Of a stretch of DNA of 64,000 bases, positions 1 to 64,000 are shown piece by piece. The number at the start of each line of letters is the position of its first letter. The first letter of the stretch is position 1. The notes beneath the pieces were generated by a model. That model was given only the letters and a program-made list of their open reading frames with translations, was not told where the DNA came from and did not search any database. This DNA comes from Spirochaetae bacterium HGW-Spirochaetae-2 (lineage in GTDB: Bacteria > Spirochaetota > Spirochaetia > Sphaerochaetales > Sphaerochaetaceae): positions 11,057 to 75,056 of the forward strand of contig PGXW01000010.1 of the NCBI GenBank assembly GCA_002839355.1, given 5' to 3'. Made by a program: the position numbers and the translations under genes.

Positions 1-1
1 A

Positions 2-316
2 AAAACCCATGAGCAAATCGCCCAGCGCATGCAATACTTCAGGGATGCCGGAATGCCCGGGCTTGGAGAATTCATGTTGCTCGACGATATCTTCGATGTT
101 CGGGTTGATTCTGTCCGGGGAAAGCTACCCTCGCCGTTCGGTGGTCCCGGAATGTATGACAAGGTGAATACCACGGTCATCAACAAACGCCTTGGCCGGG
201 AAGTGACCTTCACCGACCTGCATATCCATTTTGTACGGGATCATGGGTTCTACGAGGGCAAGGGCTCCCTATTCAGGTTGGAACCCCACGACCTTATCGA
301 AATTCTGGAAGTTTGA
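2..316 (+). CDS. hypothetical protein, 5' end truncated by window edge (C-terminal ~105 aa)
   Basis: Reading frame is open from position 2 through the stop at 316, with no in-frame stop upstream of the ATG at 29. No family recognised. Confidence 0.35.
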   Translation, partial: KTHEQIAQRMQYFRDAGMPGLGEFMLLDDIFDVRVDSVRGKLPSPFGGPGMYDKVNTTVINKRLGREVTFTDLHIHFVRDHGFYEGKGSLFRLEPHDLIEILEV

Positions 317-325
317 CGGTCCGGA

Positions 326-2353
326 TCACTTCAAGTCATCCCATGACAACTGCAACACCTGCTCGACAAACAGTCGGGCAAGGTCGGTGTCGAACTGAGA
401 CCCCGAACAGCGTTTGAGTTCCGCAGCCGCTTCGCGGTCACCCACCGCTTCGCGGTAGGGCCGGGCAGCAGTCATCGCGTCATAGGCATCCACGATCGTG
501 ATGATCCGTGCCTGTAGTGGTATCTCCTCTCCCCGCAAACCCCTGGGGTATCCCTTCCCATCCATGCGCTCATGATGCGAAAGTATGAAGGTCGCCACTT
601 CGCCCAGCTCACCGACCGAGCCGAGTATCCTGTACCCGGTCTCGGGATGCCGCTTTATTGCTTCCCATTCCGCTTCATTCAACACACCATCCTTGTTGAG
701 GATAGACTCGTCTATCGCGATTTTCCCGATATCGTGCAACAACCCCGCCGTGCGCATTTCCGAGACTTCCTTGTTTCCCAACCCCAACGCCTCGGCCAAC
801 CGGACACCCAATACGCTCACCCTTCGCGAGTGCAGCTCTTCCCTCCGGTTCTTCTCGTGCAAGGTATTGATAATGGTGTTTATCGCTTTGCTACGGGCGC
901 TGGGGCTTTCGCTCAGCTTGCTCCGGTTCAGGGCATTCTCGGCTTGCTTGACCACTTCGTTCAAGTCCTCGCCCGTGTGATGCTTCACCGCCACCCCAAA
1001 CGATACGGTAACTTCCACGCTCCGGACCCCAATGGTTGATATCCGTTGTTGTATCGTCGCTGTCAAAGCCCATGCGGAAGCCTCGTCTGTCGTAGGCAAC
1101 AACAGGGCATATTCGTCCCCACCAATACGGGCACAGTACCCGCCTGTTCCCATGATCGACTGTATTTCGCGTGCTATCCGTATCAACAATCCGTCCCCGA
1201 CTTCCCGACCGAAGGCGTCATTCACCAGTTTCAGACCATTGACGTCCCCGATCGCCACTGCCAGCGGATACACTCCAACACTATCGAGTTCCTTCAACTT
1301 CCTCTCGAAATGGGTGCGGTTGAACAGATCGGTCAACGGGTCATGCGAATTCGCATACAAGATAGCCTCTTCCATGGCTTTGCGCTCAGTGATATCGGTG
1401 ACCATGCACAGGTGCTGCCTAATTCCTTTCAATGGTGTCTTCAGAATACTGATAGCCATATTCACCCAGACGAAGGTTCCATCGGGACGTATGAAACGTT
1501 TGTCCAATGTGAAGGATTCGATGTCACCGTTGATCAAGCTCTCTGTCAAGTGTTGATCCGCGGCAATATCGTCGGGATGGGTGATGGACATCCAGGTGAC
1601 TCCAATAAAAGAGTCCCGTGTCCTCCCGATGATTTCCAGAAACTTCCTGTTGACTTCGATCGGCGTTGCAGTCCGGGAATCGGTCACGGTGATACCCATG
1701 GGAGCCTGTTCGAACATGGTCTTGAAACGATGTTCGCTGATTTCCAGACGATTGATGATATCTATGCGCTGCACTTGGAAGAACAACAGCATGGAGAGCA
1801 GATACGAACCGATCGGATAGACGAACAGGATGGGCAAGCTCATAGCACGAACGACGTGCCATTGGTCTTGGTTCGGAATAAGGAACATGCAGGCGAGCAT
1901 GACGACATGCACCAACAAGCCCACCAGGTACAATTCGAAATTGGCCGGAGATTTTGTCTGCATGAACCTCCGGTAACGGAAATGGTGCCAGAGTACGCCG
2001 ATGGCACAAGCAGTCGAGATAACGGAAATTCCGGTCACCATTCCACTTCCACCAAGGAATATCCGGTATGAAAGCATTATACAAGATGCGATTATGGCGG
2101 GAATAGGCCCGAAGAACATGCCCGTTACACCGATTATGATCGACCTGCCGTCGAATACGATACCGTCGGCAAGGACAAACGGTCGGGACATGATAAGCAT
2201 GCCGACCAGTCCGATGGCAAATCCCATGATAGTGAGAAACCGTTTTGTAGTTCGCATAGCCTTGAAGGGATAGGTGGCGTACACCACGCTGACCGAGAGC
2301 AACAGGGCTATGTTGTAGATAATATCAATAACCATTTGAAAAACAATCCTCAA
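326..2353 (-). CDS. membrane-anchored PAS-GGDEF-HD-GYP c-di-GMP signalling protein (GGDEF motif variant GGDEY)
   Basis: 675 aa. N-terminal block of about five hydrophobic helices, then a PAS-like region. GGDEF-type motif reads RIGGDEYALLL. C-terminal HD-GYP motifs LLHDIGK and HHERMDGKGYP. Confidence 0.85.
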   Translation of the reverse strand: MRIVFQMVIDIIYNIALLLSVSVVYATYPFKAMRTTKRFLTIMGFAIGLVGMLIMSRPFVLADGIVFDGRSIIIGVTGMFFGPIPAIIASCIMLSYRIFLGGSGMVTGISVISTACAIGVLWHHFRYRRFMQTKSPANFELYLVGLLVHVVMLACMFLIPNQDQWHVVRAMSLPILFVYPIGSYLLSMLLFFQVQRIDIINRLEISEHRFKTMFEQAPMGITVTDSRTATPIEVNRKFLEIIGRTRDSFIGVTWMSITHPDDIAADQHLTESLINGDIESFTLDKRFIRPDGTFVWVNMAISILKTPLKGIRQHLCMVTDITERKAMEEAILYANSHDPLTDLFNRTHFERKLKELDSVGVYPLAVAIGDVNGLKLVNDAFGREVGDGLLIRIAREIQSIMGTGGYCARIGGDEYALLLPTTDEASAWALTATIQQRISTIGVRSVEVTVSFGVAVKHHTGEDLNEVVKQAENALNRSKLSESPSARSKAINTIINTLHEKNRREELHSRRVSVLGVRLAEALGLGNKEVSEMRTAGLLHDIGKIAIDESILNKDGVLNEAEWEAIKRHPETGYRILGSVGELGEVATFILSHHERMDGKGYPRGLRGEEIPLQARIITIVDAYDAMTAARPYREAVGDREAAAELKRCSGSQFDTDLARLFVEQVLQLSWDDLK

Positions 2354-2485
2354 CTGTGGGTTCGAAGCGACTATGTCCCCCAGATTTCATGGTATCACAG
2401 AACATCTGCATGATATAGTAAAAGTTTGCTATTTATCGGTCACGGAAAAACTTATGCCACAAGTTTTGTCTTGCTACAAAACATC

Positions 2486-3397
2486 CTACACGTACACGAC
2501 CCTATCCCTTCCCTGCTCTTTCGCCAGATACAAGGCTTTGTCCGCACGGCTGACGATAGTCGCGGTGTCAGTGTCGAATATCGTTACATCCGAGACCCCG
2601 ATGCTTACAGTGACCGGCAGGGTAGTCTCTCCAAAGCTGAAGCTGTGCCGATGGATGCTGAGACACAATTGATCCGCTATTTCCATCGCATGGGGCAACG
2701 GTGTTCCCGTAATCGAGAGGATGAATTCATCGCCACCGAAACGGGCGACAATGGCATGCTTCGGAACAGCTTCCTGAATCACCGCCACCAATTGCCTCAA
2801 TACCTGGTCCCCCGCGTAATGTCCGTACGTATCGTTTATCGGTTTGAAATGGTCGATATCCAGGATCATGACCACCAGCGGGACCTTGTCACGGGTATAC
2901 ATATCCAGCTGCTCACTCAAATGGTCGAAGAAGTAGCGGCGATTCGGCACCTTTGTCAAGGAATCCTGGTAGGACAGTTCCCGCAATTTTTGCTGCAAGT
3001 GCTTGCGCTCTGTAATATTGAGAATCAAGGCGGTTACTGCCCGCTGTCCATCGAAAAGGCTTTCCAGGGGGAACATCCGCGCTTCGAACCACTGTGTTCC
3101 GCCCGGCCCATTCTTGGGAATTCCATCTACAGTCTCGGTCGCCAATTGGTATTCGAACGAATTCAAGGTACTTCCCTGCAGTGTTCGATGCACCTGGTTC
3201 ATGAAGAATTCCGCAAAATCCTTCTCCATGAAATCAAAGATATTCCGACCCTTCAAGGCTGCCGCATCGTCGTACAGACTGCGTTCTGTTCCCCCGAAAA
3301 CATCCAGGTACGTGCCATCATCGGAAATGATGAAGAATGGATCGGCGATCGATTTGAGTAGATTCTCATACAGATCAAGCATGGCTTGTCGGCCCAT
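2486..3397 (-). CDS. PAS-GGDEF diguanylate cyclase
   Basis: GGDEF motif RFGGDEFILS with a PAS-like N-terminus. Start set at the ATG of MGRQAML (3397), 8 nt after GAGGAGGG. The longer ORF to 3550 would overlap the upstream gene by 176 bp. Confidence 0.8.
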   Translation of the reverse strand: MGRQAMLDLYENLLKSIADPFFIISDDGTYLDVFGGTERSLYDDAAALKGRNIFDFMEKDFAEFFMNQVHRTLQGSTLNSFEYQLATETVDGIPKNGPGGTQWFEARMFPLESLFDGQRAVTALILNITERKHLQQKLRELSYQDSLTKVPNRRYFFDHLSEQLDMYTRDKVPLVVMILDIDHFKPINDTYGHYAGDQVLRQLVAVIQEAVPKHAIVARFGGDEFILSITGTPLPHAMEIADQLCLSIHRHSFSFGETTLPVTVSIGVSDVTIFDTDTATIVSRADKALYLAKEQGRDRVVYV

Positions 3398-6005
3398 CAC
3401 TAATACCCTCCTCGCTGATAGTGTCTTTTTCCAGATATTCCCGCGGTAACGAAACCAACGTCTCCACGACCTTCGGATCGAATTGCGTCCCGATATATGT
3501 TTGCAGTTCTTCAAGGGCTCCAGGGATTTCCAACGGGTGCTTGAATCCACTGGAACTTGTCATGGAATCGAATGCATTGGCTACCGCAATGATTTTCGAT
3601 TGCAGGGGAATCTCACTGTCGACAAGTCCCTGGGGATATCCTTTCCCATCGGGTTGTTCGTGATGGGCAAGTATCCAGTCTGCGATACGACCGAAATTCT
3701 GGACGGACCGCAGAATCTGAAATCCCATCTCCGGGTGCCGCCGCATTTGTTCCCACTCGTGTGCATCCAGTGGACCCACCCTGTTGAGCACATCGGTATC
3801 TATTCCGATCTTGCCAATGTCGTGCAACATGCCCGCCAGCCGCAACTCGTCCAGATCACCCGATGCAAGTCCCATCGCCTTGCCGATCTCATAGGAGAGA
3901 AACGAGACTTTATTGCTGTGCTTGCGCTCATACAAGCCCTTCTCATGCAGACCATTGATCAACAGCTTTATCACATCGTGCTTATAGCTTGAGCTTTCGA
4001 GCAACTTGCGCCGGTACATGATATCCTCCGCTTCCTTGAACAACGGCTCCAGCGATGCTACAGGGGCGGCAAGGGTCGCTGAACCGAATGAGACCGAAAG
4101 ACGTGTTTTCCCGACAATCTGTTGCGAGACGGCTTGCATGATCGCATCGATGCGCGCTTGGGCCTCGGGTTGGGAAGTGTTGGGGAACAGCAGCACGAAT
4201 TCATCTCCCCCTATCCTGGCAACCACGTCGTCCGGCTGTTTCGATTGCACAAGCACATTCGCGCACGATTTGAGCAACTGGTCGCCGACCTGATGCCCGA
4301 ACACATCGTTGGTAAGCTTCAGTCCATTCACATCGCACACGACCATGGTCAAGGGAAGGGAAGCCGGTTCCGCATAGGTGCGTTGATGTTCTTCGAAATA
4401 GCGCCTGTTGAACAGTCCGGTAAGTTGATCCCGGTAACTCAGGTGGAGGATCTTCTCCTCATTCAACTTGCGTGAAGTCACATCCCGGCTCACACCAATG
4501 GCTTCGATACTTCCAGTCTCGGTATAGCGGAAATTTATCGAGGCATCGGCCCAGATGATCGTCCCGTCGGCTTTCCTGTGGCGAACCTGGAACGTCCACT
4601 TGTTCTGAGGTCCCGGGTTCCGTTTGAATTCCAAGATCATTCGCCGCAGACGGTGCACAGTCGGGGCGATATCGGCTGGGTGCAGGGAGGTTCCGAAGGG
4701 AAGCGTCATCAGCTCTTCCGGAGAATACCCGAGGAACTGTTTCACCGAAGGACTCATATAGGAGAAGGTCTTGTTCATCATGTCGAAGACCCAGATCACA
4801 TCCGAGGCATGTTCTGCCATGAGGCGGTACATCCGTTCACTTTTCTCGAGGGCAACCGCCCCTTCCTTCCGCTCGGTCATATCGAGCTGCATGCCGAAAT
4901 GGCCGACAACACGTCCCTTGGAGTCGTAGATGCACGAATAGTCTCCGACTGTCCACAACGGAGTGCCGTCCATGCGCCGTTCCTGGGTTTCGAAATTGAT
5001 CCGACCCTGGTCAAGCAACTTTCTCCAGGCCTTCCTGATCTCATCCATATCGGTTTTGAAGAATTCGAGGGACGTCTTTCCGATCACCTGATCCTTGGTA
5101 GCACGATATTGGTCCAACAAGGCCTGGTTGGTCCTAACCACCCGCTGGTGGCTCAGGATATATTCCAAGGTTGCATCCTTATCGACGGAATGCCTCCAAT
5201 CCACCGGTTCATCCAGCATCATCATATACATTCCTGTCAGGGTCTGGTCGAACAACAGGTTCATCAGATCCAACTCGCGTTGCTTCTGTTTATCCGCGGC
5301 AAGCTTATCGGTAATATCCCGGGCCGCACCGTAGACGAGGCCATCGCTCACGTGGGCACGCCACTCCAGCGAATGGTATGAGCCGTCGAAGGCAAGGTAA
5401 CGGTTCACGAAATTGCGTATCACCCGGTCCTCTCCCAACTCCTTCATCATCGCTGCGGTCGATTCGATATCGTTCGGATGGATATAATCGTAAATATGGG
5501 CACTGAGCAAGGCCTGTTTCGGATATCCCAAGGAAGTTGTCCATTCATCGTTGGCCATGATAATTTTCCCATCGAAATCTATGACACACAATAGAATCGG
5601 GGTAAGGTTGAAGATTCCCTCATGAATGCGCAACCGCTTGATCTCATGGCTGATATCCACTACCTGGAGTACGATAAACCCAGGTTCCGGACAAAAGGCC
5701 CTCACACTTATCCAGCGGTCGGACTTGTCGAGATGCTGGACAAAATTCTGCCGTCTTCCCGTCAGTCCGATCCTACCCACCGTCGTAATCCAGTTGAAGT
5801 CGCTGGTAATCCCTTCGGGAAACAAGTCCCTCGTCCGTTTACCGAGAAACGAATCGCTATCCAAGGAGAACAGATATGCGAACGCAGCGTTGACCTCTAC
5901 GAATTCGAAGTCGACGGGCACCTCTTGGGCATCGGTGAGAACCTTGATATATGCATAACCGTACGATGATTCGGCAATAATCCTACGGTAGAAAGCTTCA
6001 TCCAT
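3375..6005 (-). CDS. cytoplasmic multi-PAS GGDEF + HD-GYP protein
   Basis: 876 aa with about four PAS repeats. Intact GGDEF (RIGGDEFVLLF). C-terminal HD-GYP motifs MLHDIGKIGI and HHEQPDGKGYP. No transmembrane segment seen. Confidence 0.85.
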   Translation of the reverse strand: MDEAFYRRIIAESSYGYAYIKVLTDAQEVPVDFEFVEVNAAFAYLFSLDSDSFLGKRTRDLFPEGITSDFNWITTVGRIGLTGRRQNFVQHLDKSDRWISVRAFCPEPGFIVLQVVDISHEIKRLRIHEGIFNLTPILLCVIDFDGKIIMANDEWTTSLGYPKQALLSAHIYDYIHPNDIESTAAMMKELGEDRVIRNFVNRYLAFDGSYHSLEWRAHVSDGLVYGAARDITDKLAADKQKQRELDLMNLLFDQTLTGMYMMMLDEPVDWRHSVDKDATLEYILSHQRVVRTNQALLDQYRATKDQVIGKTSLEFFKTDMDEIRKAWRKLLDQGRINFETQERRMDGTPLWTVGDYSCIYDSKGRVVGHFGMQLDMTERKEGAVALEKSERMYRLMAEHASDVIWVFDMMNKTFSYMSPSVKQFLGYSPEELMTLPFGTSLHPADIAPTVHRLRRMILEFKRNPGPQNKWTFQVRHRKADGTIIWADASINFRYTETGSIEAIGVSRDVTSRKLNEEKILHLSYRDQLTGLFNRRYFEEHQRTYAEPASLPLTMVVCDVNGLKLTNDVFGHQVGDQLLKSCANVLVQSKQPDDVVARIGGDEFVLLFPNTSQPEAQARIDAIMQAVSQQIVGKTRLSVSFGSATLAAPVASLEPLFKEAEDIMYRRKLLESSSYKHDVIKLLINGLHEKGLYERKHSNKVSFLSYEIGKAMGLASGDLDELRLAGMLHDIGKIGIDTDVLNRVGPLDAHEWEQMRRHPEMGFQILRSVQNFGRIADWILAHHEQPDGKGYPQGLVDSEIPLQSKIIAVANAFDSMTSSSGFKHPLEIPGALEELQTYIGTQFDPKVVETLVSLPREYLEKDTISEEGISDGPTSHA

Positions 6006-6161
6006 CTGAATTTCCTTATACTCTTGTCATATACTACCATGGAACGGGTATTGCTTCCATCGATTGCCCTGTCCATTCACCCAAGTTGAAAGGAAAACAC
6101 ACACAATGGGTGACAGATTCCATTTTCAGTTGTACCATACAATTGTCAGTGGAGAGAACAA

Positions 6162-6575
6162 GTGGAAACTGAAATGCTCTTGGCCCCCTGCGGTATGAAT
6201 TGCTCGGTCTGCTCCGGCATACTGAGGGCAAAGCCCATATGCGGGGGATGCGCGTCCGAACAACCAAAACCCCGGTCCTGTGAACATTGCGTCATAAAGC
6301 GTTGTGCCCAGGACAAACCCGATGGAACTTGCATGACGTGCACCACTATGCCCTGTGCACGCCTAAAACGTCTGGATGCCCGATACCGCTCGAAATATGG
6401 CATGAGCATGATCGAGAATCTCTCTTTCATCCGTGAAGCAGGGTTGCCTGCATGGAACGAACGGGAGCTTCACAAGTGGCAGTGCCCCTCTTGCGGCAAC
6501 CTGTTGTCCGCCCACAAGTCGACGTGCCTCTCCTGCGGTGAAACAAACCCCTACTATATTATCCGGAAACCGTAA
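6162..6575 (+). CDS. small Cys-rich protein (DUF3795-like, putative metal-binding)
   Basis: 137 aa with about 20 Cys in CxxC-type pairs (CGMNCSVCSG, CGGCAS, CEHCVIKRC, CPSCGN, CLSCGE). Plus-strand gene among minus-strand genes; its 3' end overlaps ptb by 17 bp. Confidence 0.5.
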   Translation: METEMLLAPCGMNCSVCSGILRAKPICGGCASEQPKPRSCEHCVIKRCAQDKPDGTCMTCTTMPCARLKRLDARYRSKYGMSMIENLSFIREAGLPAWNERELHKWQCPSCGNLLSAHKSTCLSCGETNPYYIIRKP

Positions 6576-7428
6576 GAGCCATATTGATCGACTCGATGCG
6601 CGTGTGCATCGATTCCGAACGGGAGGTAAGCACCACCGGGAGCTTGGCACCCACCACGATTCCGGCTGAAACGACATCCGGAGCCGAAAGGAAGGCTTTG
6701 AACGTGGCATTCGCGGCATCGATATTGCCGAATACAAGAATATCGGCGTCACCGGGAACCTCCCCTTCTATCCCCTTCACGCGGGCTGCCTGAACAGACA
6801 ACGCGACATCCAGACCGAACGGCCCCTCTATGACAGCATCCTCGAAGACAGCGGTATTCTTCTGGAGGAACACAATCTGGGAGGCATCGGTAGTGGAAAC
6901 GATGCGGGGGTTGACCGTCTCGACCGGACAGACCAACGCGATCTTCGGTTGGGGAATTCCGATATTGTGGGCGACGGCGATGGCGTTGGCGATAATTTGC
7001 ACCTTCTTATCCAAATCCGGCACAATCGAGACGGCGGCATCGGTAAGCAGCAATTGCTTGTGGTACCAAGGCAAAACCAACCGTGCGACATGGCTGAGCA
7101 GCGAACCTTCAGGCAACAGTCCATACTCCTTGTCCAGGATCGCCCGTAGGAAGTCGGCGGTGTGCACCGATCCTTTCATAAGTACGTGCACGCTCCCATC
7201 CATCGCCGCGTGAGCCGCCAATTTGCACGCTTCGATATCATCGGAGGCATCGATAATCCGCAACCCTTCGATGTCTATTCCCAACGCTTGGGCTTTTTCC
7301 CTGGTTTCCTTGGTATTGCCGATCAAGAGGAACTCGGCGTCATGTTCCGTTTGGAAGGCTTGCATCGCCCGCAGACTCTCGTTATGGGCCGATCCGACAA
7401 GTGCGACGGTTTTTTTCGATTCACTCAT
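6559..7428 (-). CDS. ptb: phosphate butyryltransferase / phosphotransacylase
   Basis: 289 aa, Pta/Ptb-family similarity. Immediately downstream of butyrate kinase with an 8-bp overlap. Confidence 0.8.
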   Translation of the reverse strand: MSESKKTVALVGSAHNESLRAMQAFQTEHDAEFLLIGNTKETREKAQALGIDIEGLRIIDASDDIEACKLAAHAAMDGSVHVLMKGSVHTADFLRAILDKEYGLLPEGSLLSHVARLVLPWYHKQLLLTDAAVSIVPDLDKKVQIIANAIAVAHNIGIPQPKIALVCPVETVNPRIVSTTDASQIVFLQKNTAVFEDAVIEGPFGLDVALSVQAARVKGIEGEVPGDADILVFGNIDAANATFKAFLSAPDVVSAGIVVGAKLPVVLTSRSESMHTRIESINMALTVSG

Positions 7429-8503
7429 ACTCCATCACCTCCCGGGTACGGTCCAGCACCGCATAGCCATTCTCTGCCAACGACTGCATTTCCCCTTCGC
7501 CGGGAATAACAATGATCGGCACCAGTCGACCTATGCGGGATTCGACCATCCCCATCATGGTTGTATTATGGGCTATGCCACCGGTTAATACAACAGCATC
7601 GACAAGGCCCTCGAGCACTGCAAGATGGGAAGTGATTTCCTTACATATCTGATACACAAGGGCACGGACCCAGAATTGAGCCTGTTCGTCACCGTCTTGT
7701 GCGGCTTGTGACAAGGCCTTGACATCCCGGCTTCCCGTATAGGCGTACAACCCGCCCGAACCGGTAATCCGCTTGCGCAGCTGGTCATAGGTGAACCTGC
7801 CGGATAACGTAAGTTTGACCAGCTCCCCCGCCGGAAGAGTTCCCGAACGTTCCGGAGTGAGCGGGCCTTCGCCATCCAACGCATTGTTGACATCGATCAC
7901 CCTCCCATACCTATGCGACCCTACCGAAATTCCTCCACCCAAATGGGCGACGATCAGGCGGCTCTCCTCATACCGTTTTCCCAACTGCCGCGCCGCCTGG
8001 CGTGCCACGAACTTCTGGTTCAACGCATGGAAAATACTTTTCCGTTCTATTTCCGGCATCCCGGATATCCGGGCCTCGTCGATCATTTCGTCAACGACCA
8101 CAGGATCCGCGATAAGAGCGTCGCACCCATACCGCTTTGCGACGGCATCGGCCAATGGAGCCCCCAAATTGCACGCATGCTCACCGTACGTGCAATTCTG
8201 CAAGTCACGCAACATCATATGTCCAACTCGGTAGACGCCACCCGGAAGCGGGTGGAGAAGTCCACCACGGCCCATGGTGACGGCGAGATCGCCGGGCTGG
8301 ATGTCGTGTTCATCCAAAAACCGTATGATCAAATCCCGTCTGAACGAGAACTGACCGAACACCGAACCGAATGCGGCCAACTGTTCCACGGTGTGGTCAT
8401 GGTTTCGCACAGCAAATTCCGCCCTATCCTTGAACAGAGCCAATTTGGTTGTGGTCGAACCAGGATTGATCGCCAGTACCAACTCACATTTCTTTTCCAT
8501 CAC
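7421..8503 (-). CDS. buk: butyrate kinase
   Basis: 360 aa. N-terminal LVLAINPGSTTTKLALF matches the acetate/butyrate kinase signature. Adjacent to ptb. Confidence 0.85.
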   Translation of the reverse strand: MMEKKCELVLAINPGSTTTKLALFKDRAEFAVRNHDHTVEQLAAFGSVFGQFSFRRDLIIRFLDEHDIQPGDLAVTMGRGGLLHPLPGGVYRVGHMMLRDLQNCTYGEHACNLGAPLADAVAKRYGCDALIADPVVVDEMIDEARISGMPEIERKSIFHALNQKFVARQAARQLGKRYEESRLIVAHLGGGISVGSHRYGRVIDVNNALDGEGPLTPERSGTLPAGELVKLTLSGRFTYDQLRKRITGSGGLYAYTGSRDVKALSQAAQDGDEQAQFWVRALVYQICKEITSHLAVLEGLVDAVVLTGGIAHNTTMMGMVESRIGRLVPIIVIPGEGEMQSLAENGYAVLDRTREVMEYE

Positions 8504-8536
8504 AACCCCTATGGTGGGATACGGCTTGGTGTCTCT

Positions 8537-9973
8537 CTAGACCATCCCGTTCTCTTGCAAATATACCATTGTGCGTTCCACCAATGAAAGGTTTTTCTCC
8601 AGAAAGGCTTTTTTTCTCAATACCAGTGGAATACACCGCTTGAGCGTATCCAATGGAATAGCCTTGCTGAGCAACAGGTATGCGGTGACCATGACAACAT
8701 TCGCAGCCGAGACCAGACCGGCCTCCTGCGCAAGATCGGTGGCCGGAATGTATATCGTCCTGACATCGGTCCTGCGGACCTTGCGGGTAACAATGGACGA
8801 GTTGACGAAAACCAAGGCGTTCTCGACCACTTGGTCCTCAAAATGGTCAAGGGACGGTCCATTCATGACCAACAACACGTTCGGGTGGTCGACCAAGGGA
8901 GAACCGACATCTTCCATGGACAAGGTCACACTCACATTCGCACTTCCTCCACGCATCTCGGGTCCATAGGAAGGCAGCCAAGAGACTGCGAGTCCTTCCG
9001 ACATCCCGCACGTGGCCACCAATTCCCCAGCGGACAACACGCCTTGTCCGCCGAATCCGGCTATCTTGACCCGTTGGGTCTCCGACAAGGGTTCCATGCG
9101 CATCACCGGAACATCGGAGGCTCCCTTGAGCAGGTCGACCAACGCCTCGTCATCCAACCAGAGCGGTTCTTCCTGGTCGCCCGGCCGATCATCTTGTTTC
9201 GTGACGGAATCACGGAAATTCCCCAACGGATAGAGGAGCGTCATCTGCTGGTCCATCCATGTACGGGCATCGACCGGAGACATGCCCCAGTTGGTCGGAC
9301 AAGGGGAGAGAATCTCCACGAAGGAAAACCCCTTGTTGTCGATCTGATTTTGCAGGGCCTTGTGCACAGCTTTGCGGGTCTTGAGCAATTCCTTGGGGGT
9401 CGCCACCGAGCAGCGCTCGATAAACACCGGTGCGGCGATCGCCTGCATCAGCTCGGCCATACCCATGGGCATACCGTCGCGGTCGCGGTCCCTACCGAAG
9501 GGGGTGGTCAAGGTCTTGCGGCCCAAGGGAGTCGTCGGGGCCATCTGTCCCCCAGTCATACCGTAGATGGCATTGTTGATGAAGAATACGGTTATCGGTT
9601 CACCCCGGTTCGCCGCATGGACGATTTCCGTCATACCGATTCCGGCCAAGTCCCCATCGCCCTGGTAGCTGATCACAATCGCATCCTTGACAGTCCGCTT
9701 GACCCCTGTGGCCACCGCGGGAGCACGGCCGTGGGAACACTGGATATTACCCGTATCGTAGTAATAGTAGGCGAACACGGAACATCCGACCGGTGAGAGG
9801 AAAATTGTCCGATCCTGGATCTTCAAATCATCGATAGCTTGGGCAATGAGCTTCTGGATCGTGCCATGCCCGCAACCGGGGCAATAATGTGTCGATTGCT
9901 CGCCTTCGCCCTTGCGTTCGTAGGTATCGTAGAACGAATCCGATTTCCCGAATTTCTGTACTTGCCCGATCAT
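8537..9973 (-). CDS. 2-oxoacid:ferredoxin oxidoreductase, fused beta (TPP-binding) and gamma subunit
   Basis: 478 aa. TPP motif GDGDLAGIG in the N-terminal two thirds. The C-terminal ~180 aa resemble an OFOR gamma subunit (KIAGFGGQGVLSAGELV). Confidence 0.8.
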   Translation of the reverse strand: MIGQVQKFGKSDSFYDTYERKGEGEQSTHYCPGCGHGTIQKLIAQAIDDLKIQDRTIFLSPVGCSVFAYYYYDTGNIQCSHGRAPAVATGVKRTVKDAIVISYQGDGDLAGIGMTEIVHAANRGEPITVFFINNAIYGMTGGQMAPTTPLGRKTLTTPFGRDRDRDGMPMGMAELMQAIAAPVFIERCSVATPKELLKTRKAVHKALQNQIDNKGFSFVEILSPCPTNWGMSPVDARTWMDQQMTLLYPLGNFRDSVTKQDDRPGDQEEPLWLDDEALVDLLKGASDVPVMRMEPLSETQRVKIAGFGGQGVLSAGELVATCGMSEGLAVSWLPSYGPEMRGGSANVSVTLSMEDVGSPLVDHPNVLLVMNGPSLDHFEDQVVENALVFVNSSIVTRKVRRTDVRTIYIPATDLAQEAGLVSAANVVMVTAYLLLSKAIPLDTLKRCIPLVLRKKAFLEKNLSLVERTMVYLQENGMV

Positions 9974-11040
9974 GAGGACCTCCTCGAACCCAAGGTGGCC
10001 AGATCACGACGTACCGACGACACCAACTCTGCCACTGTGGGAGTTTCCCCACCCATGGTCAGATACCGGAGCACCTCCACATTTCCATTGGCTGCGAGGG
10101 AAACATCGTCGGCCATCTGGCCGCTACTCAATTCCACTACCGCCAGGGGAATTCCCCTCTTGGCAAAATCCTCCACCACGTTCTTCGGAAATGGAAATAC
10201 CGTCTTGGGTCTCAACAGGGAAGCTCTGATCCCCTGTTCCCTAAGCGCATGCACCGCCGAATGGCAAATGCGTGCGACAATCCCATAGGCAACAAACACG
10301 ATTTCGGCATCGTCGGCCATATACAACTCGTAGTCGACGACTTCCTGCTCCACCTGGCGATACGTCTGCTGCAACTCCTCGTTGTGCTTGCGCTGCAAAG
10401 CCGGGCTCATATAGATCGAGGAGATCAGGTTCTTGCGGCTTTGGGAATCGCCATAGACTGCCCAATCCTTGCGCTGGCCGTGCAGCACAGGTCCTGATAT
10501 CTCCACCGGTTCCATCATTTGACCGATATATGCGTCGCTGAGGATAAAGACGGTCATCCGATACCTGTCGGCCAATTCGAAAGCCTTGCGGGTGAAATCG
10601 AACATTTCCTGCGCCGATGCCGGAGTCAAGGTGATGTTGGAATAGTTTCCATGACCACCCCCTTTGACGACCATGTTGTAGTCGCTTTGCTCCGGCCAGA
10701 TATTGCCCAATCCCGGACCTGCCCGCTGCATGTCGATCACCACGGAAGGAAGCTTGGCTCCGGCGAGGTATGACAGGCCTTCGCCCATCAATGCGATTCC
10801 CGGTCCTGAGGAGGCGGTCATGACCCTGGCCCCGGCACTTGCCGCACCGTAGAGCATATTGATGACACTCACTTCGGATTCCGCCTGCAGGAAGGTTCTT
10901 CCGGCTGCGGTGAAATAGTATGCGGCGGCTTGGGAAATTTCACTTGCAGGGGTGATGGGATACCCGAAAAAATGGGTACATCCGCCCATAAGCGCTCCAT
11001 GGACGGCTGCTTCATTCCCTTTCATGAGTCTTTTGCCCAT
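9970..11040 (-). CDS. 2-oxoacid:ferredoxin oxidoreductase alpha subunit
   Basis: 356 aa with POR/VOR alpha-like N-terminus (GNEAAVHGALMGGC). Translationally coupled to the beta/gamma gene. Confidence 0.8.
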   Translation of the reverse strand: MGKRLMKGNEAAVHGALMGGCTHFFGYPITPASEISQAAAYYFTAAGRTFLQAESEVSVINMLYGAASAGARVMTASSGPGIALMGEGLSYLAGAKLPSVVIDMQRAGPGLGNIWPEQSDYNMVVKGGGHGNYSNITLTPASAQEMFDFTRKAFELADRYRMTVFILSDAYIGQMMEPVEISGPVLHGQRKDWAVYGDSQSRKNLISSIYMSPALQRKHNEELQQTYRQVEQEVVDYELYMADDAEIVFVAYGIVARICHSAVHALREQGIRASLLRPKTVFPFPKNVVEDFAKRGIPLAVVELSSGQMADDVSLAANGNVEVLRYLTMGGETPTVAELVSSVRRDLATLGSRRSS

Positions 11041-11262
11041 CTACTCGACCTCCTGCTCAGCCAGTACGGTCAGGGCACTGGGTTCGGGACAGCTGAGAAA
11101 GCAGAGTCCACACGCAGTGCATGCTTCCTCGTGGAAAAAATGGACATATTCATATCCCATGGTGTTGAGCTTGCCCGACATCGCAAGGCAGCCTTTGGGA
11201 CAGACGGAAACGCAAACGGCGCATCCTTTGCATTCATCGTCACGTACTCGGACATGATTCAT
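11041..11262 (-). CDS. 4Fe-4S ferredoxin-type delta subunit of the 2-oxoacid oxidoreductase
   Basis: Two cluster motifs, CKGCAVCVSVCP and CTACGLCFLSCP. Start chosen at MNHVRV (11262) with AGGAGG 6 nt upstream. Confidence 0.7.
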   Translation of the reverse strand: MNHVRVRDDECKGCAVCVSVCPKGCLAMSGKLNTMGYEYVHFFHEEACTACGLCFLSCPEPSALTVLAEQEVE

Positions 11263-11603
11263 GCAGGACCTCCTGTCGATTCGGTCCCATGTTGGTTCGT
11301 GAATGACACGCACCGGAACCGATCGGTATTTCAGTCACTCTGTGTTCAGTATACAACAGAAATGACTACTTTTGTTACAAACATTACAGTTAGAAGCCAA
11401 GCTCTTATTGAACTGATTTTAATCTGACAGTTATCTGATTATGTGTCAAGTTAAGATTTATTCGAAAATCCACCCCGTTTTGGACAAAACGGATCACAAT
11501 CCCTTGCCCTACTTGGAAAAATATTATAAATTACAGTTTGACAAATTTTGTTATTTTGTAATAATGGTCATTACTATGACCATAAACCGAAAAGGAGCGA
11601 CGC

Positions 11604-13508
11604 ATGTACGACACACTCCCAAAATTACTGCAACATATTGTTACCCAGTACGGTACGAATGAAGTACAACTTTCCAAGGATGACGAAGGAACCTTCCATC
11701 CAACGACCTACCAACAGTTCTATACCGAGGTATTGGACCTTGCCGCAGGATTGCACACCCTTGGTGTCAAGCGGGAGGCTGCGATAGGACTGATCTCCGA
11801 CAACCGCAAGGAATGGTTGGCCGCAGATCTTGCTATCCTCTCATTGGGGGCCGCGGATGTCCCCAGAGGCCGCGATGCGATGCCGTATGAACTCCAATTC
11901 ATCCTCAAGGTCACGGAAAGTGAGATCTGTTTTGCGGAAAATACCGAACAGGCGAAGAAAATCCTCGACGAAGCGCACGCATTGCCACATCTGCACAAGC
12001 TCATTGTCATGGACAGTGTACACCACGTTGCGCAGGATCTGAAGGCTCCCGACTCCATCGGCATTTTGACCTACCAGGAGGTGTTGGAGGCTGGGAAGGC
12101 TTTCAATGCGAAGCACCCCGAATTTGTGGAAGCGGAAATTGCAAAGGGAAAAATTGACGACCTTGCGACAATCATATTCACCAGCGGTACAACCGGCGAG
12201 CCGAAGGGTGTCATGCTCAGCCACGGCAACTTCCTCTTCCAATTGGAACAACTGCCAAAAGTCATCGACTTCCACAAGGGTGAACGCTGGTTGAGCGTGT
12301 TGCCTGTCTGGCACTCCTTCGAACGGATTCTCCAGTATGTTATCATTTCCCAGGCCTCTGCGATCGCCTATTCCAAGCCGATCGGCAAGATCATGCTGGT
12401 GGACCTCCAGCGGGTCAATCCCGCATGGATGGGATCTGTTCCCCGTATCTGGGAAGCAGTCAAAGCCGGTGTCTACCAGAATGTCAAAGGCAAGAGTCCT
12501 GTTGCCAAGGCGCTGTTCCACTTCTTCGTCTGGGTCGGTGCAAGCCATGCATCGGTTATGAATCTAGTCGCAAACCGAATGCCCCAGTTCAAACGCCGCT
12601 TCTACCCGTTCGACCTGCTTATCGGAATCGTACCCCTGGTCCTGCTGACCCCGTTCAAACTGCTTGGCAATGTCCTGGTGTTCAAGACAATCAAGAAAAA
12701 GTTCGGAACCAACTTTAGGGCAGGCGTTTCCGGTGGCGGCTCCTTGCCCTCCTCTGTCGACAAGTTCTTCAAGGCCATCGGGGTCACCCTTCTGGATGGG
12801 TATGGACTTACCGAGACCGCCCCTGTCATCGGATTGAGGAATATCAATCGCCAAGTTCCTGGAACCGTCGCGCCATTGCCGGAAACGGAGATCAAGATCG
12901 TCGACGATACAGGCAAGCCGGTGAAACCAGGGAAGAAGGGTGTGATCTTCGCTCGCGGAAAACAGGTCATGAAAGGCTACTACAAGCGACAGGATTTGAC
13001 CGATGCAGTCATCGACAAGGACGGCTGGATCAATACCGGCGATATCGGGATTTGGACCCATACGGGGGAATACGCGATCAGGGGAAGGGCGAAGGATACC
13101 ATCGTGCTCTCGGGTGGCGAGAATATCGAACCGGTACCACTCGAAGCGCGGCTCAGGGAATCCGAATACATCGAGCAGGCAGTGGTGGTTGGCCAGGACC
13201 AGAAATACCTTGCCGCATTGATTGTTCCCGACACCAAGCAACTCGAGATATATGTGAAGGAACACAATATACCCTACATGGCACGGTTCGATATCACCGA
13301 ACTACCGGAAGTGCAGGACCTGTTGAATTCCGAAATCAACGAGATGGTGAGCGCGAAGAACGGTTTCAAGAGTTATGAACGCATCAACCGCTTCTCCATC
13401 CTGAAATCCTCGTTCAAGGTAGGTCAGGAATTGTCGGCCAAGCAGGAAGTCATGCGCCACAAGATCAACCAACTGTATGCCAAGGAGATCGCTTCGCTAT
13501 TCTCTTGA
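11604..13508 (+). CDS. long-chain fatty acid-CoA ligase (AMP-binding family)
   Basis: 634 aa. AMP-binding motif IIFTSGTTGEPKGVMLSHGNF. RBS AAAGGAG upstream. Preceded by a ~290-bp AT-rich divergent promoter region. Confidence 0.85.
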   Translation: MYDTLPKLLQHIVTQYGTNEVQLSKDDEGTFHPTTYQQFYTEVLDLAAGLHTLGVKREAAIGLISDNRKEWLAADLAILSLGAADVPRGRDAMPYELQFILKVTESEICFAENTEQAKKILDEAHALPHLHKLIVMDSVHHVAQDLKAPDSIGILTYQEVLEAGKAFNAKHPEFVEAEIAKGKIDDLATIIFTSGTTGEPKGVMLSHGNFLFQLEQLPKVIDFHKGERWLSVLPVWHSFERILQYVIISQASAIAYSKPIGKIMLVDLQRVNPAWMGSVPRIWEAVKAGVYQNVKGKSPVAKALFHFFVWVGASHASVMNLVANRMPQFKRRFYPFDLLIGIVPLVLLTPFKLLGNVLVFKTIKKKFGTNFRAGVSGGGSLPSSVDKFFKAIGVTLLDGYGLTETAPVIGLRNINRQVPGTVAPLPETEIKIVDDTGKPVKPGKKGVIFARGKQVMKGYYKRQDLTDAVIDKDGWINTGDIGIWTHTGEYAIRGRAKDTIVLSGGENIEPVPLEARLRESEYIEQAVVVGQDQKYLAALIVPDTKQLEIYVKEHNIPYMARFDITELPEVQDLLNSEINEMVSAKNGFKSYERINRFSILKSSFKVGQELSAKQEVMRHKINQLYAKEIASLFS

Positions 13509-13635
13509 AGTGCTCCATCTTCATTCTCTTTGCGCGCCTCGGATACTTGCCTATCCGGGGCTCTTTCTGTATGCTTGTTGCAATTGCAACAGTTGTAGCA
13601 ATCCAATCATGATACGATACGACAAAGAGAGTGAA

Positions 13636-13887
13636 ATGGACAAGAAGACCATAGATTTGCAGAAGACTGTCCACGCGTTGTGTTCAGCGGATCCCGAACT
13701 GGCCCCGTTGCTGGCGGAACTTGGATTTACCGAAATTGTGAAACCCATCATGCTGAATACCGTAGGAAAGGTCATGACATTGCCAAAAGGAGCCGCCATG
13801 CGCGGTATCGCATTGCCGACAATCATCCGGACCTTGGAGTCCCATGGATACACGGTCATCGAAGCACCACAGGAGGAGAAGAAATGA
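13636..13887 (+). CDS. DUF1858-like small protein (ScdA N-terminal-like)
   Basis: About 83 aa (TIDLQKTVHALCSADPELAPLLAELGFTEI...). Start ambiguous between 13609 and 13636. Its stop overlaps the next gene's start as ATGA. Confidence 0.55.
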   Translation: MDKKTIDLQKTVHALCSADPELAPLLAELGFTEIVKPIMLNTVGKVMTLPKGAAMRGIALPTIIRTLESHGYTVIEAPQEEKK

Positions 13888-15122
13888 GTGCCGAAATAAA
13901 CACTAGTGTTCGCCGTCAACAACTGCTCAGGCAGTTGATCGAACGACTGCATGCCGGAGACGACTTCGAAGCGGTAAAGGCCGATTTTGCCAAGGAATTC
14001 GAGGGTGTCGGTGCCGACGAGATCGCAAACGCCGAGAAGGCTTTGATCGAACAAGGTGGCGTGAAGGTCGAGGAAATACAGAAGTTGTGTGACGTCCATG
14101 CATCATTGTTCAAAGGCTCTGTCGCCGATATCCATGCTGACAAGAACCAGACGAAAGACTTCGGCCACCCCTCTTGGGTGCTGCGTGAGGAGAACCGGGG
14201 AATCGAACGGTTGTTCTCCGATCGGATCGATGTCAATGTGGCGAAGCTCAAGCAAGGCGATATCTCCGCACTCTCGGCCTTGGTCAACGACCTGAAGGAC
14301 TTGTGGCAACTGGATATCCATTATGCCAAGAAGGAGAACCTTTGGTTCCCGATCATGGAACGGTATGGGATTACCGCTCCTCCAAAAGTCATGTGGGGAG
14401 TCGACGATGAGATCAGGGATATGGTGAAGTTGGTTCGCAAGAACCTCGACGAACTGATTGCCGGTGGACGGCCTGCTCCCGAAACGATACAGAATTTCTT
14501 CAGGGACTTGGATGCAGTCAAGGACAAGGTTGTGGAAATGATCTCCAAGGAAGAGAATATCCTCATTCCCATGGTCAGCGAAGTCTTCTTCACAACCGAC
14601 TGGCGTCAAATTTCCGAGGGAAGCGCGGAATTCGGATATTGCCTCATGGCAGACCACCCGACATGGAAGGCTCCCGCGGAAACCAAACCACTTGCGGTCT
14701 CGGCGGCTGTCGAACAGGGTGTCGTGACCCTGCCTACAGGAAAATTCACAGCCGATGTCCTTACAAGGGTGCTCAATACGCTGCCGATCGATATCACCTT
14801 CGTTGATGCGAACGATGAGGTCGGGTATTTCTCGCAAGCAAGCGAAAGGATATTCCCCCGGACCACCGCCATAATCGGTCGCAAGGTCATCAATTGCCAT
14901 CCGCCTGCCAGCATGCATGTGGTCGAACGGATATTGAACGACTTCAAGTCGGGTGCACGCGATGTAGCCGATTTCCATATCCATTTGGGCGAGAAGTTCG
15001 TCTATATCAGGTATTTCGCCGTACGCGACGATTCGGGCAAGTACCTGGGAACGCTCGAAGTGACACAGAATATTGCCGGCATCCAAAAGATCTCGGGGGA
15101 CAAGCGACTGCTGGACGAGTGA
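13884..15122 (+). CDS. DUF438 / hemerythrin-like / PAS domain protein
   Basis: 413 aa starting MSAEINTSVRRQQLL, with AGGAGG upstream. C-terminal PAS-like region (LPIDITFVDANDEVGYFSQ...NCHPPASMHVVERIL). A paralog lies at 60530-61705. The ORF's longer upstream extension was rejected. Confidence 0.7.
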   Translation: MSAEINTSVRRQQLLRQLIERLHAGDDFEAVKADFAKEFEGVGADEIANAEKALIEQGGVKVEEIQKLCDVHASLFKGSVADIHADKNQTKDFGHPSWVLREENRGIERLFSDRIDVNVAKLKQGDISALSALVNDLKDLWQLDIHYAKKENLWFPIMERYGITAPPKVMWGVDDEIRDMVKLVRKNLDELIAGGRPAPETIQNFFRDLDAVKDKVVEMISKEENILIPMVSEVFFTTDWRQISEGSAEFGYCLMADHPTWKAPAETKPLAVSAAVEQGVVTLPTGKFTADVLTRVLNTLPIDITFVDANDEVGYFSQASERIFPRTTAIIGRKVINCHPPASMHVVERILNDFKSGARDVADFHIHLGEKFVYIRYFAVRDDSGKYLGTLEVTQNIAGIQKISGDKRLLDE

Positions 15123-15155
15123 CATACGTATAGGTAACCCGATCGGACCCATACT

Positions 15156-15182
15156 GAAACCGCCTTGCACAAAGGCGGTTTC
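15156..15182. terminator. perfect 11-bp-stem hairpin between convergent genes (putative bidirectional terminator)
   Basis: GAAACCGCCTT-gcaca-AAGGCGGTTTC between the DUF438 gene (+) and zwf (-). No strong T-tract on either side. Confidence 0.4.
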
Positions 15183-15214
15183 ATACTGCTTGGAGCATGG
15201 TCTCGCTCCGTTTG

Positions 15215-16567
15215 TCAGTCGAACCAGATAAAGCCGTTATCCTTTGCAAGGTCCGATGCGAATCGTGGTAGTGTCCTGACCGGATATACTTCCATATGAC
15301 GTTCTTGCTCCAGCATGGGTGTCACGATCCGCCAGGATTCGGTGATCTCACGCATGGAAGGGAAGAGGCTCTTGTCCCCTTGGAGGATCTTCTTCACAAT
15401 CTGCTCGTAGGCTTCCGGTGTATTGGCGCCAAAGGTTTCGGCCTGGTTGAACCTGAACCGTACGGGCTTGGATTTCCAGGAAGTATCGGGTTCCTTGAGA
15501 TTCATGCTGATATCGATAGTCAATTCCGGATGAATCGTTATGATCACCCCGTTCTCAGCGATCGAATCGTCATGCATCACCTTTCCGGTCGTATTGCGAA
15601 ACTTCACATAGATAAGGGATTTGGCATCGGCCTGCATCTTTCCTGTCCGGATATAGATCGGCACATCTGCGAAAAAGTAGGTGTTCACCGACAACTTCAG
15701 GGCTGCATAGGTCGGAGTGTCGACCACATGCCCGCTGTTTGCTCCCAATGACTCGTATCGTCCGGTGTGGAATTCCGAGACAGGCGCGATCGAACGTAGG
15801 ACCTTGATCTTTTCCACAGCAATATCTTCCGGAGATAGCGTCGCAGGCTCGTTCATGGTCAGATACGTGATTATCTGCATGATATGGTTCTGTATAGTGT
15901 CCCGGACAACTCCGATCTGTTCATAGAAGCCCAACCGCTGGTCCACCCCGTGGGTCTCGTCGAATATGATCTGGATACTCTCGATCGAACGGTTGTCCCA
16001 GATACTGCGTATGATATCGTTATGAAAACGGAGTATCAATAGATTCTGCATGAACTCCTTGCCCAGATAATGGTCTACCCGATAGATTTCCTTGTCGTCG
16101 AAGGCCTTGAGCAAAATCTCGTTGTAGCGTTGGGCACTCTCAAGGTCGAAACCGAAGGGTTTCTCCACCACGATCTTCTTGGTCAGATTGCATTGGCAGG
16201 ACAGTTGCGAATCTATCTTTTGGATTTGGCGAATCGCCTCTTCGTACAATGAGGGCTGCAAAGCCATGTAATAGATTAGCTCGACCTCGTCGGTACCTTC
16301 AATGACCGTCTGGATATACTGGCGTAGTGGATCTGTGGCTTCGGGGTCGGCCATATCGTAATACAGGTACTCCAGGTTCTTCAGGAATTCGGGCGAGGCA
16401 TCGGGCGATACCATGGCTTTCACAAATTCCTTGCGGTCCTTGAATCTCCTTCCCAGGGCTAGGACAGAAAAATCGAACCCTTTGCCCATGAGATGCTCAT
16501 ACGCCGGATACAGTTTCTTCTGTGCGAGATCTCCCGTGCCACCAAATTGAACCACTATTCGTTTCAT
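15215..16567 (-). CDS. zwf: glucose-6-phosphate 1-dehydrogenase
   Basis: Motifs EKPFGFDLESA and RVDHYLGKE. Start at MKRIVVQFGGTGDLA with GGAGAG RBS. Longer upstream extension rejected. Confidence 0.9.
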   Translation of the reverse strand: MKRIVVQFGGTGDLAQKKLYPAYEHLMGKGFDFSVLALGRRFKDRKEFVKAMVSPDASPEFLKNLEYLYYDMADPEATDPLRQYIQTVIEGTDEVELIYYMALQPSLYEEAIRQIQKIDSQLSCQCNLTKKIVVEKPFGFDLESAQRYNEILLKAFDDKEIYRVDHYLGKEFMQNLLILRFHNDIIRSIWDNRSIESIQIIFDETHGVDQRLGFYEQIGVVRDTIQNHIMQIITYLTMNEPATLSPEDIAVEKIKVLRSIAPVSEFHTGRYESLGANSGHVVDTPTYAALKLSVNTYFFADVPIYIRTGKMQADAKSLIYVKFRNTTGKVMHDDSIAENGVIITIHPELTIDISMNLKEPDTSWKSKPVRFRFNQAETFGANTPEAYEQIVKKILQGDKSLFPSMREITESWRIVTPMLEQERHMEVYPVRTLPRFASDLAKDNGFIWFD

Positions 16568-16578
16568 ACCGCACTCTC

Positions 16579-17253
16579 CTACAAATCGGTCACGATATCG
16601 ACTGGAAACCATTCCCGTGGAAAAAACATGCAGGGAAGCGACGAGGGGTTCTCCTTGGCTTCCAGGAACCGCTCCAGCGCAAGACGTTTTCCTTCGCCGA
16701 AAAACAACAGGTAGGTCTGGGCTTTCTTGGCACAACGCCTGAATCCGCGATACGTCACAGTCACCCGTTCCGGTGGCGGTTTCGGACTGTCCGTCACATA
16801 TGCGGTGTCACCGGCATCCTTGGCATCCAGATCCGGATAGGATCCGGGGAAAAGGGAGGCCACATGCCCATCCTCCCCTACTCCGAGATACAACAGGTCG
16901 AGTTCGCATCCCTCCGGGAAGAAGGACTCGGCCATATGGGGAATGTGCAATTGCGACTCGGAGAAGACTCCCCGTTCGATCGCTTCGTGCAAGCCCACAT
17001 CCAAAAGGGTGTCTTGGTTTGTCGGTCCGGTCAATCGCTCGTCCACCAGGTACAACTCCACCCGTTCCAATACGGAAGGGTCGCAGGCAAGCAACCCTTG
17101 TACGACTGAAACAGCTCCCCGCCCTCCTGGAAGACCGACCCGGATCGGGCCGTCGTGCTCTTGGGCGACTTGTTGTATATGGGAAGCCACCATGGGAATG
17201 AAATCCCCCGGGCTTTCAATCTTCAATTTCTTCATAGCTCGAATATACAGCAT
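16579..17253 (-). CDS. pgl: 6-phosphogluconolactonase
   Basis: About 224 aa with Pgl/NagB-fold similarity. Start uncertain between 17253 and 17235. Lies between the SPT-like gene and zwf on the same strand. Confidence 0.7.
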
Positions 17254-17276
17254 CACGTCCCCAAAGGACAGTCGAA

Positions 17277-18494
17277 TCAGATGATTCCGAGCTTCTTCGC
17301 CTCTTCTCCGATAATCTGGATCGCCGTGTCGAGTTCCTGGTCGCTATGAATCGCCATGCACGAAGTCCTGAGCAGTGCGCGTTGCGGAGGAACTGCCGGA
17401 GAGATGACCGGATTCACATACACCCCTCGTTCAAAGGCGTTCTTCCACAAGGTGAAGGTCTTGTCGCTATCGCCGATCAACAACGGGACAATCGGGGTTT
17501 CGCTGGTTCCCACATTGAAACCAAGCGCGGAGAATCCGTCGATCATATAGCGTGCGTTGTGTTGGAGCTTATGGATCCGCTGCGGTTCCTGTTCAATGAT
17601 CTCCAAAGCCTTCATGGTCGCGGCGATATTTGCCGGCGGCATGGAGGCACTGAAGATCAACGGCCGCGCGAAATGCTTGATATAATCGATTACCTGTTCC
17701 TCTCCCGCCACAAATCCACCGATAGAACCGAAGGATTTGCTGAACGTGCACATGAGCAGGTCGCATAGCGAGGGATCGTTCCCATGGTGTTCACACGTCC
17801 CCCGTCCGGTAGCCCCGACCACACCGAGGGCATGTGCCTCGTCGAGGTATACCCCGGCCTTGTATTGGTCGGCCAAAGCCCGAATGGCTGGAAGCGGCGC
17901 TATATCGCCTTCCATGGAGAACACGCCGTCGACAACGATCATCTTCGGTTCTTCCAAGGGAATCCGCTGCAAGACCTTCTCAAGGTCCTCCATATTGTTG
18001 TGTTTGTACCGGTAGAGGTTGATCTGCTTCTTCGTACCGTCAGCGAGGAATATGCCATCCATGATCGAGGCATGGTCATACTTGTCCACAATCACGTGGT
18101 CGCCACGATTCAGCATTGCGGACAGGGAACCCAAGTTGGTCTGGTAGCCGGTGGTGAAGCAAAGGGCTGCCGGCTTTCCCACGAATTTGGCCAAGCGTTG
18201 CTCCAATTCCTCATGCAGATCCAGTGTCCCGTTCATGAACCTGGAGCCGCTGCAACTGGTACCATACCGTTCGGCAGCCAATTCGGCCGCTTCCTTCATC
18301 CGGGGATCGTTGGCGAGTCCCAGATAGTTGTTGGACCCGAGCATGAGCATTTCCCGGCCATCGATATAGACCTTCGTGCCCTCACTTCTGCCGATAGGTT
18401 TGAAGTACGGGTACAACCCGGTTGCCCTCACCTCCTCGGCGGCCGTGAACTCGTAACATTTATCAAATATGGAAGCGTGACTTGCTCGACTCAT
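17277..18494 (-). CDS. alpha-oxoamine synthase family enzyme, serine palmitoyltransferase-like
   Basis: 405 aa. PLP-lysine motif [16 protein letters not shown], plus [24 protein letters not shown] and IFSASMPP. These are closer to SPT/AONS than to Kbl (TLGKALGG). Start MSRASH with AAGGAG upstream. Confidence 0.7.
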
Positions 18495-18740
18495 GGTGTT
18501 CTCCTTCGTTCCAAAATGCTGTGCAATTGAAAATAAAAGCAATTCCATGACAAATCCAGTGCAACCGTATGATTTTCAACCCATGGGTCCAACCTGGTGG
18601 AGTCCATTGCACGACTGACAGAAATTGTATCAGATTTTCGCCAAGATGCAACCCACTCTCCATTCCTCTTGTGCAACCTCCCGTAGACCGGATGGTCCAA
18701 TTCGATTGACAGAGCCTCGCCGACACGCCTATCATACCGC

Positions 18741-20249
18741 ATGATGATACAAGATGTCCTACTCATAGACAAACACGATACGGTAGCGGTCGCACTCAAA
18801 CCACTGTCGGCAGGAAATCCAATCTCGATCGACAACCGGGAACTGGTAATCGCGGAGCATATTCCGCAAGGGCACAAGATAGCCATCCGGTTCCACGCGA
18901 TAGGCGATAGTGTCTTCAAGTACGGATCTCCCATAGGTACCGCCACGGAAGAGATCCAAATTGGCAGTTGGGTCCATTCCCACAACCTGAAGACGTCACT
19001 GGCCACAACGAAGGCTGTCCTCAAGAGAAGCACGGCAGCCATGCCTGAAAAACGGGAACCGGACAAACACATTCTGTTCGATGCCTTTGAACGCGACAAC
19101 GGAAGCATTGGGATCAGAAACGAGCTGTGGATCATTCCGACTGTAGGGTGTATCAACAAGGCCGTCGCCTCCCTGGCCCGCTGGGGAGAGGGCGAGGTAT
19201 CCGAAGGAGCATGGAAGGGGATAGACGGGGTCTATGCCTGGGAGCACCCCTACGGATGTTCGCAACTGGGCGACGACCTGCGCCATACCCAAGCGATACT
19301 CGCGGATCTCGTCCATCACCCGAATGCCGTGGGTGTCCTTGTGGTAGGTCTCGGATGCGAGAACAACACCATTGCATCGTTCAAGCAACAACTGGGTCCG
19401 TACGACTCCGAACGGGTACAATTCCTCCTCTGCCAGGAAGCCGATGACGAGATAGCACAAGGCAAGGCCCTACTTGCCCGACTTGCCCGAAGGGGAGCAG
19501 CGTGTACACGGGTCCCGGTTGAAATCGGACGCCTGGTGGTCGGATTGAAATGCGGTGGATCGGATGGCCTGTCGGGCATCACCGCCAATCCATTGTTGGG
19601 CACATTCAGCGATTTCCTGACTGCTGCCGGCGGAACCGCCATACTCACGGAAATTCCCGAAATGTTCGGAGCCGAGCAACCGATGCTCGACCGGTGTTAC
19701 GATCCACAAGTGTCCAGGAAGTTCACCGATGCCATCGATGATTTCAAGTCCTACTTCATCTCCCATGGGCAACAGGTCTATGAGAATCCCTCCCCGGGAA
19801 ACAAGGATGGAGGGATCACCACATTGGAGGAGAAGTCGCTGGGATGTGTCCGCAAAGGGGGGACCTCCCCCATTGTCGACGTCATTCCCTACGGCAGCAG
19901 GGTACGGAAACCGGGATTGGTAATCCTGGAAGGTCCTGGCAACGATATGGTCTCCTCAACGGCCCTCGCTGCGGCGGGAGCCCACATCGTATTGTTCACT
20001 ACCGGACGGGGAACTCCCCTCGGATCCGCCGTCCCCACGATCAAAGTCTCGTCCAACTCCGAATTGGCACGGAGAAAGACGGGGTGGATCGATTTCGATG
20101 CAGGAAAAGGCTTGAAATCCGACCCGCTCGTGGTGTTCAATGAATTCAAGGAATTTGTCCTTGCGGTGGCCTCGGGCACAGTCAAGGCGAAACACGAGAT
20201 CAACGGTTACCGTGAGATCGCGATATTCAAAGATGGAGTAACATTATGA
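18741..20249 (+). CDS. uxaA: altronate dehydratase
   Basis: 502 aa. SAF-like N-terminus followed by a UxaA/GarD-type dehydratase C-terminal domain. Confidence 0.8.
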   Translation: MMIQDVLLIDKHDTVAVALKPLSAGNPISIDNRELVIAEHIPQGHKIAIRFHAIGDSVFKYGSPIGTATEEIQIGSWVHSHNLKTSLATTKAVLKRSTAAMPEKREPDKHILFDAFERDNGSIGIRNELWIIPTVGCINKAVASLARWGEGEVSEGAWKGIDGVYAWEHPYGCSQLGDDLRHTQAILADLVHHPNAVGVLVVGLGCENNTIASFKQQLGPYDSERVQFLLCQEADDEIAQGKALLARLARRGAACTRVPVEIGRLVVGLKCGGSDGLSGITANPLLGTFSDFLTAAGGTAILTEIPEMFGAEQPMLDRCYDPQVSRKFTDAIDDFKSYFISHGQQVYENPSPGNKDGGITTLEEKSLGCVRKGGTSPIVDVIPYGSRVRKPGLVILEGPGNDMVSSTALAAAGAHIVLFTTGRGTPLGSAVPTIKVSSNSELARRKTGWIDFDAGKGLKSDPLVVFNEFKEFVLAVASGTVKAKHEINGYREIAIFKDGVTL

Positions 20250-21655
20250 AACCTTTCATGGGTCCGGATTTCCTTTTGGACAACGGGACGGCGAGAGAAC
20301 TGTACCATACCAGTGCGGCGAAAGAACCGATCCTCGATTACCACTGCCACCTCATTCCCCAGCAGATAGCAGAGAACAAGAAGTTCTCGAACTTGACCGA
20401 CATCTGGCTCGGTGGGGACCACTACAAATGGCGGGCCATGAGGACAGTAGGAATTGAAGAGCAGCTCATCACTGGCGATGCCGACCCGTTCGACAAACTC
20501 ATGGCGTGGGCCAAGACCATGCCCCAGCTTTTGGGAAACCCGTTGTACCATTGGAGCCATCTCGAGTTGCAGCGCTACTTCAGAATCGACGAACCGTTCA
20601 ATGAACTGAGTGCCAAATCCATCTGGGACCGGACCGGGGCACTGCTTGCGACCGACGCCCTATCGGTTTCGGGCATATTCTCAAAGTTCAGGGTCGATGC
20701 TGTCGGAACAACCGACGACCCGGCCGACGACCTGGCCGTTCACCATGCGATCAACACCGGCAAAGCGCCGATCGGACCAATCGAAACAAAGGTGATGCCT
20801 TCCTTCAGGCCTGACAAGGCTGTGCTTCTGCAAGCCCCGGGATTCGCCAGCTATATCGGGAGATTGGGAGCTGCCGCGGGTATGGATATCAAGTCGGCCA
20901 AGGATGTCTGCGAAGCTTTGGACAAACGCCTCTCCTTCTTTGTGGAGCGGGGATGCAAAGCCAGCGACCATGGCATTCCCATGGTTCCCTGTACCAAGGC
21001 GACCGATGCCGAAGTGGAAGCCATTTTCCAGAAAGCCCTGGTGGGAAAAGTACTGACCCCTTCCGAAATCGATGCCTACCAGACCTTTGTGATGGTGTTC
21101 CTTGGTAAAGCCTATGCACGACACGGGGTGGTCATGCAGTTGCACCTCAATGCCATTCGGAACCTGAACGGGCCGAAACTCAAGACCCTGGGGCCCGATA
21201 CCGGTTTCGATGCCGCACACGACTTGCCCCTGGCCGAGAAGCTCGCTGGTTTCCTCGGAGCATTGGAATCCGAACACGCATTGCCGAAAACAGTCCTGTA
21301 TACCCTGAATCCCAAGGATTTTTATGTAATGGGCACCATCATGGGAGCCTTCCAGGGCGATGGGGTCCCCGGAAAGATCCAGTTGGGTTCATCATGGTGG
21401 TTCCTCGACCACAAGGACGGCATGGCGGACCAGATGAAGATCCTGGCGAACCTCGGGTCCCTTCCCCGGTTCATAGGCATGCTTACCGATTCACGCAGCT
21501 TCCTGTCGTATCCACGCCATGAATATTTCCGAAGGATACTCTGCAATATCTTGGGAACCTGGGCTGAGAATGGAGAGATACCCGCTGATCCGGTATTGTT
21601 GGACACCATTGTCCGCGATATCAGTTTCCGCAATGCCCAACGATATTTCGCTTGA
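20246..21655 (+). CDS. uxaC: glucuronate isomerase
   Basis: 469 aa. N-terminal FLLDNGTARELYH...ILDYHCHL is typical of UxaC. Overlaps uxaA by 4 bp. Confidence 0.9.
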   Translation: MKPFMGPDFLLDNGTARELYHTSAAKEPILDYHCHLIPQQIAENKKFSNLTDIWLGGDHYKWRAMRTVGIEEQLITGDADPFDKLMAWAKTMPQLLGNPLYHWSHLELQRYFRIDEPFNELSAKSIWDRTGALLATDALSVSGIFSKFRVDAVGTTDDPADDLAVHHAINTGKAPIGPIETKVMPSFRPDKAVLLQAPGFASYIGRLGAAAGMDIKSAKDVCEALDKRLSFFVERGCKASDHGIPMVPCTKATDAEVEAIFQKALVGKVLTPSEIDAYQTFVMVFLGKAYARHGVVMQLHLNAIRNLNGPKLKTLGPDTGFDAAHDLPLAEKLAGFLGALESEHALPKTVLYTLNPKDFYVMGTIMGAFQGDGVPGKIQLGSSWWFLDHKDGMADQMKILANLGSLPRFIGMLTDSRSFLSYPRHEYFRRILCNILGTWAENGEIPADPVLLDTIVRDISFRNAQRYFA

Positions 21656-22452
21656 GGGAGCCCTTTGTGAATGAAAACGGCGATCGGGCCACGATACGGG
21701 CGGGATCAAACAATTTGAGTTCGGCGGCTAGGACACTCGGCATACTCGAGCGGCTGGCCGGACACAAGAAGATCAACCTCGAGCGACTGGCCCGGGAAAC
21801 CGCGCTACCGAAGCCCACCTTGCACCGGTTCCTCGCGACATTGGTGGATTTAGGATACGTATACCGCGATGAAAACGACCAGTACTCGTTGACCTTGCGC
21901 ATGTTCAGTATCGGGGCCAAGGGATTGGCCCACATGGATATCGCGCAGGATGCCCGACCGATCGCCGAAGCGTTGGGAGCACAATTGGGAGAGACTGTCC
22001 ATATGGGGATCCTGGACGAGGACATGGCCATGTATGTCGTCAAGATCGAGTCGAAATATACTATCCGCATGTACTCGCGGGTCGGCAAGCGGATTCCGCT
22101 CTACTGCACCGCGATCGGAAAGATCCTGATGGCGGGAATGGAAACCGAAGAAGCCGGGAGTCTGATTGACTCCCTCGAATTGGTGCCATTCACCAGTGGG
22201 ACACTCACGTCCCGCAAGGAACTGTCGACTGAACTCCAACGCATCCGCGAACAGGGGTTCGCCGAGGATTTACAGGAACATGAGGAAGGCGTACGTTGCA
22301 TCGCGGCCCCGGTACGGGACCACACTTCGGCGGTAGTCGCAGGATTGTCGGTCTCGTGGCCCCTATTCCGTTTCGACGAAAGCAAACGGGAACTCTACAT
22401 CAAAGCTATCAAAGAGAGTGCCCTGGCCATCTCGAGACTCTTGGGGTATTAG
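21652..22452 (+). CDS. IclR-family transcriptional regulator (KdgR-like)
   Basis: N-terminal HTH (LGILERLAGH...INLERLARETALPKPTLHRFL) and a C-terminal IclR effector domain. Apparent non-ATG start (TTG 21652 or GTG 21667). Confidence 0.75.
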   Translation: MREPFVNENGDRATIRAGSNNLSSAARTLGILERLAGHKKINLERLARETALPKPTLHRFLATLVDLGYVYRDENDQYSLTLRMFSIGAKGLAHMDIAQDARPIAEALGAQLGETVHMGILDEDMAMYVVKIESKYTIRMYSRVGKRIPLYCTAIGKILMAGMETEEAGSLIDSLELVPFTSGTLTSRKELSTELQRIREQGFAEDLQEHEEGVRCIAAPVRDHTSAVVAGLSVSWPLFRFDESKRELYIKAIKESALAISRLLGY

Positions 22453-22493
22453 CGATCTGTCAGCTCAGATACCTGGAGACACTTCACAAACCG

Positions 22494-23522
22494 CTAACGC
22501 TGGACCCTACCGGAGCCGTCACCCTTCATCAAAGCCTCGACCTCATCGCGGGTCGTCAGATTGAAATCACCGATAATACTGTGCTTCAGGCATGAAGCTG
22601 CGACAGCGAACCGAAGGGCGTCCGCCTCTTCCATATGGCGCAATCCATAGATGATTCCGGCGGAGAACGAATCGCCTCCCCCCACCCGGTCGACAATATC
22701 GTCGATGGCATATCTCGGCGACGAGTGGAAACCATCCTTACCCAACAGTACCGCCCTCCATCCGTTCCTATCGGCACTGATGCTTTCGCGCAATGTTATG
22801 GCGACCCGGCTGATGGAAGGGAATTGGGACCTCACCTTATTGGCGAGCTGTTCGTATACGGAATCCGATAGCTCCCCCTTGGTCACATCGACATCGGCCT
22901 CTATGCCGAGACACTTCTGGATATCCTCTTCATTGGCGACCACAAGATCGGCAAAGGCGGCCAATCGGCGCATCACTTCAGGTGCCTGCTTGCCATAATT
23001 CCACAGTTTCTTCCGATAATTCAGATCTATCGAAACGGTGATACCCATTTCCCTGGCCGTCTGGACAGCCGGCAGCGCACAATCCGCGGCCGATTGGGAG
23101 AGTGCCGGTGTTATTCCGGTGATATGGAACCAATCGACGTCGGAAAAGAGTTCCTTCCAGTTGAAGTCGCCCGGTTTTGCCAAGGCGATCGCCGCACCTT
23201 CGCGGTCGTACACCACTTTCGACGGGCGCTGGTTCGCTCCGGTCTCCAGGAAGTAGATACCGACCCGCCCTTCTTTCGTACGGACAATCTTCGATGTATC
23301 GACACCATGGCGACGCAATTCGGAAATAGCCGATTCCCCTATCGCATTCTTGGGCAAGGCGGTAACGAAACCGGCTTTGTCGCCCAACAGGTTCAACGAT
23401 ACGGCGACATTTGCTTCCCCACCTCCAAACGTTGCTTCCAAGCACGGGGATTGGAAGAACCGCTCGTTCTGTGGTGATTTCAAGCGGAGCATGACTTCTC
23501 CGAAGGTAACGATCTGTTTCAT
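22494..23522 (-). CDS. kdgK: 2-dehydro-3-deoxygluconokinase (PfkB family)
   Basis: PfkB signature VGGGDSFSAGIIYGL. Start MKQIVTFGEVMLRL with GAGGATGG upstream. Longer N-terminal extension rejected. Confidence 0.8.
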   Translation of the reverse strand: MKQIVTFGEVMLRLKSPQNERFFQSPCLEATFGGGEANVAVSLNLLGDKAGFVTALPKNAIGESAISELRRHGVDTSKIVRTKEGRVGIYFLETGANQRPSKVVYDREGAAIALAKPGDFNWKELFSDVDWFHITGITPALSQSAADCALPAVQTAREMGITVSIDLNYRKKLWNYGKQAPEVMRRLAAFADLVVANEEDIQKCLGIEADVDVTKGELSDSVYEQLANKVRSQFPSISRVAITLRESISADRNGWRAVLLGKDGFHSSPRYAIDDIVDRVGGGDSFSAGIIYGLRHMEEADALRFAVAASCLKHSIIGDFNLTTRDEVEALMKGDGSGRVQR

Positions 23523-23676
23523 GGATTCCATCCTCAAGATTCGCGATGCCCTGATTATACCATTGGACTCCAAAAGGTCAATGTTTTTCGGAATATTGTT
23601 CCATTTTTCAAACGCAGATGCTATACTTTTCGCATCACACCCGATGGTCCCGACGATTATCGCAAGGAAGGCCCCC

Positions 23677-24639
23677 ATGGCAGACATGCATGAAACAATA
23701 CGGAACATCGGTATCGTGCCCGTTATCAAGATCGATTCTCCCGAGCAGGCCCTCCCACTGGGCAAGGCATTGCTGGCCGGTGGCCTACCGGTCGCCGAGA
23801 TCACATTCAGGACAGCCGCCGGAGAAGAGGGTATCCGGATACTCAGCTCGCAATTGCCTCAACTGCTGGTCGGAGCGGGAACCATCACCTCGGTGGAGGC
23901 GGCCCGGAGAGCGATCGATGCCGGGGCGAAATTCATCGTTTCACCCGGATACAGCGACGATGTTGTCGAATACTGCATCCAGCGGAATGTCACGATCTAT
24001 CCCGGTGTGAACAACCCGTCGGAAATCCAATCGGCCATGCGACGAGGCCTTTCGGTGCTCAAATTCTTTCCGGCCGAGGCCTCAGGAGGTGTGGACATGC
24101 TCGATGCATTGAGCGGTCCATTCCCCACGCTCCGCTTCATGCCAACCGGCGGAATCGGTATGCACAACCTCGCTTCCTACATACGCAAACCCTATATCGT
24201 CGCCTGCGGCGGTAGCTGGATGGTGAAATCGGACCTGATAAACGAGGGGCGGTGGGACGAGATCACCCGTTTGAGCCGGGAAGCTGTGGCGGCTGTCCAC
24301 GGTTTTTCCTTCGCACACATCGGAATAAATCCTTCGGACACAGAGGAAGCAAGCAACATAACCATGGCGTTGGGAGTATTCTTGCAACCGGTGACCGAAG
24401 GTACCACTTCCTTCTTCGCCAGTGAAAGTATCGAGATCATGAAACAACCGTTCCTTGGAACCCATGGGCATATCGGCATACGGACATGGGATATCGAGCG
24501 GGCCTTGGAATATTTGAGAACCTTCGGGGTCGAGGCCGATGAAGCCACGGGAAGAAGGGATGCGAAGGGCCGCCTCACCGTGATCTACCTCAAGGATGAA
24601 GTCGGGGGCTTCGCCCTCCATTTGCTTCGGGCGAAATGA
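23677..24639 (+). CDS. eda: KDPG/KHG aldolase with C-terminal VOC (glyoxalase-like) extension
   Basis: First ~215 aa are Eda-like, with the Schiff-base lysine context GLSVLKFFPAEASGG. An extra ~105 aa with HIGI...HIGI VOC-like repeats follows. Start MADMHE with AAGGAAGG RBS. Confidence 0.8.
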   Translation: MADMHETIRNIGIVPVIKIDSPEQALPLGKALLAGGLPVAEITFRTAAGEEGIRILSSQLPQLLVGAGTITSVEAARRAIDAGAKFIVSPGYSDDVVEYCIQRNVTIYPGVNNPSEIQSAMRRGLSVLKFFPAEASGGVDMLDALSGPFPTLRFMPTGGIGMHNLASYIRKPYIVACGGSWMVKSDLINEGRWDEITRLSREAVAAVHGFSFAHIGINPSDTEEASNITMALGVFLQPVTEGTTSFFASESIEIMKQPFLGTHGHIGIRTWDIERALEYLRTFGVEADEATGRRDAKGRLTVIYLKDEVGGFALHLLRAK

Positions 24640-24711
24640 ATGGTATCGCAACCCCAGGGCAAGGGGTGGACCAGGGAGGCTTCGCCTCCGCTGCCGCCCC
24701 ATGGGGCTCAC

Positions 24712-24802
24712 GTATCTCACCCTACGTTCCCTGCACTTACTCGGTAATGGACCAATAGTAATTGTTCCGCTACCCTCGTTTCGTTGGGGAATAAAAGGTA
24801 TC
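24712..24802 (+). ncRNA. conserved ~91-nt intergenic element, copy 1 (candidate small RNA or 3'UTR-derived RNA; identity unknown)
   Basis: About 94% identical to 56209-56299 (5-6 substitutions). Non-coding on both strands. Internal hairpin GGACcaat-AGTA-attgTTCC. Preceded by two GC-rich hairpins after the eda stop and followed by an intrinsic terminator. Confidence 0.4.
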
Positions 24803-24819
24803 AATTCCCACCGTATCGG

Positions 24820-24849
24820 CCACGGGGTATTTGTACTCCGTGGTTTTTT
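24820..24849 (+). terminator. rho-independent terminator
   Basis: Stem CCACGG / CCGTGG with a 12-nt loop, followed by TTTTTT. Confidence 0.7.
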
Positions 24850-24878
24850 ATATCCTTTTCATCTTTTTTAATATATAC

Positions 24879-24887
24879 TGGTATTAT
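24879..24887 (+). promoter_or_regulatory. extended -10 promoter element (TGgTATTAT) for the DUF1508 gene
   Basis: TGnTATTAT about 20 nt upstream of the AAGGAG RBS, within an AT-rich tract just after the terminator. Confidence 0.45.
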
Positions 24888-24908
24888 ACATATTTAAAGG
24901 AGTCGATT

Positions 24909-25295
24909 ATGCCGGGAAAATTTATCATTTCCAAGACCCCAAAAGGGTTCTTCCGTTTCAATCTCCAGGCGGCCAACTATCAGACCGTCCTTACCAGCCA
25001 AAATTATGCCAGCCTTCGCAATTGCAAGGACGGAATAGAGGCGATCAAGAAGAACGCGACAGCTGCCGTGGAAGACCAGACACTGCAGAAAGTCGAAAAG
25101 AAGAAATTCCCCAAATATGAAGTCTATCTGGACAACGCAAGCCAATTTCGTTATCGGTTGCTTGCATCGAATGGCCAGAATATCGCTATGGCTGAAGAGG
25201 GATACGCCACCAAACAAGGATGTTTCAGTGGCATCGACGCCATCAGCCGTGCAGCAGTGGATGCGGAGATAGACGAGTCGGCGTTGGGGAAATAG
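24909..25295 (+). CDS. DUF1508 (YegP-like) tandem-domain protein
   Basis: 128 aa (MPGKFIISKTPKGFFRFNLQAANYQTVLTSQNYAS...) with two YegP-like half repeats. RBS AAAGGAG. Confidence 0.65.
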   Translation: MPGKFIISKTPKGFFRFNLQAANYQTVLTSQNYASLRNCKDGIEAIKKNATAAVEDQTLQKVEKKKFPKYEVYLDNASQFRYRLLASNGQNIAMAEEGYATKQGCFSGIDAISRAAVDAEIDESALGK

Positions 25296-25359
25296 TCTTA
25301 TACCAATCGGCAATGCCGGTGCCCGACTTTATTCCTCATTGGATACTATGGTAATCTTT

Positions 25360-25380
25360 TATCACAAGATAATTGTGATA
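25360..25380. promoter_or_regulatory. inverted repeat TATCACAA-gataa-TTGTGATA upstream of the XRE regulator gene (putative operator)
   Basis: Perfect 8-bp arms ending 10 bp before the ATG at 25391. Confidence 0.45.
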
Positions 25381-25390
25381 TCATTGTTAT

Positions 25391-25615
25391 ATGCAAATAG
25401 AACAAGCCTTACACCAATACTTGAAAGCAAACAACTACCCTATTGCACAATTCGCCCGAGATATCGGCATTGCCCGATCGCATCTGTACAAGATACTGCA
25501 TGGTACCCACAGTCCTACATTGCATACGGTGGAACGGATGAGTTCGGCGCTTGACATGACCCTCGCCGAATTCATTGCCATGATAGAATCACCGGTTGCG
25601 GTGGATGCGGAATAA
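25391..25615 (+). CDS. XRE-family (Cro/C1-type) HTH transcriptional regulator
   Basis: 74 aa. HTH reads IAQFARDIGIARSHLYKILHG. Confidence 0.8.
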   Translation: MQIEQALHQYLKANNYPIAQFARDIGIARSHLYKILHGTHSPTLHTVERMSSALDMTLAEFIAMIESPVAVDAE

Positions 25616-25672
25616 TGGGCTGTGCATGCAAACGGTGGTCACACAGGACCCACTGTCGAGCCGCAAGGAACA

Positions 25673-26944
25673 CTAGCCGTTGCGCTTCTGTGCATAGAAC
25701 AATTCTTCGGTAGCCAAAGCCATTTTTGTCACCGAGAAGTCGTTCCCATGCGGATAGATATAGTAGGTGTCCTCCAAGGTCGACAGATCGATGCAATCCC
25801 CCCTACCGAAATAGTCATACTCGATATGGCAGGAATACATGGACGCGACCGGCTTTTCCAACCGGAACGGCTCCCCGTCGAACACTCCATCCAATACAAA
25901 GCCTTCCATCGAATGTGAAAGGGCAGCGGTCCCGAGCCTGATGTACCGTTTTGCATTGGGTAGCGCATCCACTGTGGCTTCGACGTGCAGCCGATAGGTC
26001 CCACTCTCCACCTCGGCGCGTACATTGCCGCGCTCGAACTCGTACCAATCGGGAATATGGGTGAATTCCGTATGCAACGACTGCTCGTCATCCGCCTTGT
26101 GCACCGCACGCAATTCACCGAGTTCAGTCATTTCCCAACTTTTGTTGCACGCGGTGCATGAGATGTGATCTCCATGGCTGGTCATGCGGTATTCGGTGAG
26201 GCAATGGGGACACTGGTAGAGGACCTTGTGCAGTCCCTCGGCCCGTTTCGGATAGTCGATGACTATCCCCTGGTCCTTTTGCCATGCATATTCGTCGTAG
26301 GAGAACGCTTCTCCAATCCTTGTGTTGATCTCGGCTACCGTGCTGCCCTTCAATTCATCGACAGTCAAGATTTGTGTCAGATCGGCAGCCAACCTATTCC
26401 CACGCTCGGTGAGGTTCCAACAAGGACTGTTCAGGTAGTTTCCATGCATGTTCAGCATCACCACGGGGACTCCCAGCAGCTTCACCATCTTGCCCAGCGA
26501 GTCGGGAAGCACCGCATTGGTACCAATCAATGAATAGCGGGCTTCGGGATACAAGGCCAGGATATCACCCTGCTTTACTATCACATGCCTGATCTGACGG
26601 ATGAGTTGGATATCGTTGGTGAATTTCCGCTTGCAGATGCCCCCGGCTTGACGCAACAACCATTCGCGTCCGATAAAACCATCGATAGCAACCACATAGT
26701 TGGCGCGATGGGGAAAGATCGCAGCGGTGGTGACCTTGAAATCCATGAATGCATGATGGGTACATAAAAGCAAATAGGGCGGTTTTAGGCCATCCATGTC
26801 CTTTTTTGTGATTGCCAACCGATGTTTCCAGACTGCCGGAAAACTCAATATCCAAGTCAAGGGCCGTAGATATCCACGTTGCCTGACAGGCTTGCGCACC
26901 ATATCGAATCGGACTGCTGCCCGTAATTTCTCTATTCCAGTCAT
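25673..26944 (-). CDS. lysophospholipid acyltransferase (PlsC) family protein with C-terminal Cys-ribbon
   Basis: 423 aa. HX4D acyltransferase motif in CTHHAFMDF. C-terminal CPHC...CTAC pair. Confidence 0.65.
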   Translation of the reverse strand: MTGIEKLRAAVRFDMVRKPVRQRGYLRPLTWILSFPAVWKHRLAITKKDMDGLKPPYLLLCTHHAFMDFKVTTAAIFPHRANYVVAIDGFIGREWLLRQAGGICKRKFTNDIQLIRQIRHVIVKQGDILALYPEARYSLIGTNAVLPDSLGKMVKLLGVPVVMLNMHGNYLNSPCWNLTERGNRLAADLTQILTVDELKGSTVAEINTRIGEAFSYDEYAWQKDQGIVIDYPKRAEGLHKVLYQCPHCLTEYRMTSHGDHISCTACNKSWEMTELGELRAVHKADDEQSLHTEFTHIPDWYEFERGNVRAEVESGTYRLHVEATVDALPNAKRYIRLGTAALSHSMEGFVLDGVFDGEPFRLEKPVASMYSCHIEYDYFGRGDCIDLSTLEDTYYIYPHGNDFSVTKMALATEELFYAQKRNG

Positions 26945-27314
26945 GTCCGGATCCCCCCGAACCCAAGGCTTTGGGTATGAGTGACAGTACCACTACGATT
27001 TGCCATTTGCAACATTTTCCGCATACCTCTTGACCAATGTTTGGAAAATCTATATATTAAGGCAAGAACAGTGGCAAGGTCTGGTGACTATACAAGGGTT
27101 CGATTCCCATGCTGGCTTGAACCGGTACGATAATCTTTATGGTTTTCGTGGTAAAAAGGTGCTGATTCGGATTGTGGATACTAGGTGATTGCAAGTTTAT
27201 TCCAGTGATTTTGTCCCATACTGGAAACTGCAAGTTGAACCGAAAACGCAATACCGAACGCACCTTTTTCGTTTTTATTGACATCTCCCCCTGTACAGCT
27301 GTACGCTATCCGAC

Positions 27315-28241
27315 ATGCACACAAGAACAATCGGCTCTTCCCAAGTACTGCTTGCGGGCGTCTTCTGGGGGACATACGGAACCTTCGCGTCCTTTCTCCC
27401 CGATTACATCTCCCCGCTTGCTGTAGGGGCCATCAAACTCGCGATCGGAGCTGTCGGAGTCGCGCTGTTCCTCATGGTATCCCATAGGGGCCGGATCATT
27501 TCAAAAGGTACACGATTCCCTATTCCGATACTTCTTTCCTGTGCCGTGGCCCTGGCGATCGCTCAAACTTCGATTTATATGGGGGTACGCAATGCGGGAG
27601 TTACGATCGCAACCATGATATTCATCGGCACTCCCCCACTGTTCAGCGGCTTGTTCGCACAATTCGTGCGGAAGGAACGCCAGAGCCTCTCCTGGCTCAT
27701 CACTTCGATCATCATCGCCCTGGGGTGTTTCTTCATGGCGATTTCCGGTGATACCACGGCAGGTGGAAACCACTTGCTGCTTGGCAGCCTATTCGCGGCG
27801 ACCGCTGGTGCCACCTGGACCTTCGTCGGTACAAATCTGCGTTCCATGCAAAGGAATGCGACACCGTTGGAGTCCTCGTTTGTTGTCATGGGCGCCGCCT
27901 CACTGGTACTCATGCCGATTGTGGCATTCCAGGGAATCGCATGGATCGCCGAACCTGGTGTGTTCTCCCTGGCCCTTGCCCTGGGATTCGTCTCGACGGC
28001 AATCCCCTACTGGCTGTTCACCACCGGGGCCCGCCGCATTCCGGCATCCCATGCATTTCTCTATGGACTGACCGAACCGATCACCGCATCCTTTCTTGGG
28101 CTGGTGGTATTGGGCGAACGGCTCGCCTCTATCGGAGTAGTCGGGTATGTCCTTGTCATCATCGGATTGGTTTTGTTTTCCGTGTGGGAGTTCAGATCAG
28201 CCTGGATATTGGAGCGGAGCCTGCGGGGTCCGTTGGCATAG
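27315..28241 (+). CDS. EamA/DMT-family transporter
   Basis: 308 aa with about 10 hydrophobic helices in two similar halves. Confidence 0.75.
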   Translation: MHTRTIGSSQVLLAGVFWGTYGTFASFLPDYISPLAVGAIKLAIGAVGVALFLMVSHRGRIISKGTRFPIPILLSCAVALAIAQTSIYMGVRNAGVTIATMIFIGTPPLFSGLFAQFVRKERQSLSWLITSIIIALGCFFMAISGDTTAGGNHLLLGSLFAATAGATWTFVGTNLRSMQRNATPLESSFVVMGAASLVLMPIVAFQGIAWIAEPGVFSLALALGFVSTAIPYWLFTTGARRIPASHAFLYGLTEPITASFLGLVVLGERLASIGVVGYVLVIIGLVLFSVWEFRSAWILERSLRGPLA

Positions 28242-28259
28242 CGATCTGTGGTTCGGCAG

Positions 28260-30128
28260 CTATTCCTTGGCGGCCAGCTCTTCCCACCTCAACAGGTTCT
28301 TCTCAAGCAATACCTGTTTTGCCGCATATGCTTGTGTCCTCTGGGCCATGGTGGTAGGATCCACATCCCGGGAAGCGAAGCTTGCCTCAAGTGCGGAGAT
28401 TTCCCCCTCGATCACATCGATCTGAGAGACCAAAAGTTCCAATTCCTTGCGTTCCTTGAACGTCAAGCCAGTCTTCTTCTCCCGTTGGGAAGGACGGCTC
28501 TTCTTCTCTTCCACTTCACGAACAGTCGTCTTCTCCTCCTCGACCAGAGCCTGCTGGTAATCGCTGAAGGAACCGGCGAACTCCTCGATACAGCCGTCTT
28601 GGCTGAAAACGAACAACGTATCGGCAATGCGGTCGAGAAAGGCACGGTCGTGTGAAACCACCAATGCGCAACCGGCGAAATCGAGGAGATACTCCTCGAG
28701 TCGGCGTATAGTATCGATATCCAGGTCGTTCGTCGGTTCGTCGAGCAGGAGGAAGTTGGGAGCTTGCATGAGCACTCCGACAAGATGTAGCCTCCGGCGC
28801 TCGCCACCGCTGAGTAGTCCGATCGAGATCCTATGGAACGAAACGGGAAACCCGAACAGTTCCAGAAAACGGGCTGCACTCAAGGTCTGCCCCGGTGCAA
28901 CGGTCACCTCCTCGGCGATTTCCGAGATGTGTTCGAGTACCGTCATACCAAGGTCCATCGGTGTATCGAGCTGGTCGTAATACCCGAAAGCCGTGTTCAA
29001 GCCGACATCGACAATTCCTTGGTCGGGCTCGATCCTACCTGCGATCATCTCCAACAGGGTGGTCTTGCCCGAACCGTTGGGACCGATCAATCCGATGCGC
29101 TCCCCCTTGGAAAAACTATGGGTGAATGGAAGTACGACCGGTGTATCCCCGTAGGTCTTGCCGATATTCTCCAACTCGAGGATCTTCTTGCCCATACGAC
29201 GGTGCAACGATGTGAATCCCGCCATCTGCGGTTGTTCGGTGGTCAACGACTCCTGCATGGTCCCGATACGGTTCTTACGTCCGGAATCCTTTCCAGTCCT
29301 GGCTTTGGGTCCGCGCGCGAGCCATTCCAGTTCCCTGCGCAATACCGTCTTGAGCCGGTCCTGTTCCGCCTGCATACTCGACAGGCGCTCTTCACGACGC
29401 TGAAGGAACTGGGTGTAGGCACCGGGATGCTGGTAGACATACCCCCGGTCGAATTCCATGATACCCGTACACACATGGTCCAACAAGTACCGGTCATGGG
29501 TGACCAGGACGACAGAAACGGCTGGCGATGCCAAATAGCGCTCCAGCCATTGGATAGTGGGGATATCGAGATGGTTCGTGGGTTCATCCAGCAGCAACAG
29601 GTCGGCATCCACCGCGAGCACCCTGGCAATGGCGACCTTCTTGAGCATCCCTCCGGACAGCACCTCCATGGGAGTATCGAGCGGGGGGCCCTGCAACTCT
29701 CCCAGAAACGAGGCGAAACGGGTCTGCACATCCCATGCATGCGTATGCTCGATCTGTTCCATCACCTGGTGCAACCGCTGCCCGCTCGCCTTGGTATGGG
29801 CCTTGCTTTCCGCCACGAGGGCATGGTAGGTGCGCAGCAGATGTATGGACGGATGGTCCCCATCGAGAAGAAAATCCTCCACCTTTTGCCCGCTTTGGAA
29901 GCGGGGTTGTTGCTCCAGCACCGAAATCGACAACTCGCGGGCTTTGGCTACGGTTCCGGAATCGGTGGAAGAGCTTCCCTCGAGCACCCGGAGAAACGTG
30001 CTCTTGCCACATCCATTCGGACCGACCAGACCGATCTTCTCGCCACGTTGCATACCGAACGTGACATCCTGGAACAAAGGCTCGTCCTTGACTGTTTTTG
30101 AGATATTTTCTACCGAGAGAATGACCAT
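28260..30128 (-). CDS. ABC-F family ATPase (tandem ABC domains, no transmembrane region)
   Basis: Two Walker A motifs (GPNGCGKST, GPNGSGKTT), two signature motifs (LSGGMLKK, LSGGERRR) and a C-terminal coiled-coil tail. Confidence 0.9.
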   Translation of the reverse strand: MVILSVENISKTVKDEPLFQDVTFGMQRGEKIGLVGPNGCGKSTFLRVLEGSSSTDSGTVAKARELSISVLEQQPRFQSGQKVEDFLLDGDHPSIHLLRTYHALVAESKAHTKASGQRLHQVMEQIEHTHAWDVQTRFASFLGELQGPPLDTPMEVLSGGMLKKVAIARVLAVDADLLLLDEPTNHLDIPTIQWLERYLASPAVSVVLVTHDRYLLDHVCTGIMEFDRGYVYQHPGAYTQFLQRREERLSSMQAEQDRLKTVLRRELEWLARGPKARTGKDSGRKNRIGTMQESLTTEQPQMAGFTSLHRRMGKKILELENIGKTYGDTPVVLPFTHSFSKGERIGLIGPNGSGKTTLLEMIAGRIEPDQGIVDVGLNTAFGYYDQLDTPMDLGMTVLEHISEIAEEVTVAPGQTLSAARFLELFGFPVSFHRISIGLLSGGERRRLHLVGVLMQAPNFLLLDEPTNDLDIDTIRRLEEYLLDFAGCALVVSHDRAFLDRIADTLFVFSQDGCIEEFAGSFSDYQQALVEEEKTTVREVEEKKSRPSQREKKTGLTFKERKELELLVSQIDVIEGEISALEASFASRDVDPTTMAQRTQAYAAKQVLLEKNLLRWEELAAKE

Positions 30129-30178
30129 GGCCCAACAGTAGCCTGATTCAACCGTCTATGGCAAGCTGTCGCAGACCT

Positions 30179-30361
30179 CTAATCGGTATTGGGAAACCGT
30201 TCCTCACGGTCTTCCAGCACTTCCTCTTCCGGAACATGTGCCGGTTGCCGATTCGTCCGATTCGTATGTTTCTTGTGACCCGCAAGCACTTGCCCGAGAT
30301 CCCAGTCGGGATCGCGTTCGTAATCGGGTCTTCTGATAGTGTCTCGAATTCCTCGCTTCAT
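30179..30361 (-). CDS. hypothetical small charged protein (60 aa)
   Basis: AAGGAG 5 nt upstream of the ATG. Lies between the rhodanese and ABC-F genes on the same strand. No family recognised. Confidence 0.25.
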   Translation of the reverse strand: MKRGIRDTIRRPDYERDPDWDLGQVLAGHKKHTNRTNRQPAHVPEEEVLEDREERFPNTD

Positions 30362-30410
30362 TACCCACTCCTTCGTGTCTCCTGCGACACTGCATAAAGT
30401 CGATAGCGGC

Positions 30411-30851
30411 TTACATGACCGTCTCGTACGGCCAGTCTACAATTCCTCCGAAGTCATATACATTCACATAGCCCAACGCAGCAAGCTTGCGTGCAGCCTG
30501 TGCGCTCCTATTGCCACTGCGGCAATAGACGAGGATCACATCGTCCAATTCGGGCAGCTGCCCGGGATTTTGGGTCGTACCGATGGTTTCATTCGGAATC
30601 AGGATTGCTCCGGCAATATGCCCCTGCTCATATTCAGCCTCGGTGCGCACATCCACTATGACCAGCGAATCACCCGAATCCATCATTTCCTTCGCTAATT
30701 GAGGAGAAATCTTCCTGTATTGTGCTGTAATGGCAGTAGCCACGTCAATTCCTTCCTGTCTCGATGAGGACGTAGAGTTGCCTTTACAGGAAATGGCTCC
30801 CAACACCAGACCCAGTACCAGTACCATTGCCGCAAGTTTTACAAAACGCAT
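30411..30851 (-). CDS. rhodanese-domain lipoprotein (sulfurtransferase)
   Basis: Signal peptide with lipobox LGAISC. Active-site loop CRSGNRS. Confidence 0.8.
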   Translation of the reverse strand: MRFVKLAAMVLVLGLVLGAISCKGNSTSSSRQEGIDVATAITAQYRKISPQLAKEMMDSGDSLVIVDVRTEAEYEQGHIAGAILIPNETIGTTQNPGQLPELDDVILVYCRSGNRSAQAARKLAALGYVNVYDFGGIVDWPYETVM

Positions 30852-30977
30852 CCGTATCTCCTCGTACTCACAATATGCAAAAAGGATTGCCCGACGTCAA
30901 GCTTAAGGTGCCGTCGACCGGTCCGATTCATACGAAAAACACCCGGACTTTCCTCAAGAAAATTACTAACCGGCCTA

Positions 30978-31007
30978 TTGACAATTGTACTAATACACTA
31001 GTACAAT
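30978..31007 (+). promoter_or_regulatory. sigma70-like promoter TTGACA-18-TACAAT overlapped by a 9-6-9 inverted repeat ATTGTACTA-atacac-TAGTACAAT (putative GntR/YtrA operator)
   Basis: Located 20-48 bp upstream of the GntR gene start. The GT..AC-type palindrome is typical of GntR-family sites. Confidence 0.5.
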
Positions 31008-31025
31008 CCATCCAGAAGGGTTGAT

Positions 31026-31448
31026 ATGACAAAGGATGCGGACCAGATACCAATCACATTCACTCTCGATTCCAAGAGCGGAATCCCCTACTACAAGCAA
31101 ATCATCCTGCAAGTGGAAATGGCAATTGCGGACGGCCGCCTCTCCAAAGGCGCACGGCTACCGACTGTGCGCAGCCTCGCTGTCGACCTCAGCATCAACC
31201 CGAACACCGTTGCCCGCGCCTACAATGAAATGGAGATCAGGGACATCGTGGTGACACAACAGGGATCGGGAACATTCATAAGCGAGAAACAAATCACCAT
31301 CGATGCAATCGAACGTGAGCGGATCCTCACCGAGATCACCCGCTCATTCATCACAAAAGCGGCTTCCTATGGAATCACCCTCGAAGAACTGTTGGACCAC
31401 ATCCGAGACCTGGGAAGCGATATCGTACCAAAGGGAGACCCCTCATGA
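31026..31448 (+). CDS. GntR-family transcriptional regulator, YtrA-like short subfamily
   Basis: 140 aa. HTH reads PTVRSLAVDLSINPNTVARAYNEME. First gene of a long plus-strand operon. Confidence 0.8.
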   Translation: MTKDADQIPITFTLDSKSGIPYYKQIILQVEMAIADGRLSKGARLPTVRSLAVDLSINPNTVARAYNEMEIRDIVVTQQGSGTFISEKQITIDAIERERILTEITRSFITKAASYGITLEELLDHIRDLGSDIVPKGDPS

Positions 31449-32557
31449 ACCTATTCACACGAAAATTCGAACGCATCAAGAACATGCAGCAGTTCACGTT
31501 GAAACGTGATTTCGCCTTTGGCGCCGTATCATTCTTCATCCTCGCGCTCTTCATCGGCGGCGGCATCTGGCTCCAGATGACCCTTTTTCCATGGATCCCC
31601 TTCGATCCGGTTATCACGTTGGCAGTGATCATCCTCGTGGCGGGACTCTTGGTGTCCCTCGTCCCCATGTGGGCAACCATCATCCAGTTCTGTGTGATCC
31701 TCTGGCTGATCATCCTGGGACATCTAGGCAACGCCCTTTACCCGTTGGGTTTGGCAGGTACCGCCGGCCTGTTGGTCGCCTCATCGGTCCAGCTGATTTT
31801 ACACTGGGACAAGGTGGTGGTATTGCGTATGGGACGTTTCAGGAAGGTGCATGGACCTGGCTTGCTGTTCCTCATGCCCTTGGTGGACCGGATCGCCGAA
31901 TTCGTGGATACCCGCATACGGGCAACCGATTTCAGTGCCGAGAAGACCTTGACCCGCGATACCGTTCCCGTGCATGTAGACGCGCTCGCCTTCTGGATGA
32001 TCTGGGATGCGAAGCATGCGATCCTTGAAGTGGAGAACTATATCGAAGCGGTCATCCTTTCGGCCCAGACCGCGCTCCGCGATGCTATCGGCAAACACGA
32101 CCTCTCCTCCCTCCTCTCCGAACGCGAGGAGCTGGGCAAGGAGATCCAGCTTGCCCTCGATGCCAAGACAAATCCGTGGGGGGTCACCATCCTCTCGATC
32201 GAGATCACCGACATCATCATTCCGAAGGAATTGGAGGATGCCTTGAGCAAGCAGGCACAGGCCCAACGGGAAAAGCAGTCCCGTGTGATCCTGGCGACCG
32301 CGGAGGTCGAGATAGCCAAGCAGTTCGAGGAAGCTGCCGTCATGTACTCGGAGAATCCCACAGCCCTGCAACTGCGGGCTATGAACATGGTGTACGAAGG
32401 AATCCGGCAGAACAACTCCATGATGCTCATGCCGGCATCGATACTGGACAACATGAATTTGGGAACAGTCCTTGGAAGTGCCGCCTTGCAGAAATTGCAG
32501 ACACCCGCACCTGCCAAGCCGGTTGCCACCGAAGAACCGGAAACCGGACGGAGGTAG
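31445..32557 (+). CDS. SPFH/band-7 (stomatin/prohibitin-like) membrane protein
   Basis: 370 aa. N-terminal transmembrane helices, then an SPFH core (VVVLRMGRFRKVHGPGLLFLMPLVDRI...) and a coiled-coil tail. Confidence 0.8.
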   Translation: MNLFTRKFERIKNMQQFTLKRDFAFGAVSFFILALFIGGGIWLQMTLFPWIPFDPVITLAVIILVAGLLVSLVPMWATIIQFCVILWLIILGHLGNALYPLGLAGTAGLLVASSVQLILHWDKVVVLRMGRFRKVHGPGLLFLMPLVDRIAEFVDTRIRATDFSAEKTLTRDTVPVHVDALAFWMIWDAKHAILEVENYIEAVILSAQTALRDAIGKHDLSSLLSEREELGKEIQLALDAKTNPWGVTILSIEITDIIIPKELEDALSKQAQAQREKQSRVILATAEVEIAKQFEEAAVMYSENPTALQLRAMNMVYEGIRQNNSMMLMPASILDNMNLGTVLGSAALQKLQTPAPAKPVATEEPETGRR

Positions 32558-32560
32558 GAG

Positions 32561-33820
32561 ATGCGGTTGATGTTCCTCGTTGTACTGGCATGCAAGAACC
32601 TCACGCGCTACAAACGAAGGACTGTAATCACTGCGGTCACCATAGCGATCGGCTTGATGCTGTTCATCCTGATCGATTCGATCCTGATAGGCGTCGACAG
32701 GGAATCGGTGCGCAATTTGTTGTGGTATGAGACCTCCTCGGTGCGGATCATGGCCACCGGCTATTGGGAAGACCGGTTGATGCTGCCGTTGGATGTATCG
32801 ATCGACGATCCCTATGCAAAGGTTCGGTTGTTGCGGGAACAGGGCTACGACGCGACACCACGGATCATGTTCGCCGCCGACCTTATCCTCTACAGCGAGG
32901 ACTTTGGGGAAGATGGGAATCTCCCTGTCCGGGTGACCGCGGTTGACACGACGTTGGACAACACCGTCTTCCGCTTTGAAGACACCTTGTTGGAGGGACG
33001 TTTCGCCGAAAGCGGCAAGAACGAGCTGGTGATCGGATCATGGATGGCCGAGGACCTGCAGGCCGAGGTCGGGTATTGGGTAACGCTGGTCACCCGTGGC
33101 AATGGAGGATTCTTCGAAGCCATGGACATGCAGATCGTGGGAATCGTCAATTGTCCGAATCCGAATGTGAACCGCTCGCTGCTCATGGTACCGATCGATA
33201 CGATCGCCGATTACCTTGCCATGGAGAATCTGGCCACCGAGATAGACATCTCACTTCCCGAATCGGCCGATGTCGATATCGAGGCTCAAGCGATAACACG
33301 CCTCATGGCCGAATCCGGCAACTCTGCGACGGTCATGACCTGGAAGGATTTGGCCGGAGACTACCTGGCCATGATGCAAGCCGAACGCGGGGGATCGTCG
33401 ACCATGTTGTTCCTGGTGTTCCTGATTGCCGCGGTGGGTATTTCCAACACCATGCTCATGGTGATCAACGAACGGACCCGCGAATTGGGAATGATGCGTG
33501 CGTTGGGAATGGACGACCGGAGCATCCACTGGCTGTTCATGCTGGAAGCAGGAGGAATCGGCTTGTTGGGCTCGTCGATCGGTGTAGCCCTGGGTATGCT
33601 GGCGAACATATATATCGTGCAGGAGGGGTTGGATTTCGGCTTCTTCATGCGGGAAATGGACATGGCCTATCGGGTGCAGGGCATTTTCCGCGGCGCATGG
33701 AGTTTGAGAAGCATTTTGACCACGTTCTTTTCGGGAATTTTCCTTTCCATGCTGGTTGCGTGGATTCCGACCCGACGGGCCATAAAAATGGATATTCCAT
33801 CATGTCTAAGACACCAATAG
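32561..33820 (+). CDS. FtsX/MacB-type ABC permease, LolC-like
   Basis: 419 aa. TM1, a large periplasmic domain, then three transmembrane helices. N-terminus ACKNLTRYKRRTVITAVTIAIGL. Confidence 0.8.
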   Translation: MRLMFLVVLACKNLTRYKRRTVITAVTIAIGLMLFILIDSILIGVDRESVRNLLWYETSSVRIMATGYWEDRLMLPLDVSIDDPYAKVRLLREQGYDATPRIMFAADLILYSEDFGEDGNLPVRVTAVDTTLDNTVFRFEDTLLEGRFAESGKNELVIGSWMAEDLQAEVGYWVTLVTRGNGGFFEAMDMQIVGIVNCPNPNVNRSLLMVPIDTIADYLAMENLATEIDISLPESADVDIEAQAITRLMAESGNSATVMTWKDLAGDYLAMMQAERGGSSTMLFLVFLIAAVGISNTMLMVINERTRELGMMRALGMDDRSIHWLFMLEAGGIGLLGSSIGVALGMLANIYIVQEGLDFGFFMREMDMAYRVQGIFRGAWSLRSILTTFFSGIFLSMLVAWIPTRRAIKMDIPSCLRHQ

Positions 33821-33831
33821 GAGGAGACAAC

Positions 33832-34509
33832 ATGATTCAGGTACAAAACGTTATCCGCAACTACAAGACGGGTGAAACTGTCGTCAAGGCGCTCAAGGGA
33901 GTCTCCTTGGATATTGGGGATGGGGAATTCCTCTCCATCGCAGGACCCTCCGGCTCGGGGAAGACAACCTTGTTGAACCTCATCGGGTGCATCGATGCCC
34001 TAGACGGTGGAGAGATCACCATCGAGGGACAACCGGTCTCGGGTATGGACAAGAAGGCCAAAACGGAGTTCCGTCGCAACAACCTGGGATTCATCTTCCA
34101 GACCTACAACCTCATCCCGGTATTGAGTGCCTTTGAAAACGTATCGTTCGTGTTGTCTATCCTCAACATTCCGGAGAAGGAAATCGAGGAACGGACCATG
34201 CGTATCCTCAAGGAGGTCGGACTCGAGGGGATGGAGAACCGCCGGCCCGATCGGCTCTCTGGTGGCCAGCAGCAACGCATCGCCATAGCCAGGGCCCTGG
34301 TGAAGAACCCCAAGATAGTCCTGGCCGATGAACCGACCGCGAACCTCGATTCCAAGACAGGCGAGGAGATCCTCAAGCTCATGAAGGAGATGAACCGGAA
34401 GTACCATACGACCTTCATCTTCTCCACCCACGACAGCATGGTCATGGACTACGCGAAGCGCCTGGTATTGTTGCACGACGGGCAGATCGTCAGCGACGAA
34501 AGGAGGTAA
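33832..34509 (+). CDS. ABC transporter ATP-binding protein, LolD/MacB-ATPase-like
   Basis: Walker A GPSGSGKTT, signature LSGGQQQRIAIARAL, Walker B LLADEPT. RBS AGGAGG. Shorter start chosen over the in-frame MSKTPIGGDN start. Confidence 0.9.
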   Translation: MIQVQNVIRNYKTGETVVKALKGVSLDIGDGEFLSIAGPSGSGKTTLLNLIGCIDALDGGEITIEGQPVSGMDKKAKTEFRRNNLGFIFQTYNLIPVLSAFENVSFVLSILNIPEKEIEERTMRILKEVGLEGMENRRPDRLSGGQQQRIAIARALVKNPKIVLADEPTANLDSKTGEEILKLMKEMNRKYHTTFIFSTHDSMVMDYAKRLVLLHDGQIVSDERR

Positions 34510-34511
34510 GT

Positions 34512-35765
34512 GTGAGATTCATCATCTCATTGGCCTTGAAGAACCTCTCCCGTTACAAGAGGCGGACAATCATCACCGCGGTGGCGATAGCTGTCGGACT
34601 GATGATGTATATCGTGGTCGATTCGATCCTATTGGGTGCCGAATTCGAATCGATGCGCAACTTGCGCTGGTATGAAACCGCATCGGCCCGTATCATGCAT
34701 CCCGACTATTGGGAAGATCGGTTGATGCGTCCCTTGGACATATCGATCGAGGACCCCTACACCATAGTCGATTCCTTGCGTAAGGAAGGAATCGCGGCCG
34801 CACCCCGCACAATGTTCTCCGCGGACCTGATCCTCTACAGCGAGGACTTCGGTGAGGATGGGCACATGCCGGTCCAGGTGACAGCAGTCGATCCCGAACT
34901 GGACAATTCCGTATTCCGATTCGAGGACACCTTGATCGAAGGGCGCTTTGTCGAGAGCGGAACCAACGAATTGGTGATAGGCTCCTGGTTCGCCGAGGAT
35001 ATCGGGGCGAAGGTCGGCTACTGGGTCACCTTGGTGACCCGAGGCAATGGAGGCTTCTACGAAGCCATGGACATGCAGATAGTCGGAATCGTCAATTGCC
35101 CCAATCCGAACGTGAACAGGACACTGCTGATGGTTCCGATCGATACCATAGGCGATTACCTGGCGATGGAAGGGGCGGCGACCGAGATAAACATCACATT
35201 GCCCGAGAGCGCTAAAATAGCGGAGGAAGTGGCTCGGATCCAGCAACTGCTCGACCCGAACGGCAACAACCTGCTGGTGGTCAGTTGGGACGACTTGGCC
35301 CGCGACTATGTGGCGCTTGCCGAAGCGAAACGCGGCGGAACGGGAATGATCCTCTTCCTGGTGTTCATCATTGCCGCGGTAGGTATTTCCAATACCATGC
35401 TCATGGCGATCTATGAGCGGATCAGGGAGTTGGGGATGATGCGGGCCCTCGGCATGAACGACCGCAGTATCCAGTTGGCATTCATGGTAGAGGCTGGAGG
35501 CATCGGGTTGATCGGTTCGACCATCGGGGTGCTCTTGGGAATCGCAATCAACTTCTACATGGTGAACGTTGGTATCGACTTCGGTCTGCTGATGCGCGAC
35601 ATGGACATGGGGTATCGCATCCAAAGCTCGTTCCGTGGAACCTGGAACCCATCGACCATCATAACAGCCTTCTTCTTCGGATCGATCCTATCCATGCTTG
35701 TGGCTTGGATTCCGACAAGACGGGCGCTGAAGATGGATATTCCATCGTGTCTGAGACACCAGTAA
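34512..35765 (+). CDS. FtsX/MacB-type ABC permease, LolE-like (paralog of 32561-33820)
   Basis: 417 aa, very similar in sequence to the first permease. Together they give the permease-ATPase-permease order of lolC-lolD-lolE. Confidence 0.8.
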   Translation: MRFIISLALKNLSRYKRRTIITAVAIAVGLMMYIVVDSILLGAEFESMRNLRWYETASARIMHPDYWEDRLMRPLDISIEDPYTIVDSLRKEGIAAAPRTMFSADLILYSEDFGEDGHMPVQVTAVDPELDNSVFRFEDTLIEGRFVESGTNELVIGSWFAEDIGAKVGYWVTLVTRGNGGFYEAMDMQIVGIVNCPNPNVNRTLLMVPIDTIGDYLAMEGAATEINITLPESAKIAEEVARIQQLLDPNGNNLLVVSWDDLARDYVALAEAKRGGTGMILFLVFIIAAVGISNTMLMAIYERIRELGMMRALGMNDRSIQLAFMVEAGGIGLIGSTIGVLLGIAINFYMVNVGIDFGLLMRDMDMGYRIQSSFRGTWNPSTIITAFFFGSILSMLVAWIPTRRALKMDIPSCLRHQ

Positions 35766-35777
35766 AAGGAGCAGATC

Positions 35778-37007
35778 ATGACGATGAAATTGATACATGT
35801 GGCATTCCGCAACATTTCGCGGAATCGACGGAGATCCCTCCTCTCGGGTATCGCTATCGCGGTGGCATCCATGAGTATCGTATTCCTCTTTGCCATGGTG
35901 CAGGGGATGCGCGACGATATGGCCCAAAACCTGGCCACCTACTATACCGGGGAGGTGAGGATCCGCAATGCCCAATACGAAGAGTATGAGCGCTACAATC
36001 CAATCCACCTGACCGTCGATTGGCAGCGAATAGACCAGGCGCTCGCCAAACGGTCCGATGTGACAGCCTACGTGCCGCGCATCCTTTTCCCCTCTGCCTT
36101 CTATGTGAATGGGGGCAATCACCCGGCGGTTGGAATCGGAGCAGACTTCTCCCGAGAAGCCGAGTACAGTGATTTCGCGGCCTCCATCAAGGAGGGGCGG
36201 ATTCCCGACGCGGGCAAGAACGAGATGCTCATAGGCTCGGTCCTGGCCAGGGACTTGAAACTGGGTATCGGGGACAAGGTGACGATCATCAGCTCCACCG
36301 CTGCCCGGGGCAACAACGCCATGACCCTTGAGATTGTCGGTCTTGCGGCATTCCCGGTCGCTTCGTTGAATTCGCAATTCTTCTGGGCACCGTTGGATCG
36401 TGTCCAGCATTTCCTGCGCATGGACAACGAGGTCCTGGAAGTATTGGTCATGGTCGAGGACGACGAACGGAAGGCTGCCGCTGCGATCAAGGCGGATTTG
36501 GAACCGCTACTCGGCTCGGCACTGGATATCAAAGCCTTCAACGATATCAGCATGATGTATGGCTTTATCGAGCTCGCGCAGTACATCTACTACTTTATCG
36601 GAGTATTCTTCCTGCTGCTTGGCAGTACGGTGATCATCAACACCACCATGATGGTGATCTATGAACGGATGCGGGAGATCGGAACCCTCGGGGCCCTAGG
36701 CATGCATGGAAAGGAATTGACCCGTCTGTTCTTCCTGGAAGGAGTGTTCATCAGCGCGATCGGTGCCGCTGTGGGCGTATTGGTCGGCGCGGGTATCACG
36801 GTCTATCTCGGGAAATTCGGATTGAACTTCACCGATGCGCTCAGCGGTATCGACATGGAGATTTCCAGCGTGCTGTATCCAAGATTCAATTTATGGACAA
36901 CGTTGATTGTGTATGTCTATTCGGTGGTCATCTCTGCGGCCGCGACGTTGATACCTTCGCGGAAGGCATCCAGGATCGAACCGGTGGAGGCATTGCGCTA
37001 TGTATAG
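35778..37007 (+). CDS. third FtsX/MacB-type permease (divergent paralog)
   Basis: 409 aa with the same topology and a more divergent periplasmic domain. Confidence 0.75.
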   Translation: MTMKLIHVAFRNISRNRRRSLLSGIAIAVASMSIVFLFAMVQGMRDDMAQNLATYYTGEVRIRNAQYEEYERYNPIHLTVDWQRIDQALAKRSDVTAYVPRILFPSAFYVNGGNHPAVGIGADFSREAEYSDFAASIKEGRIPDAGKNEMLIGSVLARDLKLGIGDKVTIISSTAARGNNAMTLEIVGLAAFPVASLNSQFFWAPLDRVQHFLRMDNEVLEVLVMVEDDERKAAAAIKADLEPLLGSALDIKAFNDISMMYGFIELAQYIYYFIGVFFLLLGSTVIINTTMMVIYERMREIGTLGALGMHGKELTRLFFLEGVFISAIGAAVGVLVGAGITVYLGKFGLNFTDALSGIDMEISSVLYPRFNLWTTLIVYVYSVVISAAATLIPSRKASRIEPVEALRYV

Positions 37008-37017
37008 GAGCAACAAT

Positions 37018-37755
37018 ATGAAGATTCGCATGATGGCGATCGTGATGGTCGCCTTGGTATCGATTGCTACTGTCGGAGCTATGTCGGCAGAGGATATTGT
37101 GAGGCAGATGGATGCCCTGGAAACGTTCGACACCTCGTACGCAGAAGGCGAGATCGTCACGACCGACAGGTTCGGTGTAAAGACCAGCACGTTCCGGTCC
37201 TGGTCCCGCGGGGCCTACGACTCGCTGATCGAATTCACCAGTGTTGCCGAGCGGGGACAGAAGGTATTGCGGACCGAGGGCGAGTTGTACCTCTTCTACC
37301 CCGATGCCGAGGAGCTGATCCGGCTGCAGGGAGCCGCGTTGCGCCAGTCCATGCTGGGTAGCGATATCTCGTACGAGGACATGACCGGCGAAAAGGATAC
37401 CCTCTCCCAATACGATGTCAAACTGGTGGGCAACGAACGCATAAGTGGCAGGGATTGCTATATCCTGGAATTCTCAGCGAAGACCAGGACGGTCGCCTAC
37501 CCCATGCAGAAGGTATGGGTCGATACCGGAACCTATATGGTGTGGAAGGGTGAGTTCTCGACCAAGGCCGGTCGCTTGTTGAAGGAGATGGCGGTGTTGG
37601 AGACGATGACGGTCGATAACCGGACCCTGCCGAAAATCACGAAGATCTCGGATAAGATGAAGCGCGACTCGGCGACCGAGATGCGCCTGTCCCGTTTGGA
37701 TATCGATGTCGATCTCGATCCGGTCATCTTCACATTGCAGAATCTTACCTGGTAA
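37018..37755 (+). CDS. LolA-like outer-membrane lipoprotein-sorting / carrier-fold protein
   Basis: About 245 aa with a signal peptide (MKIRMMAIVMVALVSIATVGAMSA). Size and genomic context fit a LolA-like protein. Fold assignment is inferred, not verified. Confidence 0.55.
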   Translation: MKIRMMAIVMVALVSIATVGAMSAEDIVRQMDALETFDTSYAEGEIVTTDRFGVKTSTFRSWSRGAYDSLIEFTSVAERGQKVLRTEGELYLFYPDAEELIRLQGAALRQSMLGSDISYEDMTGEKDTLSQYDVKLVGNERISGRDCYILEFSAKTRTVAYPMQKVWVDTGTYMVWKGEFSTKAGRLLKEMAVLETMTVDNRTLPKITKISDKMKRDSATEMRLSRLDIDVDLDPVIFTLQNLTW

Positions 37756-37766
37756 CTGGAGGTTGT

Positions 37767-38894
37767 ATGAAATTCCTACGTATCACGACACCCGTACTGT
37801 TGGCCCTGTGTTCACTCCTTCCCCTTTCGGCAGCTGCCGATACGGTGGTCGATCTGAATCTCTACCATGTGATGCAGGTGCGTGATACGGGGGAGGAGGT
37901 CTCTTCGCTGTACACCATGGCTGGAGAGGCATCGGTTTCGTTCAAGTCTCCCAACGAGGGCAATGTGCGAGGAGATGTTGCCCTCTCGATAGTCGACATG
38001 TTCAAATCGGGTAATTGGATTCCGGTTGTTCAAATCGACCGGGCATATCTGCGGGTACGCTTTCCTTCCTTCCGCCTCACAGCGGGAAAGACGCGTGTCG
38101 GTTGGGGCGACGGAATGCTATTCAATGCGGCCGACGTGTTGTTCGGCAGCACCGATACGGGGGTCAACCTGCAGGACCAGGAGTTACGCACGTCGACAAA
38201 GTGGCTCACCTCGGTGAATATCCCCTTGGGTGCGTTTTCGTTTGTCGAAGCTGTCGTGGTTCCTCCCGAGGACCTCGCCGATGCGGAATTATGGAAGACC
38301 ACCCTTGGAGCCCGCTACTACACGACAGTGGGCAGCATGAAGGTCGAGACGGGGGCTGCGTATCGGGCGGACCATACCAGTGGCAATCCGACCGGCCAAG
38401 TAGTGTCTCCCTACATCGCTTTGCAGGGGAACGTCGGGGCAGACTGGTATGTGGCGACTTCAGCGAACCTGGCCTATCCCGAGGATATTGCCGAGGAGTT
38501 GAAGGATTCGTGGATGCTCAGCGCCGGGCTATTCCACCTCGTGAATGTGGGGTGGCAAGGGACCCTCTCCTTCCGCCTGGAGACACTGGTGCGTCCGTTC
38601 GGAGACTGGGAAGCCACAAACGAAGCAGACAAGAACTATGGTTTGTATCTCTATCCGGAAATCTCCTATGCCCCGAGCGACACGTGGAGTCTCAGTCTCC
38701 GCTCGATCGTGTCACCTCTGGATATGAGCGCTGTGGTCATGGTCGGTGGCAGCTGGAACGTATTGCAGGGCTTCAGCTTCAACGGCTATGTGACAGCGAA
38801 TGCGGGAGAATCGGACGATGCCTTCCCGTGGCAATCAGCCAGTGCACTGTCACCTTCGGTCTCGGCGACAGTGGGGATGTCGTGGGTGTATTGA
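37767..38894 (+). CDS. secreted hypothetical protein, putative outer-membrane beta-barrel
   Basis: Signal peptide MKFLRITTPVLLALCSLLPLSAAA. Alternating amphipathic stretches and an aromatic C-terminal end (SWVY). Last gene of the operon. Confidence 0.5.
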   Translation: MKFLRITTPVLLALCSLLPLSAAADTVVDLNLYHVMQVRDTGEEVSSLYTMAGEASVSFKSPNEGNVRGDVALSIVDMFKSGNWIPVVQIDRAYLRVRFPSFRLTAGKTRVGWGDGMLFNAADVLFGSTDTGVNLQDQELRTSTKWLTSVNIPLGAFSFVEAVVVPPEDLADAELWKTTLGARYYTTVGSMKVETGAAYRADHTSGNPTGQVVSPYIALQGNVGADWYVATSANLAYPEDIAEELKDSWMLSAGLFHLVNVGWQGTLSFRLETLVRPFGDWEATNEADKNYGLYLYPEISYAPSDTWSLSLRSIVSPLDMSAVVMVGGSWNVLQGFSFNGYVTANAGESDDAFPWQSASALSPSVSATVGMSWVY

Positions 38895-38895
38895 A

Positions 38896-39627
38896 CTACT
38901 CGACAACCCAGTCCGTATAGACCTGGCAGAATCCACCGGGGAAACCAGTTGGAGTTCCAGTAGCCTTGATCAATATCTGTTTCCCACGGTCTTGGCTTGT
39001 CGTCGTGTAGGACTCAGTCGTCTCTCCAACGATCAGTTCCTCCTGTTCCCAATTGTTCGGATCAACCCTGTACCATTGGTACGTGAGACAATCGTCAATT
39101 TGTGTATCTTCCGAATCTACAACGGTAAAAGTTGCCACAAGACCACATCCGACATTGGGAAACATTATGCCAGTATTTGCCATCGAATAATCTAGACTCC
39201 AAGAAATATCGGCAACAATCGTACATTTTGTTGCAAACACCTTGTTGGACACTTCACCATCGAATTCGCCACCAGTTATCGCGAGTCGGAACCAGCCTTC
39301 GTCATCAGGTATAGTCACCCCATAACCAGAAGCGTCAGTCTGAGTGCCAGTTTCCAAAATTCCACTTCCCCCATCGAAATTTACGAAAGTATCGTCTGCC
39401 CCCGTTTGTGAATACTGAACAGTATATCCCGTAGCTCCAAACTCCTCTGGTGTAGCAAACCAAAGGAAAACTTCTGAACTACCGTAAGTATAGTCACTTT
39501 CTTCGTAGTACAGCAAATTCTTGGGATTTAACTCAACCTCGGGCAAATCCGACGAGCCGGTAAGCTCACAACCCATTGCAGTCACCAACACAACCATGCC
39601 CAAGAGAAATAACCATACCTTTTTCAT
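38896..39627 (-). CDS. hypothetical lipoprotein
   Basis: Signal peptide with lipobox TAMGCE. Acidic, Thr/Gly-rich mature part. Start MKKVWLF. Confidence 0.6.
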   Translation of the reverse strand: MKKVWLFLLGMVVLVTAMGCELTGSSDLPEVELNPKNLLYYEESDYTYGSSEVFLWFATPEEFGATGYTVQYSQTGADDTFVNFDGGSGILETGTQTDASGYGVTIPDDEGWFRLAITGGEFDGEVSNKVFATKCTIVADISWSLDYSMANTGIMFPNVGCGLVATFTVVDSEDTQIDDCLTYQWYRVDPNNWEQEELIVGETTESYTTTSQDRGKQILIKATGTPTGFPGGFCQVYTDWVVE

Positions 39628-39761
39628 ACCTATTCCCCTCACAATTTATTGGCAATTTTTATGCCTGTACTATGTATAACACAGAACACAATGATAAATG
39701 ACAATTATTTTGTCATATTAATTGACATTCTAAGAGGTTTTATATGTGGGAATTATACTTT

Positions 39762-42440
39762 CTACCGGTTGAGCAGATCCATGAAACCTTTTTCATCGAC
39801 AGCGCGGGAGAAGAGGAAGCCCTGATATGCCGAGACACCCAAGGATTTTAGGAATTCCAGTTGTTCGAACGACTCTATCCCTTCAACCAGGACAGGAATC
39901 GCCAATTCCTTGGCCATACCAACCATAGCCTTGAGAATAACGCCATCGTCGTTTCCAGGATAATCCTTTATGAACGACCTGTCGATCTTCAATGTATCGA
40001 CATCCAATTCATGCAAATAGCTGAGAGAAGAGAAACCCGTGCCGAAATCATCGATTGCTACCTGGATTTTCTCATCGTGCAACTCTTCGAGCACCGAGTT
40101 CGCTGCCTCTAGGTCGGTAAGCAAGGTCCGTTCGGTCAATTCGATCATCAGACGATCATGGTCGACCCCATAGGATTTCAAGGTACGCACCATGTGGGGA
40201 ACCAAGTCCGCATCCTGCAGTTCGGTCGGACAGAGGTTCATGGATATCCCGATTTGGGAAAAACTCTTCTCCTGCAACTCATTCAGGAAACATACCACTT
40301 GTTCAACGACATACTTGCCCAGACTCCGTTCCAAATGGTTCTGCTCGACAATCGGAATGAACTCTACGGGAGAAAGAGCACCGAGAGTCGGGTGGTTCCA
40401 GCGAATCAACGCTTCCGCACCACGGATCATATTCGTCGAGACATCCACAACCGGCTGGAAATTCACTTTAAGCTGTCGCTTTGCCAACGCTCCGGGAAAG
40501 GCCTGCAGGATCGCATAGTAGCGGAGCAAATGCTCATCGACCGTCTTGTCATACACCAATGCTCCATTTCGTTCGAAATGATCCTGCGCGGCGAGCGCCA
40601 TCCGACACTGGCGGAGCATGGCCGCAGCATCGGGACAGAAAGGGGAAGCTGCGGAAACACCGCTGCGAATCCGTACCAATTGTTTCTTATCGCGCAATCC
40701 AAACGGTTCATCGAACACTTTCTGGACCATCGCGATTTCCTTCGGATCGGTGTGATCGGATACATGCATGGCTAGAAGGAACGTATCGGGTGAATACTGG
40801 ATCATCAGATCGTCTTTCTGCAATGCCTGTGCGATGCGTTCACGTATCTGTGCTCCCAATACATAATGCTCGTCAAGCGAATATTGCGCCTCGATCAAAT
40901 CGATATTCAGTAATTTCAAGTAGACCGACACAAATCCTTTGTCCCGACTTTTCTTCGTTTCCAACAACTGCAAAGGATAGATATCCATTTCATTTGTCGA
41001 TTGATCCTGCGCAAGCACCATCTTCTCAAACGATTCCTTGGAAAGATTCCTGGGATTCGAATAGAGTTCGACGGTATGAATGGCATGGCCTTGGTTGTTC
41101 GAGATACTACTCACACTCAAATGGGTCAGGGCGCAGTGGCGTTTGCCAATTACCCAAAGAAACCCTTGCCAGGATTCGATCGATTGGTTCTGGACCGATG
41201 CGAGTCGCATGACCTTTGCAGATTCGAATTCCTCACCAGACAGGGCCCGGATATCATGCATTCCCGAAAGGATCTCATCGTTCGAGAAACCAGTCATGGA
41301 TTCGAAGGTCCGGTTGCAGTAGGTGACCTGCATCATGGTATCGGTGATAACCACCCCGTCGTGCGATTGGTCGGAGACGAGATTGCTTACCGCCAGCAGT
41401 TCACGGTCGTTCCGCCTGAAATAGGCCAACAGGTTTATGAACCCACCCAGCAGCAGGATCAACACAGCCAGTACCCATCGAAGCGGACGATTGCGCAAGA
41501 GAAACGAATCCTCGAGTACCGTAACATCGTCGTCGGCAAACGACATGACTCCGACAAGAAAATGTGGATGTGTCTCATAGAACGCACTGGCATCAGCAAA
41601 TGGATCGAACGAATGAAAGTGGTAATTCATTCCGTTCATTGAGGCTTCCCCAAAATTTGAACGCACTATCTGATTCCACAATTCGGGAGCCTCCCGAACC
41701 AATGGGTTTTCCTGGGAATCATAGGAACGCATATGGGAACCGTCGGTACGTAGAATCCAATTCCCCTTGCTATCGGCAAGCCCGTAGCGGATCTCGCTCG
41801 GATGGTCGATCAAGAATCGTTCTATCATGGACAAGATATGGTTCCCATCCACCAGCATGCTTATGGTGGCGGAAACTGCTCCGGCTGTATAGACAGGTAT
41901 TGAAGTCCCAATGACCGGAATCTTCGTACCACCATTTGCCAGTGGTACAACGTATGTCAATGGAGAGAAGTAGAATCCCTGCTCTGGAGCAAGTACTACA
42001 TTGGACACCATCTCATACCAGATTCCTGGAAAGGGGACTGTCCCGTAAACGGTTGATCGAATACCACCAAAGGCTGTGAGACCGAATATCGGCTCTCCAG
42101 AATCGCTTCCAAGCGACAATCCATTGATATAGGGGCGATTGTCGGACATCCGCGTGAAGAAAGCCTCCACTTCCTTGCGGTTCATATCCGAAGGGTCGGC
42201 AAGATAATTGACCATTTCGTTGGAATTGCGGATCAAGTGCAACGTCGAATAGTACTCCTCGAATACATTGTTGACCATGTATTCCATGAGCTTCAGGTGC
42301 CCCGTATGTTCCGAGATAACCTTTTCACGGGCGTTCTGCTGTTCGAGCGTGACCAGCTGGGCATACATGAAGAGGAAAAGGACCGCTATAGGTAGTATGA
42401 CGAGAAATCGCTTGGTGATATTCCAAATCAATCGCTTCAT
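39762..42440 (-). CDS. periplasmic-sensor PAS / degenerate GGDEF / EAL c-di-GMP phosphodiesterase
   Basis: 892 aa. TM1, a ~270-aa periplasmic domain, TM2, then a PAS region. No GGDEF motif is present in the GGDEF-like region. EAL motifs EALIRW, DDFGTGFSSLSYL and LKIDRSFI. Confidence 0.8.
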   Translation of the reverse strand: MKRLIWNITKRFLVILPIAVLFLFMYAQLVTLEQQNAREKVISEHTGHLKLMEYMVNNVFEEYYSTLHLIRNSNEMVNYLADPSDMNRKEVEAFFTRMSDNRPYINGLSLGSDSGEPIFGLTAFGGIRSTVYGTVPFPGIWYEMVSNVVLAPEQGFYFSPLTYVVPLANGGTKIPVIGTSIPVYTAGAVSATISMLVDGNHILSMIERFLIDHPSEIRYGLADSKGNWILRTDGSHMRSYDSQENPLVREAPELWNQIVRSNFGEASMNGMNYHFHSFDPFADASAFYETHPHFLVGVMSFADDDVTVLEDSFLLRNRPLRWVLAVLILLLGGFINLLAYFRRNDRELLAVSNLVSDQSHDGVVITDTMMQVTYCNRTFESMTGFSNDEILSGMHDIRALSGEEFESAKVMRLASVQNQSIESWQGFLWVIGKRHCALTHLSVSSISNNQGHAIHTVELYSNPRNLSKESFEKMVLAQDQSTNEMDIYPLQLLETKKSRDKGFVSVYLKLLNIDLIEAQYSLDEHYVLGAQIRERIAQALQKDDLMIQYSPDTFLLAMHVSDHTDPKEIAMVQKVFDEPFGLRDKKQLVRIRSGVSAASPFCPDAAAMLRQCRMALAAQDHFERNGALVYDKTVDEHLLRYYAILQAFPGALAKRQLKVNFQPVVDVSTNMIRGAEALIRWNHPTLGALSPVEFIPIVEQNHLERSLGKYVVEQVVCFLNELQEKSFSQIGISMNLCPTELQDADLVPHMVRTLKSYGVDHDRLMIELTERTLLTDLEAANSVLEELHDEKIQVAIDDFGTGFSSLSYLHELDVDTLKIDRSFIKDYPGNDDGVILKAMVGMAKELAIPVLVEGIESFEQLEFLKSLGVSAYQGFLFSRAVDEKGFMDLLNR

Positions 42441-42490
42441 TATCAGCCTATTCTACAGCATCTATGTGCCGTCTACAATCATTGTTTCCC

Positions 42491-42883
42491 TTACCTTTCT
42501 TTGGTTGTCAGCAGCCGAACGAGAGCAACCAGAAGAACTCCCCAGAGGAGTACGATAACAACTGTTCCGATGTAGCGGTAGACCAAGGGCACCGACACTC
42601 CGTTTTCAGTTTGTGCCTTGCATTCCTCCCAGATGTGTTTCGGAATAATCTTTATCGCAATCGCAATTCCCAACGGAATCAGTATCAGGTCGTCGAGCAG
42701 TCCCAGGATTGGAATGAAATCCGGAATGAGGTCGATCGGGCTCATTGCATACGAGATGACAAAAATCAGCCACACTTTCGCATACCAAGGTGTCTCAGGG
42801 TGGGCATAGGCAAGAAACACGATATCAATCTGCTTCTTCAGCTGGCTTGCCTTGAGCCGCAATGTCTTCAACATGGGTCCCAT
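42491..42883 (-). CDS. DUF1232 (YkvA-like) membrane protein
   Basis: Conserved block YAKVWLIFVISYAMSPIDLIPDFIPILGLLDDLILIPLGI. Start ambiguous among 42874, 42883 and 42943. Confidence 0.6.
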   Translation of the reverse strand: MGPMLKTLRLKASQLKKQIDIVFLAYAHPETPWYAKVWLIFVISYAMSPIDLIPDFIPILGLLDDLILIPLGIAIAIKIIPKHIWEECKAQTENGVSVPLVYRYIGTVVIVLLWGVLLVALVRLLTTKER

Positions 42884-42985
42884 GTATGGAGTAGTGGCTT
42901 GTTCTCGTCCAGTATCCACAATTGAAATCGAACAGGTCCCCATGATACAATGCGCCCACCCGGATTGGTAAAAGGATTCGACACA

Positions 42986-44167
42986 ATGCATCCAGCCCTC
43001 CTCTTCGCCGCCTTCTTCTTTTTTGCTGTCGCATACAACCTGCTTGGCCCATTGGCGACCAATATCATGGCTTCGACCGGATTGAGTCTGACAGACTCGG
43101 GTACGTTGGTCAGTTCGCAACAACTGGGCGCGATCATATCCATGATCCTCTCGCTATTGGTCATGAAACGGTTCAGACAAAGTACGGTAGCCCGGATCGG
43201 CTATAGTGCCATGGCCATCGCCCTGGGAGCAATTGCGGTCTCGAGTGGGAGCATCCTGCTATTCATCTTCTATATGGTCATAGGATTCGGATCGTTTTTG
43301 ATAGACAGCGGCTCCAATGCTGCCCTCGCAAGCGATTACTATGAAAAGCGCTCGTTGTATGTCCCGTTGCTGCACTTCTGTTATAGCGCCGGGGCGATCG
43401 CAACCGGGTATCTGATCCTTCCCTTCAAGGGCCCTTCGTGGCGTTGGGCATATGGGGTGGTCGGTATCGTGTTGGCCGTGATCGTGGTTTTAAGCCTGCT
43501 GAGCCAGCGGGCGCGTGACAACAAGAAGCAAGCCAATCGCCTGGAACAGGGGAGTCAGGCGATTGAAGAAGTACAGGTAGGTCCTATCAGCGCACTGTTG
43601 AAGGACAAGGCCTTCATCCTGTATACATTGGTGATCATGTTCTACATGGGAAGCCAGATCGTATGTTCGGCTTGGATTCCGGTCTATGTCGAAACCGAAC
43701 TTGCACAACCCGCCGCCATCACGGCTACATCCCTTACCGTGTTTTGGATCGGCACCGCGATTTCCCGATTGATAATAGGGCCGGTCATGAATAAAGGTGG
43801 AAAACCCTTCCTGCTCTCGATAATCGGCATGCTGCTGGCAGGCCTGTCCCTGGCGGGTGCGACCATGACAACCAATATCGTGTGGGTACTTGTGTTCGTC
43901 GCACTTTGCGGATTCTTCGCTGGTTCCACCATCCCCATGTACATCGTCGTGACCTCGACATGGTTTCCACAGAACACCGCATTCATCTCGTTGTCCTACA
44001 TCGTGGCAGGAACGGTCGGACGGATGATATTCCCATGGTTGGTCACCGAGATTGCTTCGGTAACCAACCTGGGGTATGCACTGTTGGTAAGCAGCCTCAT
44101 GCTGTTCATCTCCACCATACTCATCTTCATGGTGCAACGGATCAGCCGGGACCGTATCTCCTTCTAG
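42986..44167 (+). CDS. MFS transporter
   Basis: About 12 hydrophobic helices. Start MHPALLF. Confidence 0.75.
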   Translation: MHPALLFAAFFFFAVAYNLLGPLATNIMASTGLSLTDSGTLVSSQQLGAIISMILSLLVMKRFRQSTVARIGYSAMAIALGAIAVSSGSILLFIFYMVIGFGSFLIDSGSNAALASDYYEKRSLYVPLLHFCYSAGAIATGYLILPFKGPSWRWAYGVVGIVLAVIVVLSLLSQRARDNKKQANRLEQGSQAIEEVQVGPISALLKDKAFILYTLVIMFYMGSQIVCSAWIPVYVETELAQPAAITATSLTVFWIGTAISRLIIGPVMNKGGKPFLLSIIGMLLAGLSLAGATMTTNIVWVLVFVALCGFFAGSTIPMYIVVTSTWFPQNTAFISLSYIVAGTVGRMIFPWLVTEIASVTNLGYALLVSSLMLFISTILIFMVQRISRDRISF

Positions 44168-45280
44168 TTAGAGGACCTGCCGTTCAGTGCGCTCCAACTC
44201 GATTTCCTGCGACTCCTTCGCATACCACCGTGGATTCTTGAAATGGATGAAGCAATCGCTTCCTTCGGGGAACACATTGGCATGCGAGGTGTGTATCCGG
44301 ATCGATTGCTTGCCGATTCTGATGTGGTACTCGATACAGAAGGTCATGTAGAGCCGCTTTTCGATCTTCGCAGGGTACCCTCCATCCGCATCCATCGAAA
44401 TATCGATTTCATTCGGTCGCGAGGCAAGCAGACCATCACCATCGGCTACACCTTTGGGCAGCTTGAATGGAATCGGCATGACGGCCCCCCCTTTCGGAAA
44501 GACATTGCCCTTCACCGCCTCCACCTTCAGGAAATTCGACAAGCCGAGGAACCCATACACGAATTTGTTCGTTGGATTCTGGTACAGTTCGTCCGGTGCC
44601 CCAACTTGGACAATCTTGCCCAGATCCATGACCAGCATCCTGTCGGAGAGTGCCATGGCTTCCGATTGGTCATGCGTCACGAAGATGATGGTGAAATTGA
44701 ATTTCTTTTGCAGGGCCTTGATTTCGAACCGCATGGATTCACGCAGCTTGGGGTCAAGATTCGACAACGGCTCATCCAACAACATCACCCGAGGATTGGT
44801 CACAATCGATCGCGCCAGGGCGATACGTTGTTGTTGTCCACCGGACAGGTCCGAAGGATACACCCGCTGTGAACTGAGCAGGTCGGTGTGGGAAAGGGCT
44901 GAGAGCACACGTTCTCGGATCTCATGTTTCGGCAGTTTCATCACCCGCAAGGGAAAAGCCACATTCTCGAATACATTCAGGTGCGGCCATACGGCAAACG
45001 ATTGGAATACCATGCCCAAGCCTCTCTCCTCGGGAGGGACGTACAGATTTTTCGATTTGATGGAAACAGGCTTGTCTCCCAACCAAATCTCTCCTTCCGA
45101 AAGGTCCTCGAAACCGGCGATCATCCGCAAGGTCGTGGTTTTCCCGCATCCGGACGGTCCCAGGAAGGAGAAGCATTCCCCCTCCTTGATCGTCAGATTG
45201 AAATTGTCAACCGCGACAACCCGGTGCCCTCCACGGGTCACAAATTCCTTTGTTACGTTTTTCAGTGTTATCTGGCTCAT
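44168..45280 (-). CDS. ABC importer ATP-binding protein (PotA/FbpC-like) with C-terminal TOBE-like domain
   Basis: Walker A GPSGCGKTT, signature LSGGQQQRIALARS. Confidence 0.85.
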   Translation of the reverse strand: MSQITLKNVTKEFVTRGGHRVVAVDNFNLTIKEGECFSFLGPSGCGKTTTLRMIAGFEDLSEGEIWLGDKPVSIKSKNLYVPPEERGLGMVFQSFAVWPHLNVFENVAFPLRVMKLPKHEIRERVLSALSHTDLLSSQRVYPSDLSGGQQQRIALARSIVTNPRVMLLDEPLSNLDPKLRESMRFEIKALQKKFNFTIIFVTHDQSEAMALSDRMLVMDLGKIVQVGAPDELYQNPTNKFVYGFLGLSNFLKVEAVKGNVFPKGGAVMPIPFKLPKGVADGDGLLASRPNEIDISMDADGGYPAKIEKRLYMTFCIEYHIRIGKQSIRIHTSHANVFPEGSDCFIHFKNPRWYAKESQEIELERTERQVL

Positions 45281-47005
45281 TTACAACCCCTTTCGTTCTT
45301 TTGTGATAAATCGGAGGGCGAGGTTTCCCGCTACGATAATACCAATCGCCACAGTTGCCAAAGCAGAAGCCTGAACGGTATTGCCCTCGGAATTGATTGC
45401 ATAGATCGCAACTCCCAATGTCCGGGTGAACGGTCCATACAACAGTACGGAAGTAGTCAGTTCCCGCATGGCCGGAAGGAATATCAAGAAGAAACCGGCG
45501 ACCATACCCGGCCGAATCAACGGGAGGGTGATATCACGCAAGGATTCCAAGTGTGTCGCGCCACAGGAGCGTGCGGCCTCCTCCAAGGAATAGTGGACCT
45601 GCTCCAATGAAGCCGAAGCCGATTTCATCGCGAAGGAAACATACCGGGCAATATAGGCAATCAGGATAATCCAGATGGTATTGTAGAGGTTGACGCCGAA
45701 AGCACCGCTCCAGACCAGAATAACGCCGATAGCCAACACTATGCCTGGAATCGAGTACGGCAACAACGAGAGTATCTCCAGGAACCCCTTGCCCTTGGGT
45801 TTCACCTTGATGACCACATACGCGATCATTACACCGAGGAACATGGTGATGACACCCGAGGAAACCGATAGGAACAGGCTGTTCACAATCGAATCCTGGA
45901 CCATCTTCGATTGTCCGAGGATGTACTGGTAATTGCGCATCGTAAGATTTTCCAACTTCAACGGCAAGCCGTAGGCTTTGAGGAAACCGACGATGAGGAT
46001 CATGAACAACGGTACCACAACAATAACAAAGAGCGAGACCAAGCTGATCGAAAGCAATGGGATCTTCGCGCCACGAAGCTTGATCAACATGGGGCGCATG
46101 CTCTTTCCCTTGATGATATCGTAGTGGCCTGTCTTGAGCACCAATCGTTGCAGATACAATGCCGCGACCACGACAATGACAAGTAGGATTGAAAGCGATG
46201 CCCCTTCCCTGATTCCTTGGAAACTTCCAGCAGACCGGTTTATCAACTGGTATATCTTGGTCGGCAAGGTGAAGATGTTGTTCGAGAATCCCAGGATAGC
46301 CGGTACGCCGAAGTGGGACAACGACGATATCAATATCAGCATGGCACCTGCCGCGATCGCCGGCAAGACCAACGGGAGTGTGATCTTCCGAATCACGTAC
46401 CATTGGCCGGCTCCGGCAATCCGTGCCGATTCCTCAAGCGTAGGATCCATTCGCTCAAGTGCACTAACCACTTGGAGGAACACGAACGGGAAATAGTAAC
46501 AGGTCTCCACGAACACGATTCCACCGATGGTGTTTATGTTCAGCAATGGGGATGTTCCGCCGGTAAGCTGCATGAAGAGCTTGTTCACGTAGCCTGAACG
46601 TGGCGCCAGCATAAGGCTCCATGCCATGGCTCCAAAGAACGGAGGAAACATGTATGGAATGGTGAAGAGTGCTTTCATGACGCCCTTGAGGGGAATGTCG
46701 CTTCGGCCGATCAACCAAGCATAGAAGAGTCCCAATAGGGTGCCGAACACAGTCACCATGAATGCGATCCGTACGGTATTGATGATCGCCGAGAGGTTTT
46801 CCGGTGCCAGGACCACCTGGGTGAACAAACGCCAATCGAGTTGTGTTCCCTTGAAAAAGGTTCGGATCACAATCATGAGGATAGGAAAGAGGACTGTTAC
46901 GACCAGGATGAGAAGAGACAGGATGAACAAGCCTTGGTCAAGTCCGAAGCGCCGATCTCCCATGGCGGATTTCCTCTGGAACATATGTGTCAAAAAATAT
47001 TTCAT
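45281..47005 (-). CDS. ABC importer permease, fused double transmembrane domain (FbpB/ThiP-like)
   Basis: 574 aa with two homologous six-helix halves. Confidence 0.85.
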   Translation of the reverse strand: MKYFLTHMFQRKSAMGDRRFGLDQGLFILSLLILVVTVLFPILMIVIRTFFKGTQLDWRLFTQVVLAPENLSAIINTVRIAFMVTVFGTLLGLFYAWLIGRSDIPLKGVMKALFTIPYMFPPFFGAMAWSLMLAPRSGYVNKLFMQLTGGTSPLLNINTIGGIVFVETCYYFPFVFLQVVSALERMDPTLEESARIAGAGQWYVIRKITLPLVLPAIAAGAMLILISSLSHFGVPAILGFSNNIFTLPTKIYQLINRSAGSFQGIREGASLSILLVIVVVAALYLQRLVLKTGHYDIIKGKSMRPMLIKLRGAKIPLLSISLVSLFVIVVVPLFMILIVGFLKAYGLPLKLENLTMRNYQYILGQSKMVQDSIVNSLFLSVSSGVITMFLGVMIAYVVIKVKPKGKGFLEILSLLPYSIPGIVLAIGVILVWSGAFGVNLYNTIWIILIAYIARYVSFAMKSASASLEQVHYSLEEAARSCGATHLESLRDITLPLIRPGMVAGFFLIFLPAMRELTTSVLLYGPFTRTLGVAIYAINSEGNTVQASALATVAIGIIVAGNLALRFITKERKGL

Positions 47006-47029
47006 ACTAGTACTCCACTACTTCGGTTG

Positions 47030-48145
47030 TCAAAAGACAAACCGGGGATCTTGTGCGTCAGCCTCATACAACGAGGGGCTGAGAAACTCCACCGCCCTGA
47101 CAGAACCTTCTTCCGGGACGCCCCGGCGGAAAGCCTCCAGGGAATCTTCCTGGACCCGGATCTCGTGTCCACCGATATCGACGATATAGTCGAACTGGTT
47201 GCCAAGGTAGGTGACCCGTTGCACAACGCCCCTGACTACACCGACATCCGTTTCGGACAAGGGGGAAAGTCTGATATCCATGGGTCGGGAAGCCAACAAC
47301 AGGTTCGAACCAAAGGTTTTCGGGATATCGAAGAACGTATTTCCGATTGTCTGGGGTTCTGTCCTCGAGACAAGTCGGACCTGTTCCCGGTCCCTTACCA
47401 GTGGAAGGAAGTTGGAAACCCCGAGGAATGTGTACACATCGCGGTCTGTCGGATGGGTCCATATCTCTTCGGGAGTTCCCAACTGGCGAATTTTTCCAAC
47501 CTTATCCATGATCACCATCCTGTCCGATATGGTCATTGCGGTCTCCTGGTCATGGGTAATATAGATGACCGTCACACCGATGGTCTTCTGGAGATTGCGG
47601 ATCTCATAGGCCATTTCTTCCCTCAGTGTGGCGTCCAGGTTTGTGATCGGTTCATCCAACACGATCAGTTCCGCAGAAGAGACCAAGGCTCTCGCCAATG
47701 CAACCCGTTGTTGCTGTCCACCCGACAATTGCGATGGCAGCCGGTCGGCAAAATCGCTCATCTTGACTTGTGCCAAGGCTGCGTAGGCCCGTTCCTTTGC
47801 CTCGAGCTTGTTTACCTTTCGTTTCTTGAGCGGATAGATGATGTTCTCAATGACGGTGAGGTGTGGCCATACGGCATAATCTTGGAACACCACACCGATT
47901 CTCCGATTCTCCGGGGCGACCATGATCCGTTTTGCTGGAGAGGAAACGACGGTATCCTTGATTACAATCTCTCCGTGCGAAATCTTGATGAATCCACAGA
48001 GCGCCCGCATGAGGGTCGTCTTGCCGCAACTCGAAGGACCGACGATGGCCAGGTTCTCACCTTTCTCAACCTCAAGCGACAACCCTTCGATTACGACATT
48101 CTTCCCATATTGAACGGTGACGTCTTTCATTGCGACAATCGCCAT
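47030..48145 (-). CDS. second ABC importer ATP-binding protein (PotA/FbpC-like)
   Basis: Walker A GPSSCGKTT, signature LSGGQQQRVALARAL. A second ATPase in the same operon. Confidence 0.85.
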   Translation of the reverse strand: MAIVAMKDVTVQYGKNVVIEGLSLEVEKGENLAIVGPSSCGKTTLMRALCGFIKISHGEIVIKDTVVSSPAKRIMVAPENRRIGVVFQDYAVWPHLTVIENIIYPLKKRKVNKLEAKERAYAALAQVKMSDFADRLPSQLSGGQQQRVALARALVSSAELIVLDEPITNLDATLREEMAYEIRNLQKTIGVTVIYITHDQETAMTISDRMVIMDKVGKIRQLGTPEEIWTHPTDRDVYTFLGVSNFLPLVRDREQVRLVSRTEPQTIGNTFFDIPKTFGSNLLLASRPMDIRLSPLSETDVGVVRGVVQRVTYLGNQFDYIVDIGGHEIRVQEDSLEAFRRGVPEEGSVRAVEFLSPSLYEADAQDPRFVF

Positions 48146-48339
48146 ACGTATGCCTCCTAATGAGTTTTGGTAGCGGCTCCAAGGCAGACTTGGAACCGCA
48201 CTTTGATACTATGGTCGGGGTACTCTTTACTCCCATATGGAGCGAGTGCAGGGAACAAAAGGTGCAATACCCCACCCCTTGAGGCCGGCAAGAGGCGAAT
48301 CCTCGTGGATTCGGCTCTTGCCCGGGGTATCGGTACCTT

Positions 48340-49368
48340 TTACTTGAAGATCGAGTCGAACTTCTCGAGCATGCTCAATTTGTCACGGACCAACACGACA
48401 GGATCCACCGTAAGCATCTTTGCCTCGGCGACATTCACATCGATCGCATTCTCAAGCTTCATGTTCGGATTAATCGGCATGGTGTATTCTTCGAGCAGGA
48501 CGGATTGTCCGTCTTCGCTGATGATGTAGTCGTACAGCTTCTTGGCAGCTTCGACATTCTTAGTGTTCTTGATAATCGCAATCGGACTCTCGATAATGGG
48601 AATGTCATTGTCGGGGTACACGAATCCTATCGTCGCGCCCTGTGCCATGACTGTGCGGGCGATATAGTCGACTCCGATCGAAACCTTGTACTCACCGGCC
48701 GCGGCCTTGTTCACGACGCCACTCGAGCCATTCTCCAGCTTGACACCATTGGCCTTGAGCTTTTCGAAGTACGACCACCCGTAGCGCGGATTCTGGACCA
48801 ATCCAGCAACGGTAAACAGTGTCGTTCCGCTGGTCGTGGGATCGGTCATTGCAACATAATCCTTGAATTCGGGCTTCAGCAGGTCTTCCCAGGTCTTGGG
48901 AATCGAGTTGCCCTTCACCAGATTGGTGTTGTACACGAACCCCAGCATGATCAACCGTGCCGACATGTACAAGCGGTCCGGATCCTTGAACTTGTCGGGA
49001 ATCGATGCGGCAGCTGGAGAATCGTACGGCATGAGCAAGCCCTGCTCCTTGAAATCGATGTAGTTGGTGGGATCGCCAACCCAGATGATGTCGGCCGAAA
49101 TGCCACCTGCTTGTTGTTCCGTCGCCAACTTGGTCATTACGTTTCCTGTACCGGCGGTGTAATAGTCCATGGTGATGTTGGGATACTTCTTCATGAATCC
49201 CTCTTTGATAGCCGCCAGCTGCGAGTCTTTCAAAGATGAATAGAGCATTACTTTCTGCTTTGTTTCACCAGAGGATGCGGTCTCCGCGCCACCACCGGCG
49301 AATACGAATCCACTTGCCAGGACCACCAGTAGGGATACGACAATTAAAACCTTTCCATTCTTTTGCAT
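48340..49368 (-). CDS. ABC transporter periplasmic substrate-binding protein (SBP family 1; iron/polyamine/thiamine type)
   Basis: 342 aa with a signal peptide. First gene of the ABC operon. Confidence 0.75.
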   Translation of the reverse strand: MQKNGKVLIVVSLLVVLASGFVFAGGGAETASSGETKQKVMLYSSLKDSQLAAIKEGFMKKYPNITMDYYTAGTGNVMTKLATEQQAGGISADIIWVGDPTNYIDFKEQGLLMPYDSPAAASIPDKFKDPDRLYMSARLIMLGFVYNTNLVKGNSIPKTWEDLLKPEFKDYVAMTDPTTSGTTLFTVAGLVQNPRYGWSYFEKLKANGVKLENGSSGVVNKAAAGEYKVSIGVDYIARTVMAQGATIGFVYPDNDIPIIESPIAIIKNTKNVEAAKKLYDYIISEDGQSVLLEEYTMPINPNMKLENAIDVNVAEAKMLTVDPVVLVRDKLSMLEKFDSIFK

Positions 49369-49461
49369 AGGAACCTCCTTCCTTGTTTCGCATTGTCAGT
49401 ATAGGAAGGTACTATCCATCCCGAAACTGCAAATTCTCACTATCTCGACGATTGTTGAATT

Positions 49462-51672
49462 TTATAGTCGGGCACGCTTGCGAAATTCATTGGGTGTGAA
49501 CCCACGTTGTTTCCGGAATACCGCATAGAAATAGTTCTCATTCGAAAATCCTATCGCCGAAGCGATATCTTTAACCGGGATATCACTTTCTTCCAACATT
49601 TCGGCAGCTTTTCCCATACGGATTCCTAAACAGTAATCGCTTACCGAAACCCCTTCGCAATCCTTAAAGACCTTCGAAACATAGGAAACCGAAAGATGTA
49701 CCTTATCAGCAAGAAATTGCAAGCAAAGATTGGGATTCGCGTATTCCTCTTCCACCACCTGCTTGATCTGTTCGGCTATCGCACGGTTCTTCTGTGCCTT
49801 GCAACGCTGCAATTCCTCTTCGAAACGGTCGAACCACTGGCGGAAGAAATCGTCCAAATCCGATCGGTGGACCAGGCTCTCCAATGACAGTTCGAACTTT
49901 CCTATCGAGAGCTCCTGAGAATCGATGAAGCAGCCGGTCTCCTGCATTTCCTTGACTAGCAACTGCAGGGATATGTAGAGCCTTTTCATGCTAAACCTGA
50001 AATGCGTGAAGGAATACTTGGCAATCTCTCCAAAGAAGCCCGTATACACATCGTAGGCTTCGATTGCCCTTCCCTGGTGCAACAGATGCAGGAGATTCTT
50101 CTCCAATTCGGATGGATACACTCCTGCATTCAGTGACCGCTTCAATTCCTTCTCTTCCACTTTGATTCCAGTATCGTACATGAAGGAGAAACGCAACTCC
50201 TCCAGTATCAGCGAGGCATGGTTTGCGAGTTGGAACGGGTGTTCTATCCGTCTGTTGAAGATTACCAGCTCTACTCCACTTGCAATCGAACGATCGTACA
50301 GGTCCTGCAATTGTTGGGCATTGCAATTCTGGGTTACCACAAGCATCCGTTCTCCTTCGAACGGGACTTCCATATGGACGTCCAGAAAACCAAGCCCCAG
50401 TCTTTCCAGAGCTCTTTCATCGAGAGGTTTCAATCCGATGAGTTGCAACGGTGCTTCGAGGGAAAACGGCAACTTGTACTCCTTGAACTGAGCGAGCATC
50501 AAGTCCGGATCGCCGATTTTTCCCATGAGTATCTCGCGCAGCACATCGGTTTGCAACAGCGTCCTGTATGATTCGGTGGTCTCCTCGAACGTTTCCGCTT
50601 GCGTCAGCATGCGATCGATGCTGGAAGAGAGGAATCGCAATTCACCTTCTTTGTACAAGGCTTCCTTATCACCGGCATGGACCCGACTCACCATCTGGTG
50701 GATCGGCTTGTAGAGTCTTCTGGAAATGAGGACGGCGAGAATCATCGCTACCGTTATGCAGGCCAAGACCAACAACAACGTGGTGATACGCATGCTGACA
50801 ATTCCGCCCATGATCGTATCGTAGGGGTATATACGCATGAGGTACAACGGATTTTCCGCGCTTTTAGAGTAGAAGACGAATGATTTCTCCTTGCCCGCTC
50901 CATAGGGGAAATAACCGGAGGGACTATTGCTCGCGACCATCTGCCTGAACGTCGCATCCTCGGCGATATTCTTGAGAAATTGGGATGAGTCGGTATGGTA
51001 CGCAATGGTTCCTGCTTCGTCGACGAACATGACTTGCGATTGCGATCCGACCACATCCTTGAATATCTCCCTCAGCCAGTCCAAGGTGATGTTCATGACC
51101 AATGCCCCACCGATGCGGGGCTCGGTCTTCTGGATATCGTAAAAGACAAATGAGTAGACCGGAATCGTTCCCAAGGGGCTGTCGGCATAGCGTGGGATCG
51201 GGGCCAACCTCAAATGGTCGGCGGATCCGGAGAACAGTTCGGTAACACCTGCATCCTTGAACTTTGCGACGGTATCCGAATCCACATTCGAAGTTGCGTA
51301 GATATAATCGTTTGCCGCATTGTAGACATAAATGGAGTGGGTATGGATATTGGTGCTCATGACAGCATCCAATCGTCTGATGCTTGTCACCACGTCGAAA
51401 TTGGGCAGATCCTTCTGGTACATGAGCTTTTGGACCGAAGGCTCGAAAAAAAGCTCCATACCGCTAATCTTGACCATTTTCTGCAAGTATTCGTTGATCC
51501 TGTGGTTCTCTGCGAGAAACTCCTGGTTCAGCTGGTTCACCATGTGTGTCGTGGAACGCTCGAAATGGGAATTGAGGAACCAGGAGACCATAACGACCGT
51601 TGCAATGATCGCTATGGCCACAAGGAGGAGGATTTCAAGAAAGTACGTCTTAAGAATCCTGAATTTCAACAT
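49462..51672 (-). CDS. membrane-anchored AraC-family transcriptional regulator with large extracytoplasmic sensor domain
   Basis: 736 aa. N-terminal transmembrane helix, a ~270-aa sensor region, a second transmembrane helix, then a C-terminal AraC HTH (YFYAVFRKQRGFTPNEFRKRA). Confidence 0.75.
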   Translation of the reverse strand: MLKFRILKTYFLEILLLVAIAIIATVVMVSWFLNSHFERSTTHMVNQLNQEFLAENHRINEYLQKMVKISGMELFFEPSVQKLMYQKDLPNFDVVTSIRRLDAVMSTNIHTHSIYVYNAANDYIYATSNVDSDTVAKFKDAGVTELFSGSADHLRLAPIPRYADSPLGTIPVYSFVFYDIQKTEPRIGGALVMNITLDWLREIFKDVVGSQSQVMFVDEAGTIAYHTDSSQFLKNIAEDATFRQMVASNSPSGYFPYGAGKEKSFVFYSKSAENPLYLMRIYPYDTIMGGIVSMRITTLLLVLACITVAMILAVLISRRLYKPIHQMVSRVHAGDKEALYKEGELRFLSSSIDRMLTQAETFEETTESYRTLLQTDVLREILMGKIGDPDLMLAQFKEYKLPFSLEAPLQLIGLKPLDERALERLGLGFLDVHMEVPFEGERMLVVTQNCNAQQLQDLYDRSIASGVELVIFNRRIEHPFQLANHASLILEELRFSFMYDTGIKVEEKELKRSLNAGVYPSELEKNLLHLLHQGRAIEAYDVYTGFFGEIAKYSFTHFRFSMKRLYISLQLLVKEMQETGCFIDSQELSIGKFELSLESLVHRSDLDDFFRQWFDRFEEELQRCKAQKNRAIAEQIKQVVEEEYANPNLCLQFLADKVHLSVSYVSKVFKDCEGVSVSDYCLGIRMGKAAEMLEESDIPVKDIASAIGFSNENYFYAVFRKQRGFTPNEFRKRARL

Positions 51673-51701
51673 GGTTCAGCCGCAGTATACCATGGGTATT
51701 G

Positions 51702-52061
51702 TCACATGGATTCAGAAAACTGCACCCTGACACCGTCGGGATCCTGGACGTAGAAGAACTTGATATGGTCGTTGGGTTGGAACGGACCGCTTTCCACCAC
51801 AATCCCATGGTCAGCTATGAACGCGAGCGTCTTGTCCAGGGAATCGACCGCAAAGCCAAGTGTAATCCCATTGCCGATGACGAAGGTTCCGCTGGGACGT
51901 TGGATCAATTCGACTTGCGTCTCCCCTGCTCCAAGAAAAGCGATCTCACCATTGGGTCCGGCGTTGAAACGGCGGTTGACCGGCAAGCCGACGATATCCC
52001 TATAGAATGCGATCGATGTATCCAAGTCCTTCACCATGATGGTAGTCCAACAATAGGTCAT
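51702..52061 (-). CDS. VOC-family (glyoxalase/bleomycin-resistance fold) protein
   Basis: 119 aa ([20 protein letters not shown]...). Confidence 0.7.
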
Positions 52062-52125
52062 GCCAATACTCCTTTGTACAGAATTTCCTGCCTATGGTAC
52101 CATGGCAGTTGCAGGAGGAACAACA

Positions 52126-52542
52126 ATGAAATCATATCGAAAGGAATTGCACTTCAATCTGCCTACCAGACGAGGCTTGGTGAACATAACACAACAGGTG
52201 CAGGAAGCGGTAATCGATAGCGGGGTACGGGAAGGATTGGTCCTGGTGAACGCCATGAACATCACCGCCAGTGTATTCATCAATGACGACGAACGCGGAT
52301 TGCACAACGACTACGAGAAGTGGCTCGAAGGAATTGCCCCAGAAAAGCCCTACTCCCAATACCAGCACAACGGGTACGAGGACAATGCCGATGCCCACTT
52401 GAAGCGGACCATCATGGGACGTGAGACGGTGGTCTCCATTACCGACGGACAACTGGACTTCGGTACCTGGGAGCAGATCTTCTACTTCGAGTTCGACGGC
52501 AAACGAGACAAGCGGGTGTTGATTAAGATTATTGGCGAATGA
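52126..52542 (+). CDS. yjbQ: YjbQ/UPF0047 family protein
   Basis: 138 aa ([27 protein letters not shown]...[16 protein letters not shown]). RBS AGGAGG. Start MKSYRK. Confidence 0.8.
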
Positions 52543-52586
52543 ATCATTAGTACCATTTCTGGGAATCAGCTTGAAACACTTGTGTT

Positions 52587-52610
52587 ACGTGTATCACATG
52601 TGATACACGT
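52587..52610. promoter_or_regulatory. 24-bp perfect palindrome ACGTGTATCACA|TGTGATACACGT upstream of relB (putative antitoxin operator)
   Basis: Perfect 12+12 inverted repeat 22 bp upstream of the relB ATG. Flanked by TTGAAA (52571) and TATTTT (52610). Confidence 0.55.
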
Positions 52611-52631
52611 ATTTTACAGGAGGACAATGAA

Positions 52632-52871
52632 ATGAGCGAATCTATTTCCGTGCGATTACCGAAAGAATTGGTCGATCGTCTCGATAATTTGGCGAAGCAA
52701 ACCGGAAGAACGAAAACCTACTACATTCAGGAAGCACTCTTGGAAAAAGTAAGTGATTTGGAGTTAGTATACTTGGCCCAAAAACGCGAAGAAGATCTCA
52801 GGGCTGGACGCAGCAAAACTCATACGCTTGAAGAGGTCATCGAAGCGAATGGCTTGGCAGATAAGATTTGA
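52632..52871 (+). CDS. relB: RelB/DinJ-type ribbon-helix-helix antitoxin
   Basis: 79 aa. N-terminus ISVRLPKELVDRLDNLAKQTGRTKTYYIQEAL. AGGAGG upstream. Confidence 0.75.
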   Translation: MSESISVRLPKELVDRLDNLAKQTGRTKTYYIQEALLEKVSDLELVYLAQKREEDLRAGRSKTHTLEEVIEANGLADKI

Positions 52872-53121
52872 AACCCAAGCAGTAAAGGAACTTTCGGCTT
52901 TAGACAACTCCGTGAAAATAAAAATTCTAAAATACTTGAGAAAACTCGAGGAATGTGATGATCCACGTGTCCTTGGCAAATCGTTGACTAATAACTTTTC
53001 GGGTTACTGGAGGTACAGGATTGGCAACTACAGAATCATCTCTCGGATATACGACACTGAGTTGGTTATACTGTTACTCGCCATCCGAAAGAGGGATGTT
53101 GTTTATAAGATCAAGCAATGA
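52849..53121 (+). CDS. relE: RelE/ParE-family toxin
   Basis: 90 aa, MAWQIRFETQAVKEL...RYRIGNYRIISRIYD...RKRDVVY. Overlaps relB by 23 bp. Confidence 0.75.
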   Translation: MAWQIRFETQAVKELSALDNSVKIKILKYLRKLEECDDPRVLGKSLTNNFSGYWRYRIGNYRIISRIYDTELVILLLAIRKRDVVYKIKQ

Positions 53122-53270
53122 AATTTTTTCCATGCCTCCCTTTCAGATATTATCCTGATCAACCTATCTCTTTGGGTATATGCTATTAGGGTGAGTGACC
53201 ATTGAATTGCCCCTTTTTACTCATTCCCTAATACTCGCCTACTATTCACTTAAAAGGTTATACCTTCAAT

Positions 53271-53292
53271 ATATTCATCTTTATATGAATAC
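53271..53292. promoter_or_regulatory. inverted repeat ATATTCAT-ctttat-ATGAATAc just upstream of the SatD-like gene promoter
   Basis: 7/8 matching arms, 5 bp upstream of the -35 hexamer. Confidence 0.35.
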
Positions 53293-53296
53293 TTTG

Positions 53297-53324
53297 TTGA
53301 CATCTAGGGATTTTGTATTAGAAT
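53297..53324 (+). promoter_or_regulatory. near-consensus sigma70 promoter TTGACA-16-TAGAAT
   Basis: The -10 ends 6 nt before the first in-frame ATG (53331), which suggests a leaderless or very short-leader transcript. Confidence 0.5.
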
Positions 53325-53330
53325 GTGCAT

Positions 53331-54152
53331 ATGAAACAGGGTGGAAATTATTATGTGGCGGTTATCGCCGACATCAAGGATTCCAAGAAAGCGAAAAATC
53401 GGGCGCTACTGCAACAGAAGCTCAATTCGGTGCTCAACGAAATCAATCACAAAGTTGATCTCTCGTTCGGTTCCATCGTCTCGGAAAACCCACCTCTCTA
53501 TTACAAGGAATACTTGAAACCTCTACAGGGCAGCACGCATAAGGTGAAAACAGCACCTTTCCCTGTCGACATCAATCAAAATGTGTTAGCTTCCAACTTC
53601 ATGATTACGCTGGGAGATGAATTCCAAGGGTTGTTGTCGTATTGTTCCGGACTCATGCCGATTATCGACCATATCGAGAGGAGTCTATTCCCACAAAAGA
53701 TACGCTTCGGCATAGGAATTGGGGAAATCCAAACCGAGATCAATAGGAATCTTCCATTCGGCATGGATGGGCCGGCATACCATATAGCTAGGGAAATGAT
53801 ATCACTATTGAAAGAATCTGAGCGTAAGACACTGGAACCTTCTGCAAATATACGAATTGGCATACAAGGTAACGATGGTCTTTCATTCTTGCTGAATACA
53901 ATCTTCTCATTATTGACAACAATCAAGGAAAGATGGACTGATCGACAGGTTTTGATTATGAACACGTTCATGCATGAAGGAGCCCAGACTCAGATGAAAA
54001 CAGCAGAACACTTGGGCATTTCCCAATCAAGTGTCCAGAAAGCATTGTCTGCTTCAAATTTTTATACGTACCAGTATGCCCTTACCAACGTCTCTGTCAT
54101 GCTGCAGGACATCGGGTTTACATATGCTATTGAGAAATCATCAATCATGTGA
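53331..54152 (+). CDS. SatD-like protein (nucleotidyl-cyclase-like N-terminal motifs plus C-terminal HTH-like segment); function unknown
   Basis: 273 aa. VAVIADIKDSKKAKN and TLGDEFQGLL resemble the DxDxFK...GDEF metal-binding motifs of GGDEF and class-III cyclases. The C-terminus reads TQMKTAEHLGISQSSVQKALS. Family assignment is from memory of the SatD consensus and is unverified. Confidence 0.5.
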   Translation: MKQGGNYYVAVIADIKDSKKAKNRALLQQKLNSVLNEINHKVDLSFGSIVSENPPLYYKEYLKPLQGSTHKVKTAPFPVDINQNVLASNFMITLGDEFQGLLSYCSGLMPIIDHIERSLFPQKIRFGIGIGEIQTEINRNLPFGMDGPAYHIAREMISLLKESERKTLEPSANIRIGIQGNDGLSFLLNTIFSLLTTIKERWTDRQVLIMNTFMHEGAQTQMKTAEHLGISQSSVQKALSASNFYTYQYALTNVSVMLQDIGFTYAIEKSSIM

Positions 54153-54172
54153 CTGGAAGAGAGGTTGACAAT

Positions 54173-54907
54173 ATGTTCAGATCCATATGTAGCGTTTATT
54201 TGCTGCTACATCTTATCGGGGATTATTATATGCAGTCAGATAAAAACTCCCAAAGAAAAGAGATAAAGTACTCCGTTGTGCTATCCCATAGCATTATCTA
54301 CGCCATACCGTTTTTTATATTGGTAGTATTCATCGATTGGCAAAATGAATGGTTGATGCAAGCCGGTATGCTTAGTATTTCCCACCTATGTATCGACACC
54401 ATCAAACACTTCGTAGTAAAAGAACGTAAAAATATGGGGGCGTTACCATATCTGATCGATCAAGCATTCCATATGCTGTCTCTGATGTGTATAGCACTGA
54501 TTACCATTAGGTGGATGCATGGTATTGAGGCAGCGCCTTGGGTACAAACAATCATTAATGTTTCAAACACTAAGTATATAAATATCATTGCATGGGCTTG
54601 CATGCTACTACTGGTTGGAAAACCAGCAAATATCACAATCAGACAGATATTGAGAATATATAAACCAGCCGGAGATGAAGAATCGAAGAGAAAAGTCGGT
54701 GCATTGATTGGCTCCTTGGAACGTATCATCATGATGCTTCTTCTCGGAATTGGGCAATACACGGCAATTGCCTTGGTACTCACTGCTAAATCTATAGCCC
54801 GTTATGACATGCTCAAAGACAAGCAGTTTGCGGAGTATTACCTGTTGGGGACACTCTTAAGCACCTTGATTGTGTTATCAGCCTTCCTGGTTCTCCTGTA
54901 TCCTTGA
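54173..54907 (+). CDS. DUF3307 (SatE-like) polytopic membrane protein
   Basis: About 244 aa with six to seven hydrophobic helices. N-terminal LLLHLIGDYYMQ motif. Overlaps or is coupled to the upstream gene (GAGAGG RBS). Confidence 0.5.
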   Translation: MFRSICSVYLLLHLIGDYYMQSDKNSQRKEIKYSVVLSHSIIYAIPFFILVVFIDWQNEWLMQAGMLSISHLCIDTIKHFVVKERKNMGALPYLIDQAFHMLSLMCIALITIRWMHGIEAAPWVQTIINVSNTKYINIIAWACMLLLVGKPANITIRQILRIYKPAGDEESKRKVGALIGSLERIIMMLLLGIGQYTAIALVLTAKSIARYDMLKDKQFAEYYLLGTLLSTLIVLSAFLVLLYP

Positions 54908-55029
54908 CCAACCCGATTATCCTCACCCGGATTCTAAGCAATCTTCAAGCCTGAAAGGCCCAACGGCTCAATAAATGGTAATAATACTGCAGAACAAGCT
55001 CTGGACCTTGTCTCCGCCTCGATTGGATA

Positions 55030-55239
55030 TCAGTCTTCAGATTTTTCGGAGTTCTCAATATTGCCATATGCGGGAACTGATTCTCGCAACATGTCTCGGC
55101 GAAGAACCTGATTGATCCTTGTCTGATACCCCTTCCCCTCCGTCTTATACCAATCCAGGATATCGGCATCAATATACATACACACTTTTCTTTTCACCGG
55201 TCTATAGTTCTTCGGGTTTCGAAAATGCGATGGTCGCAT
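55030..55239 (-). CDS. BrnA/DUF4415-like antitoxin-type protein, apparently orphan
   Basis: 69 aa. ...KVCMYIDADILDWYKTEGKGYQTRINQVLRRDML matches the BrnA-type C-terminus (GYQTRIN..LR). No DUF497/BrnT-like gene adjacent. Confidence 0.45.
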   Translation of the reverse strand: MRPSHFRNPKNYRPVKRKVCMYIDADILDWYKTEGKGYQTRINQVLRRDMLRESVPAYGNIENSEKSED

Positions 55240-55377
55240 TCGAGGTACCTGGTACCAACTTTCGTTTTTGAATACAAAATTATTTCAAATGTTTAAATTT
55301 CTACTTTTCAACGGTATTTACAATAACAATACTCATAAATTGTATACAAATTTAATAACCGGTACCAGGCACCAACG

Positions 55378-56043
55378 TCAGTTGTAGGTGCCGCTGAGGG
55401 TGAACGTACCGTTGGGCAGGATATATTCAAGCGCCATTGTCTCATAATTGAATACTGCCCAAGTGAAGATACCGGCGACCTTGCCACGTGCTTGCAGCTT
55501 CGCGCCGTATGTTTCCTTCGCCACCCAATTCATGTCTATCGTGGCTCCCAGAAGTGATCCGTCAAGTACACCGTTGGCAGCGAGTGTCAACACAACGTTT
55601 CCCGCTACATCCTCAACATTGATCACACTGTGGTTCGAACCCGAGATTACTCCGGTGACCGGATCGAAATTATAGTTGGTGACATTCGACATGACGACAT
55701 TCTTACCGTCCAACAGGTCCCAATCGGACTCGATGAGACCACCGTATGGACCATACTGTGCACTGTACAGTGTCTCTTCGATCGTCTTGTAGTGGTTGCT
55801 ATTGCCCATAGTCCGGGTAACGACACTTTCATAATCCTGATACAGGTTTACTGTTGCAGTGAAAGATGTTGGACCCTTTCCCTTTGCGACAGCTTCAGCC
55901 TTGGCAGCATTCGATTCCATACTTCGACCTGTCATGTTGTCCATTTGCAGACCACCGACGGCCAAGTCACAACCAAGGAACACGGTGAAGAGTGCGATCA
56001 ACAAGATTGGAACGAGCATTTTTTTGACAGATTTCATTTTCAT
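55378..56043 (-). CDS. hypothetical lipoprotein
   Basis: Signal peptide with lipobox VFLGCD. Start MKMKSVKK. Flanked by AT-rich intergenic DNA on both sides. Confidence 0.6.
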   Translation of the reverse strand: MKMKSVKKMLVPILLIALFTVFLGCDLAVGGLQMDNMTGRSMESNAAKAEAVAKGKGPTSFTATVNLYQDYESVVTRTMGNSNHYKTIEETLYSAQYGPYGGLIESDWDLLDGKNVVMSNVTNYNFDPVTGVISGSNHSVINVEDVAGNVVLTLAANGVLDGSLLGATIDMNWVAKETYGAKLQARGKVAGIFTWAVFNYETMALEYILPNGTFTLSGTYN

Positions 56044-56208
56044 AAGTATACATCCTTTCCACAACTATTTGTATTGCATTACTATATAGCACCATCACAA
56101 TATGTCAATAATTTTTTAGCTTTGTTATACCAATTATAACACCTTTAACAATAAAATACTATTTGTGCATTTAATTCTTCATCATGCCAAACACAAGGAA
56201 AATGAAGG

Positions 56209-56299
56209 GTATCTCACCCTACGTTCCCTGCTCTCGCTCGGTAATGGACCAATAGTAATTGTTCCGCTACCCTCGTTTCGTTGGGGAATGAAAGGTTCC
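56209..56299 (+). ncRNA. conserved ~91-nt intergenic element, copy 2 (candidate 5' leader or small RNA; identity unknown)
   Basis: About 94% identical to 24712-24802. Lies 150 nt upstream of the DUF2974 gene start, after an AT-rich promoter-like tract. Followed by a CTCGC/GCGAG hairpin with no T-tract. Confidence 0.4.
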
Positions 56300-56451
56300 T
56301 TCGGCACCTCACCTTGCTCGCATTCGTTCAGGCGAGTGACAATCATCATTCCCAACACCGACATCTTGACCAGACCAAATCCTGGCCATATTGTAGATAT
56401 GGCGGGGAGAACAAACAGAAAAATGGTATCCCCTGTAGGAGAAAGCGAGGT

Positions 56452-57621
56452 ATGGCCAACATCTACGACTACCTGACCTGGCGCGGCGATCTGACGTTCA
56501 ACAAGGATCCGTTGAACGAAATCGACAGCCTGGTGTTCTCCACCCTTGCCTATGGAGAATTCGAGACCATACTCGCCCCATCGATCGGGGAGCTGTCCCT
56601 TCCGCTTGCCGAAGTTGACCAAGCATATGACAATTTCATGCAAGAGAATTACAAGGAATCCGATCCGCTGGGATTCTTCGGGGAGGTGCCGAAACTCCTC
56701 CATCAAGCTGCCACCACCAAACGGTTCGCCAACGTCCACCTCAGCGGATTTGAAAAACAGATAGATTTCGACCAGTCCAAACAATTTGTCGCCATGGTGA
56801 TATCCCTTCGGAAAAATCTCCACTTCCTCGCCTTCCGTGGAACCGACACCAACCTTGCCGGTTGGAAGGAGGATTTGCAGATGAGCTTCATGGATGAAGT
56901 TCCGGCACAGCAACTGGCCGCCGACTTTGCCAACAAGGCATTCGAATCGCTAGAGGGTGAATTCTATCTTGGTGGTCATTCCAAGGGAGGCAATCTGGCT
57001 GTCTATGCGGCCGTGAAAGCATCGAAAGAACAGCAGGACCGGATTATTGCCATATACAACAACGACGGACCCGGGTTCCAGTCACACATTGTCGAAAGCG
57101 ATGCCTACCAGCGAATCCTTGGCAACATCAAGACCTTCGTTCCAAGATCGTCTCCCGTCGGCTTGCTATTGGAACATGGCGGGGATTATACCGTAGTCGC
57201 CAGCACCCAAAAGAGCATATTGCAACACGACCCCTTCTCTTGGGAGGTACTCGGACCCCGATTTGTTTCCGAAGATGGACTTTCAAAAGGGGTGTTGGCG
57301 ATCAACAATGCCATACGGACGTGGTTGGCACAAGTTTCCATGGAGGAACGGGCCGAATTCGTGAAGGGGTTTTGCGACCTTATCGAGGCAACCGGTGCAA
57401 AGACCTTGGAGGACCTCACCAATGAGAAGCTGCAATCGGCTCAGGCAATACTGAAAGCCTATACCCATATGGGCAAGGATGCACGGACAAACCTCAAGAA
57501 GACCCTGGACCTCTTTTTCAAGGAGAGTCGAAAATCGATACGGGAAACGATACTCGGCGAGATAGACCATTTGCTTCCAAAGAAGCGCTCTCCCAAATCG
57601 ATATCGTCGGAGCAGGAATAA
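56452..57621 (+). CDS. DUF2974 (Mbeg1-like) alpha/beta-hydrolase / lipase-like protein
   Basis: 389 aa. MANIYDYLTWRGDLTFNKDPLNEIDSLVFSTLAY is the typical family N-terminus. Lipase-like GGHSKGG nucleophile elbow. Confidence 0.7.
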   Translation: MANIYDYLTWRGDLTFNKDPLNEIDSLVFSTLAYGEFETILAPSIGELSLPLAEVDQAYDNFMQENYKESDPLGFFGEVPKLLHQAATTKRFANVHLSGFEKQIDFDQSKQFVAMVISLRKNLHFLAFRGTDTNLAGWKEDLQMSFMDEVPAQQLAADFANKAFESLEGEFYLGGHSKGGNLAVYAAVKASKEQQDRIIAIYNNDGPGFQSHIVESDAYQRILGNIKTFVPRSSPVGLLLEHGGDYTVVASTQKSILQHDPFSWEVLGPRFVSEDGLSKGVLAINNAIRTWLAQVSMEERAEFVKGFCDLIEATGAKTLEDLTNEKLQSAQAILKAYTHMGKDARTNLKKTLDLFFKESRKSIRETILGEIDHLLPKKRSPKSISSEQE

Positions 57622-57623
57622 CG

Positions 57624-58496
57624 TCACTTCCCCCCGGAATACGTCGCATCCTGCGCATGGTAGCTGCTGCGCGCGAAGGGTTCGGAAAGTACCCAGGTGA
57701 AGCCCATGGCCATGGCCTCCTCCCCCCAACTCGCAAACCGTTCGGGATGGACGAACTGCTTGACCTCGAGCGAATCCTTGGACGGTTTGAGATACTGACC
57801 CATACATAACCGGTCGCATCCCCTGCCCCGCAGGTCCTGCAGAACACGCCGCACTTGGTCTTCCGTCTCTCCCAAACCCAGCATCAGCGATGACTTGATC
57901 GGAGTATCGGGCCACCGGCGCCTGGCAAAAGCCAGCAAGTCCAGAGAACGCCCATAGTTCCCACCAGGGCGTGCCACCGGATACAATTCGGGTACCGTCT
58001 CCACGTTATGCCCGAACACGAACGGTTGCACCCTATCCAGTATGTCCAGCGCCTTTTCCTGTACTCCTTTGAAGTCGGGTACCAATAATTCGAAACGCAT
58101 GGAGGGATTCACTTCCCTGCAGGCTTGTACTACAGCAACGAACTGCGAAGCTCCCCCATCCGCCAGATCGTCCCTATCCACGCTGGTGATCACCAGGTAC
58201 TGTATGCCAAGTCGGCTTGCCAACTGGGCAATCCGTTTCGGCTCCTCGGCATCGGGTAGCTCGGGAGTACCGTGAGCGACCGAACAGAAGGGACAATTGC
58301 GCGTGCAAATGGTACCGAGTATCAGGACCGTGGCGGTACCTTGCTCCCAACATTCACGTTGGTTGGGGCAATGTGCCTGCGTACAAATGGTATCGATATC
58401 CAACTGTTTGAGCAGACCCTCGGTCCGGTGGTACTGTACACCGGTCGACAACCCCTTGCGGATCCATGGGGGAAACGGGATATGTTGCGGCTTCAC
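57624..58496 (-). CDS. lipA: lipoyl synthase
   Basis: Radical-SAM cluster CTRNCPFCSV plus the auxiliary-cluster cysteines CPNQRECW. Confidence 0.9.
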   Translation of the reverse strand: MKPQHIPFPPWIRKGLSTGVQYHRTEGLLKQLDIDTICTQAHCPNQRECWEQGTATVLILGTICTRNCPFCSVAHGTPELPDAEEPKRIAQLASRLGIQYLVITSVDRDDLADGGASQFVAVVQACREVNPSMRFELLVPDFKGVQEKALDILDRVQPFVFGHNVETVPELYPVARPGGNYGRSLDLLAFARRRWPDTPIKSSLMLGLGETEDQVRRVLQDLRGRGCDRLCMGQYLKPSKDSLEVKQFVHPERFASWGEEAMAMGFTWVLSEPFARSSYHAQDATYSGGK

Positions 58497-59209
58497 GTTG
58501 AGACTCTCCGTGGTCCGACAAATTCGGGTATGAGGGAGACGCAGCTGGATTGGACGACTTCCTTGAGTTGCCGCATCGGCACATCGTGGGCGCCTTCCCT
58601 CGCGGCGCTGGTCATTTCGACGCCATCAATACCACACGGTACGATGTGGCCGAAAATACCCAAATCATTGTACAGGTTGATCGCAATACCGTGCATACTC
58701 ACTCCCCGCGCTATCTGAATACCCACGGAAGCAATCTTGCGCCCCTCGACCCAGAGACCGGGATACCGGTTTCGCCTACCCGAGGGAACTCCGGAATGTT
58801 GCAGGACATCCATCGCAATTTGTTCGAGATAGTGGACAAATGGGGCCACATGGAAACCGAAATCCTGCAATTTGATAATGGGATACACGACCAATTGTCC
58901 CGGATTGTGCACGGTGCCACCTCCACCCCGGCGAACCTGGACGACATCTATTCCCAAATCGTCCAACCGCTTTTGGGGAAGCACGAGTATATTGTGCTCC
59001 TTGTGGAGCCCGAGAGTGATCACAGGAGGATGTTCGACCAACAGGATCACCGAGGGCATGGATCCGGTCAAGACCGCTTCATGGAGACGGACTTGCAGTT
59101 CCAGCGCTTCTTGGTAGGCCATGAGCCCACAATCGACGCATACCGGCACAACATGGTGGAACTTCAATGTGCCCAGGCTGTCAGGCAGAATGTCTTGGAT
59201 TTGTACCAT
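58493..59209 (-). CDS. lipB: octanoyltransferase (lipoyl(octanoyl) transferase)
   Basis: Motif RGGGGTVHNPGQLVVYPI. Overlaps lipA by 4 bp. Confidence 0.85.
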   Translation of the reverse strand: MVQIQDILPDSLGTLKFHHVVPVCVDCGLMAYQEALELQVRLHEAVLTGSMPSVILLVEHPPVITLGLHKEHNILVLPQKRLDDLGIDVVQVRRGGGGTVHNPGQLVVYPIIKLQDFGFHVAPFVHYLEQIAMDVLQHSGVPSGRRNRYPGLWVEGRKIASVGIQIARGVSMHGIAINLYNDLGIFGHIVPCGIDGVEMTSAAREGAHDVPMRQLKEVVQSSCVSLIPEFVGPRRVST

Positions 59210-59272
59210 GGCACATGGTGTCAGAGGAGATTCATTTTGTCAATGCGGGATACAGGCGACAGAGGCAAGGCA

Positions 59273-60472
59273 TCACCCGGGTTGCTTTTCCCCACGGTAT
59301 ACGGTGAGTTTGTTGCGTCCCGTCTCCTTGGACTGGTACAAGGCCTTGTCGGCCTTCTCCATCAACGATTCGGGAGTCTCATTCAGACTCCATTGCGCGA
59401 TACCGACGCTCACAGTCAGCTCTCCAGCCGCCAATCCATCGAAATCTTGGGAGATCTGTTGGACCTTGTCCACAATGCGCTGCCCGGCAACAACCGCGTC
59501 CTTCAAATTCGTCTCTGGGAGGATAACAACAAACTCGTCCCCACCGTAGCGTGAACAGATATCCACGACGCGGGTGTTGAGCTTCAGGACGTCGGCAATC
59601 GATTTGAGCGCCCTATCGCCGACCTGGTGCCCGTAGGTGTCGTTGATCGCCTTGAAACGGTCGATATCGATCATCATCAGCGAAAGGGGCCGTTTGGTCG
59701 ACAACGCGTCCTCTATGGCATCATTCAAGCGGAATTCATGGAACTTCTTGCTATGGAGTCCGGAAAGGTAGTCGGTCTTTTGCGATTCGATACGTAATAG
59801 GATCAGTATGAACATGACAAGCGAAATCAGGACTATGAGCGTCACAAAACTCAGGACAATCACCAGACTGATCTTTTGCAACATATCCTCGACTTTCTCC
59901 AAGGAAAAGTCCACGCCGACAAGCCCAACGACCGTGCCGTCGGCCATATCAACGATTGGTGCGAAACCGGTTATCAATTTCCCCCAATCCGGATAGTCGA
60001 CCACTTCGGTAAACAAAGCCCGCTTCTGTGTATGTGCAAGCAACTCGTTCTCGGTAATTCCCTCACGCTCGCCGAAAGCGGAGAAATCATCGCTATCCAT
60101 GTCCTGGGCATCCAGGATATATGCTATCTCCGAATCGGAGACCACCGTTTCAGTGTAGATGAAATCGGCATCGATCTCCTGCTTGATTTCACGCAAAAGG
60201 GCATTTGTACGTAGATAATAGGCTTCATCGAATTGTGGATCCCCATACCCACCCGAATTGGAAAGTTCACGATACGGTCCGATATCCTGTTCGATCAGAT
60301 GTGCGATAGTGAGTGCGACATTCTTGGCTTCGATACCAAGCCGTTCGATGATCAGTGACTCGATATGGTCGTGGATCAACAATGCAGGAAACGCAAGGGC
60401 AATCGTGACGACAACGAGTATCGCCAACAAACCGAGAACCCTCTTGGTATATCGTCGTCTGGAAAGGCGCAA
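59273..60472 (-). CDS. sensor diguanylate cyclase (periplasmic domain-TM-GGDEF)
   Basis: 399 aa. Two transmembrane helices flank a ~170-aa periplasmic domain. GGDEF motif RYGGDEFVVILP. Confidence 0.85.
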   Translation of the reverse strand: MRLSRRRYTKRVLGLLAILVVVTIALAFPALLIHDHIESLIIERLGIEAKNVALTIAHLIEQDIGPYRELSNSGGYGDPQFDEAYYLRTNALLREIKQEIDADFIYTETVVSDSEIAYILDAQDMDSDDFSAFGEREGITENELLAHTQKRALFTEVVDYPDWGKLITGFAPIVDMADGTVVGLVGVDFSLEKVEDMLQKISLVIVLSFVTLIVLISLVMFILILLRIESQKTDYLSGLHSKKFHEFRLNDAIEDALSTKRPLSLMMIDIDRFKAINDTYGHQVGDRALKSIADVLKLNTRVVDICSRYGGDEFVVILPETNLKDAVVAGQRIVDKVQQISQDFDGLAAGELTVSVGIAQWSLNETPESLMEKADKALYQSKETGRNKLTVYRGEKQPG

Positions 60473-60529
60473 TGTTCATCTCCTACCGATGCGCTATAGT
60501 AACGAATATTTTCTCTTTGGAATAGTGCT

Positions 60530-61705
60530 TCACCTGTCTTGCCAATCCAGCAATCGCTTTTCGCCTTCCATATCACGAAGACCTGTAATGTCTTGCGATA
60601 CTTCGAGCGTTCCGGCATACGATCCGTCCCCATGGTATAGTGCGGTATAGGTGATCCTCACATACCGGGAACCAACGGTTATCCGGAATTCAGCCTCTTT
60701 CCGTGTACCTGCCCGGAATGCTTCCAAGATCTTTTGGACAATATGGACACTCTTTGGCGGATGGCAGTTTTGGACAGACCTGCCGACGACAGCCTTGGTT
60801 CTTGGAAATATCCTATGTTCGGGAGTGTTGAAATACACCACCTTGTCATCCTCGTCCACCAGAGTGATATCGACCGGAAGGTTGTTGAACAGATGCACCA
60901 ACTGACGTGCCGTCGGGTTTCCGGTAACAAGATCGATTCTCCCGTCGGACGAATCTTTTGCAGCCGTAGGATCCACCTGTCCCTCCTCGTGCTGGTTCTC
61001 GGAGAGTGTCAACAGCACATTCCGGGGTATCCGGGGTAAGATTGCGGGGAACAGGACTTGCTCTTCCCTGAATACCATCGAGCGCATATCGAAAAACAGC
61101 TGGCCGAACTGACGGTTCAAAAGGGCAAGTGGAGTTCCGGCATCCTCCAGCGATGCACGCAGATCCTTGAGCGTCCTTCGCACGTCGTCATGGATTGCCC
61201 ACATGAGTTGCACGCAACGACTCTCTTCGACAAACTTCTCGACGACTGGAAACAAGATATTTTCCTTCATCGTATAGTGTGCCGTCAGTTCGGACAATTG
61301 ATCGAGTGCAACGACCATTTCCCTTTTATACGTCGCAGGAGAATCTCCGGAATTCATCGAGACAACCTGTGGTCTCAACGAGTCGAGGATCGCAGCAATC
61401 CGATCGTTTCTTGACATCAGGTTCTCAAGGAAGGGAATGCCCCGTTCGAATGGACGGCTTTGTGCGGCAAGCGCCTTGGTGAAGGAATGGAGCATCCTCG
61501 TGACGATTGTCTTGACAAGCTCCATATCTTCGACTGTTTGCATGACGGCATCCACCAAAACCATGGTCTCGACCGGTGTGACAGTATCGAACATATCCCG
61601 GGCCCTTGCCAGATTGGCCGTATTGGAAGCCGGATTTGCCAAACCGAGACAATAGGGCAACAACACCTTGAAATATGCTGAGGTGGTACTGCTCGAAATC
61701 TCCAT
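60530..61705 (-). CDS. DUF438 / hemerythrin-like / PAS protein, paralog of 13884-15122
   Basis: About 391 aa. C-terminus NLPVDITLVDEDDKVVYFN...NCHPPKSVHIVQKILEAFRAG is collinear with the first copy. Start moved to MEISSS so it does not overlap the cupin gene. No DUF1858 partner adjacent. Confidence 0.65.
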   Translation of the reverse strand: MEISSSTTSAYFKVLLPYCLGLANPASNTANLARARDMFDTVTPVETMVLVDAVMQTVEDMELVKTIVTRMLHSFTKALAAQSRPFERGIPFLENLMSRNDRIAAILDSLRPQVVSMNSGDSPATYKREMVVALDQLSELTAHYTMKENILFPVVEKFVEESRCVQLMWAIHDDVRRTLKDLRASLEDAGTPLALLNRQFGQLFFDMRSMVFREEQVLFPAILPRIPRNVLLTLSENQHEEGQVDPTAAKDSSDGRIDLVTGNPTARQLVHLFNNLPVDITLVDEDDKVVYFNTPEHRIFPRTKAVVGRSVQNCHPPKSVHIVQKILEAFRAGTRKEAEFRITVGSRYVRITYTALYHGDGSYAGTLEVSQDITGLRDMEGEKRLLDWQDR

Positions 61706-61706
61706 C

Positions 61707-62054
61707 CTAGGCTTCCCCGACTTTCGGCACGATGCACATGAATACAAATTCATGTTCCCCGGCATTGGATACCTGATGGTGGATATCGGAAGGAACATAT
61801 GCTACCGATCCGGGAGTGAGCGGATGGTCCGTGCCATCCATAAACAGGTTGCCCTTCCCCTCCACCACATACATGATATGGGGCCAGGGGTGGGAATGCC
61901 GTGGAGCATATCCACCTTTCCCCAAGGTGAACAAACGCATGACATGATCAGCCCAGCCTTGGTCCGGACCGATCAGTATCTGTTTTTCCACCGCTTGCAT
62001 GGCAGGATGGTTCAATTGTTTCTTCTCTATTTCATTCCGATGCGATACGAACAT
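61707..62054 (-). CDS. cupin-domain protein
   Basis: 115 aa. Motifs GGYAPRHSHPWPHIMYVVEGKG and HHQVSNAG. Confidence 0.7.
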   Translation of the reverse strand: MFVSHRNEIEKKQLNHPAMQAVEKQILIGPDQGWADHVMRLFTLGKGGYAPRHSHPWPHIMYVVEGKGNLFMDGTDHPLTPGSVAYVPSDIHHQVSNAGEHEFVFMCIVPKVGEA

Positions 62055-62067
62055 ATTCGCCTCCTGT

Positions 62068-63036
62068 TCAATTCGTAAGCTGCGACATGACCCAGTCGGT
62101 ACGCATGGCGCTTTCGCCGGTACTTGGACAGGTTCCTTTTCCTTGCAATGTATCGACTATTGTTTGGATCAAGGGTTGTGCGACATGCTGCGGAGGTTCC
62201 GGAACACCCAGAGTTCTCGATTCTCCCTCGGAGACAATTTCAATCGGGGCCTCCAGATCCTGCACACTGAAGGAAAGGTTCCCTTTGGTCCCGATCACCT
62301 CGACCCGATCATAGTCGCTCCATGCGTTGAATACCCACATGCCGCTACCTTGCACACCACCGGCAAACTTCCAGCTTCCGCTGACGATGTCTTCGGCCGG
62401 ATAATCGTTCTCCTGTCTGCCTGCTATTCCCGTTGCCTCGACAATTGGGCCGAAATACCAATCCAACAGGTCCAAGGTATGGCAGCCCACGTCATGGAAT
62501 CGTCCCCCACCAGCTATCTCTGGCTTGACCCGCCAACTCGAACCGTTGAGATCGTCACCTATCGGCCGCTGGTAGAGCAATACTGTGACCGCACGGACTG
62601 TACCGATGGCTCCGTCCGCAAGCATTTTCCGTATCTGCATGAATTTCGGCAAGGCCCGCCGGTAATAGGCGCTGAACAAGGGAACCCCGGCTTCCTTGCA
62701 GAAATCCACCATCTTCCGACTATGTTCGAACGAAAGACCCATAGGTTTTTCGACATAGATCGGTTTCCCGGCGCGCGCAGCCTGGAGGGTATAGTCGAGA
62801 TGCGCATTCGGAGGAGTGGCTATATAGATGGCGTCGACTTCAGGGTCTTGTATGAGCCGTGAGGCATCGTCATACCAACGGGGAACGCCATGCCGCTTCG
62901 CATAATCGGCCGCATGGTCACCATTGCGACCCATGACGGCAACCAGGGAGGATCCGACTATCTTCTGGAAGGCAGGACCACTTTTCTGTTCGGTAACGGC
63001 TCCACACCCTAGCATACCCCAGCGGATGGTTTGCAT
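62068..63036 (-). CDS. Gfo/Idh/MocA-family NAD(P)-dependent oxidoreductase
   Basis: N-terminal Rossmann motif IRWGMLGCGAVTEQ. AGGAGG RBS. Start MQTIRW. Confidence 0.8.
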   Translation of the reverse strand: MQTIRWGMLGCGAVTEQKSGPAFQKIVGSSLVAVMGRNGDHAADYAKRHGVPRWYDDASRLIQDPEVDAIYIATPPNAHLDYTLQAARAGKPIYVEKPMGLSFEHSRKMVDFCKEAGVPLFSAYYRRALPKFMQIRKMLADGAIGTVRAVTVLLYQRPIGDDLNGSSWRVKPEIAGGGRFHDVGCHTLDLLDWYFGPIVEATGIAGRQENDYPAEDIVSGSWKFAGGVQGSGMWVFNAWSDYDRVEVIGTKGNLSFSVQDLEAPIEIVSEGESRTLGVPEPPQHVAQPLIQTIVDTLQGKGTCPSTGESAMRTDWVMSQLTN

Positions 63037-63150
63037 GGATTCCTCCTTCTCGCTTCGTATGGAAAGCATACGGTATCTTCCGGCAATCGTCAAACAGACG
63101 TTGACCAATCGTCCGAATATTTGCATATTCTAGGGACATGGAGGCACATC

Positions 63151-63567
63151 ATGAACCGAAGGACTGTGTTCATATGGCTGATGTTTCTTTGTGCGATTCC
63201 ACTGTTCGCCGAAATGGCACCAACGGCGTATCGCGACATGCAATTGGGCGCCCCTGACCATGTCGAGATCTCCGTAGGACGGGTGAAGGTCCGCTGGATA
63301 CTGTTCACAAGGACGTCCAATGTCACTGTACAAGCCAAGGTTGTCGAGGTGTACGAAAGTCTGAGCAACCTCTCGGTTGGAGATTCGATTACCATCACCT
63401 ATCAACATTTCAAAAGTCCTTCGCATGGGTGGACAGGTCCCCGCGCCATACCGATACTCAAGAAACGGGATGTCACGGAAGCCTTCCTGGCATTCGACCG
63501 TGAGTCGAACACCTATGTCCCGGCCGCCCGGGGAGCTTCATTCGAGCCCTTGACACCGATCATATGA
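63151..63567 (+). CDS. hypothetical secreted protein
   Basis: 138 aa with signal peptide MNRRTVFIWLMFLCAIPLFA. GGAGG RBS. No family recognised. Confidence 0.45.
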   Translation: MNRRTVFIWLMFLCAIPLFAEMAPTAYRDMQLGAPDHVEISVGRVKVRWILFTRTSNVTVQAKVVEVYESLSNLSVGDSITITYQHFKSPSHGWTGPRAIPILKKRDVTEAFLAFDRESNTYVPAARGASFEPLTPII

Positions 63568-64000
63568 TAGTTGTGACAGTTCCTGCCTTATTGGCAAAAT
63601 AACCGGGAAACTTGTCCTTGAGCATAGTACTTGCCTCTTCCCCCGTGCAATGGGAGACACCAAGCAACGGAATGTCCTGTGCGATCAATTGGCGAACCAC
63701 AGCATCCCTCCGTTCCGGTGCCGCATCGAACAGGTGGATGCCTCCAAGCAAGGCATACAAGGGCTTGGGGAATCGTGAACGTACAGCGTCTATCATATTG
63801 AGTATGCCCGGATGCGAACATCCGGCGATCATGACCAGTCCTCGGGGCGAATCGATCACCATGGCCACTTCATCGCAAAACTCATCCACTATCTTCTCTT
63901 GTCGATGTTCGACGAGGAACCGCGGATTGGGTTGCTCAAGCGGATGGATCCGATCGAATGCCGAAACCAACCAGACACCAGGGTGTATCATGACTGTATC
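63560..64000 (-). CDS. MBL-fold metallo-hydrolase-like protein, C-terminal part (5' end beyond window)
   Basis: Motifs AGCSHPG and VSHCTGEEA. The ORF stays open to the window edge. Confidence 0.5.
   Translation of the reverse strand, partial: DTVMIHPGVWLVSAFDRIHPLEQPNPRFLVEHRQEKIVDEFCDEVAMVIDSPRGLVMIAGCSHPGILNMIDAVRSRFPKPLYALLGGIHLFDAAPERRDAVVRQLIAQDIPLLGVSHCTGEEASTMLKDKFPGYFANKAGTVTTII

Follow-up and report, generated by a model that had tools for sequence, protein, structure and literature searches.

A probable repressor-controlled envelope export operon on the LolCDE plan in a Sphaerochaeta-like spirochete

Eight co-directional, tightly packed genes lie on the plus strand at positions 31026–38894 of the window, i.e., the whole 64-kb stretch of DNA analyzed here, which comes from a Sphaerochaeta-like spirochete. 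In order they encode a YtrA-type GntR regulator, a stomatin-type SPFH protein, a permease (P1), an ABC ATPase, two further permeases (P2 and P3), a periplasmic LolA-fold carrier, and a predicted outer-membrane beta-barrel, and adjacent genes overlap by at most 8 nt or are separated by at most 12 nt. The open reading frames and domains described in the initial annotation were all found where it had placed them. The operon has a single strong promoter, a sigma-70-type TTGACA-18-TACAAT (30978–31007, plus strand) that agrees with the consensus at 11 of 12 positions and stands 19 nt upstream of the GntR start; it is the best and only match of this quality between 30700 and 39800. No convincing terminator was seen within the operon. 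Genes bearing a lipobox are neighbors at 30411–30851 and 38896–39642, so the organism makes lipoproteins.

The eight-gene operon is real. Scanning a genome collection with the carrier gave 80 related loci in the Spirochaetia, and 59 of them hold the block running from the ATPase through P2, P3, and the carrier to the barrel; the other loci end at contig ends. The GntR and SPFH genes are also present in 52 of these 59, and the arrangement is therefore more than a chance association.

The first gene (31026–31448) encodes a 140-aa GntR protein whose only domain is PF00392 (E 5e-15). It matches YtrA-type structures of about 125 aa over its full length (4ham, 4r1h, and 3by6; 113–134 aa), and it has the short C-terminal part of the YtrA subfamily, with the FCD, UTRA, and aminotransferase domains absent. 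These features bear out the earlier assignment to the YtrA type. The best NCBIfam matches are Rv1152 and PmtR, each below its cut-off. A perfect 9-6-9 inverted repeat, ATTGTACTA-N6-TAGTACAAT (30984–31007), fills the promoter spacer and covers the −10 element, confirming the overlap of promoter and palindrome noted previously, and supplies the predicted operator that a YtrA protein would have at its own promoter. The repeat occurs once in the window, against 0.01 chance matches expected when up to three mismatches are allowed. Of 59 orthologous upstream regions, 56 retain at least 16 of the 18 arm positions; in these the palindrome sits 34–58 nt before the GntR start while spacer and flanks drift. 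The GntR protein would bind this conserved site and hold the entire operon, its own gene included, off until a signal comes. Regulation is the better-supported part of the mechanism proposed below.

The second gene (31445–32557) overlaps the GntR stop by 4 nt and encodes a 370-aa SPFH protein (Band_7, 123.3 bits against a cut-off of 23.6). Hydropathy peaks at residues 23–41, 55–73, and 101–119 point to three or four N-terminal membrane helices. Its nearest relatives are stomatins (structure matches at E 1e-38), ahead of QmcA (5e-26) and HflK/C (just 1e-6), and the cut-offs of the NCBIfam equivalog models for HflK and HflC are not reached. This co-translated protein probably has a role in organizing or sensing the membrane that surrounds the transporter.

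The ATPase (33832–34509, 225 aa) has a nucleotide-binding domain of the MacB/LolD/DevA type (ABC_tran, 121 bits), with its Walker A, signature, Walker B, and H-loop motifs intact. The permeases are P1 (32561–33820, 419 aa), P2 or permease A (34512–35765, 417 aa), and P3 or permease B (35778–37007, 409 aa); no other FtsX permease is encoded within the window. Each of the three carries FtsX and MacB_PCD domains, with PF02687 and PF12704 above their cut-offs. By hydropathy, one membrane helix at about residues 21–43 is followed by three at about 270–400, with a periplasmic domain of some 230 aa between them in P2, the topology of type VII (MacB/FtsX-fold) ABC transporters. P1 is 70% identical to P2, and P3 is 27–28% identical to both. 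The divergence of P3 had been read as the mark of a third, accessory permease. The divergence holds, but P3 is a universal core subunit, the heterodimer partner of P2, and the real extra is P1; the idea of an accessory specificity subunit thus survives in altered form, attached to the duplicated P1.

Profile comparisons place the transporter near the Lol system but outside it. Among NCBIfam profiles, lolCE matches each of the three permeases best (E 1e-28 to 1e-35; MacB and FtsX give 1e-5 to 1e-10), yet the TIGR02212 scores of 107.5 (P1), 98.8 (P2), and 122.6 (P3) bits fall far below the cut-off of 362.45. Scores against the MacB equivalog are 30–37 bits versus 966. The ATPase reaches 222.8 bits with LolD (TIGR02211, cut-off 307.75), no better than with DarD (223.6) or DevA (215.0), both also below cut-off. 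The best PDB match of P2 is YtrF, over the C-terminal membrane region only. In E. coli, LolC docks LolA through a hook, which we take to be P167–P179, and a pad of R163, Q181, and R182 (presumed numbering, after Kaplan et al. 2018). The initial annotation had named the LolC-specific hook residues as a point to check, and hook and pad are both absent: in an alignment at 17–19% identity, five of five spirochaete permeases lack six residues at the hook, with Q181 and R182 inside this deletion and T in the position of R163.

The carrier (37000–37755, 251 aa; 245 aa from an alternative start at 37018) has a signal peptide without a lipobox cysteine. It scores above the Pfam gathering threshold for PF17131 (E 1.7e-45), the TP_0789-like or LolA3 type, and is modeled with the open beta-barrel fold of the LolA/LolB superfamily plus extra strands; model confidence is low at residues 102–131, the most conserved stretch. 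The LolA-like label given earlier is right for the superfamily fold, but the protein belongs to PF17131 and not to canonical LolA: neither PF03548 membership nor closest structural neighbors among LolA proteins were found. Its sequence is just 18% identical to that of LolA3. LolA3 is reported not to partner LolB, and no function has been assigned to it (PMC13103446). The locus supplies a working context for this carrier family.

The last gene (37767–38894) encodes a 375-aa protein with a signal peptide and the ending ...SWVY, previously described as a secreted, outer-membrane-like protein. That description is upheld by a high-confidence predicted model of an 18-stranded barrel of the OprD/AlgE/Wzi class. 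It falls in no Pfam family, with the gathering scores of DUF1302 (PF06980) and Wzi (PF14052) not reached, and it carries a conserved segment after strand 5, R-L-T-x-G-K-T-R-x-x-W-G-x-G-x-x-F-N-A-x-D. Because its nearest structural neighbors include the uptake channels OprD/Occ, chitoporin, and maltoporin, the fold does not fix the direction of transport.

Across the related loci the conserved core order is YtrA, stomatin, ATPase, permease A, permease B, carrier, and barrel. Two unlike permeases and one separate ATPase gene always occur together, as in LolCDE. P2 is present in every complete locus, and P3 was found 72 times, with one copy per locus and no change of place; permease B is never duplicated. 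Permease A, in contrast, was copied on at least five occasions, and the copies lie in four different positions. P1 stands upstream of the ATPase only in the clade of the window (six further loci) and in locus L046; in the tree, the P1 clade (bootstrap 93) is sister to the P2 clade of the same genomes (bootstrap 95). The SPFH gene stands beside the GntR gene in 52 loci. On a deeper or sister branch of five loci, a TetR regulator replaces both YtrA and stomatin in front of the same transport core.

The combination extends to other phyla. A carrier, an ATPase, a fused double FtsX permease, and a partner of about 380 aa recur in Burkholderia, Ralstonia, and two metagenome contigs, and the partner aligns to the barrel profile in hhalign with a probability of 68% (E 4.7e-5, 237 columns). 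A Persicobacter cluster holds TetR, an OMP-like protein, ATPase, FtsX, FtsX, and carrier. Carrier, ATPase, two FtsX domains, and the ~380-aa partner are thus found in Betaproteobacteria and Bacteroidota too.

We put at about 0.6 the probability that the locus encodes a self-contained module for envelope export, under repressor control and following the LolCDE plan but distinct from the Lol system, a figure that covers architecture and regulation jointly. The best reading, drawn from sequence, is an inducible route that would take hydrophobic cargo from the inner membrane to the outer-membrane barrel. Every step of the proposed mechanism is modeled on homologs. Two copies of the ATPase would power the asymmetric type VII (MacB/LolCE-fold) pair P2/P3, with P1 as an interchangeable paralog of P2. 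ATP-driven movements of the periplasmic domains would extract a hydrophobic or acylated cargo from the outer leaflet of the inner membrane and pass it to the soluble PF17131 carrier, which would bring it to the dedicated barrel, where it would either enter the outer membrane or cross it. The hand-overs from permease to carrier and from carrier to barrel are suggested by gene linkage and by analogy with LolCDE–LolA. Cargo is the weakest link of the explanation. A lipidic envelope component made by the cell, i.e., a lipid, a glycolipid, or a subset of lipoproteins, is the leading candidate, held tentatively and at somewhat less than even odds.

Local repressors of the YtrA and TetR kinds are found more typically with efflux and detoxification pumps than with envelope-building pathways, and a MacB-like module under local repression, one of the two readings offered at the outset, fits better than canonical Lol except that a membrane-fusion or TolC-type gene is absent. 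In a detoxification role, exogenous amphipathic toxins such as antimicrobial peptides, bile-like detergents, solvents, or lipophilic antibiotics would be collected after partitioning into the inner membrane or periplasm and expelled through the barrel, with the repressor released by toxin or envelope damage. A dedicated repressor directly upstream is the usual signature of such systems, the GntR protein has the regulator of a PSM exporter (PmtR) among its two best matches, and P2 has YtrF, from a YtrA-controlled B. subtilis transporter. Proteobacterial versions sit in metal and stress-resistance neighborhoods, and repeated duplication of one permease would suit a wider substrate range. Efflux nevertheless seems unlikely, if worth keeping in mind: Pfam finds no HlyD, biotin-lipoyl-like, or OEP/TolC-type domain in any of the eight products, the barrel has no similarity to TolC, and a soluble LolA-fold carrier, slow and stoichiometric, suits acylated cargo better than bulk efflux. 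The system also lies on the chromosome and has been conserved by vertical descent in about 80 species loci.

That the operon is instead the housekeeping Lol pathway, with P2/P3 as LolC/E, the ATPase as LolD, the PF17131 protein as LolA, the barrel in place of LolB, and P1 as accessory specificity subunit, is improbable. What stands of the original Lol reading is two different FtsX permeases in a permease–ATPase–permease order, one ATPase, and a LolA-fold protein, with lolCE as the top-scoring model. The organism makes lipoproteins, as its lipobox-bearing neighbors indicate, and LolB is absent from spirochetes (PMC11326224). Against this, the permeases score three- to fourfold under the lolCE cut-off and the ATPase under that of LolD, hook and pad are missing from the low-identity alignment, and the carrier falls in the LolA3 group. 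P. gingivalis has a true LolA besides LolA3, and its LolA3 shows no binding to LolB (PMC13103446), deletion of F. johnsoniae LolA3 gave no lipoprotein-related phenotype (PMC11885536), and canonical-type LolA homologs have been reported in 150 diverse spirochetes, environmental ones included (PMC11326224). An essential pathway is also unlikely to stand behind an autorepressor that relatives exchange for TetR. More improbable still is uptake, in which the barrel would admit a hydrophobic nutrient (fatty acid, sterol, or lipid), the carrier would move it inward, and the ABC complex would insert it into the inner membrane. The uptake channels among the nearest solved barrels would suit this, as would the fitness defects of Pseudomonas putida DUF1302/DUF1329 mutants on fatty esters (bioRxiv 10.1101/2020.07.04.188060). 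The operon, however, encodes neither a solute-binding protein nor an importer-type permease, and its ATPase lacks the C-terminal regulatory domain borne by the two importer ATPases elsewhere in the window. To our knowledge, type VII ABC transporters such as MacB and LolCDE do not conduct substrate through the membrane but work outward from its surface.

A broader form of the export-module reading is speculative and, taken whole, rather doubtful. On this view every PF17131 carrier would be paired with a type VII ABC extractor of its own and with an 18-stranded Wzi/DUF1302-like barrel reserved for it. Spirochaetota, Bacteroidota, and Pseudomonadota would share a widespread route that needs no LolB and brings lipidic cargo to the outer membrane or across it, a fourth beside Lol, Lpt, and Mla. 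Exchange of paralogs of one permease subunit would adjust which cargo is carried. Within the Sphaerochaeta lineage, the stomatin–YtrA pair would act as the gate by reading the state of the membrane, a role suggested for the pair because we know of no ligand domain in YtrA proteins themselves.

Among known systems, E. coli LolCDE–LolA–LolB shares two unlike FtsX/MacB-fold permeases, a separate ATPase gene, and a soluble carrier in the periplasm that has the open beta-barrel fold of LolA and LolB. It differs in that the window proteins score far under the equivalog cut-offs and lack the LolC hook and pad, the carrier is of PF17131 instead of PF03548, the pathway would end at an 18-strand integral barrel where E. 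coli has the lipoprotein LolB, and a repressor controls the operon, which includes a stomatin gene as well. With MacAB–TolC it has in common the MacB_PCD and FtsX fold, the MacB-family nucleotide-binding domain, and the mechanotransmission principle. The window ATPase, in contrast, is a separate 225-aa protein, the permease is heterodimeric, and a soluble carrier and porin-like barrel take the place of a MacA-type adaptor and TolC duct. With neither an ATPase fusion nor an adjacent HlyD/MacA adaptor, assignment as a tripartite MacAB–TolC pump was rejected.

A further comparison is with the Bacteroidota LolA3 proteins (P. gingivalis PGN0947, PDB 9tp6; F. johnsoniae Fjoh_0605) and with the TetR–ABC–MMPL–"lipoprotein-sorting protein" operons of Porphyromonas and Prevotella. 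The inner-membrane partner reported in these operons is an MMPL/RND transporter with ABC ATPases, whereas the window has an FtsX heterodimer; the cited LolA3 literature does not tie LolA3 to a dedicated barrel or discuss gene neighborhood. In Pseudomonas and Shewanella, DUF1302/DUF1329 genes, i.e., a barrel and a LolA-superfamily periplasmic protein, cofit as a unit with an RND (MMPL-like) inner-membrane exporter, for which export of a cell-wall component was proposed (bioRxiv 10.1101/072470). The window barrel has the G-x-x-R-x-x-W-G-x-G-x-x-F segment too, and relatives give faint DUF1302 matches; the energy source differs (RND versus ABC), and DUF1302 barrels are larger (a profile of about 540 positions). 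The window barrel has no significant sequence membership among the 18-stranded barrels Wzi, AlgE, and OprD/Occ. We know of none of these that partners an ABC transporter or a LolA-fold carrier.

Within the spirochetes, Borrelia burgdorferi BBJ23–BBJ29 on lp38 has been proposed computationally as an ATP-driven route for a non-polar ligand (Biosci Rep 2026, PMC13078400). Its parts likewise include an ABC transporter resembling MacB, a LolA-like protein whose signal peptide is of type I, and a barrel in the outer membrane, and the genes for ATPase, permease, and carrier follow one another in the same order. It differs in having one permease gene (a proposed homodimer), an Omp85-type barrel, and TPR proteins, and in lacking YtrA and SPFH genes. 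Only two components are clearly homologous, BBJ27 (about 22% identical to the window permeases) and the ATPases (37%). Orthology was not detectable in carrier or barrel: BBJ28 is not PF17131 and has no significant BLASTP match to the window carrier (E 0.13), and BBJ25 does not match the window barrel. B. subtilis YtrA–ytrBCDEF and S. aureus PmtR–pmtABCD are monoderm systems without carrier or barrel and with other permease sets. They share with the window operon a short YtrA-subfamily GntR autorepressor as the first gene of an ABC-exporter operon.

The operon comprises eight co-directional ORFs (31026-38894), in which adjacent genes overlap by as much as 8 nt or are separated by up to 12 nt. 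Pfam assigns the first to a GntR regulator (140 aa) and the second to a Band_7/SPFH protein (370 aa). These are followed by three permeases of about 415 aa, all containing FtsX and MacB periplasmic core domains and designated P1 (32561-33820), P2 and P3 (35778-37007) in gene order, with a 225-aa ABC ATPase encoded between P1 and P2 (start 33832). The last two genes encode a 251-aa carrier that matches PF17131 (LolA_like / TP_0789-like, E 1.7e-45) and a 375-aa barrel protein that belongs to no Pfam family and is 100% identical to a protein of Spirochaetae bacterium HGW-Spirochaetae-2. The promoter, TTGACA-18-TACAAT (30978-31007), is the sole 11/12 match in the region searched, and its spacer and -10 element are occupied by a perfect inverted repeat, ATTGTACTA-N6-TAGTACAAT, that occurs once in the window versus 0.01 expected. 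The predicted binding target of the GntR protein is ATTGTACTAATACACTAGTACAAT. The initial annotation described the locus accurately, as the ORFs, domains, promoter and overlapping palindrome were all found as it stated.

A scan of species-representative genomes with an alignment of the carrier identified 186 relatives. The best 80 of the 186 were kept, and all of those that carry a taxon name are spirochaetes. When the eight proteins were mapped by tblastn onto these 80 loci and three earlier ones, the ATPase, permease A (the P2 type), permease B (P3), the carrier and the barrel were found together in 59 of the 80 distinct loci, the others being interrupted by contig ends. The GntR and SPFH genes also lie upstream in 52 of the 59 core-bearing loci, and the gene partnership is fixed across about 60 genomes. 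These counts point to an ancestral operon of seven genes with two permeases.

The initial annotation had viewed the third, more divergent permease as the extension to the operon, but the situation is the reverse: P3 is universal and single-copy without exception (72 sequences among the loci mapped), and P1, 70% identical to P2, is the extra gene. More than one P2-type gene is present in 19 of the loci mapped. The additional copies occupy four different positions: some precede the ATPase, some follow the barrel, some separate the carrier from the barrel, and some lie upstream of the regulator. Every set of extras joins the core P2 of its own genomes in a neighbour-joining tree, with bootstrap values of 100 for the post-barrel copies, for the Oceanispirochaeta copies and for the pair at one related locus (L046), and 81 for the pair at another (L052). 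Within the clade of the window, P1 and P2 are supported at 93 and 95, and their joint node at 54. This grouping argues for at least five independent duplications of permease A and none of permease B. The P1 orthologues are 67-74% identical among themselves, so P1 has been maintained. A specificity switch in which P1/P2 divergence is concentrated in the periplasmic domain was rejected, as identity is 63-72% in every region. Since the two proteins differ evenly along their length, it is from the duplication pattern that the idea of a specificity subunit would draw its support.

Conservation extends to the promoter. The arms of the palindrome are kept at 16 or more of 18 positions in 56 of the 59 orthologous upstream regions, always 34-58 nt before the GntR start, with a variable 6-nt spacer and variable flanks. 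This provides a strong phylogenetic footprint for a predicted autoregulatory operator. In many orthologous promoters (e.g., those of loci L014, L016 and L019-L024), a half-site-like AGTACAAG or AATACAA is found directly 3' of the palindrome, and another group has TACTATAGT just 5' of it; the regulator may make further contacts there. The GntR protein aligns over its whole length with short YtrA-type structures. Among NCBIfam models it comes closest to Rv1152 and PmtR, a regulator of a PSM exporter, with no match reaching its cut-off. The SPFH protein, whose start overlaps the stop codon of the regulator gene, begins with three or four membrane helices and resembles stomatins, matching their structures at E 1e-38 as compared with 1e-6 for HflK/C. 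Both genes are absent from five deeper-branching Spirochaetia loci (L074, L076, L079, L083 and L084), where a 225-240-aa TetR-family regulator is encoded instead, abutting or overlapping the ATPase gene (e.g., L079 6040-6762). This replacement suggests that the unit is the five-gene transport core and that the regulator module is exchangeable. The operon thereby offers a clean, conserved predicted operator for a YtrA regulator, together with a strictly linked YtrA-stomatin pair.

The permease-ATPase-permease order had been read as the signature of lolCDE. What holds of this proposal is a Lol-like design, with lolCE as the NCBIfam model that each of the three permeases matches best (E 1e-28 to 1e-35) and the MacB and FtsX models at E 1e-5 to 1e-10. 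However, the lolCE scores of 98.8-122.6 bits fall far short of the cut-off (362), and the ATPase scores 222.8 bits against a LolD cut-off of 307.75, no better than for DarD or DevA. Alignment with E. coli LolC and LolE from MG1655 places a 6-residue deletion in the spirochaete permeases at the LolC hook and finds the pad residues absent, a soft test given the low identity of the alignment. Profile scores were used to place the permeases because a tree that included LolC, LolE, MacB and FtsX from E. coli is too saturated for this purpose (distances of 2.5-3.0 versus 1.6 for LolC-LolE and 1.9 for P2-P3). PDB sequence searches find LolE, LolF, YtrF and MacB similarly distant (E 1e-11 to 1e-14). 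The locus is real, conserved and Lol-like in design, and it fails the membership tests run for a canonical Lol or MacAB-TolC system.

No further FtsX permease is found elsewhere in the window. Its other two ABC ATPases (44168-45280 and 47030-48145), each of 370 aa and of the importer type, include one that carries a TOBE domain. They are part of an importer cluster (44168-51672, minus strand) that also encodes a solute-binding protein and a double BPD_transp_1 permease of 574 aa and is adjoined by a 736-aa dCache-AraC regulator. Closer by, the operon is bordered by two small proteins whose signal peptides are lipobox-like: a rhodanese-domain protein (30411-30851, minus strand) and a convergent 248-aa protein without a Pfam family (38896-39642, minus strand), 1 nt from the barrel stop codon. 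The next gene (39762-42440, minus strand) encodes an 892-aa dCache-PAS-EAL protein, likely a sensor-linked c-di-GMP phosphodiesterase, in which a GGDEF-like middle part goes undetected by Pfam. It and the 248-aa gene occupy the same positions in Pleomorphochaeta (L004). A stretch at 52001-56000 has a GC content of 0.43-0.44 versus about 0.52 elsewhere and may be an acquired island; here a SatD-family protein (53325-54152) overlaps a DUF3307 protein (54149-54907), and ORFs 51699-52220 and 55378-56064 have no Pfam match. A 446-aa Mbeg1-like protein (56281-57621, plus strand; PF11187, E 6e-78) has a homologue in Pleomorphochaeta (L004 19706-20875), about 9 kb downstream of the operon.

The protein described as LolA-like does have a LolA-superfamily fold, but it belongs to a branch separate from LolA, the PF17131 or LolA3 type. 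LolA3 is without the LolA arginine and LolB leucine and binds LolB only very weakly (PMC13103446), and deletion of LolA3 in F. johnsoniae leaves both gliding and type IX secretion unaffected (PMC11885536); on these grounds the branch is experimentally distinct from LolA. No functional literature was found on TP0789, PF17131 or the combination of a LolA-like protein with FtsX. Conservation in the carrier peaks at YPDAEELIRLQGAALRQSMLGSDISYEDMTGE (residues ~100-131, window 37300-37395), a stretch largely retained in homologues from Persicobacter and Burkholderia. In the AF2 model pLDDT drops below 50 only here, and the stretch may be a mobile lid or partner-binding loop.

The barrel protein, modelled with 18 strands, has no Pfam match at any threshold. 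An exhaustive profile search recovers a family of 405 clusters at 50% identity, a few members of which have sub-threshold Wzi or DUF1302 matches. Its most conserved segment, R103...D123, comes after strand 5 within a long non-strand stretch of the model, from which we infer a putative inward-folded loop.

Related modules are also found outside the spirochaetes. A Persicobacter replicon has the order TetR, 378-aa OMP-like protein, ATPase, FtsX, FtsX and PF17131 carrier, the carrier being 31% identical to that of the window; the OMP-like protein was not significant as a barrel-family homologue (hhalign E 0.2-0.4). In Burkholderia, Ralstonia and two metagenome contigs (L091 6956-12057, L092 7001-12102, L093 7001-12117 and L094 4073-9126), genes for a PF17131 carrier, an ATPase, an 830-aa permease made of two fused FtsX units and a ~380-aa protein that faintly resembles DUF1302 follow one another in this order. 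This last protein and the spirochaete barrel profile can be aligned over 237 columns (probability 68%, E 4.7e-5), including the G-x-x-R-x-x-W-G-x-G-x-x-F segment, and is a candidate barrel homologue with only moderate support. These modules adjoin genes for YHS/P-type ATPase, multicopper oxidase, ICMT, UbiB kinase, VTT/DedA and AdoMet synthase, with transposase genes adjacent in one case, surroundings that look like metal or stress islands.

The operon structure, conserved operator, domain and fold assignments, gene partnership and asymmetric duplication computed here can be set beside the established LolCDE and MacB mechanism, from which roles in extraction, hand-over, repression and membrane organization were inferred. 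P2/P3 with two copies of the ATPase would draw a hydrophobic cargo out of the inner membrane at its outer face and load the soluble carrier, which would unload at the barrel. YtrA would hold the operon off until a signal arrives, and the stomatin would organize or sense the membrane. In the Lol system, LolE selects cargo and LolC docks the carrier. The repeated duplication of one of two permease subunits is a natural experiment that suggests which subunit selects cargo; speculatively, permease A might do so like LolE, with permease B the constant carrier-docking partner like LolC.

The cargo may be an endogenous lipidic envelope component, in favour of which are the carrier's LolA-type fold, the lipid-related genes nearby in Proteobacteria and the export of a cell-wall component proposed for the DUF1302/DUF1329 pair (bioRxiv 10.1101/072470). 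There is also evidence for a stress or efflux module, a role with which the locally encoded repressors fit. Even if the operon were only an inducible efflux device, its design would still be unusual, with neither an adaptor nor TolC.

[quoted passage not shown] However, orthology was rejected for its carrier and barrel, which have no detectable relation to those of the window. BBJ29 (L095 8008-9009, B. burgdorferi lp38), the only member of the published cluster without a proposed function, lies directly after the LolA-like gene, the place of the barrel in the window operon; its match to the spirochaete barrel profile (5 bits) is very weak and not significant. The locus is best placed among the type VII ABC trans-envelope systems, as a member of a cross-phylum module built around LolA3-type carriers, to which YtrA-stomatin control and an interchangeable permease paralogue have been added here. 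The components are familiar, and it is their combination that gives the carrier family a testable context. In this locus and its relatives, LolA3-type carriers come as part of a fixed module that includes a dedicated ABC extractor and a dedicated outer-membrane barrel, making it possible to ask which permease they dock with, what cargo they carry and whether the barrel is the acceptor.

Follow-up and report, generated by a model that had tools for sequence, protein, structure and literature searches.

Do neighbouring genes of the SatD and DUF3307 families form a functional module, and if so of what kind? Both families are catalogued but have no known biochemistry, and they are seldom mentioned in the searchable literature; yet their members are spread over thousands of lineages, among them oral as well as pathogenic streptococci. 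One such pair lies in the 64,000-nucleotide stretch of a Spirochaetota genome analysed here (the window). A preliminary description, made from the letters alone, had pointed to cyclase-type motifs and a helix-turn-helix in the first protein and to a small membrane protein as the second. We suggest, with a probability of about one in two, that SatD is an autoregulating dimer gated by a nucleotide and that it controls the membrane protein SatE.

The satD-satE locus

The open reading frame list shows two co-directional frames filling the interval downstream of a toxin-antitoxin pair, and satE starts 20 nt past the satD stop codon.

52632-52871, upstream of satD: RelB-family antitoxin (NF048017, 3.7e-25)
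52828-53121, upstream of satD: RelE/ParE toxin, partner of the RelB-family antitoxin
53331-54152, forward strand: satD, 273 aa, SatD family
54173-54907, forward strand: satE, 244 aa, polytopic membrane protein

Pfam places the first protein in SatD (PF16264, 131.9 bits, E=3.2e-38; gathering threshold 29 bits), and all 62 aligned homologs match the same family. The second protein belongs to DUF3307 (PF11750, 63.9 bits, E=1.8e-17; gathering threshold 23 bits), but only residues 8-112 are covered. The pairing named in the preliminary description was thus correct, and the protein strings that it quoted are all present: VAVIADIKDSKKAKN at residues 9-23, TLGDEFQGLL at 93-102 and TQMKTAEHLGISQSSVQKALS at 219-239 of SatD, and HLIGDYYMQ at 13-21 of SatE.

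The GC content is 0.40-0.43 over approximately 52500-55250, compared with 0.50-0.57 on either side, so the pair does sit in an AT-rich stretch after relBE. No RNA elements were found by an Rfam and tRNA scan of 48-60 kb. The closest genomic match is the Spirochaetota MAG HGW-Spirochaetae-4, with 96% protein identity. In the HGW-Spirochaetae-8 lineage a 62% identical homolog occupies the syntenic site, where the order is AraC-type sensor, glyoxalase, YjbQ, TA pair, satD, satE; there the TA pair is BrnT/BrnA and not RelB/RelE.

Linkage and distribution of the pair

In 71 of 79 genome loci, satD is followed directly by a DUF3307 gene on its own strand; four of the remaining loci lie at contig ends. 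The commonest arrangement is an 8-nt overlap of the two genes. The pair is also found on a haloarchaeal plasmid and beside a TPR-fused SatD, and a tandem SatD neighbours SatE as well, in reversed gene order. Look-ups begun from SatE gave a SatD partner in three out of three cases. Apart from satD and satE themselves, clustering of the neighbours within a few kb gave no third shared gene, and ffh, ylxM and satC are absent from the window and the 79 other loci. The satD-satE pair is therefore autonomous.

A neighbourhood of defence cargo, one of the kinds that the preliminary description had named, did not emerge. PADLOC 2.0 gave no match for SatD or SatE at E<=1; this collection may not include Panoptes and other systems published after 2023. 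The 139 flanking genes came from about 75 species. Each family among them is seen five times at most, defence genes are not enriched, and the matches to defence models are generic HTH or AAA domains. A conserved third gene such as satC, or a shared defence context, was thus rejected on the neighbour clustering and the Pfam and PADLOC scans of the 139 proteins. Carriage by mobile elements was also discarded as there were no phage matches and only 8 plasmid records, all of them large plasmids or chromids. Since the flanks of the family show no shared gene and no enrichment of defence genes, the TA-rich and AT-rich setting belongs to this one locus of the lineage and is no trait of the SatDE family.

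SatD contains a cyclase-type palm

An AlphaFold model of SatD was built on the alignment of 62 homologs and has a mean pLDDT of 87.9. It divides the protein as follows.

53331-53930, forward strand: predicted SatD palm domain, aa 1-200, strand-helix-strand-strand-helix-strand-helix-strand-helix
53451-53585, forward strand: SatD aa 41-85, an insert of ~45 aa that separates helix 1 from strand 2
53931-54149, forward strand: SatD C-terminal helical domain, predicted to bind DNA, aa 201-273
53991-54053, forward strand: HTH core, SatD aa 221-241

In the N-terminal half, strand 7-15 is followed by helix 24-40 and by strands 86-92 and 97-102; helix 105-119, strand 124-132, helix 148-165, strand 174-178 and helix 182-199 complete the domain. 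The insert is confined to this spirochaete clade in the homolog alignment, splits the Pfam match into two flanking stretches, and is modelled with low confidence (pLDDT 49-81).

As modelled, the N-terminal domain has the palm fold of class III nucleotidyl cyclases and GGDEF domains, with the strand order of the class III cyclase palm. The structure matches to true cyclases are stronger than those to the PucR-type entries 3onq and 9f80. D14 ends strand 1 and G95-D96 lies in the hairpin of strands 2 and 3, positions that in cyclases and GGDEF domains hold the two metal-binding Asp. This agrees with the paired Asp motifs and the cyclase-like palm that had been suggested from the sequence.

At the sequence level no tie to cyclases was obtained, as the profile searches of Pfam and PDB gave HTH matches only. 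Guanylate_cyc (PF00211) and GGDEF (PF00990) were undetected in all 62 SatD members even at E<=10, and a profile search of PDB sequences returned no cyclase match. The link to cyclases is, on this model, structural only: SatD is outside every named cyclase family by sequence, yet it uses the same structural template. Among the papers listed in a literature search, SatD was not found mentioned together with cyclase, GGDEF or palm domain.

Conserved residues point to a site probably shared in a dimer

A word-indexed search together with a profile search of 1.84 billion representatives provided 254 full-length homologs; the profile search alone gave 3,944 SatD clusters at E<=1e-3, in both Bacteria and Archaea. 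The near-invariant residues are D14, S18, R24, G95-D96-E97-F98-Q99, R125, G129, G131, T135, D146, G147, A153 and R154. Of the 254 homologs, D14 is kept in 250, S18 in 251, R24 in 248, G95 in 252, D96 in 251, E97 in 248, Q99 in 251, R125 in 249, G129 in 254, T135 in 249, D146 in 250, G147 in 252, A153 in 252 and R154 in 250. The two Asp on which the cyclase-like reading had been staked are therefore conserved, and the same motifs occur in three further sequences from haloarchaeal and alphaproteobacterial plasmids. Judged from the alignment, the SatD palm keeps the full set of putative metal- and phosphate-binding residues.

The fourth position before R154 is Y in 221 homologs, F in 27, W in 5 and L in 1 (n=254). 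A Tyr or Phe thus appears in place of the catalytic Asn, a mapping made by eye and not from a residue-level alignment with cyclases. No Lys/Asp or Glu/Cys base-specificity pair is identifiable in SatD.

Two long proteins from the profile search, P0358 and P0382, are tandem SatD-SatD duplications. Aligned with the family profile, the N-terminal copy still has D14, S18, R24, D96, E97 and R125, but T135, D146 and R154 are gone. In the C-terminal copy the D14/S18/R24 segment is missing, H stands at D96 and V or Y at R125, and T135, G144, D146, G147, A153 and R154 are retained. Such complementary decay is a hallmark of class III cyclases that work as heterodimers, in which the metal ligands come from one subunit and the residues for the transition state and the substrate from the other. 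From this loss we infer that the two sets of SatD residues come together at the interface of a head-to-tail dimer, and that the site is probably shared between the protomers. P0358 and P0382 are related to each other, and their complementary loss may record one event. The long SatD proteins proved to be either TPR fusions or tandem SatD copies, and a fusion of SatD to SatE was thereby dismissed.

The promoter layout is of the leaderless type

The region in front of satD contains a promoter and an inverted repeat, and a ribosome-binding site can be read from the sequence in front of satE.

53272-53291, no strand assigned: inverted repeat, TATTCAT (53272-53278), N6, ATGAATA (53285-53291)
53297-53324, forward strand: sigma-70-type promoter, TTGACA (53297-53302), 16 nt, TAGAAT (53319-53324)
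54155-54164, forward strand: Shine-Dalgarno-like GGAAGAGAGG, 8 nt ahead of the satE ATG

The promoter matches the consensus at 11 of 12 positions, in line with its earlier designation as near-consensus, and is the top-scoring site within 52400-55400; the total of promoter-like sites in this region is not above chance (6 versus 8.2 expected). The -10 box TAGAAT is followed by 6 nt (GTGCAT) and then by the ATG at 53331, with no Shine-Dalgarno ahead of it. The N-termini of close homologs (MKKGYYVAVIADI, MKNNIYVAVIADI) favour this ATG. A GGTGGA-N9-GTG within the satD reading frame is a minor alternative start that is not conserved.

The spacing recurs in relatives. HGW-Spirochaetae-4 has an almost identical promoter, TAGAAT-6 nt-ATG, also without a Shine-Dalgarno, the HGW-Spirochaetae-8 lineage has the equivalent TTGACA-17-TAGCAT-6-ATG, and a weaker form of the same layout is seen in S. 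halotolerans. Most of the remaining homologs have a leader of 17-30 nt with GGAGG. As it is present in the window, HGW-4 and the HGW-8 lineage while most others have a leader, the -10/6-nt/ATG layout is a conserved trait of this spirochaete subclade. A gap of 6 nt places the usual transcription start on the A of the ATG, and the satD mRNA is thus, from its sequence, probably leaderless here, which had already been considered in the preliminary description.

A helix-turn-helix and its candidate operator

The C-terminal domain of the SatD model consists of helices 204-214, 221-228, 232-241 and 244-272. Weak but recurrent matches to this part among the 62 members include Sigma70_r4 (32/62), Cro (35/62), HTH_28 and the PucR-type HTH_30 (15/62, best E=0.0012), and NCBIfam adds weak matches to sigma-factor region 4. 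The C-terminal helix-turn-helix that had been noticed by eye is thus recovered both in profile matches and in the model.

The inverted repeat, also noted earlier, has perfect 7-nt arms and ends 5 nt ahead of the -35 box. We surveyed palindromes in the promoter regions of 80 distinct loci, with shuffled controls. Perfect 6-bp arms 9 nt apart occur in 43 of the 80 regions compared with 6.6 in the shuffles, and 9 is the peak among spacers of 3-15. The pattern NGMATA-N9-TATKCN, invariably a 21-bp unit, is present in 31 of the 80 regions (0.5 expected), and the TTGA of the -35 box often lies within its spacer.

The half-sites fall into the classes TGAATA, CGAATA, TGCATA, GCTATA, GTTATA and CTTATA. 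These classes follow those of the HTH sequence: QSNVQ(K/R)AL helices accompany GCATA sites, and Q(S/P)(S/A)VQK(S/N/G)L helices accompany GAATA sites. This covariation of HTH and operator is suggestive only, with phylogeny and the occurrence of several palindromes in one promoter as confounders. In the window, TGAATA (53286-53291), the right arm of the repeat, precedes TTGACA by 5 nt, which is where the canonical operator has its left half-site; TGAATA-N5-TTGACA is also seen in the HGW-8 relative. The window has a degenerate counterpart of the right half-site, and its visible repeat is everted (TATTCA-N8-TGAATA). We propose that the C-terminus of SatD is a sigma-70-region-4-like HTH that would bind palindromes at its own promoter; autoregulation by SatD would be the simplest reading.

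SatE and its C-terminal domain

The AF2 model of SatE has 11 helices and a pLDDT of 92.2, in line with the small polytopic membrane protein expected from its sequence; a structure search with this model gave no solved relative. The MF(K/R) N-terminus is common to the homologs. Two regions can be separated.

54194-54508, forward strand: DUF3307 domain, aa 8-112, four transmembrane helices
54575-54904, forward strand: C-terminal domain, aa ~135-244, covered by no Pfam model

Within the four N-terminal helices, H13, G16, D17, Q21, Y43, H71, K78, D96, Q97 and H100 are invariant, and at least 90% of the sequences also have H39 and D75. A simple positive-inside count predicts that all these residues, with their His/Asp cluster, are near the cytoplasmic face, which suggests, speculatively, a metal or ligand site.

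The C-terminal 130 residues are outside the PF11750 model, and the C-terminal half is the most conserved part of the protein, with the motifs KPxN, GxxIGxLER, AKSxxR and FxEYYLxGTLxS. In the deposited annotation of Sphingomonas and Agrobacterium, the gene after satD encodes this half alone. As these forms consist of the C-terminal domain only, it may be the minimal partner of SatD. Similar C-terminal-only candidates in Bacillota were set aside: there are many short proteins, and at least one of these, next to an IS256-type transposase, is a remnant.

A model and its alternatives

We suggest that satD-satE is a self-contained autoregulated two-gene operon. SatD would be a dimer in which each nucleotide site is shared by both protomers, and its HTH would sit on palindromes, typically with 6-bp arms 9 bp apart, at the operon promoter. 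Binding of an NTP at the dimer interface, probably with turnover, would set the grip on the operator and thereby the amount of SatE made. SatE would be the module's output, polytopic, with a His/Asp cluster on the cytoplasmic side and a highly conserved C-terminal domain. It would be translated from its own ribosome-binding site, and satD from a leaderless transcript start.

Turnover is not needed in the main alternative, in which SatD would be a non-catalytic sensor, a transcription factor whose cyclase-like domain only binds a nucleotide or another small ligand. Such a binding-only role has been proposed for the GGDEF-like domains of PucR and CdaR and for cyclase-like ATP-binding regulators. 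SatE would then simply be the regulated product, a transporter or membrane enzyme that serves in housekeeping or under stress, for instance in acid tolerance. We regard both the sensor and this role of SatE as possible but somewhat doubtful. Binding-only pseudo-enzymes usually shed their catalytic residues, whereas SatD holds on to both metal Asp and to E97, R125, D146 and R154, each present in about 98% or more of the 254 homologs from Bacteria and Archaea, and the complementary loss in the tandem copies is the pattern of a catalytic cyclase heterodimer. Nor does SatD belong to the PucR/CdaR group by profile, as GGDEF_2 (PF17853) was undetected in all 62 members and HTH_30 is weak.

The remaining alternatives make SatE a harmful protein. 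By a logic like that of Panoptes or of toxin-antitoxin pairs, SatD could restrain a potentially lethal SatE, through a nucleotide that it makes or through repression, and SatE would be unleashed when SatD is lost or inhibited; we find both parts of this unlikely. We give a similarly low chance to its most far-reaching form, a new and very widespread nucleotide guard in which SatD would continuously make or consume a nucleotide that keeps SatE harmless, and SatE would be set free once SatD activity is lost; here the His/Asp domain of DUF3307 might be a membrane-embedded hydrolase that turns the signal over. If true, it would explain why satD is essential where present and dispensable for the species. 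In a meta-analysis of S. pyogenes, satD was the sole accessory gene scoring essential; it is found in 178 of 249 genomes and is essential in emm1, emm28 and emm49 strains (PMC11323703). This is expected of a gene restraining a harmful partner, and satE is also recurrently inactivated. However, the loci were chosen via SatD, and the apparent asymmetry of decay is therefore biased. The Tn-seq result is from a distant streptococcal homolog, and the supplements of the essentiality study have no satD or satE rows. Moreover, a soluble nucleotide-binding domain is missing from SatE, whose conservation is far higher than that of typical pore-forming effectors, and the absence of PADLOC matches, phage copies and defence enrichment in the flanks, with few plasmid records, also speaks against a guard. 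The lack of PADLOC matches, of defence islands in the flanks and of phage copies, and the rarity on plasmids, also count against an infection-triggered defence of the Pycsar or type III CRISPR kind, in which SatD would make a cyclic nucleotide solely upon phage attack and this nucleotide would activate SatE to damage the membrane. This we consider highly improbable: such systems have no HTH with an operator, SatE has no recognisable cyclic-nucleotide-binding domain, and if satD activated a suicide effector, one would expect the reverse of its essentiality.

These results turn an annotation label into something testable, namely a predicted intact cyclase-type site, probably shared in a dimer, on a putative DNA-binding protein. 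The family operator is recognisable, and the most conserved domain of SatE, the obligate partner, was previously undescribed. If SatD makes a product, it would be a new branch of the cyclase/GGDEF/Cas10 superfamily and possibly the source of a new second messenger; if it only senses, it would be a compact model for nucleotide-controlled transcription.

Comparison with known systems

Both proteins of the window are members of the families named after the sat (secretion and acid tolerance) operon of S. mutans and have the same adjacent order. The gene order there, reportedly given by Kremer in 2001, is ylxM-ffh-satC-satD-satE, and we know of no established function for streptococcal SatD or SatE. 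The S. mutans cluster is listed as SMU.1057-1063 (PMC12077213). In contrast to it, the window has no ffh, ylxM or satC, and its SatD has the 45-aa clade insert and the leaderless layout.

With class III cyclases (PF00211), SatD shares the palm fold, the Asp of strand 1 and the G-D in the hairpin of strands 2 and 3. The cyclase motif F-x-D-I-x-G-F-T presumably corresponds to A-D-I-x-x-S in SatD, and both appear to have an R-x-G-I-x-x-G strand with A-R on the next helix, in by-eye alignments to the cyclase motifs. The complementary degeneration in tandem SatD resembles that of cyclase C1 and C2. However, the dimerisation arm appears absent from the secondary structure of the model, and the palm is fused to an HTH and not to sensor domains. 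The LGDEF of SatD resembles GGDEF and the minimal palm topology is common to both, but the active site of GGDEF proteins is inside one domain, and two domains must meet; no complementary loss would thus be expected in tandem copies. PucR proteins also have a palm-like domain followed by a C-terminal HTH, as the matches to 3onq and 9f80 reflect, but their GGDEF-like domains are not known to have the catalytic residues.

Panoptes (OptS mCpol and OptE) is likewise a two-gene operon of a small palm-domain protein and a membrane protein. It offers an earlier example of a membrane effector silenced by a palm-domain synthase (PMC12657218), and this kind of logic, in which a cyclase restrains an effector, would explain an essential yet accessory satD. 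OptS, however, has no HTH, OptE has the soluble nucleotide-binding domain that SatE is without, and Panoptes is an established antiphage system while SatDE has no defence context.

Finally, SatDE differs from TetR-TetA and type II toxin-antitoxin pairs in that the sensor domain of SatD has a cyclase fold and the genes are co-directional and overlapping, not divergent; the large, highly conserved and polytopic SatE is also unlike known toxins. As in these pairs, an upstream HTH gene has a palindromic operator over its own promoter and is tightly coupled to a partner that may be harmful when uncontrolled.

Disruption of satE beside satD

In the HGW-Spirochaetae-8 lineage, satE (loci L001-L004, e.g. 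L001:8841-9567) carries an in-frame TAA in place of the codon for the invariant Gln21, giving MYKSLFTLYLLLHLIGDFIL, then the stop, then TDK. This replacement recurs on four contigs that stem from different samples; all of them have an undamaged satD. This satE is likely a pseudogene or an N-terminally truncated form. Of the roughly 74 loci that could be evaluated among the species-representative genomes (L005-L084), some 10 have a frameshifted or truncated satE beside a full-length satD, and satE is absent at 4 further loci; this asymmetry between satE and satD damage is biased, because the loci were chosen via SatD. Isolates are found among the damaged loci, namely Thomasclavelia saccharogumia DSM 17460, Clostridiales VE202-01 and Faecalicatena contorta JCM 6483.

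The C-terminal domain of SatE also occurs alone. The gene 3' of satD encodes only this domain, without DUF3307, in Sphingomonas (L087:4549-4965, 138 aa) and on Agrobacterium pAt (L086:4702-4974, 90 aa). The alphaproteobacterial SatD proteins are annotated with the N-terminus MGD(I/L)VDS, a beginning that suggests mis-called starts. A C-terminal SatE fragment of 120 aa (P0391) is present on 18 contigs. At L096:998-2863 and in L097 its gene adjoins that of an IS256-type transposase; the insertion appears to have removed satD, along with the 5' half of its partner.

Apparent turnover of the neighboring genes

The following features surround satDE in the window:

52581-52607: palindrome with 12-bp arms, TGTGTTACGTGTATCACATGTGATACA, directly upstream of relB
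52828-53215: relE region with a deletion in HGW-Spirochaetae-4 (compared with L005:5400-6010)
55030-55239 (-): BrnA-antitoxin ORF, 68 aa (PF14384, E=8e-13)
55378-56064 (-): protein of 227 aa with a hydrophobic segment at its N-terminus
56281-57621 (+): Mbeg1-like protein (PF11187)

In HGW-Spirochaetae-4, the 96%-identical relative, a deletion of ~250 bp takes most of relE and the spacer 3' of it, leaving relB as an orphan antitoxin; relB and the satD promoter are unbroken despite this loss. The palindrome is also kept there, with changes. It was rated terminator-like by the scan, but is more likely the relBE operator than a terminator. On the other side of satDE, no BrnT toxin gene was found beside the BrnA ORF of the window, and the HGW-Spirochaetae-8 relative has a complete brnT-brnA pair between yjbQ and satD. 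The toxin-antitoxin modules around satDE appear to have been swapped at this site. The genes for the Mbeg1-like and the 227-aa protein are both downstream of satDE; the 227-aa protein, for which no family match was found, is encoded across another GC dip (55.75-56.5 kb).

Variants of SatD

In its palm, SatD itself contains a 45-aa insertion (window 53451-53585, aa 41-85) that separates helix 1 from strand 2 and is modeled as two short helices and a disordered loop. It is common only to the closest spirochaete homologs, and in Sphaerochaeta the insertion is shorter. Changes of architecture are seen as well: P0358 and P0382 (L088:977-2239) are tandem SatD-SatD proteins with complementary motif loss, while P0336, P0359 and P0367 (L090:4001-5536) are fused to long TPR arrays. 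P0348 has, in addition, a hexapeptide-repeat-like segment at its end. A DUF3307 gene still adjoins both the tandem and the TPR-fused variant.

Follow-up and report, generated by a model that had tools for sequence, protein, structure and literature searches.

The window, by which we mean the whole 64,000-nucleotide stretch of Spirochaetae bacterium HGW-Spirochaetae-2 DNA analyzed here, includes an intergenic region bounded by a gene for a 221-aa protein and a divergently oriented gene for an Mbeg1-like (DUF2974) protein (Table 1). A short repeat in this region, copy 2, had been proposed to be one of two same-strand copies of a conserved element of about 91 nt, located in the 5′ leader of the Mbeg1-like gene and representing either a modular regulatory RNA that acts in cis or trans or a non-autonomous repeat of very small size. 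Several of the local observations behind this original prediction were accurate: copy 2 lies about 155–160 nt ahead of the ATG at 56452 (about 150 nt had been reported), and no terminator follows it on the plus strand. Two others held in part. The AT-rich, promoter-like tract noted upstream of copy 2 exists, but its sole strong match, a minus-strand one, points toward the divergent gene. The CTCGC...GCGAG hairpin noted after copy 2 also exists, at about 56319–56338, but belongs to a truncated relic of another, older family member of the L038b type. Window positions 56299–56338 align with the element at locus L038 at 33 of 41 positions, and the same relic in the related locus L044 aligns at 34 of 36 (score of 62, versus a maximum of 23 in 200 shuffles).

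Table 1. Features of the window discussed in the text, in order of position.
Feature	Coordinates	Strand	Basis or detail
Copy 1, long form, ~160 nt	24636-24795	+	nhmmer E=9e-57; CM
Copy 1, 5′ module	24636-24711		mini-hairpin plus three short GC-rich hairpins
Copy 1, 3′ module	24712-24795		the 88-nt repeat
Predicted intrinsic terminator of the aldolase gene	24818-24852	+	12-bp stem (24818-24845) plus T run; T run conserved in element-free orthologous loci
Copy 3, old decayed long-form variant without the apical hairpin	48219-48342	-	E=6.5e-16; CM 31.3 bits
Divergent 221-aa gene	55378-56064	-	
Promoter-like site TTGACA-16-TATAGT (11/12)	56081-56108	-	faces the divergent 221-aa gene
Copy 2, short form	56202-56292	+	CM 108.6 bits, E=3e-26; covarying stems; orthologous site empty in L044 and L048
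Copy 2, target motif ATGA(A)	56202-56206		
Copy 2, parts after the target motif			GGGTATCTCACCC mini-hairpin; long imperfect hairpin; 3′ end GGGGAATGAA
Copy 2, long hairpin			basal stem TTCCC/GGGAA; 8x8 pyrimidine-rich internal loop; apical hairpin GGTAATGGACC...GTTCCGCTACC
Truncated relic, older L038b-type subfamily member	56296-56340	+	directly 3′ of copy 2
Promoter-like site TTGACC-17-TATTGT	56366-56394	+	same two hexamers and same 17-nt spacing in L044 and L048; spacer sequence differs
Mbeg1-like (DUF2974) gene, bystander	56452-57621	+	PF11187, E=4.6e-78; orthologues without the element upstream

A repeat search of the window aligned positions 24712–24799 with 56209–56296, both on the plus strand, over 88 nt at 95% identity and with sharp borders, in good agreement with the repeat as originally described. 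The two copies are direct repeats spaced 31,497 bp apart; a 25-mer drawn from them had two matches in the window when up to three mismatches were allowed, and none was expected from 100 shuffles. Three of the four substitutions between the copies fall in one short segment (ctgcACTTACtcgg versus ctgcTCTCGCtcgg), as had been reported. The extent of the element needed revision. Although about 90 nt is correct for copy 2, in copy 1 the 88 nt are merely the 3′ module of an element of about 160 nt, so that the element partly turned out to be what had been named as refuting the original prediction, a part of a larger MITE. The count of two also required correction: both copies are present, but a CM search found three family copies within the 64 kb, the third on the minus strand. 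A further weak match at 9217–9287 (minus strand) lies inside a 478-aa ORF and was dismissed as chance.

The family has a short form of about 90 nt and a long form of about 160 nt, and in the latter the short form is preceded by a 5′ module made up of short GC-rich hairpins. The 5′ ends of its copies read ATGAA-GGTATC... and the 3′ ends ...CGTTGGGGAATGAA. The original prediction had called for counting copies and for comparison of homologs, and both extended the family well beyond two loci. Exact 38-mer matches identified nine genome loci, six of them in MAG HGW-Spirochaetae-4 and two in Pleomorphochaeta, while 23 metagenome loci carried many further copies, diverged ones included; 34 CM matches were obtained across 42 sources. 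Genomes with the family are GCA_001829255.1 (MIAV01), Pleomorphochaeta sp. DL1XJH-081 (JBMDYO01), MAG HGW-Spirochaetae-4 (PGXU01) and the MAG that contains the window. Related copies lie beside unrelated housekeeping genes, with pyrG, grpE and the aldolase gene among their neighbors, both in metagenomes and in three or more spirochaete lineages. Copies are 88–94% identical between genera in which orthologous proteins are only about 60% identical.

The elements contain no ORF. A small ORF or translational coupling via ATGA overlap was discarded because the long form and the short form do not share a reading frame and the changes are hairpin-compensatory. An Rfam search, which had likewise been proposed, returned no match at gathering thresholds across the whole window, and permissive E-values yielded only chance-level matches for copies 1 and 2, all far below gathering scores; a known RNA family was therefore rejected. 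Literature searches with element sequence strings, and with Sphaerochaeta combined with repeat or MITE, retrieved nothing. The family, whose members are small mobile DNA repeats that form hairpins and occur in Sphaerochaeta-type spirochaetes, is apparently undescribed.

The 3′ module folds into one long, imperfect hairpin; its stems covary, and they flank a sequence-conserved, pyrimidine-rich 8x8 internal loop. In the family alignment, 19 pairs are 95.5% paired, compared with at most 54% when the partners are slid, and compensatory changes occur at seven pairs (e.g., CG in 11 sequences, UA in six and GC in one). None of 500 shuffles reached the observed value on any structure measure. Folding energy, by comparison, is unremarkable (z = −0.95 to −2.2 as RNA, about −1.4 as DNA). 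The unpaired internal loop is the most conserved part of the element; the segment in which substitutions cluster, previously interpreted as consistent with a tolerated loop or G-U region, forms the unpaired 5′ strand of this internal loop, at positions that are polymorphic family-wide. In a strand assignment based on pair types, G-U pairs outnumber A-C pairs 35 to 5 overall, but the ratio becomes 3 to 5 without two G-U pairs that are near-constant across the family, so that neither strand is clearly favored. Hairpins of the 5′ module, drawn by hand, are 85% paired with weak covariation, and the RNAalifold consensus differs from them. The 3′ module is a single long hairpin, and the 5′ mini-hairpin (GGT..ACC), found in both forms, is dissimilar.

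Each of the three window copies is missing at orthologous sites of close relatives, and a CM search of all of these empty loci detected no element. Copy 2 is absent from L044, in which the Mbeg1-like protein is 94% identical and the flanking DNA near-identical, and from L048 (72% identical). Copy 1 is absent from the syntenic loci L041, L042 and L043. Copy 3 is present in L051, a 97% relative, and absent in L053, L054 and L055 (the 87%, 85% and 81% relatives). Copy 2 inserted recently, after the split from the relative with the 94%-identical Mbeg1-like protein, and the decay of copy 3 is near-neutral, at a near-synonymous rate (divergence of 13.2%, versus 14.6–21.9% at third codon positions). 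Other signs of mobility include tandem copies in L033, one copy nested within another in L019, to which L006 and L039 are orthologous, and short-read assemblies that break inside the element. Head-to-tail copies can share one AATGAA.

Together, the multiple copies beside unrelated genes, the empty orthologous sites, the tandem and nested copies and the assembly breaks bear out the earlier suggestion of a very small non-autonomous repeat. We place at about 0.8 the probability that 56202–56292 is a copy of a non-coding, non-autonomous, site-specific mobile repeat family in Sphaerochaetaceae-type spirochaetes.

The other half of the original prediction, a regulatory RNA, is not supported. A cis-regulatory 5′ leader of the Mbeg1-like gene, such as a riboswitch, attenuator or thermosensor, would explain a structured hairpin on the same strand as the gene and about 155 nt before its ATG, but the element is absent upstream of the 94%- and 72%-identical orthologues, has no Rfam match, and also occurs behind unrelated genes, after their stop codons, and in some intergenic spaces even in antisense orientation (L001, L009). 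In addition, TTGACC-17-TATTGT, which is probably the promoter of the Mbeg1-like gene, is situated about 70 nt downstream of copy 2. Because this conserved −35/−10-like pair is downstream of copy 2, the repeat probably lies upstream of the promoter and outside the transcript leader, and we regard a leader as extremely unlikely. Copy 2 lies where two promoters diverge, abutting the 5′ edge of the relic, as a passenger and no leader of the Mbeg1-like gene.

The other two copies in the window are situated just after genes. In copy 1 the TGA at 24637–24639 is the aldolase stop codon, and the copy had been interpreted as a terminated small RNA. A terminator with a 12-bp stem does follow it, but a simpler account is that the element inserted downstream of the aldolase stop codon and ahead of the terminator belonging to that gene, because the T run is conserved in element-free orthologous loci; the predicted terminator is native to the locus and lies outside the element. 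Copy 3 begins right after the native TAA of a substrate-binding-protein gene (48340–49368, minus strand), within an operon. In a transcribed 3′ UTR (copy 1) or operon spacer (copy 3), the hairpin may incidentally alter mRNA 3′-end stability.

These contexts also raise the possibility that the family is a functional RNA module: a 3′-UTR stabilizer, a modulator of translation termination, or a trans-acting sRNA present in many copies, with C/U-rich loop strands that would pair with purine-rich targets. Such a role would be compatible with mobility, in that the module could have spread by mobility and then been kept by selection, or its function could be the real cause of the sequence conservation. 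The stems covary, the loop sequence is conserved, copy 1 sits between a stop codon and a terminator, and the bias toward sense orientation directly after stop codons means that many copies would be transcribed in 3′ UTRs. The identity across genera, together with the conserved unpaired loop, might reflect selection for a function, whether of an RNA or of a site bound by protein, and not purely selfish spread. Conversely, the old copy 3 has a near-synonymous decay rate, all three loci are free of the element in close relatives, some copies run antisense to both neighbors or lie between divergent promoters, and folding energy is not exceptional. We therefore consider an RNA module unlikely, though less so than a leader.

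As a mobile repeat, the element inserts in one orientation, directly 3′ of (G)AAAT(G/A)A. In 20 of 22 loci, ATGAA makes up the left flank, with A at −1 in 18, A at −2 in 14 and G at −3 in 11, and in all three empty-versus-filled comparisons the element body starts right after ...AAAT(G/A)A. Since a TGA or TAA is part of this motif, the immediate neighbor of the element is very often an upstream stop codon; in eight of about 22 loci, the motif is the exact stop codon of a long upstream ORF. The stop codons are native: aldolase homologues are all 319–320 aa, and empty sites retain TGA or TAA. Insertion after an upstream stop codon is harmless. The 3′ end of the element (GGGGAATGAA) re-creates the target motif, and this right-hand motif is variable (AATGAA, AATCAA, AATAAA or AATGAT) and independent of the left one, so that across the 22 loci no target-site duplication was found. 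Nor were terminal inverted repeats: the first 30 nt compared with the reverse complement of the last 30 nt scored no better than shuffles, of which a fraction of 0.45 (long form) or 0.20 (short form) scored at least as high.

Integron attC sites, too, fold into imperfect hairpins, each starting at the stop codon of its cassette. The family resembles such sites or gene-cassette ends in abutting stop codons, in its imperfect hairpin with unpaired bases, and in a GTTGGGG at its 3′ end that is reminiscent of R′ (GTTRRRY). However, the family alignment contains no complementary R″ (RYYYAAC) on the 5′ side of the short form, copies are single and scattered beside housekeeping genes rather than in cassette arrays, and insertions add the element alone, not a gene plus a site. 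An integron-type origin is thus highly improbable.

The arrangement of copies 1 and 2 as direct repeats 31,497 bp apart, with a GC-poor stretch at 52–56 kb, might also suggest attL and attR of a 31.5-kb prophage or genomic island (24.8–56.2 kb). There is, however, no integrase or phage gene by either repeat, the interval holds ordinary chromosomal genes and a third copy, and many copies lie elsewhere. Each copy is individually absent in relatives with both flanks syntenic, and these independent empty sites refute an island, to which we give practically no credence. Two further candidates were also rejected. A phage or plasmid origin found no blastn match in phage or plasmid collections and no viral-contig match, and a DGR template/variable repeat pair, with differences mostly at A, is at odds with two intergenic copies, no reverse transcriptase and many copies.

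The mobile element would be moved in trans by a chromosomally encoded enzyme that recognizes both sequence and structure. No transposase, recombinase or full-length autonomous relative was found among the flanking ORFs and the checked window ORFs, and the window ORFs around the copies keep their synteny in relatives devoid of the element. The 106 ORFs flanking copies match 148 Pfam families, none of those listed occurring in more than three ORFs; no protein family recurs beside the copies in this set, and its 25 most frequent Pfam families include no transposase or recombinase. Our best guess, a tentative one, points to an IS200/IS605-RAYT-type enzyme, a single-strand HUH/Y1 transposase, because the family has a hairpin, inserts in one orientation 3′ of a fixed penta- or hexanucleotide, and lacks both terminal inverted repeats and a true target-site duplication. 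A site-specific recombinase, of the IS110 type or another, might serve instead.

The features just listed are shared with the miniature derivatives of IS200/IS605 (PATEs) and other HUH/Y1-mobilized elements, which are also small and non-coding, have a conserved hairpin, and insert strand-specifically without duplication. IS200/IS605 ends normally carry one hairpin each. Whereas PATEs have a subterminal hairpin at each end, the short form has a single long one; unlike them, it targets a motif, (G)AAAT(G/A)A, that its own 3′ end echoes. No IS608-style complementarity between guide and cleavage site is evident in the family, and neither TnpA nor TnpB was found beside its copies (106 flanking ORFs and checked window ORFs).

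REP/BIME sequences and REPINs are likewise intergenic, multi-copy, hairpin-forming and non-autonomous, and often lie just after stop codons and in operons. In REP/REPIN systems the mobilizing RAYT is a single-copy domesticated gene elsewhere in the genome, flanked by REPs; no RAYT was seen among the flanking and checked window ORFs. Unlike REPINs, in which paired REP units give a near-perfect hairpin, the family is not a simple inverted doublet of a 20–35-nt REP, as its arms are non-complementary over the conserved 8x8 loop, and it has no GTAG-type head. At the observed density of three per 64 kb, a genome would hold some tens of copies, perhaps a hundred, as opposed to many hundreds. Classical MITEs (ERIC/IRU, Correia/NEMIS, RUP and BOX) share with the family a length of 90–160 nt, lack of an ORF, dispersed copies able to fold, presence/absence polymorphism and frequent co-transcription with neighboring genes, but they have terminal inverted repeats and short target-site duplications (often TA). 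The family has neither, and inserts in one orientation at a longer, specific motif. Mycobacterial interspersed repetitive units (MIRUs) are small repeats in operon spacers with ends that overlap the upstream stop codon, a placement that the family shares with them. Those, however, are tandem direct repeats with small translation-coupling ORFs, whereas in our family it is the hairpin that is conserved, and the long and short forms do not keep a common frame.

A more speculative extension, which we judge very unlikely, is a self-addressing element in which the loop strands ACUCRCUC and CUCRYUUCGUU and the basal stem would guide it to (G)AAATGAA and to its own 3′ end, or else a domesticated 3′-UTR module that selection holds near-identical between genera. 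The guide segments might act as RNA or as single-stranded DNA, homing to the first base after stop codons, and the mover would be a bridge-RNA-type or HUH-type enzyme encoded elsewhere. The loop sequence CGUUUC is complementary to GAAATG with one G-T wobble, for a guide-like match of 6–7 nt in all. Guide pairing between loop and target was rejected on account of this short, wobble-containing match and of altered-loop subfamilies that show no matching change in the flank.

The mobile-repeat reading, tested here, replaces annotation of the element as a regulatory leader or small RNA. The family unites an unusual set of traits: no terminal inverted repeats or target-site duplication, a covarying hairpin with a conserved loop, oriented insertion right after AAAT(G/A)A and hence after stop codons, a target-regenerating 3′ end and near-identity across genera. 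Its mobilizing enzyme, if found, could add a site-specific, structure-dependent insertion system in spirochaetes. At a practical level, the repeats break Sphaerochaetaceae MAG assemblies, and individual copies are usable as markers of recent insertion for strain typing.

We found a direct repeat of 88 nt in a repeat search of the window (24712-24799 and 56209-56296, both on the plus strand, 95% identity), confirming the original prediction of a conserved two-copy element with one copy upstream of a DUF2974 gene. Similarity breaks off sharply on both flanks, and a 25-mer of the repeat has two window matches at ≤3 mismatches compared to an expectation of 0 from 100 shuffles. Copy 2 is followed by an Mbeg1-like/DUF2974 gene (PF11187) whose ATG is at 56452. 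A 100%-identical protein, by the name of its source, points to a Sphaerochaeta sp. MAG as the origin of the window. Flank alignment resolved two forms of the element: a long form of ~160 nt, consisting of ATGAATGGTATCGCAACC, three short GC-rich hairpins and then the 88-nt part, and a short form of ~90 nt that runs from ATGAAGGGTATCTC to GGGGAATGAA. A covariance model of the element (R1), applied to every window position, returned three credible copies and no more (108.6, 106.2 and 31.3 bits).

Table. Copies of the element in the window, with neighboring features of copy 2.
Feature	Position	Strand	Remarks
Copy 1	starts 24636	+	long form
Copy 2	starts 56202	+	short form
Copy 3	48342..48219	-	diverged; found with a profile from long forms, E=6.5e-16
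Truncated relic of another subfamily (L038b-type)	56296-56340	+	directly 3' of copy 2
Promoter-like TTGACA-16-TATAGT (11/12)	AT-rich tract upstream of copy 2	-	faces divergent 221-aa gene
Promoter-like TTGACC-17-TATTGT	56366-56394	+	~70 nt downstream of element

The element is a dispersed, mobile repeat. All three window copies exhibit presence/absence polymorphism: copy 2 is missing in a relative with a 94% identical Mbeg1-like protein, where the flanking DNA is near-identical and ~87-92 nt are absent exactly at the element, and also in a relative with a 72% identical Mbeg1-like protein; copy 1 is missing at three syntenic aldolase-DUF1508 loci (76%, 73% and 68% protein identity; spacers of 112-182 nt); and copy 3 is common to the window and a 97% relative (GCA_001829255.1), while relatives at 87%, 85% and 81% lack it. 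R1 had no match in any empty locus. The window's strain has been assembled independently three times from short reads (Logan contigs), and in each case a contig has its position 1 inside copy 2, at model position 134; such breaks are typical of a repeat, and this one fragments assemblies of these genomes.

Copies also insert beside and into one another. Locus L033 carries a long and a short copy head-to-tail (408-659, plus strand), with one AATGAA common to both; the opposite strand of the same contig carries a third copy 7 kb away. At the metagenome locus L019 (~1133-1299, minus strand), 3' of pyrG, a diverged copy of ~83 nt is nested in the apical hairpin of a resident copy, with AATG at both borders and a 5' truncation relative to the L024-type copy; this locus is orthologous to L006 6750-6845 and L039 10042-10137. 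The genes flanking copies are unrelated (TctC, 2-hydroxyacid dehydrogenase, DUF3795, DctP, CTP synthase, GrpE and others), and the 106 ORFs lying up to 3 kb from copies match 148 different Pfam families; no transposase or recombinase is among the 25 most frequent of these, and none of the 25 occurs in more than three ORFs. Together, the unrelated neighbors, empty sites, and tandem and nested copies bear out the second alternative put forward for the element, a very small non-autonomous repeat.

Among the 22 non-redundant copies from which border statistics were compiled, 20 have ATGAA on the left, with A at -1 in 18, A at -2 in 14 and G at -3 in 11. At 8 of ~22 loci the TGA of this motif (TAA in copy 3) coincides exactly with the stop of a long upstream ORF in the same orientation, as in pyrG (>385 codons), the aldolase gene and a substrate-binding-protein gene (342 aa). 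The frame upstream of the aldolase TGA is open for 460 codons; the protein as queried has 320 aa. Because the aldolase homologues are uniform in length (all 319-320 aa) and empty sites retain TGA or TAA (AAATGA/TAT.., AAGTGA/TATC and AAATAA/AAAG.., the slash following the stop), the stop codon is the gene's and not the element's. The body of the element therefore begins after the stop: TGA followed by ATGGTATC, TGA followed by AGGGTATC, and TAA followed by AAGGTACC. A motif containing TGA or TAA would be one of the few places where oriented 3' insertion spares a gene, and selection may thereby have made these sites more frequent among the copies that survive. The right end, GGGGAAT[G/C/A]A[A/T], is target-like, which accounts for tandem stacking, yet its variation does not follow the left motif, which is constant; there is thus no target-site duplication. 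No terminal inverted repeats were found in the element.

These contexts also bear on the suggestion that the element acts as a terminated small RNA in one setting and as a 5' leader in the other. Copy 2 indeed has no terminator on the plus strand, and copy 1 is followed by one with a 12-bp stem at 24818-24845. This terminator, however, is the aldolase gene's own, and copy 1 sits upstream of it, just after the aldolase stop codon; copy 1 belongs to a 3' UTR and is not a separate sRNA gene with its own terminator. Copy 3 occupies an operon spacer between the substrate-binding-protein gene and an ABC ATPase gene, directly after the native TAA, and at other loci, for example L001 and L009, copies lie antisense between co-directional genes. 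The AT-rich tract 5' of copy 2 does contain a promoter-like match, as predicted, but its only strong one is on the minus strand. The plus-strand site downstream of copy 2 retains its hexamers and spacing in the 94% and 72% relatives, with a different spacer sequence. Its conservation makes it likely that Mbeg1-like transcription starts near 56400, and would place copy 2 between two divergent promoters. With the element absent in relatives and this promoter-like site downstream of it, the proposal that copy 2 is a leader or regulatory RNA of the DUF2974 gene is not supported.

The CTCGC/GCGAG hairpin reported 3' of copy 2 is present but belongs to the relic of another subfamily. The relic (56299-56338) aligns with the L038 copy at 33/41 positions and is also found in the element-free 94% relative (34/36; score 62 versus a shuffle maximum of 23). 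Its position directly 3' of copy 2 shows that copy 2 inserted at the 5' border of an older copy. A target-like AATG(T)GA is still present at this border, and the arrangement suggests repeated insertion at one spot. The GC-poor stretch beside copy 2 (window ~52000-56000; 41-44% versus ~52-55% elsewhere) is a strain-variable islet that encodes a ParE-like toxin, SatD, DUF3307 and a BrnA-antitoxin-like ORF; the 94% relative has an RCC1-repeat gene upstream of the 221-aa gene instead.

We evaluated structure on an alignment of 19 distinct 3' modules (A3), using 19 pairs that make up a basal stem, a 2-bp clamp and a three-part apical hairpin. These positions were 95.5% paired, compared to 34-54% for slid partners. 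Double changes occurred at seven pairs (a basal pair is CG in 11, UA in 6 and GC in 1; an apical pair is AU in 13 and CG in 6), and none of 500 shuffles reached the observed value on any measure. Some subfamilies have swapped the apical hairpin sequence wholesale with pairing kept. The 3' module structure is real and may act as RNA or as single-stranded DNA. Folding energy is unremarkable for either, and G-U versus A-C counts favor neither strand once two family-wide near-constant G-U pairs are set aside. The stems are separated by an 8x8 internal loop (ACUCRCUC / CUCRYUUC), pyrimidine-rich on both strands, which although unpaired is the best-conserved sequence of the element. The cluster of substitutions between copies 1 and 2, originally read as consistent with a loop or G-U region, maps to the loop's 5' strand and to family-polymorphic positions. 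Predicted hairpins of the 5' module are plausible (85% paired versus ≤55% slid), with weak covariation.

The element is demonstrably non-autonomous, with oriented, sequence-specific insertion and a hairpin conserved in active lineages, and would depend for its movement on a trans-acting enzyme whose gene lies at another place in the genome; the DNA fetched around copies and the window contained no parent element or mobilizing enzyme. By analogy, we tentatively consider single-strand HUH transposition of the IS200/IS605 or RAYT type, because these systems come closest in combining no terminal inverted repeats, no target-site duplication, a hairpin and a fixed left-flank motif. The main alternative is an IS110-type or other site-specific recombinase that would act on the shared AATGAA core.

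Scanning one genome per species for the exact core 38-mer revealed nine loci: six on separate contigs of MAG HGW-Spirochaetae-4, two in Pleomorphochaeta sp. DL1XJH-081 and one on an Erysipelotrichaceae-binned contig. The latter (CAKMJZ010000036.1, bin 'uncultured Erysipelotrichaceae') has flanks identical to those of an HGW-Spirochaetae-4 locus (PGXU01000005.1), with one base different in the element, and its bin label is probably wrong. The long-form profile detected further diverged copies in the fetched loci, and a degenerate-pattern scan of metagenome contigs added 23 loci, most with one or several copies. Overall, R1 produced 34 matches across the 42 sources. Four metagenome loci (L020, L023, L026 and L031) matched the 23-nt degenerate pattern by chance and hold no significant copy: nhmmer aligned part of L023 weakly (E=0.15) and found nothing in the other three.

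Copies are 88-94% identical among Sphaerochaeta, HGW-4 and Pleomorphochaeta, whereas orthologous proteins are only ~60% identical, reflecting either horizontal spread of the family or sequence constraint by its enzyme or a host function. This cross-genus identity and the conserved unpaired loop are also what speak for a selected RNA role, which is compatible with mobility and which we consider improbable. Copy 3 differs by 13.2% between the window and the 97% relative; for the flanking genes of the same pair, divergence is 14.6-21.9% at third codon positions and 6-8% across whole coding sequences, levels that indicate near-neutral decay of copy 3. The Rfam comparison proposed for the element matched no family, phage, plasmid and viral matches were likewise lacking, and a literature search yielded nothing; the family appears to be undescribed so far. 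It belongs to a known class, that of structured, mobile intergenic repeats of small size; what is unusual is that it tends to insert after stop codons. Elsewhere in the window, 32556-35771 is a tandem duplication (1945-nt spacing, 68-76% identity) spanning two paralogous ORFs of ~418 aa (32561-33820 and 34512-35765).
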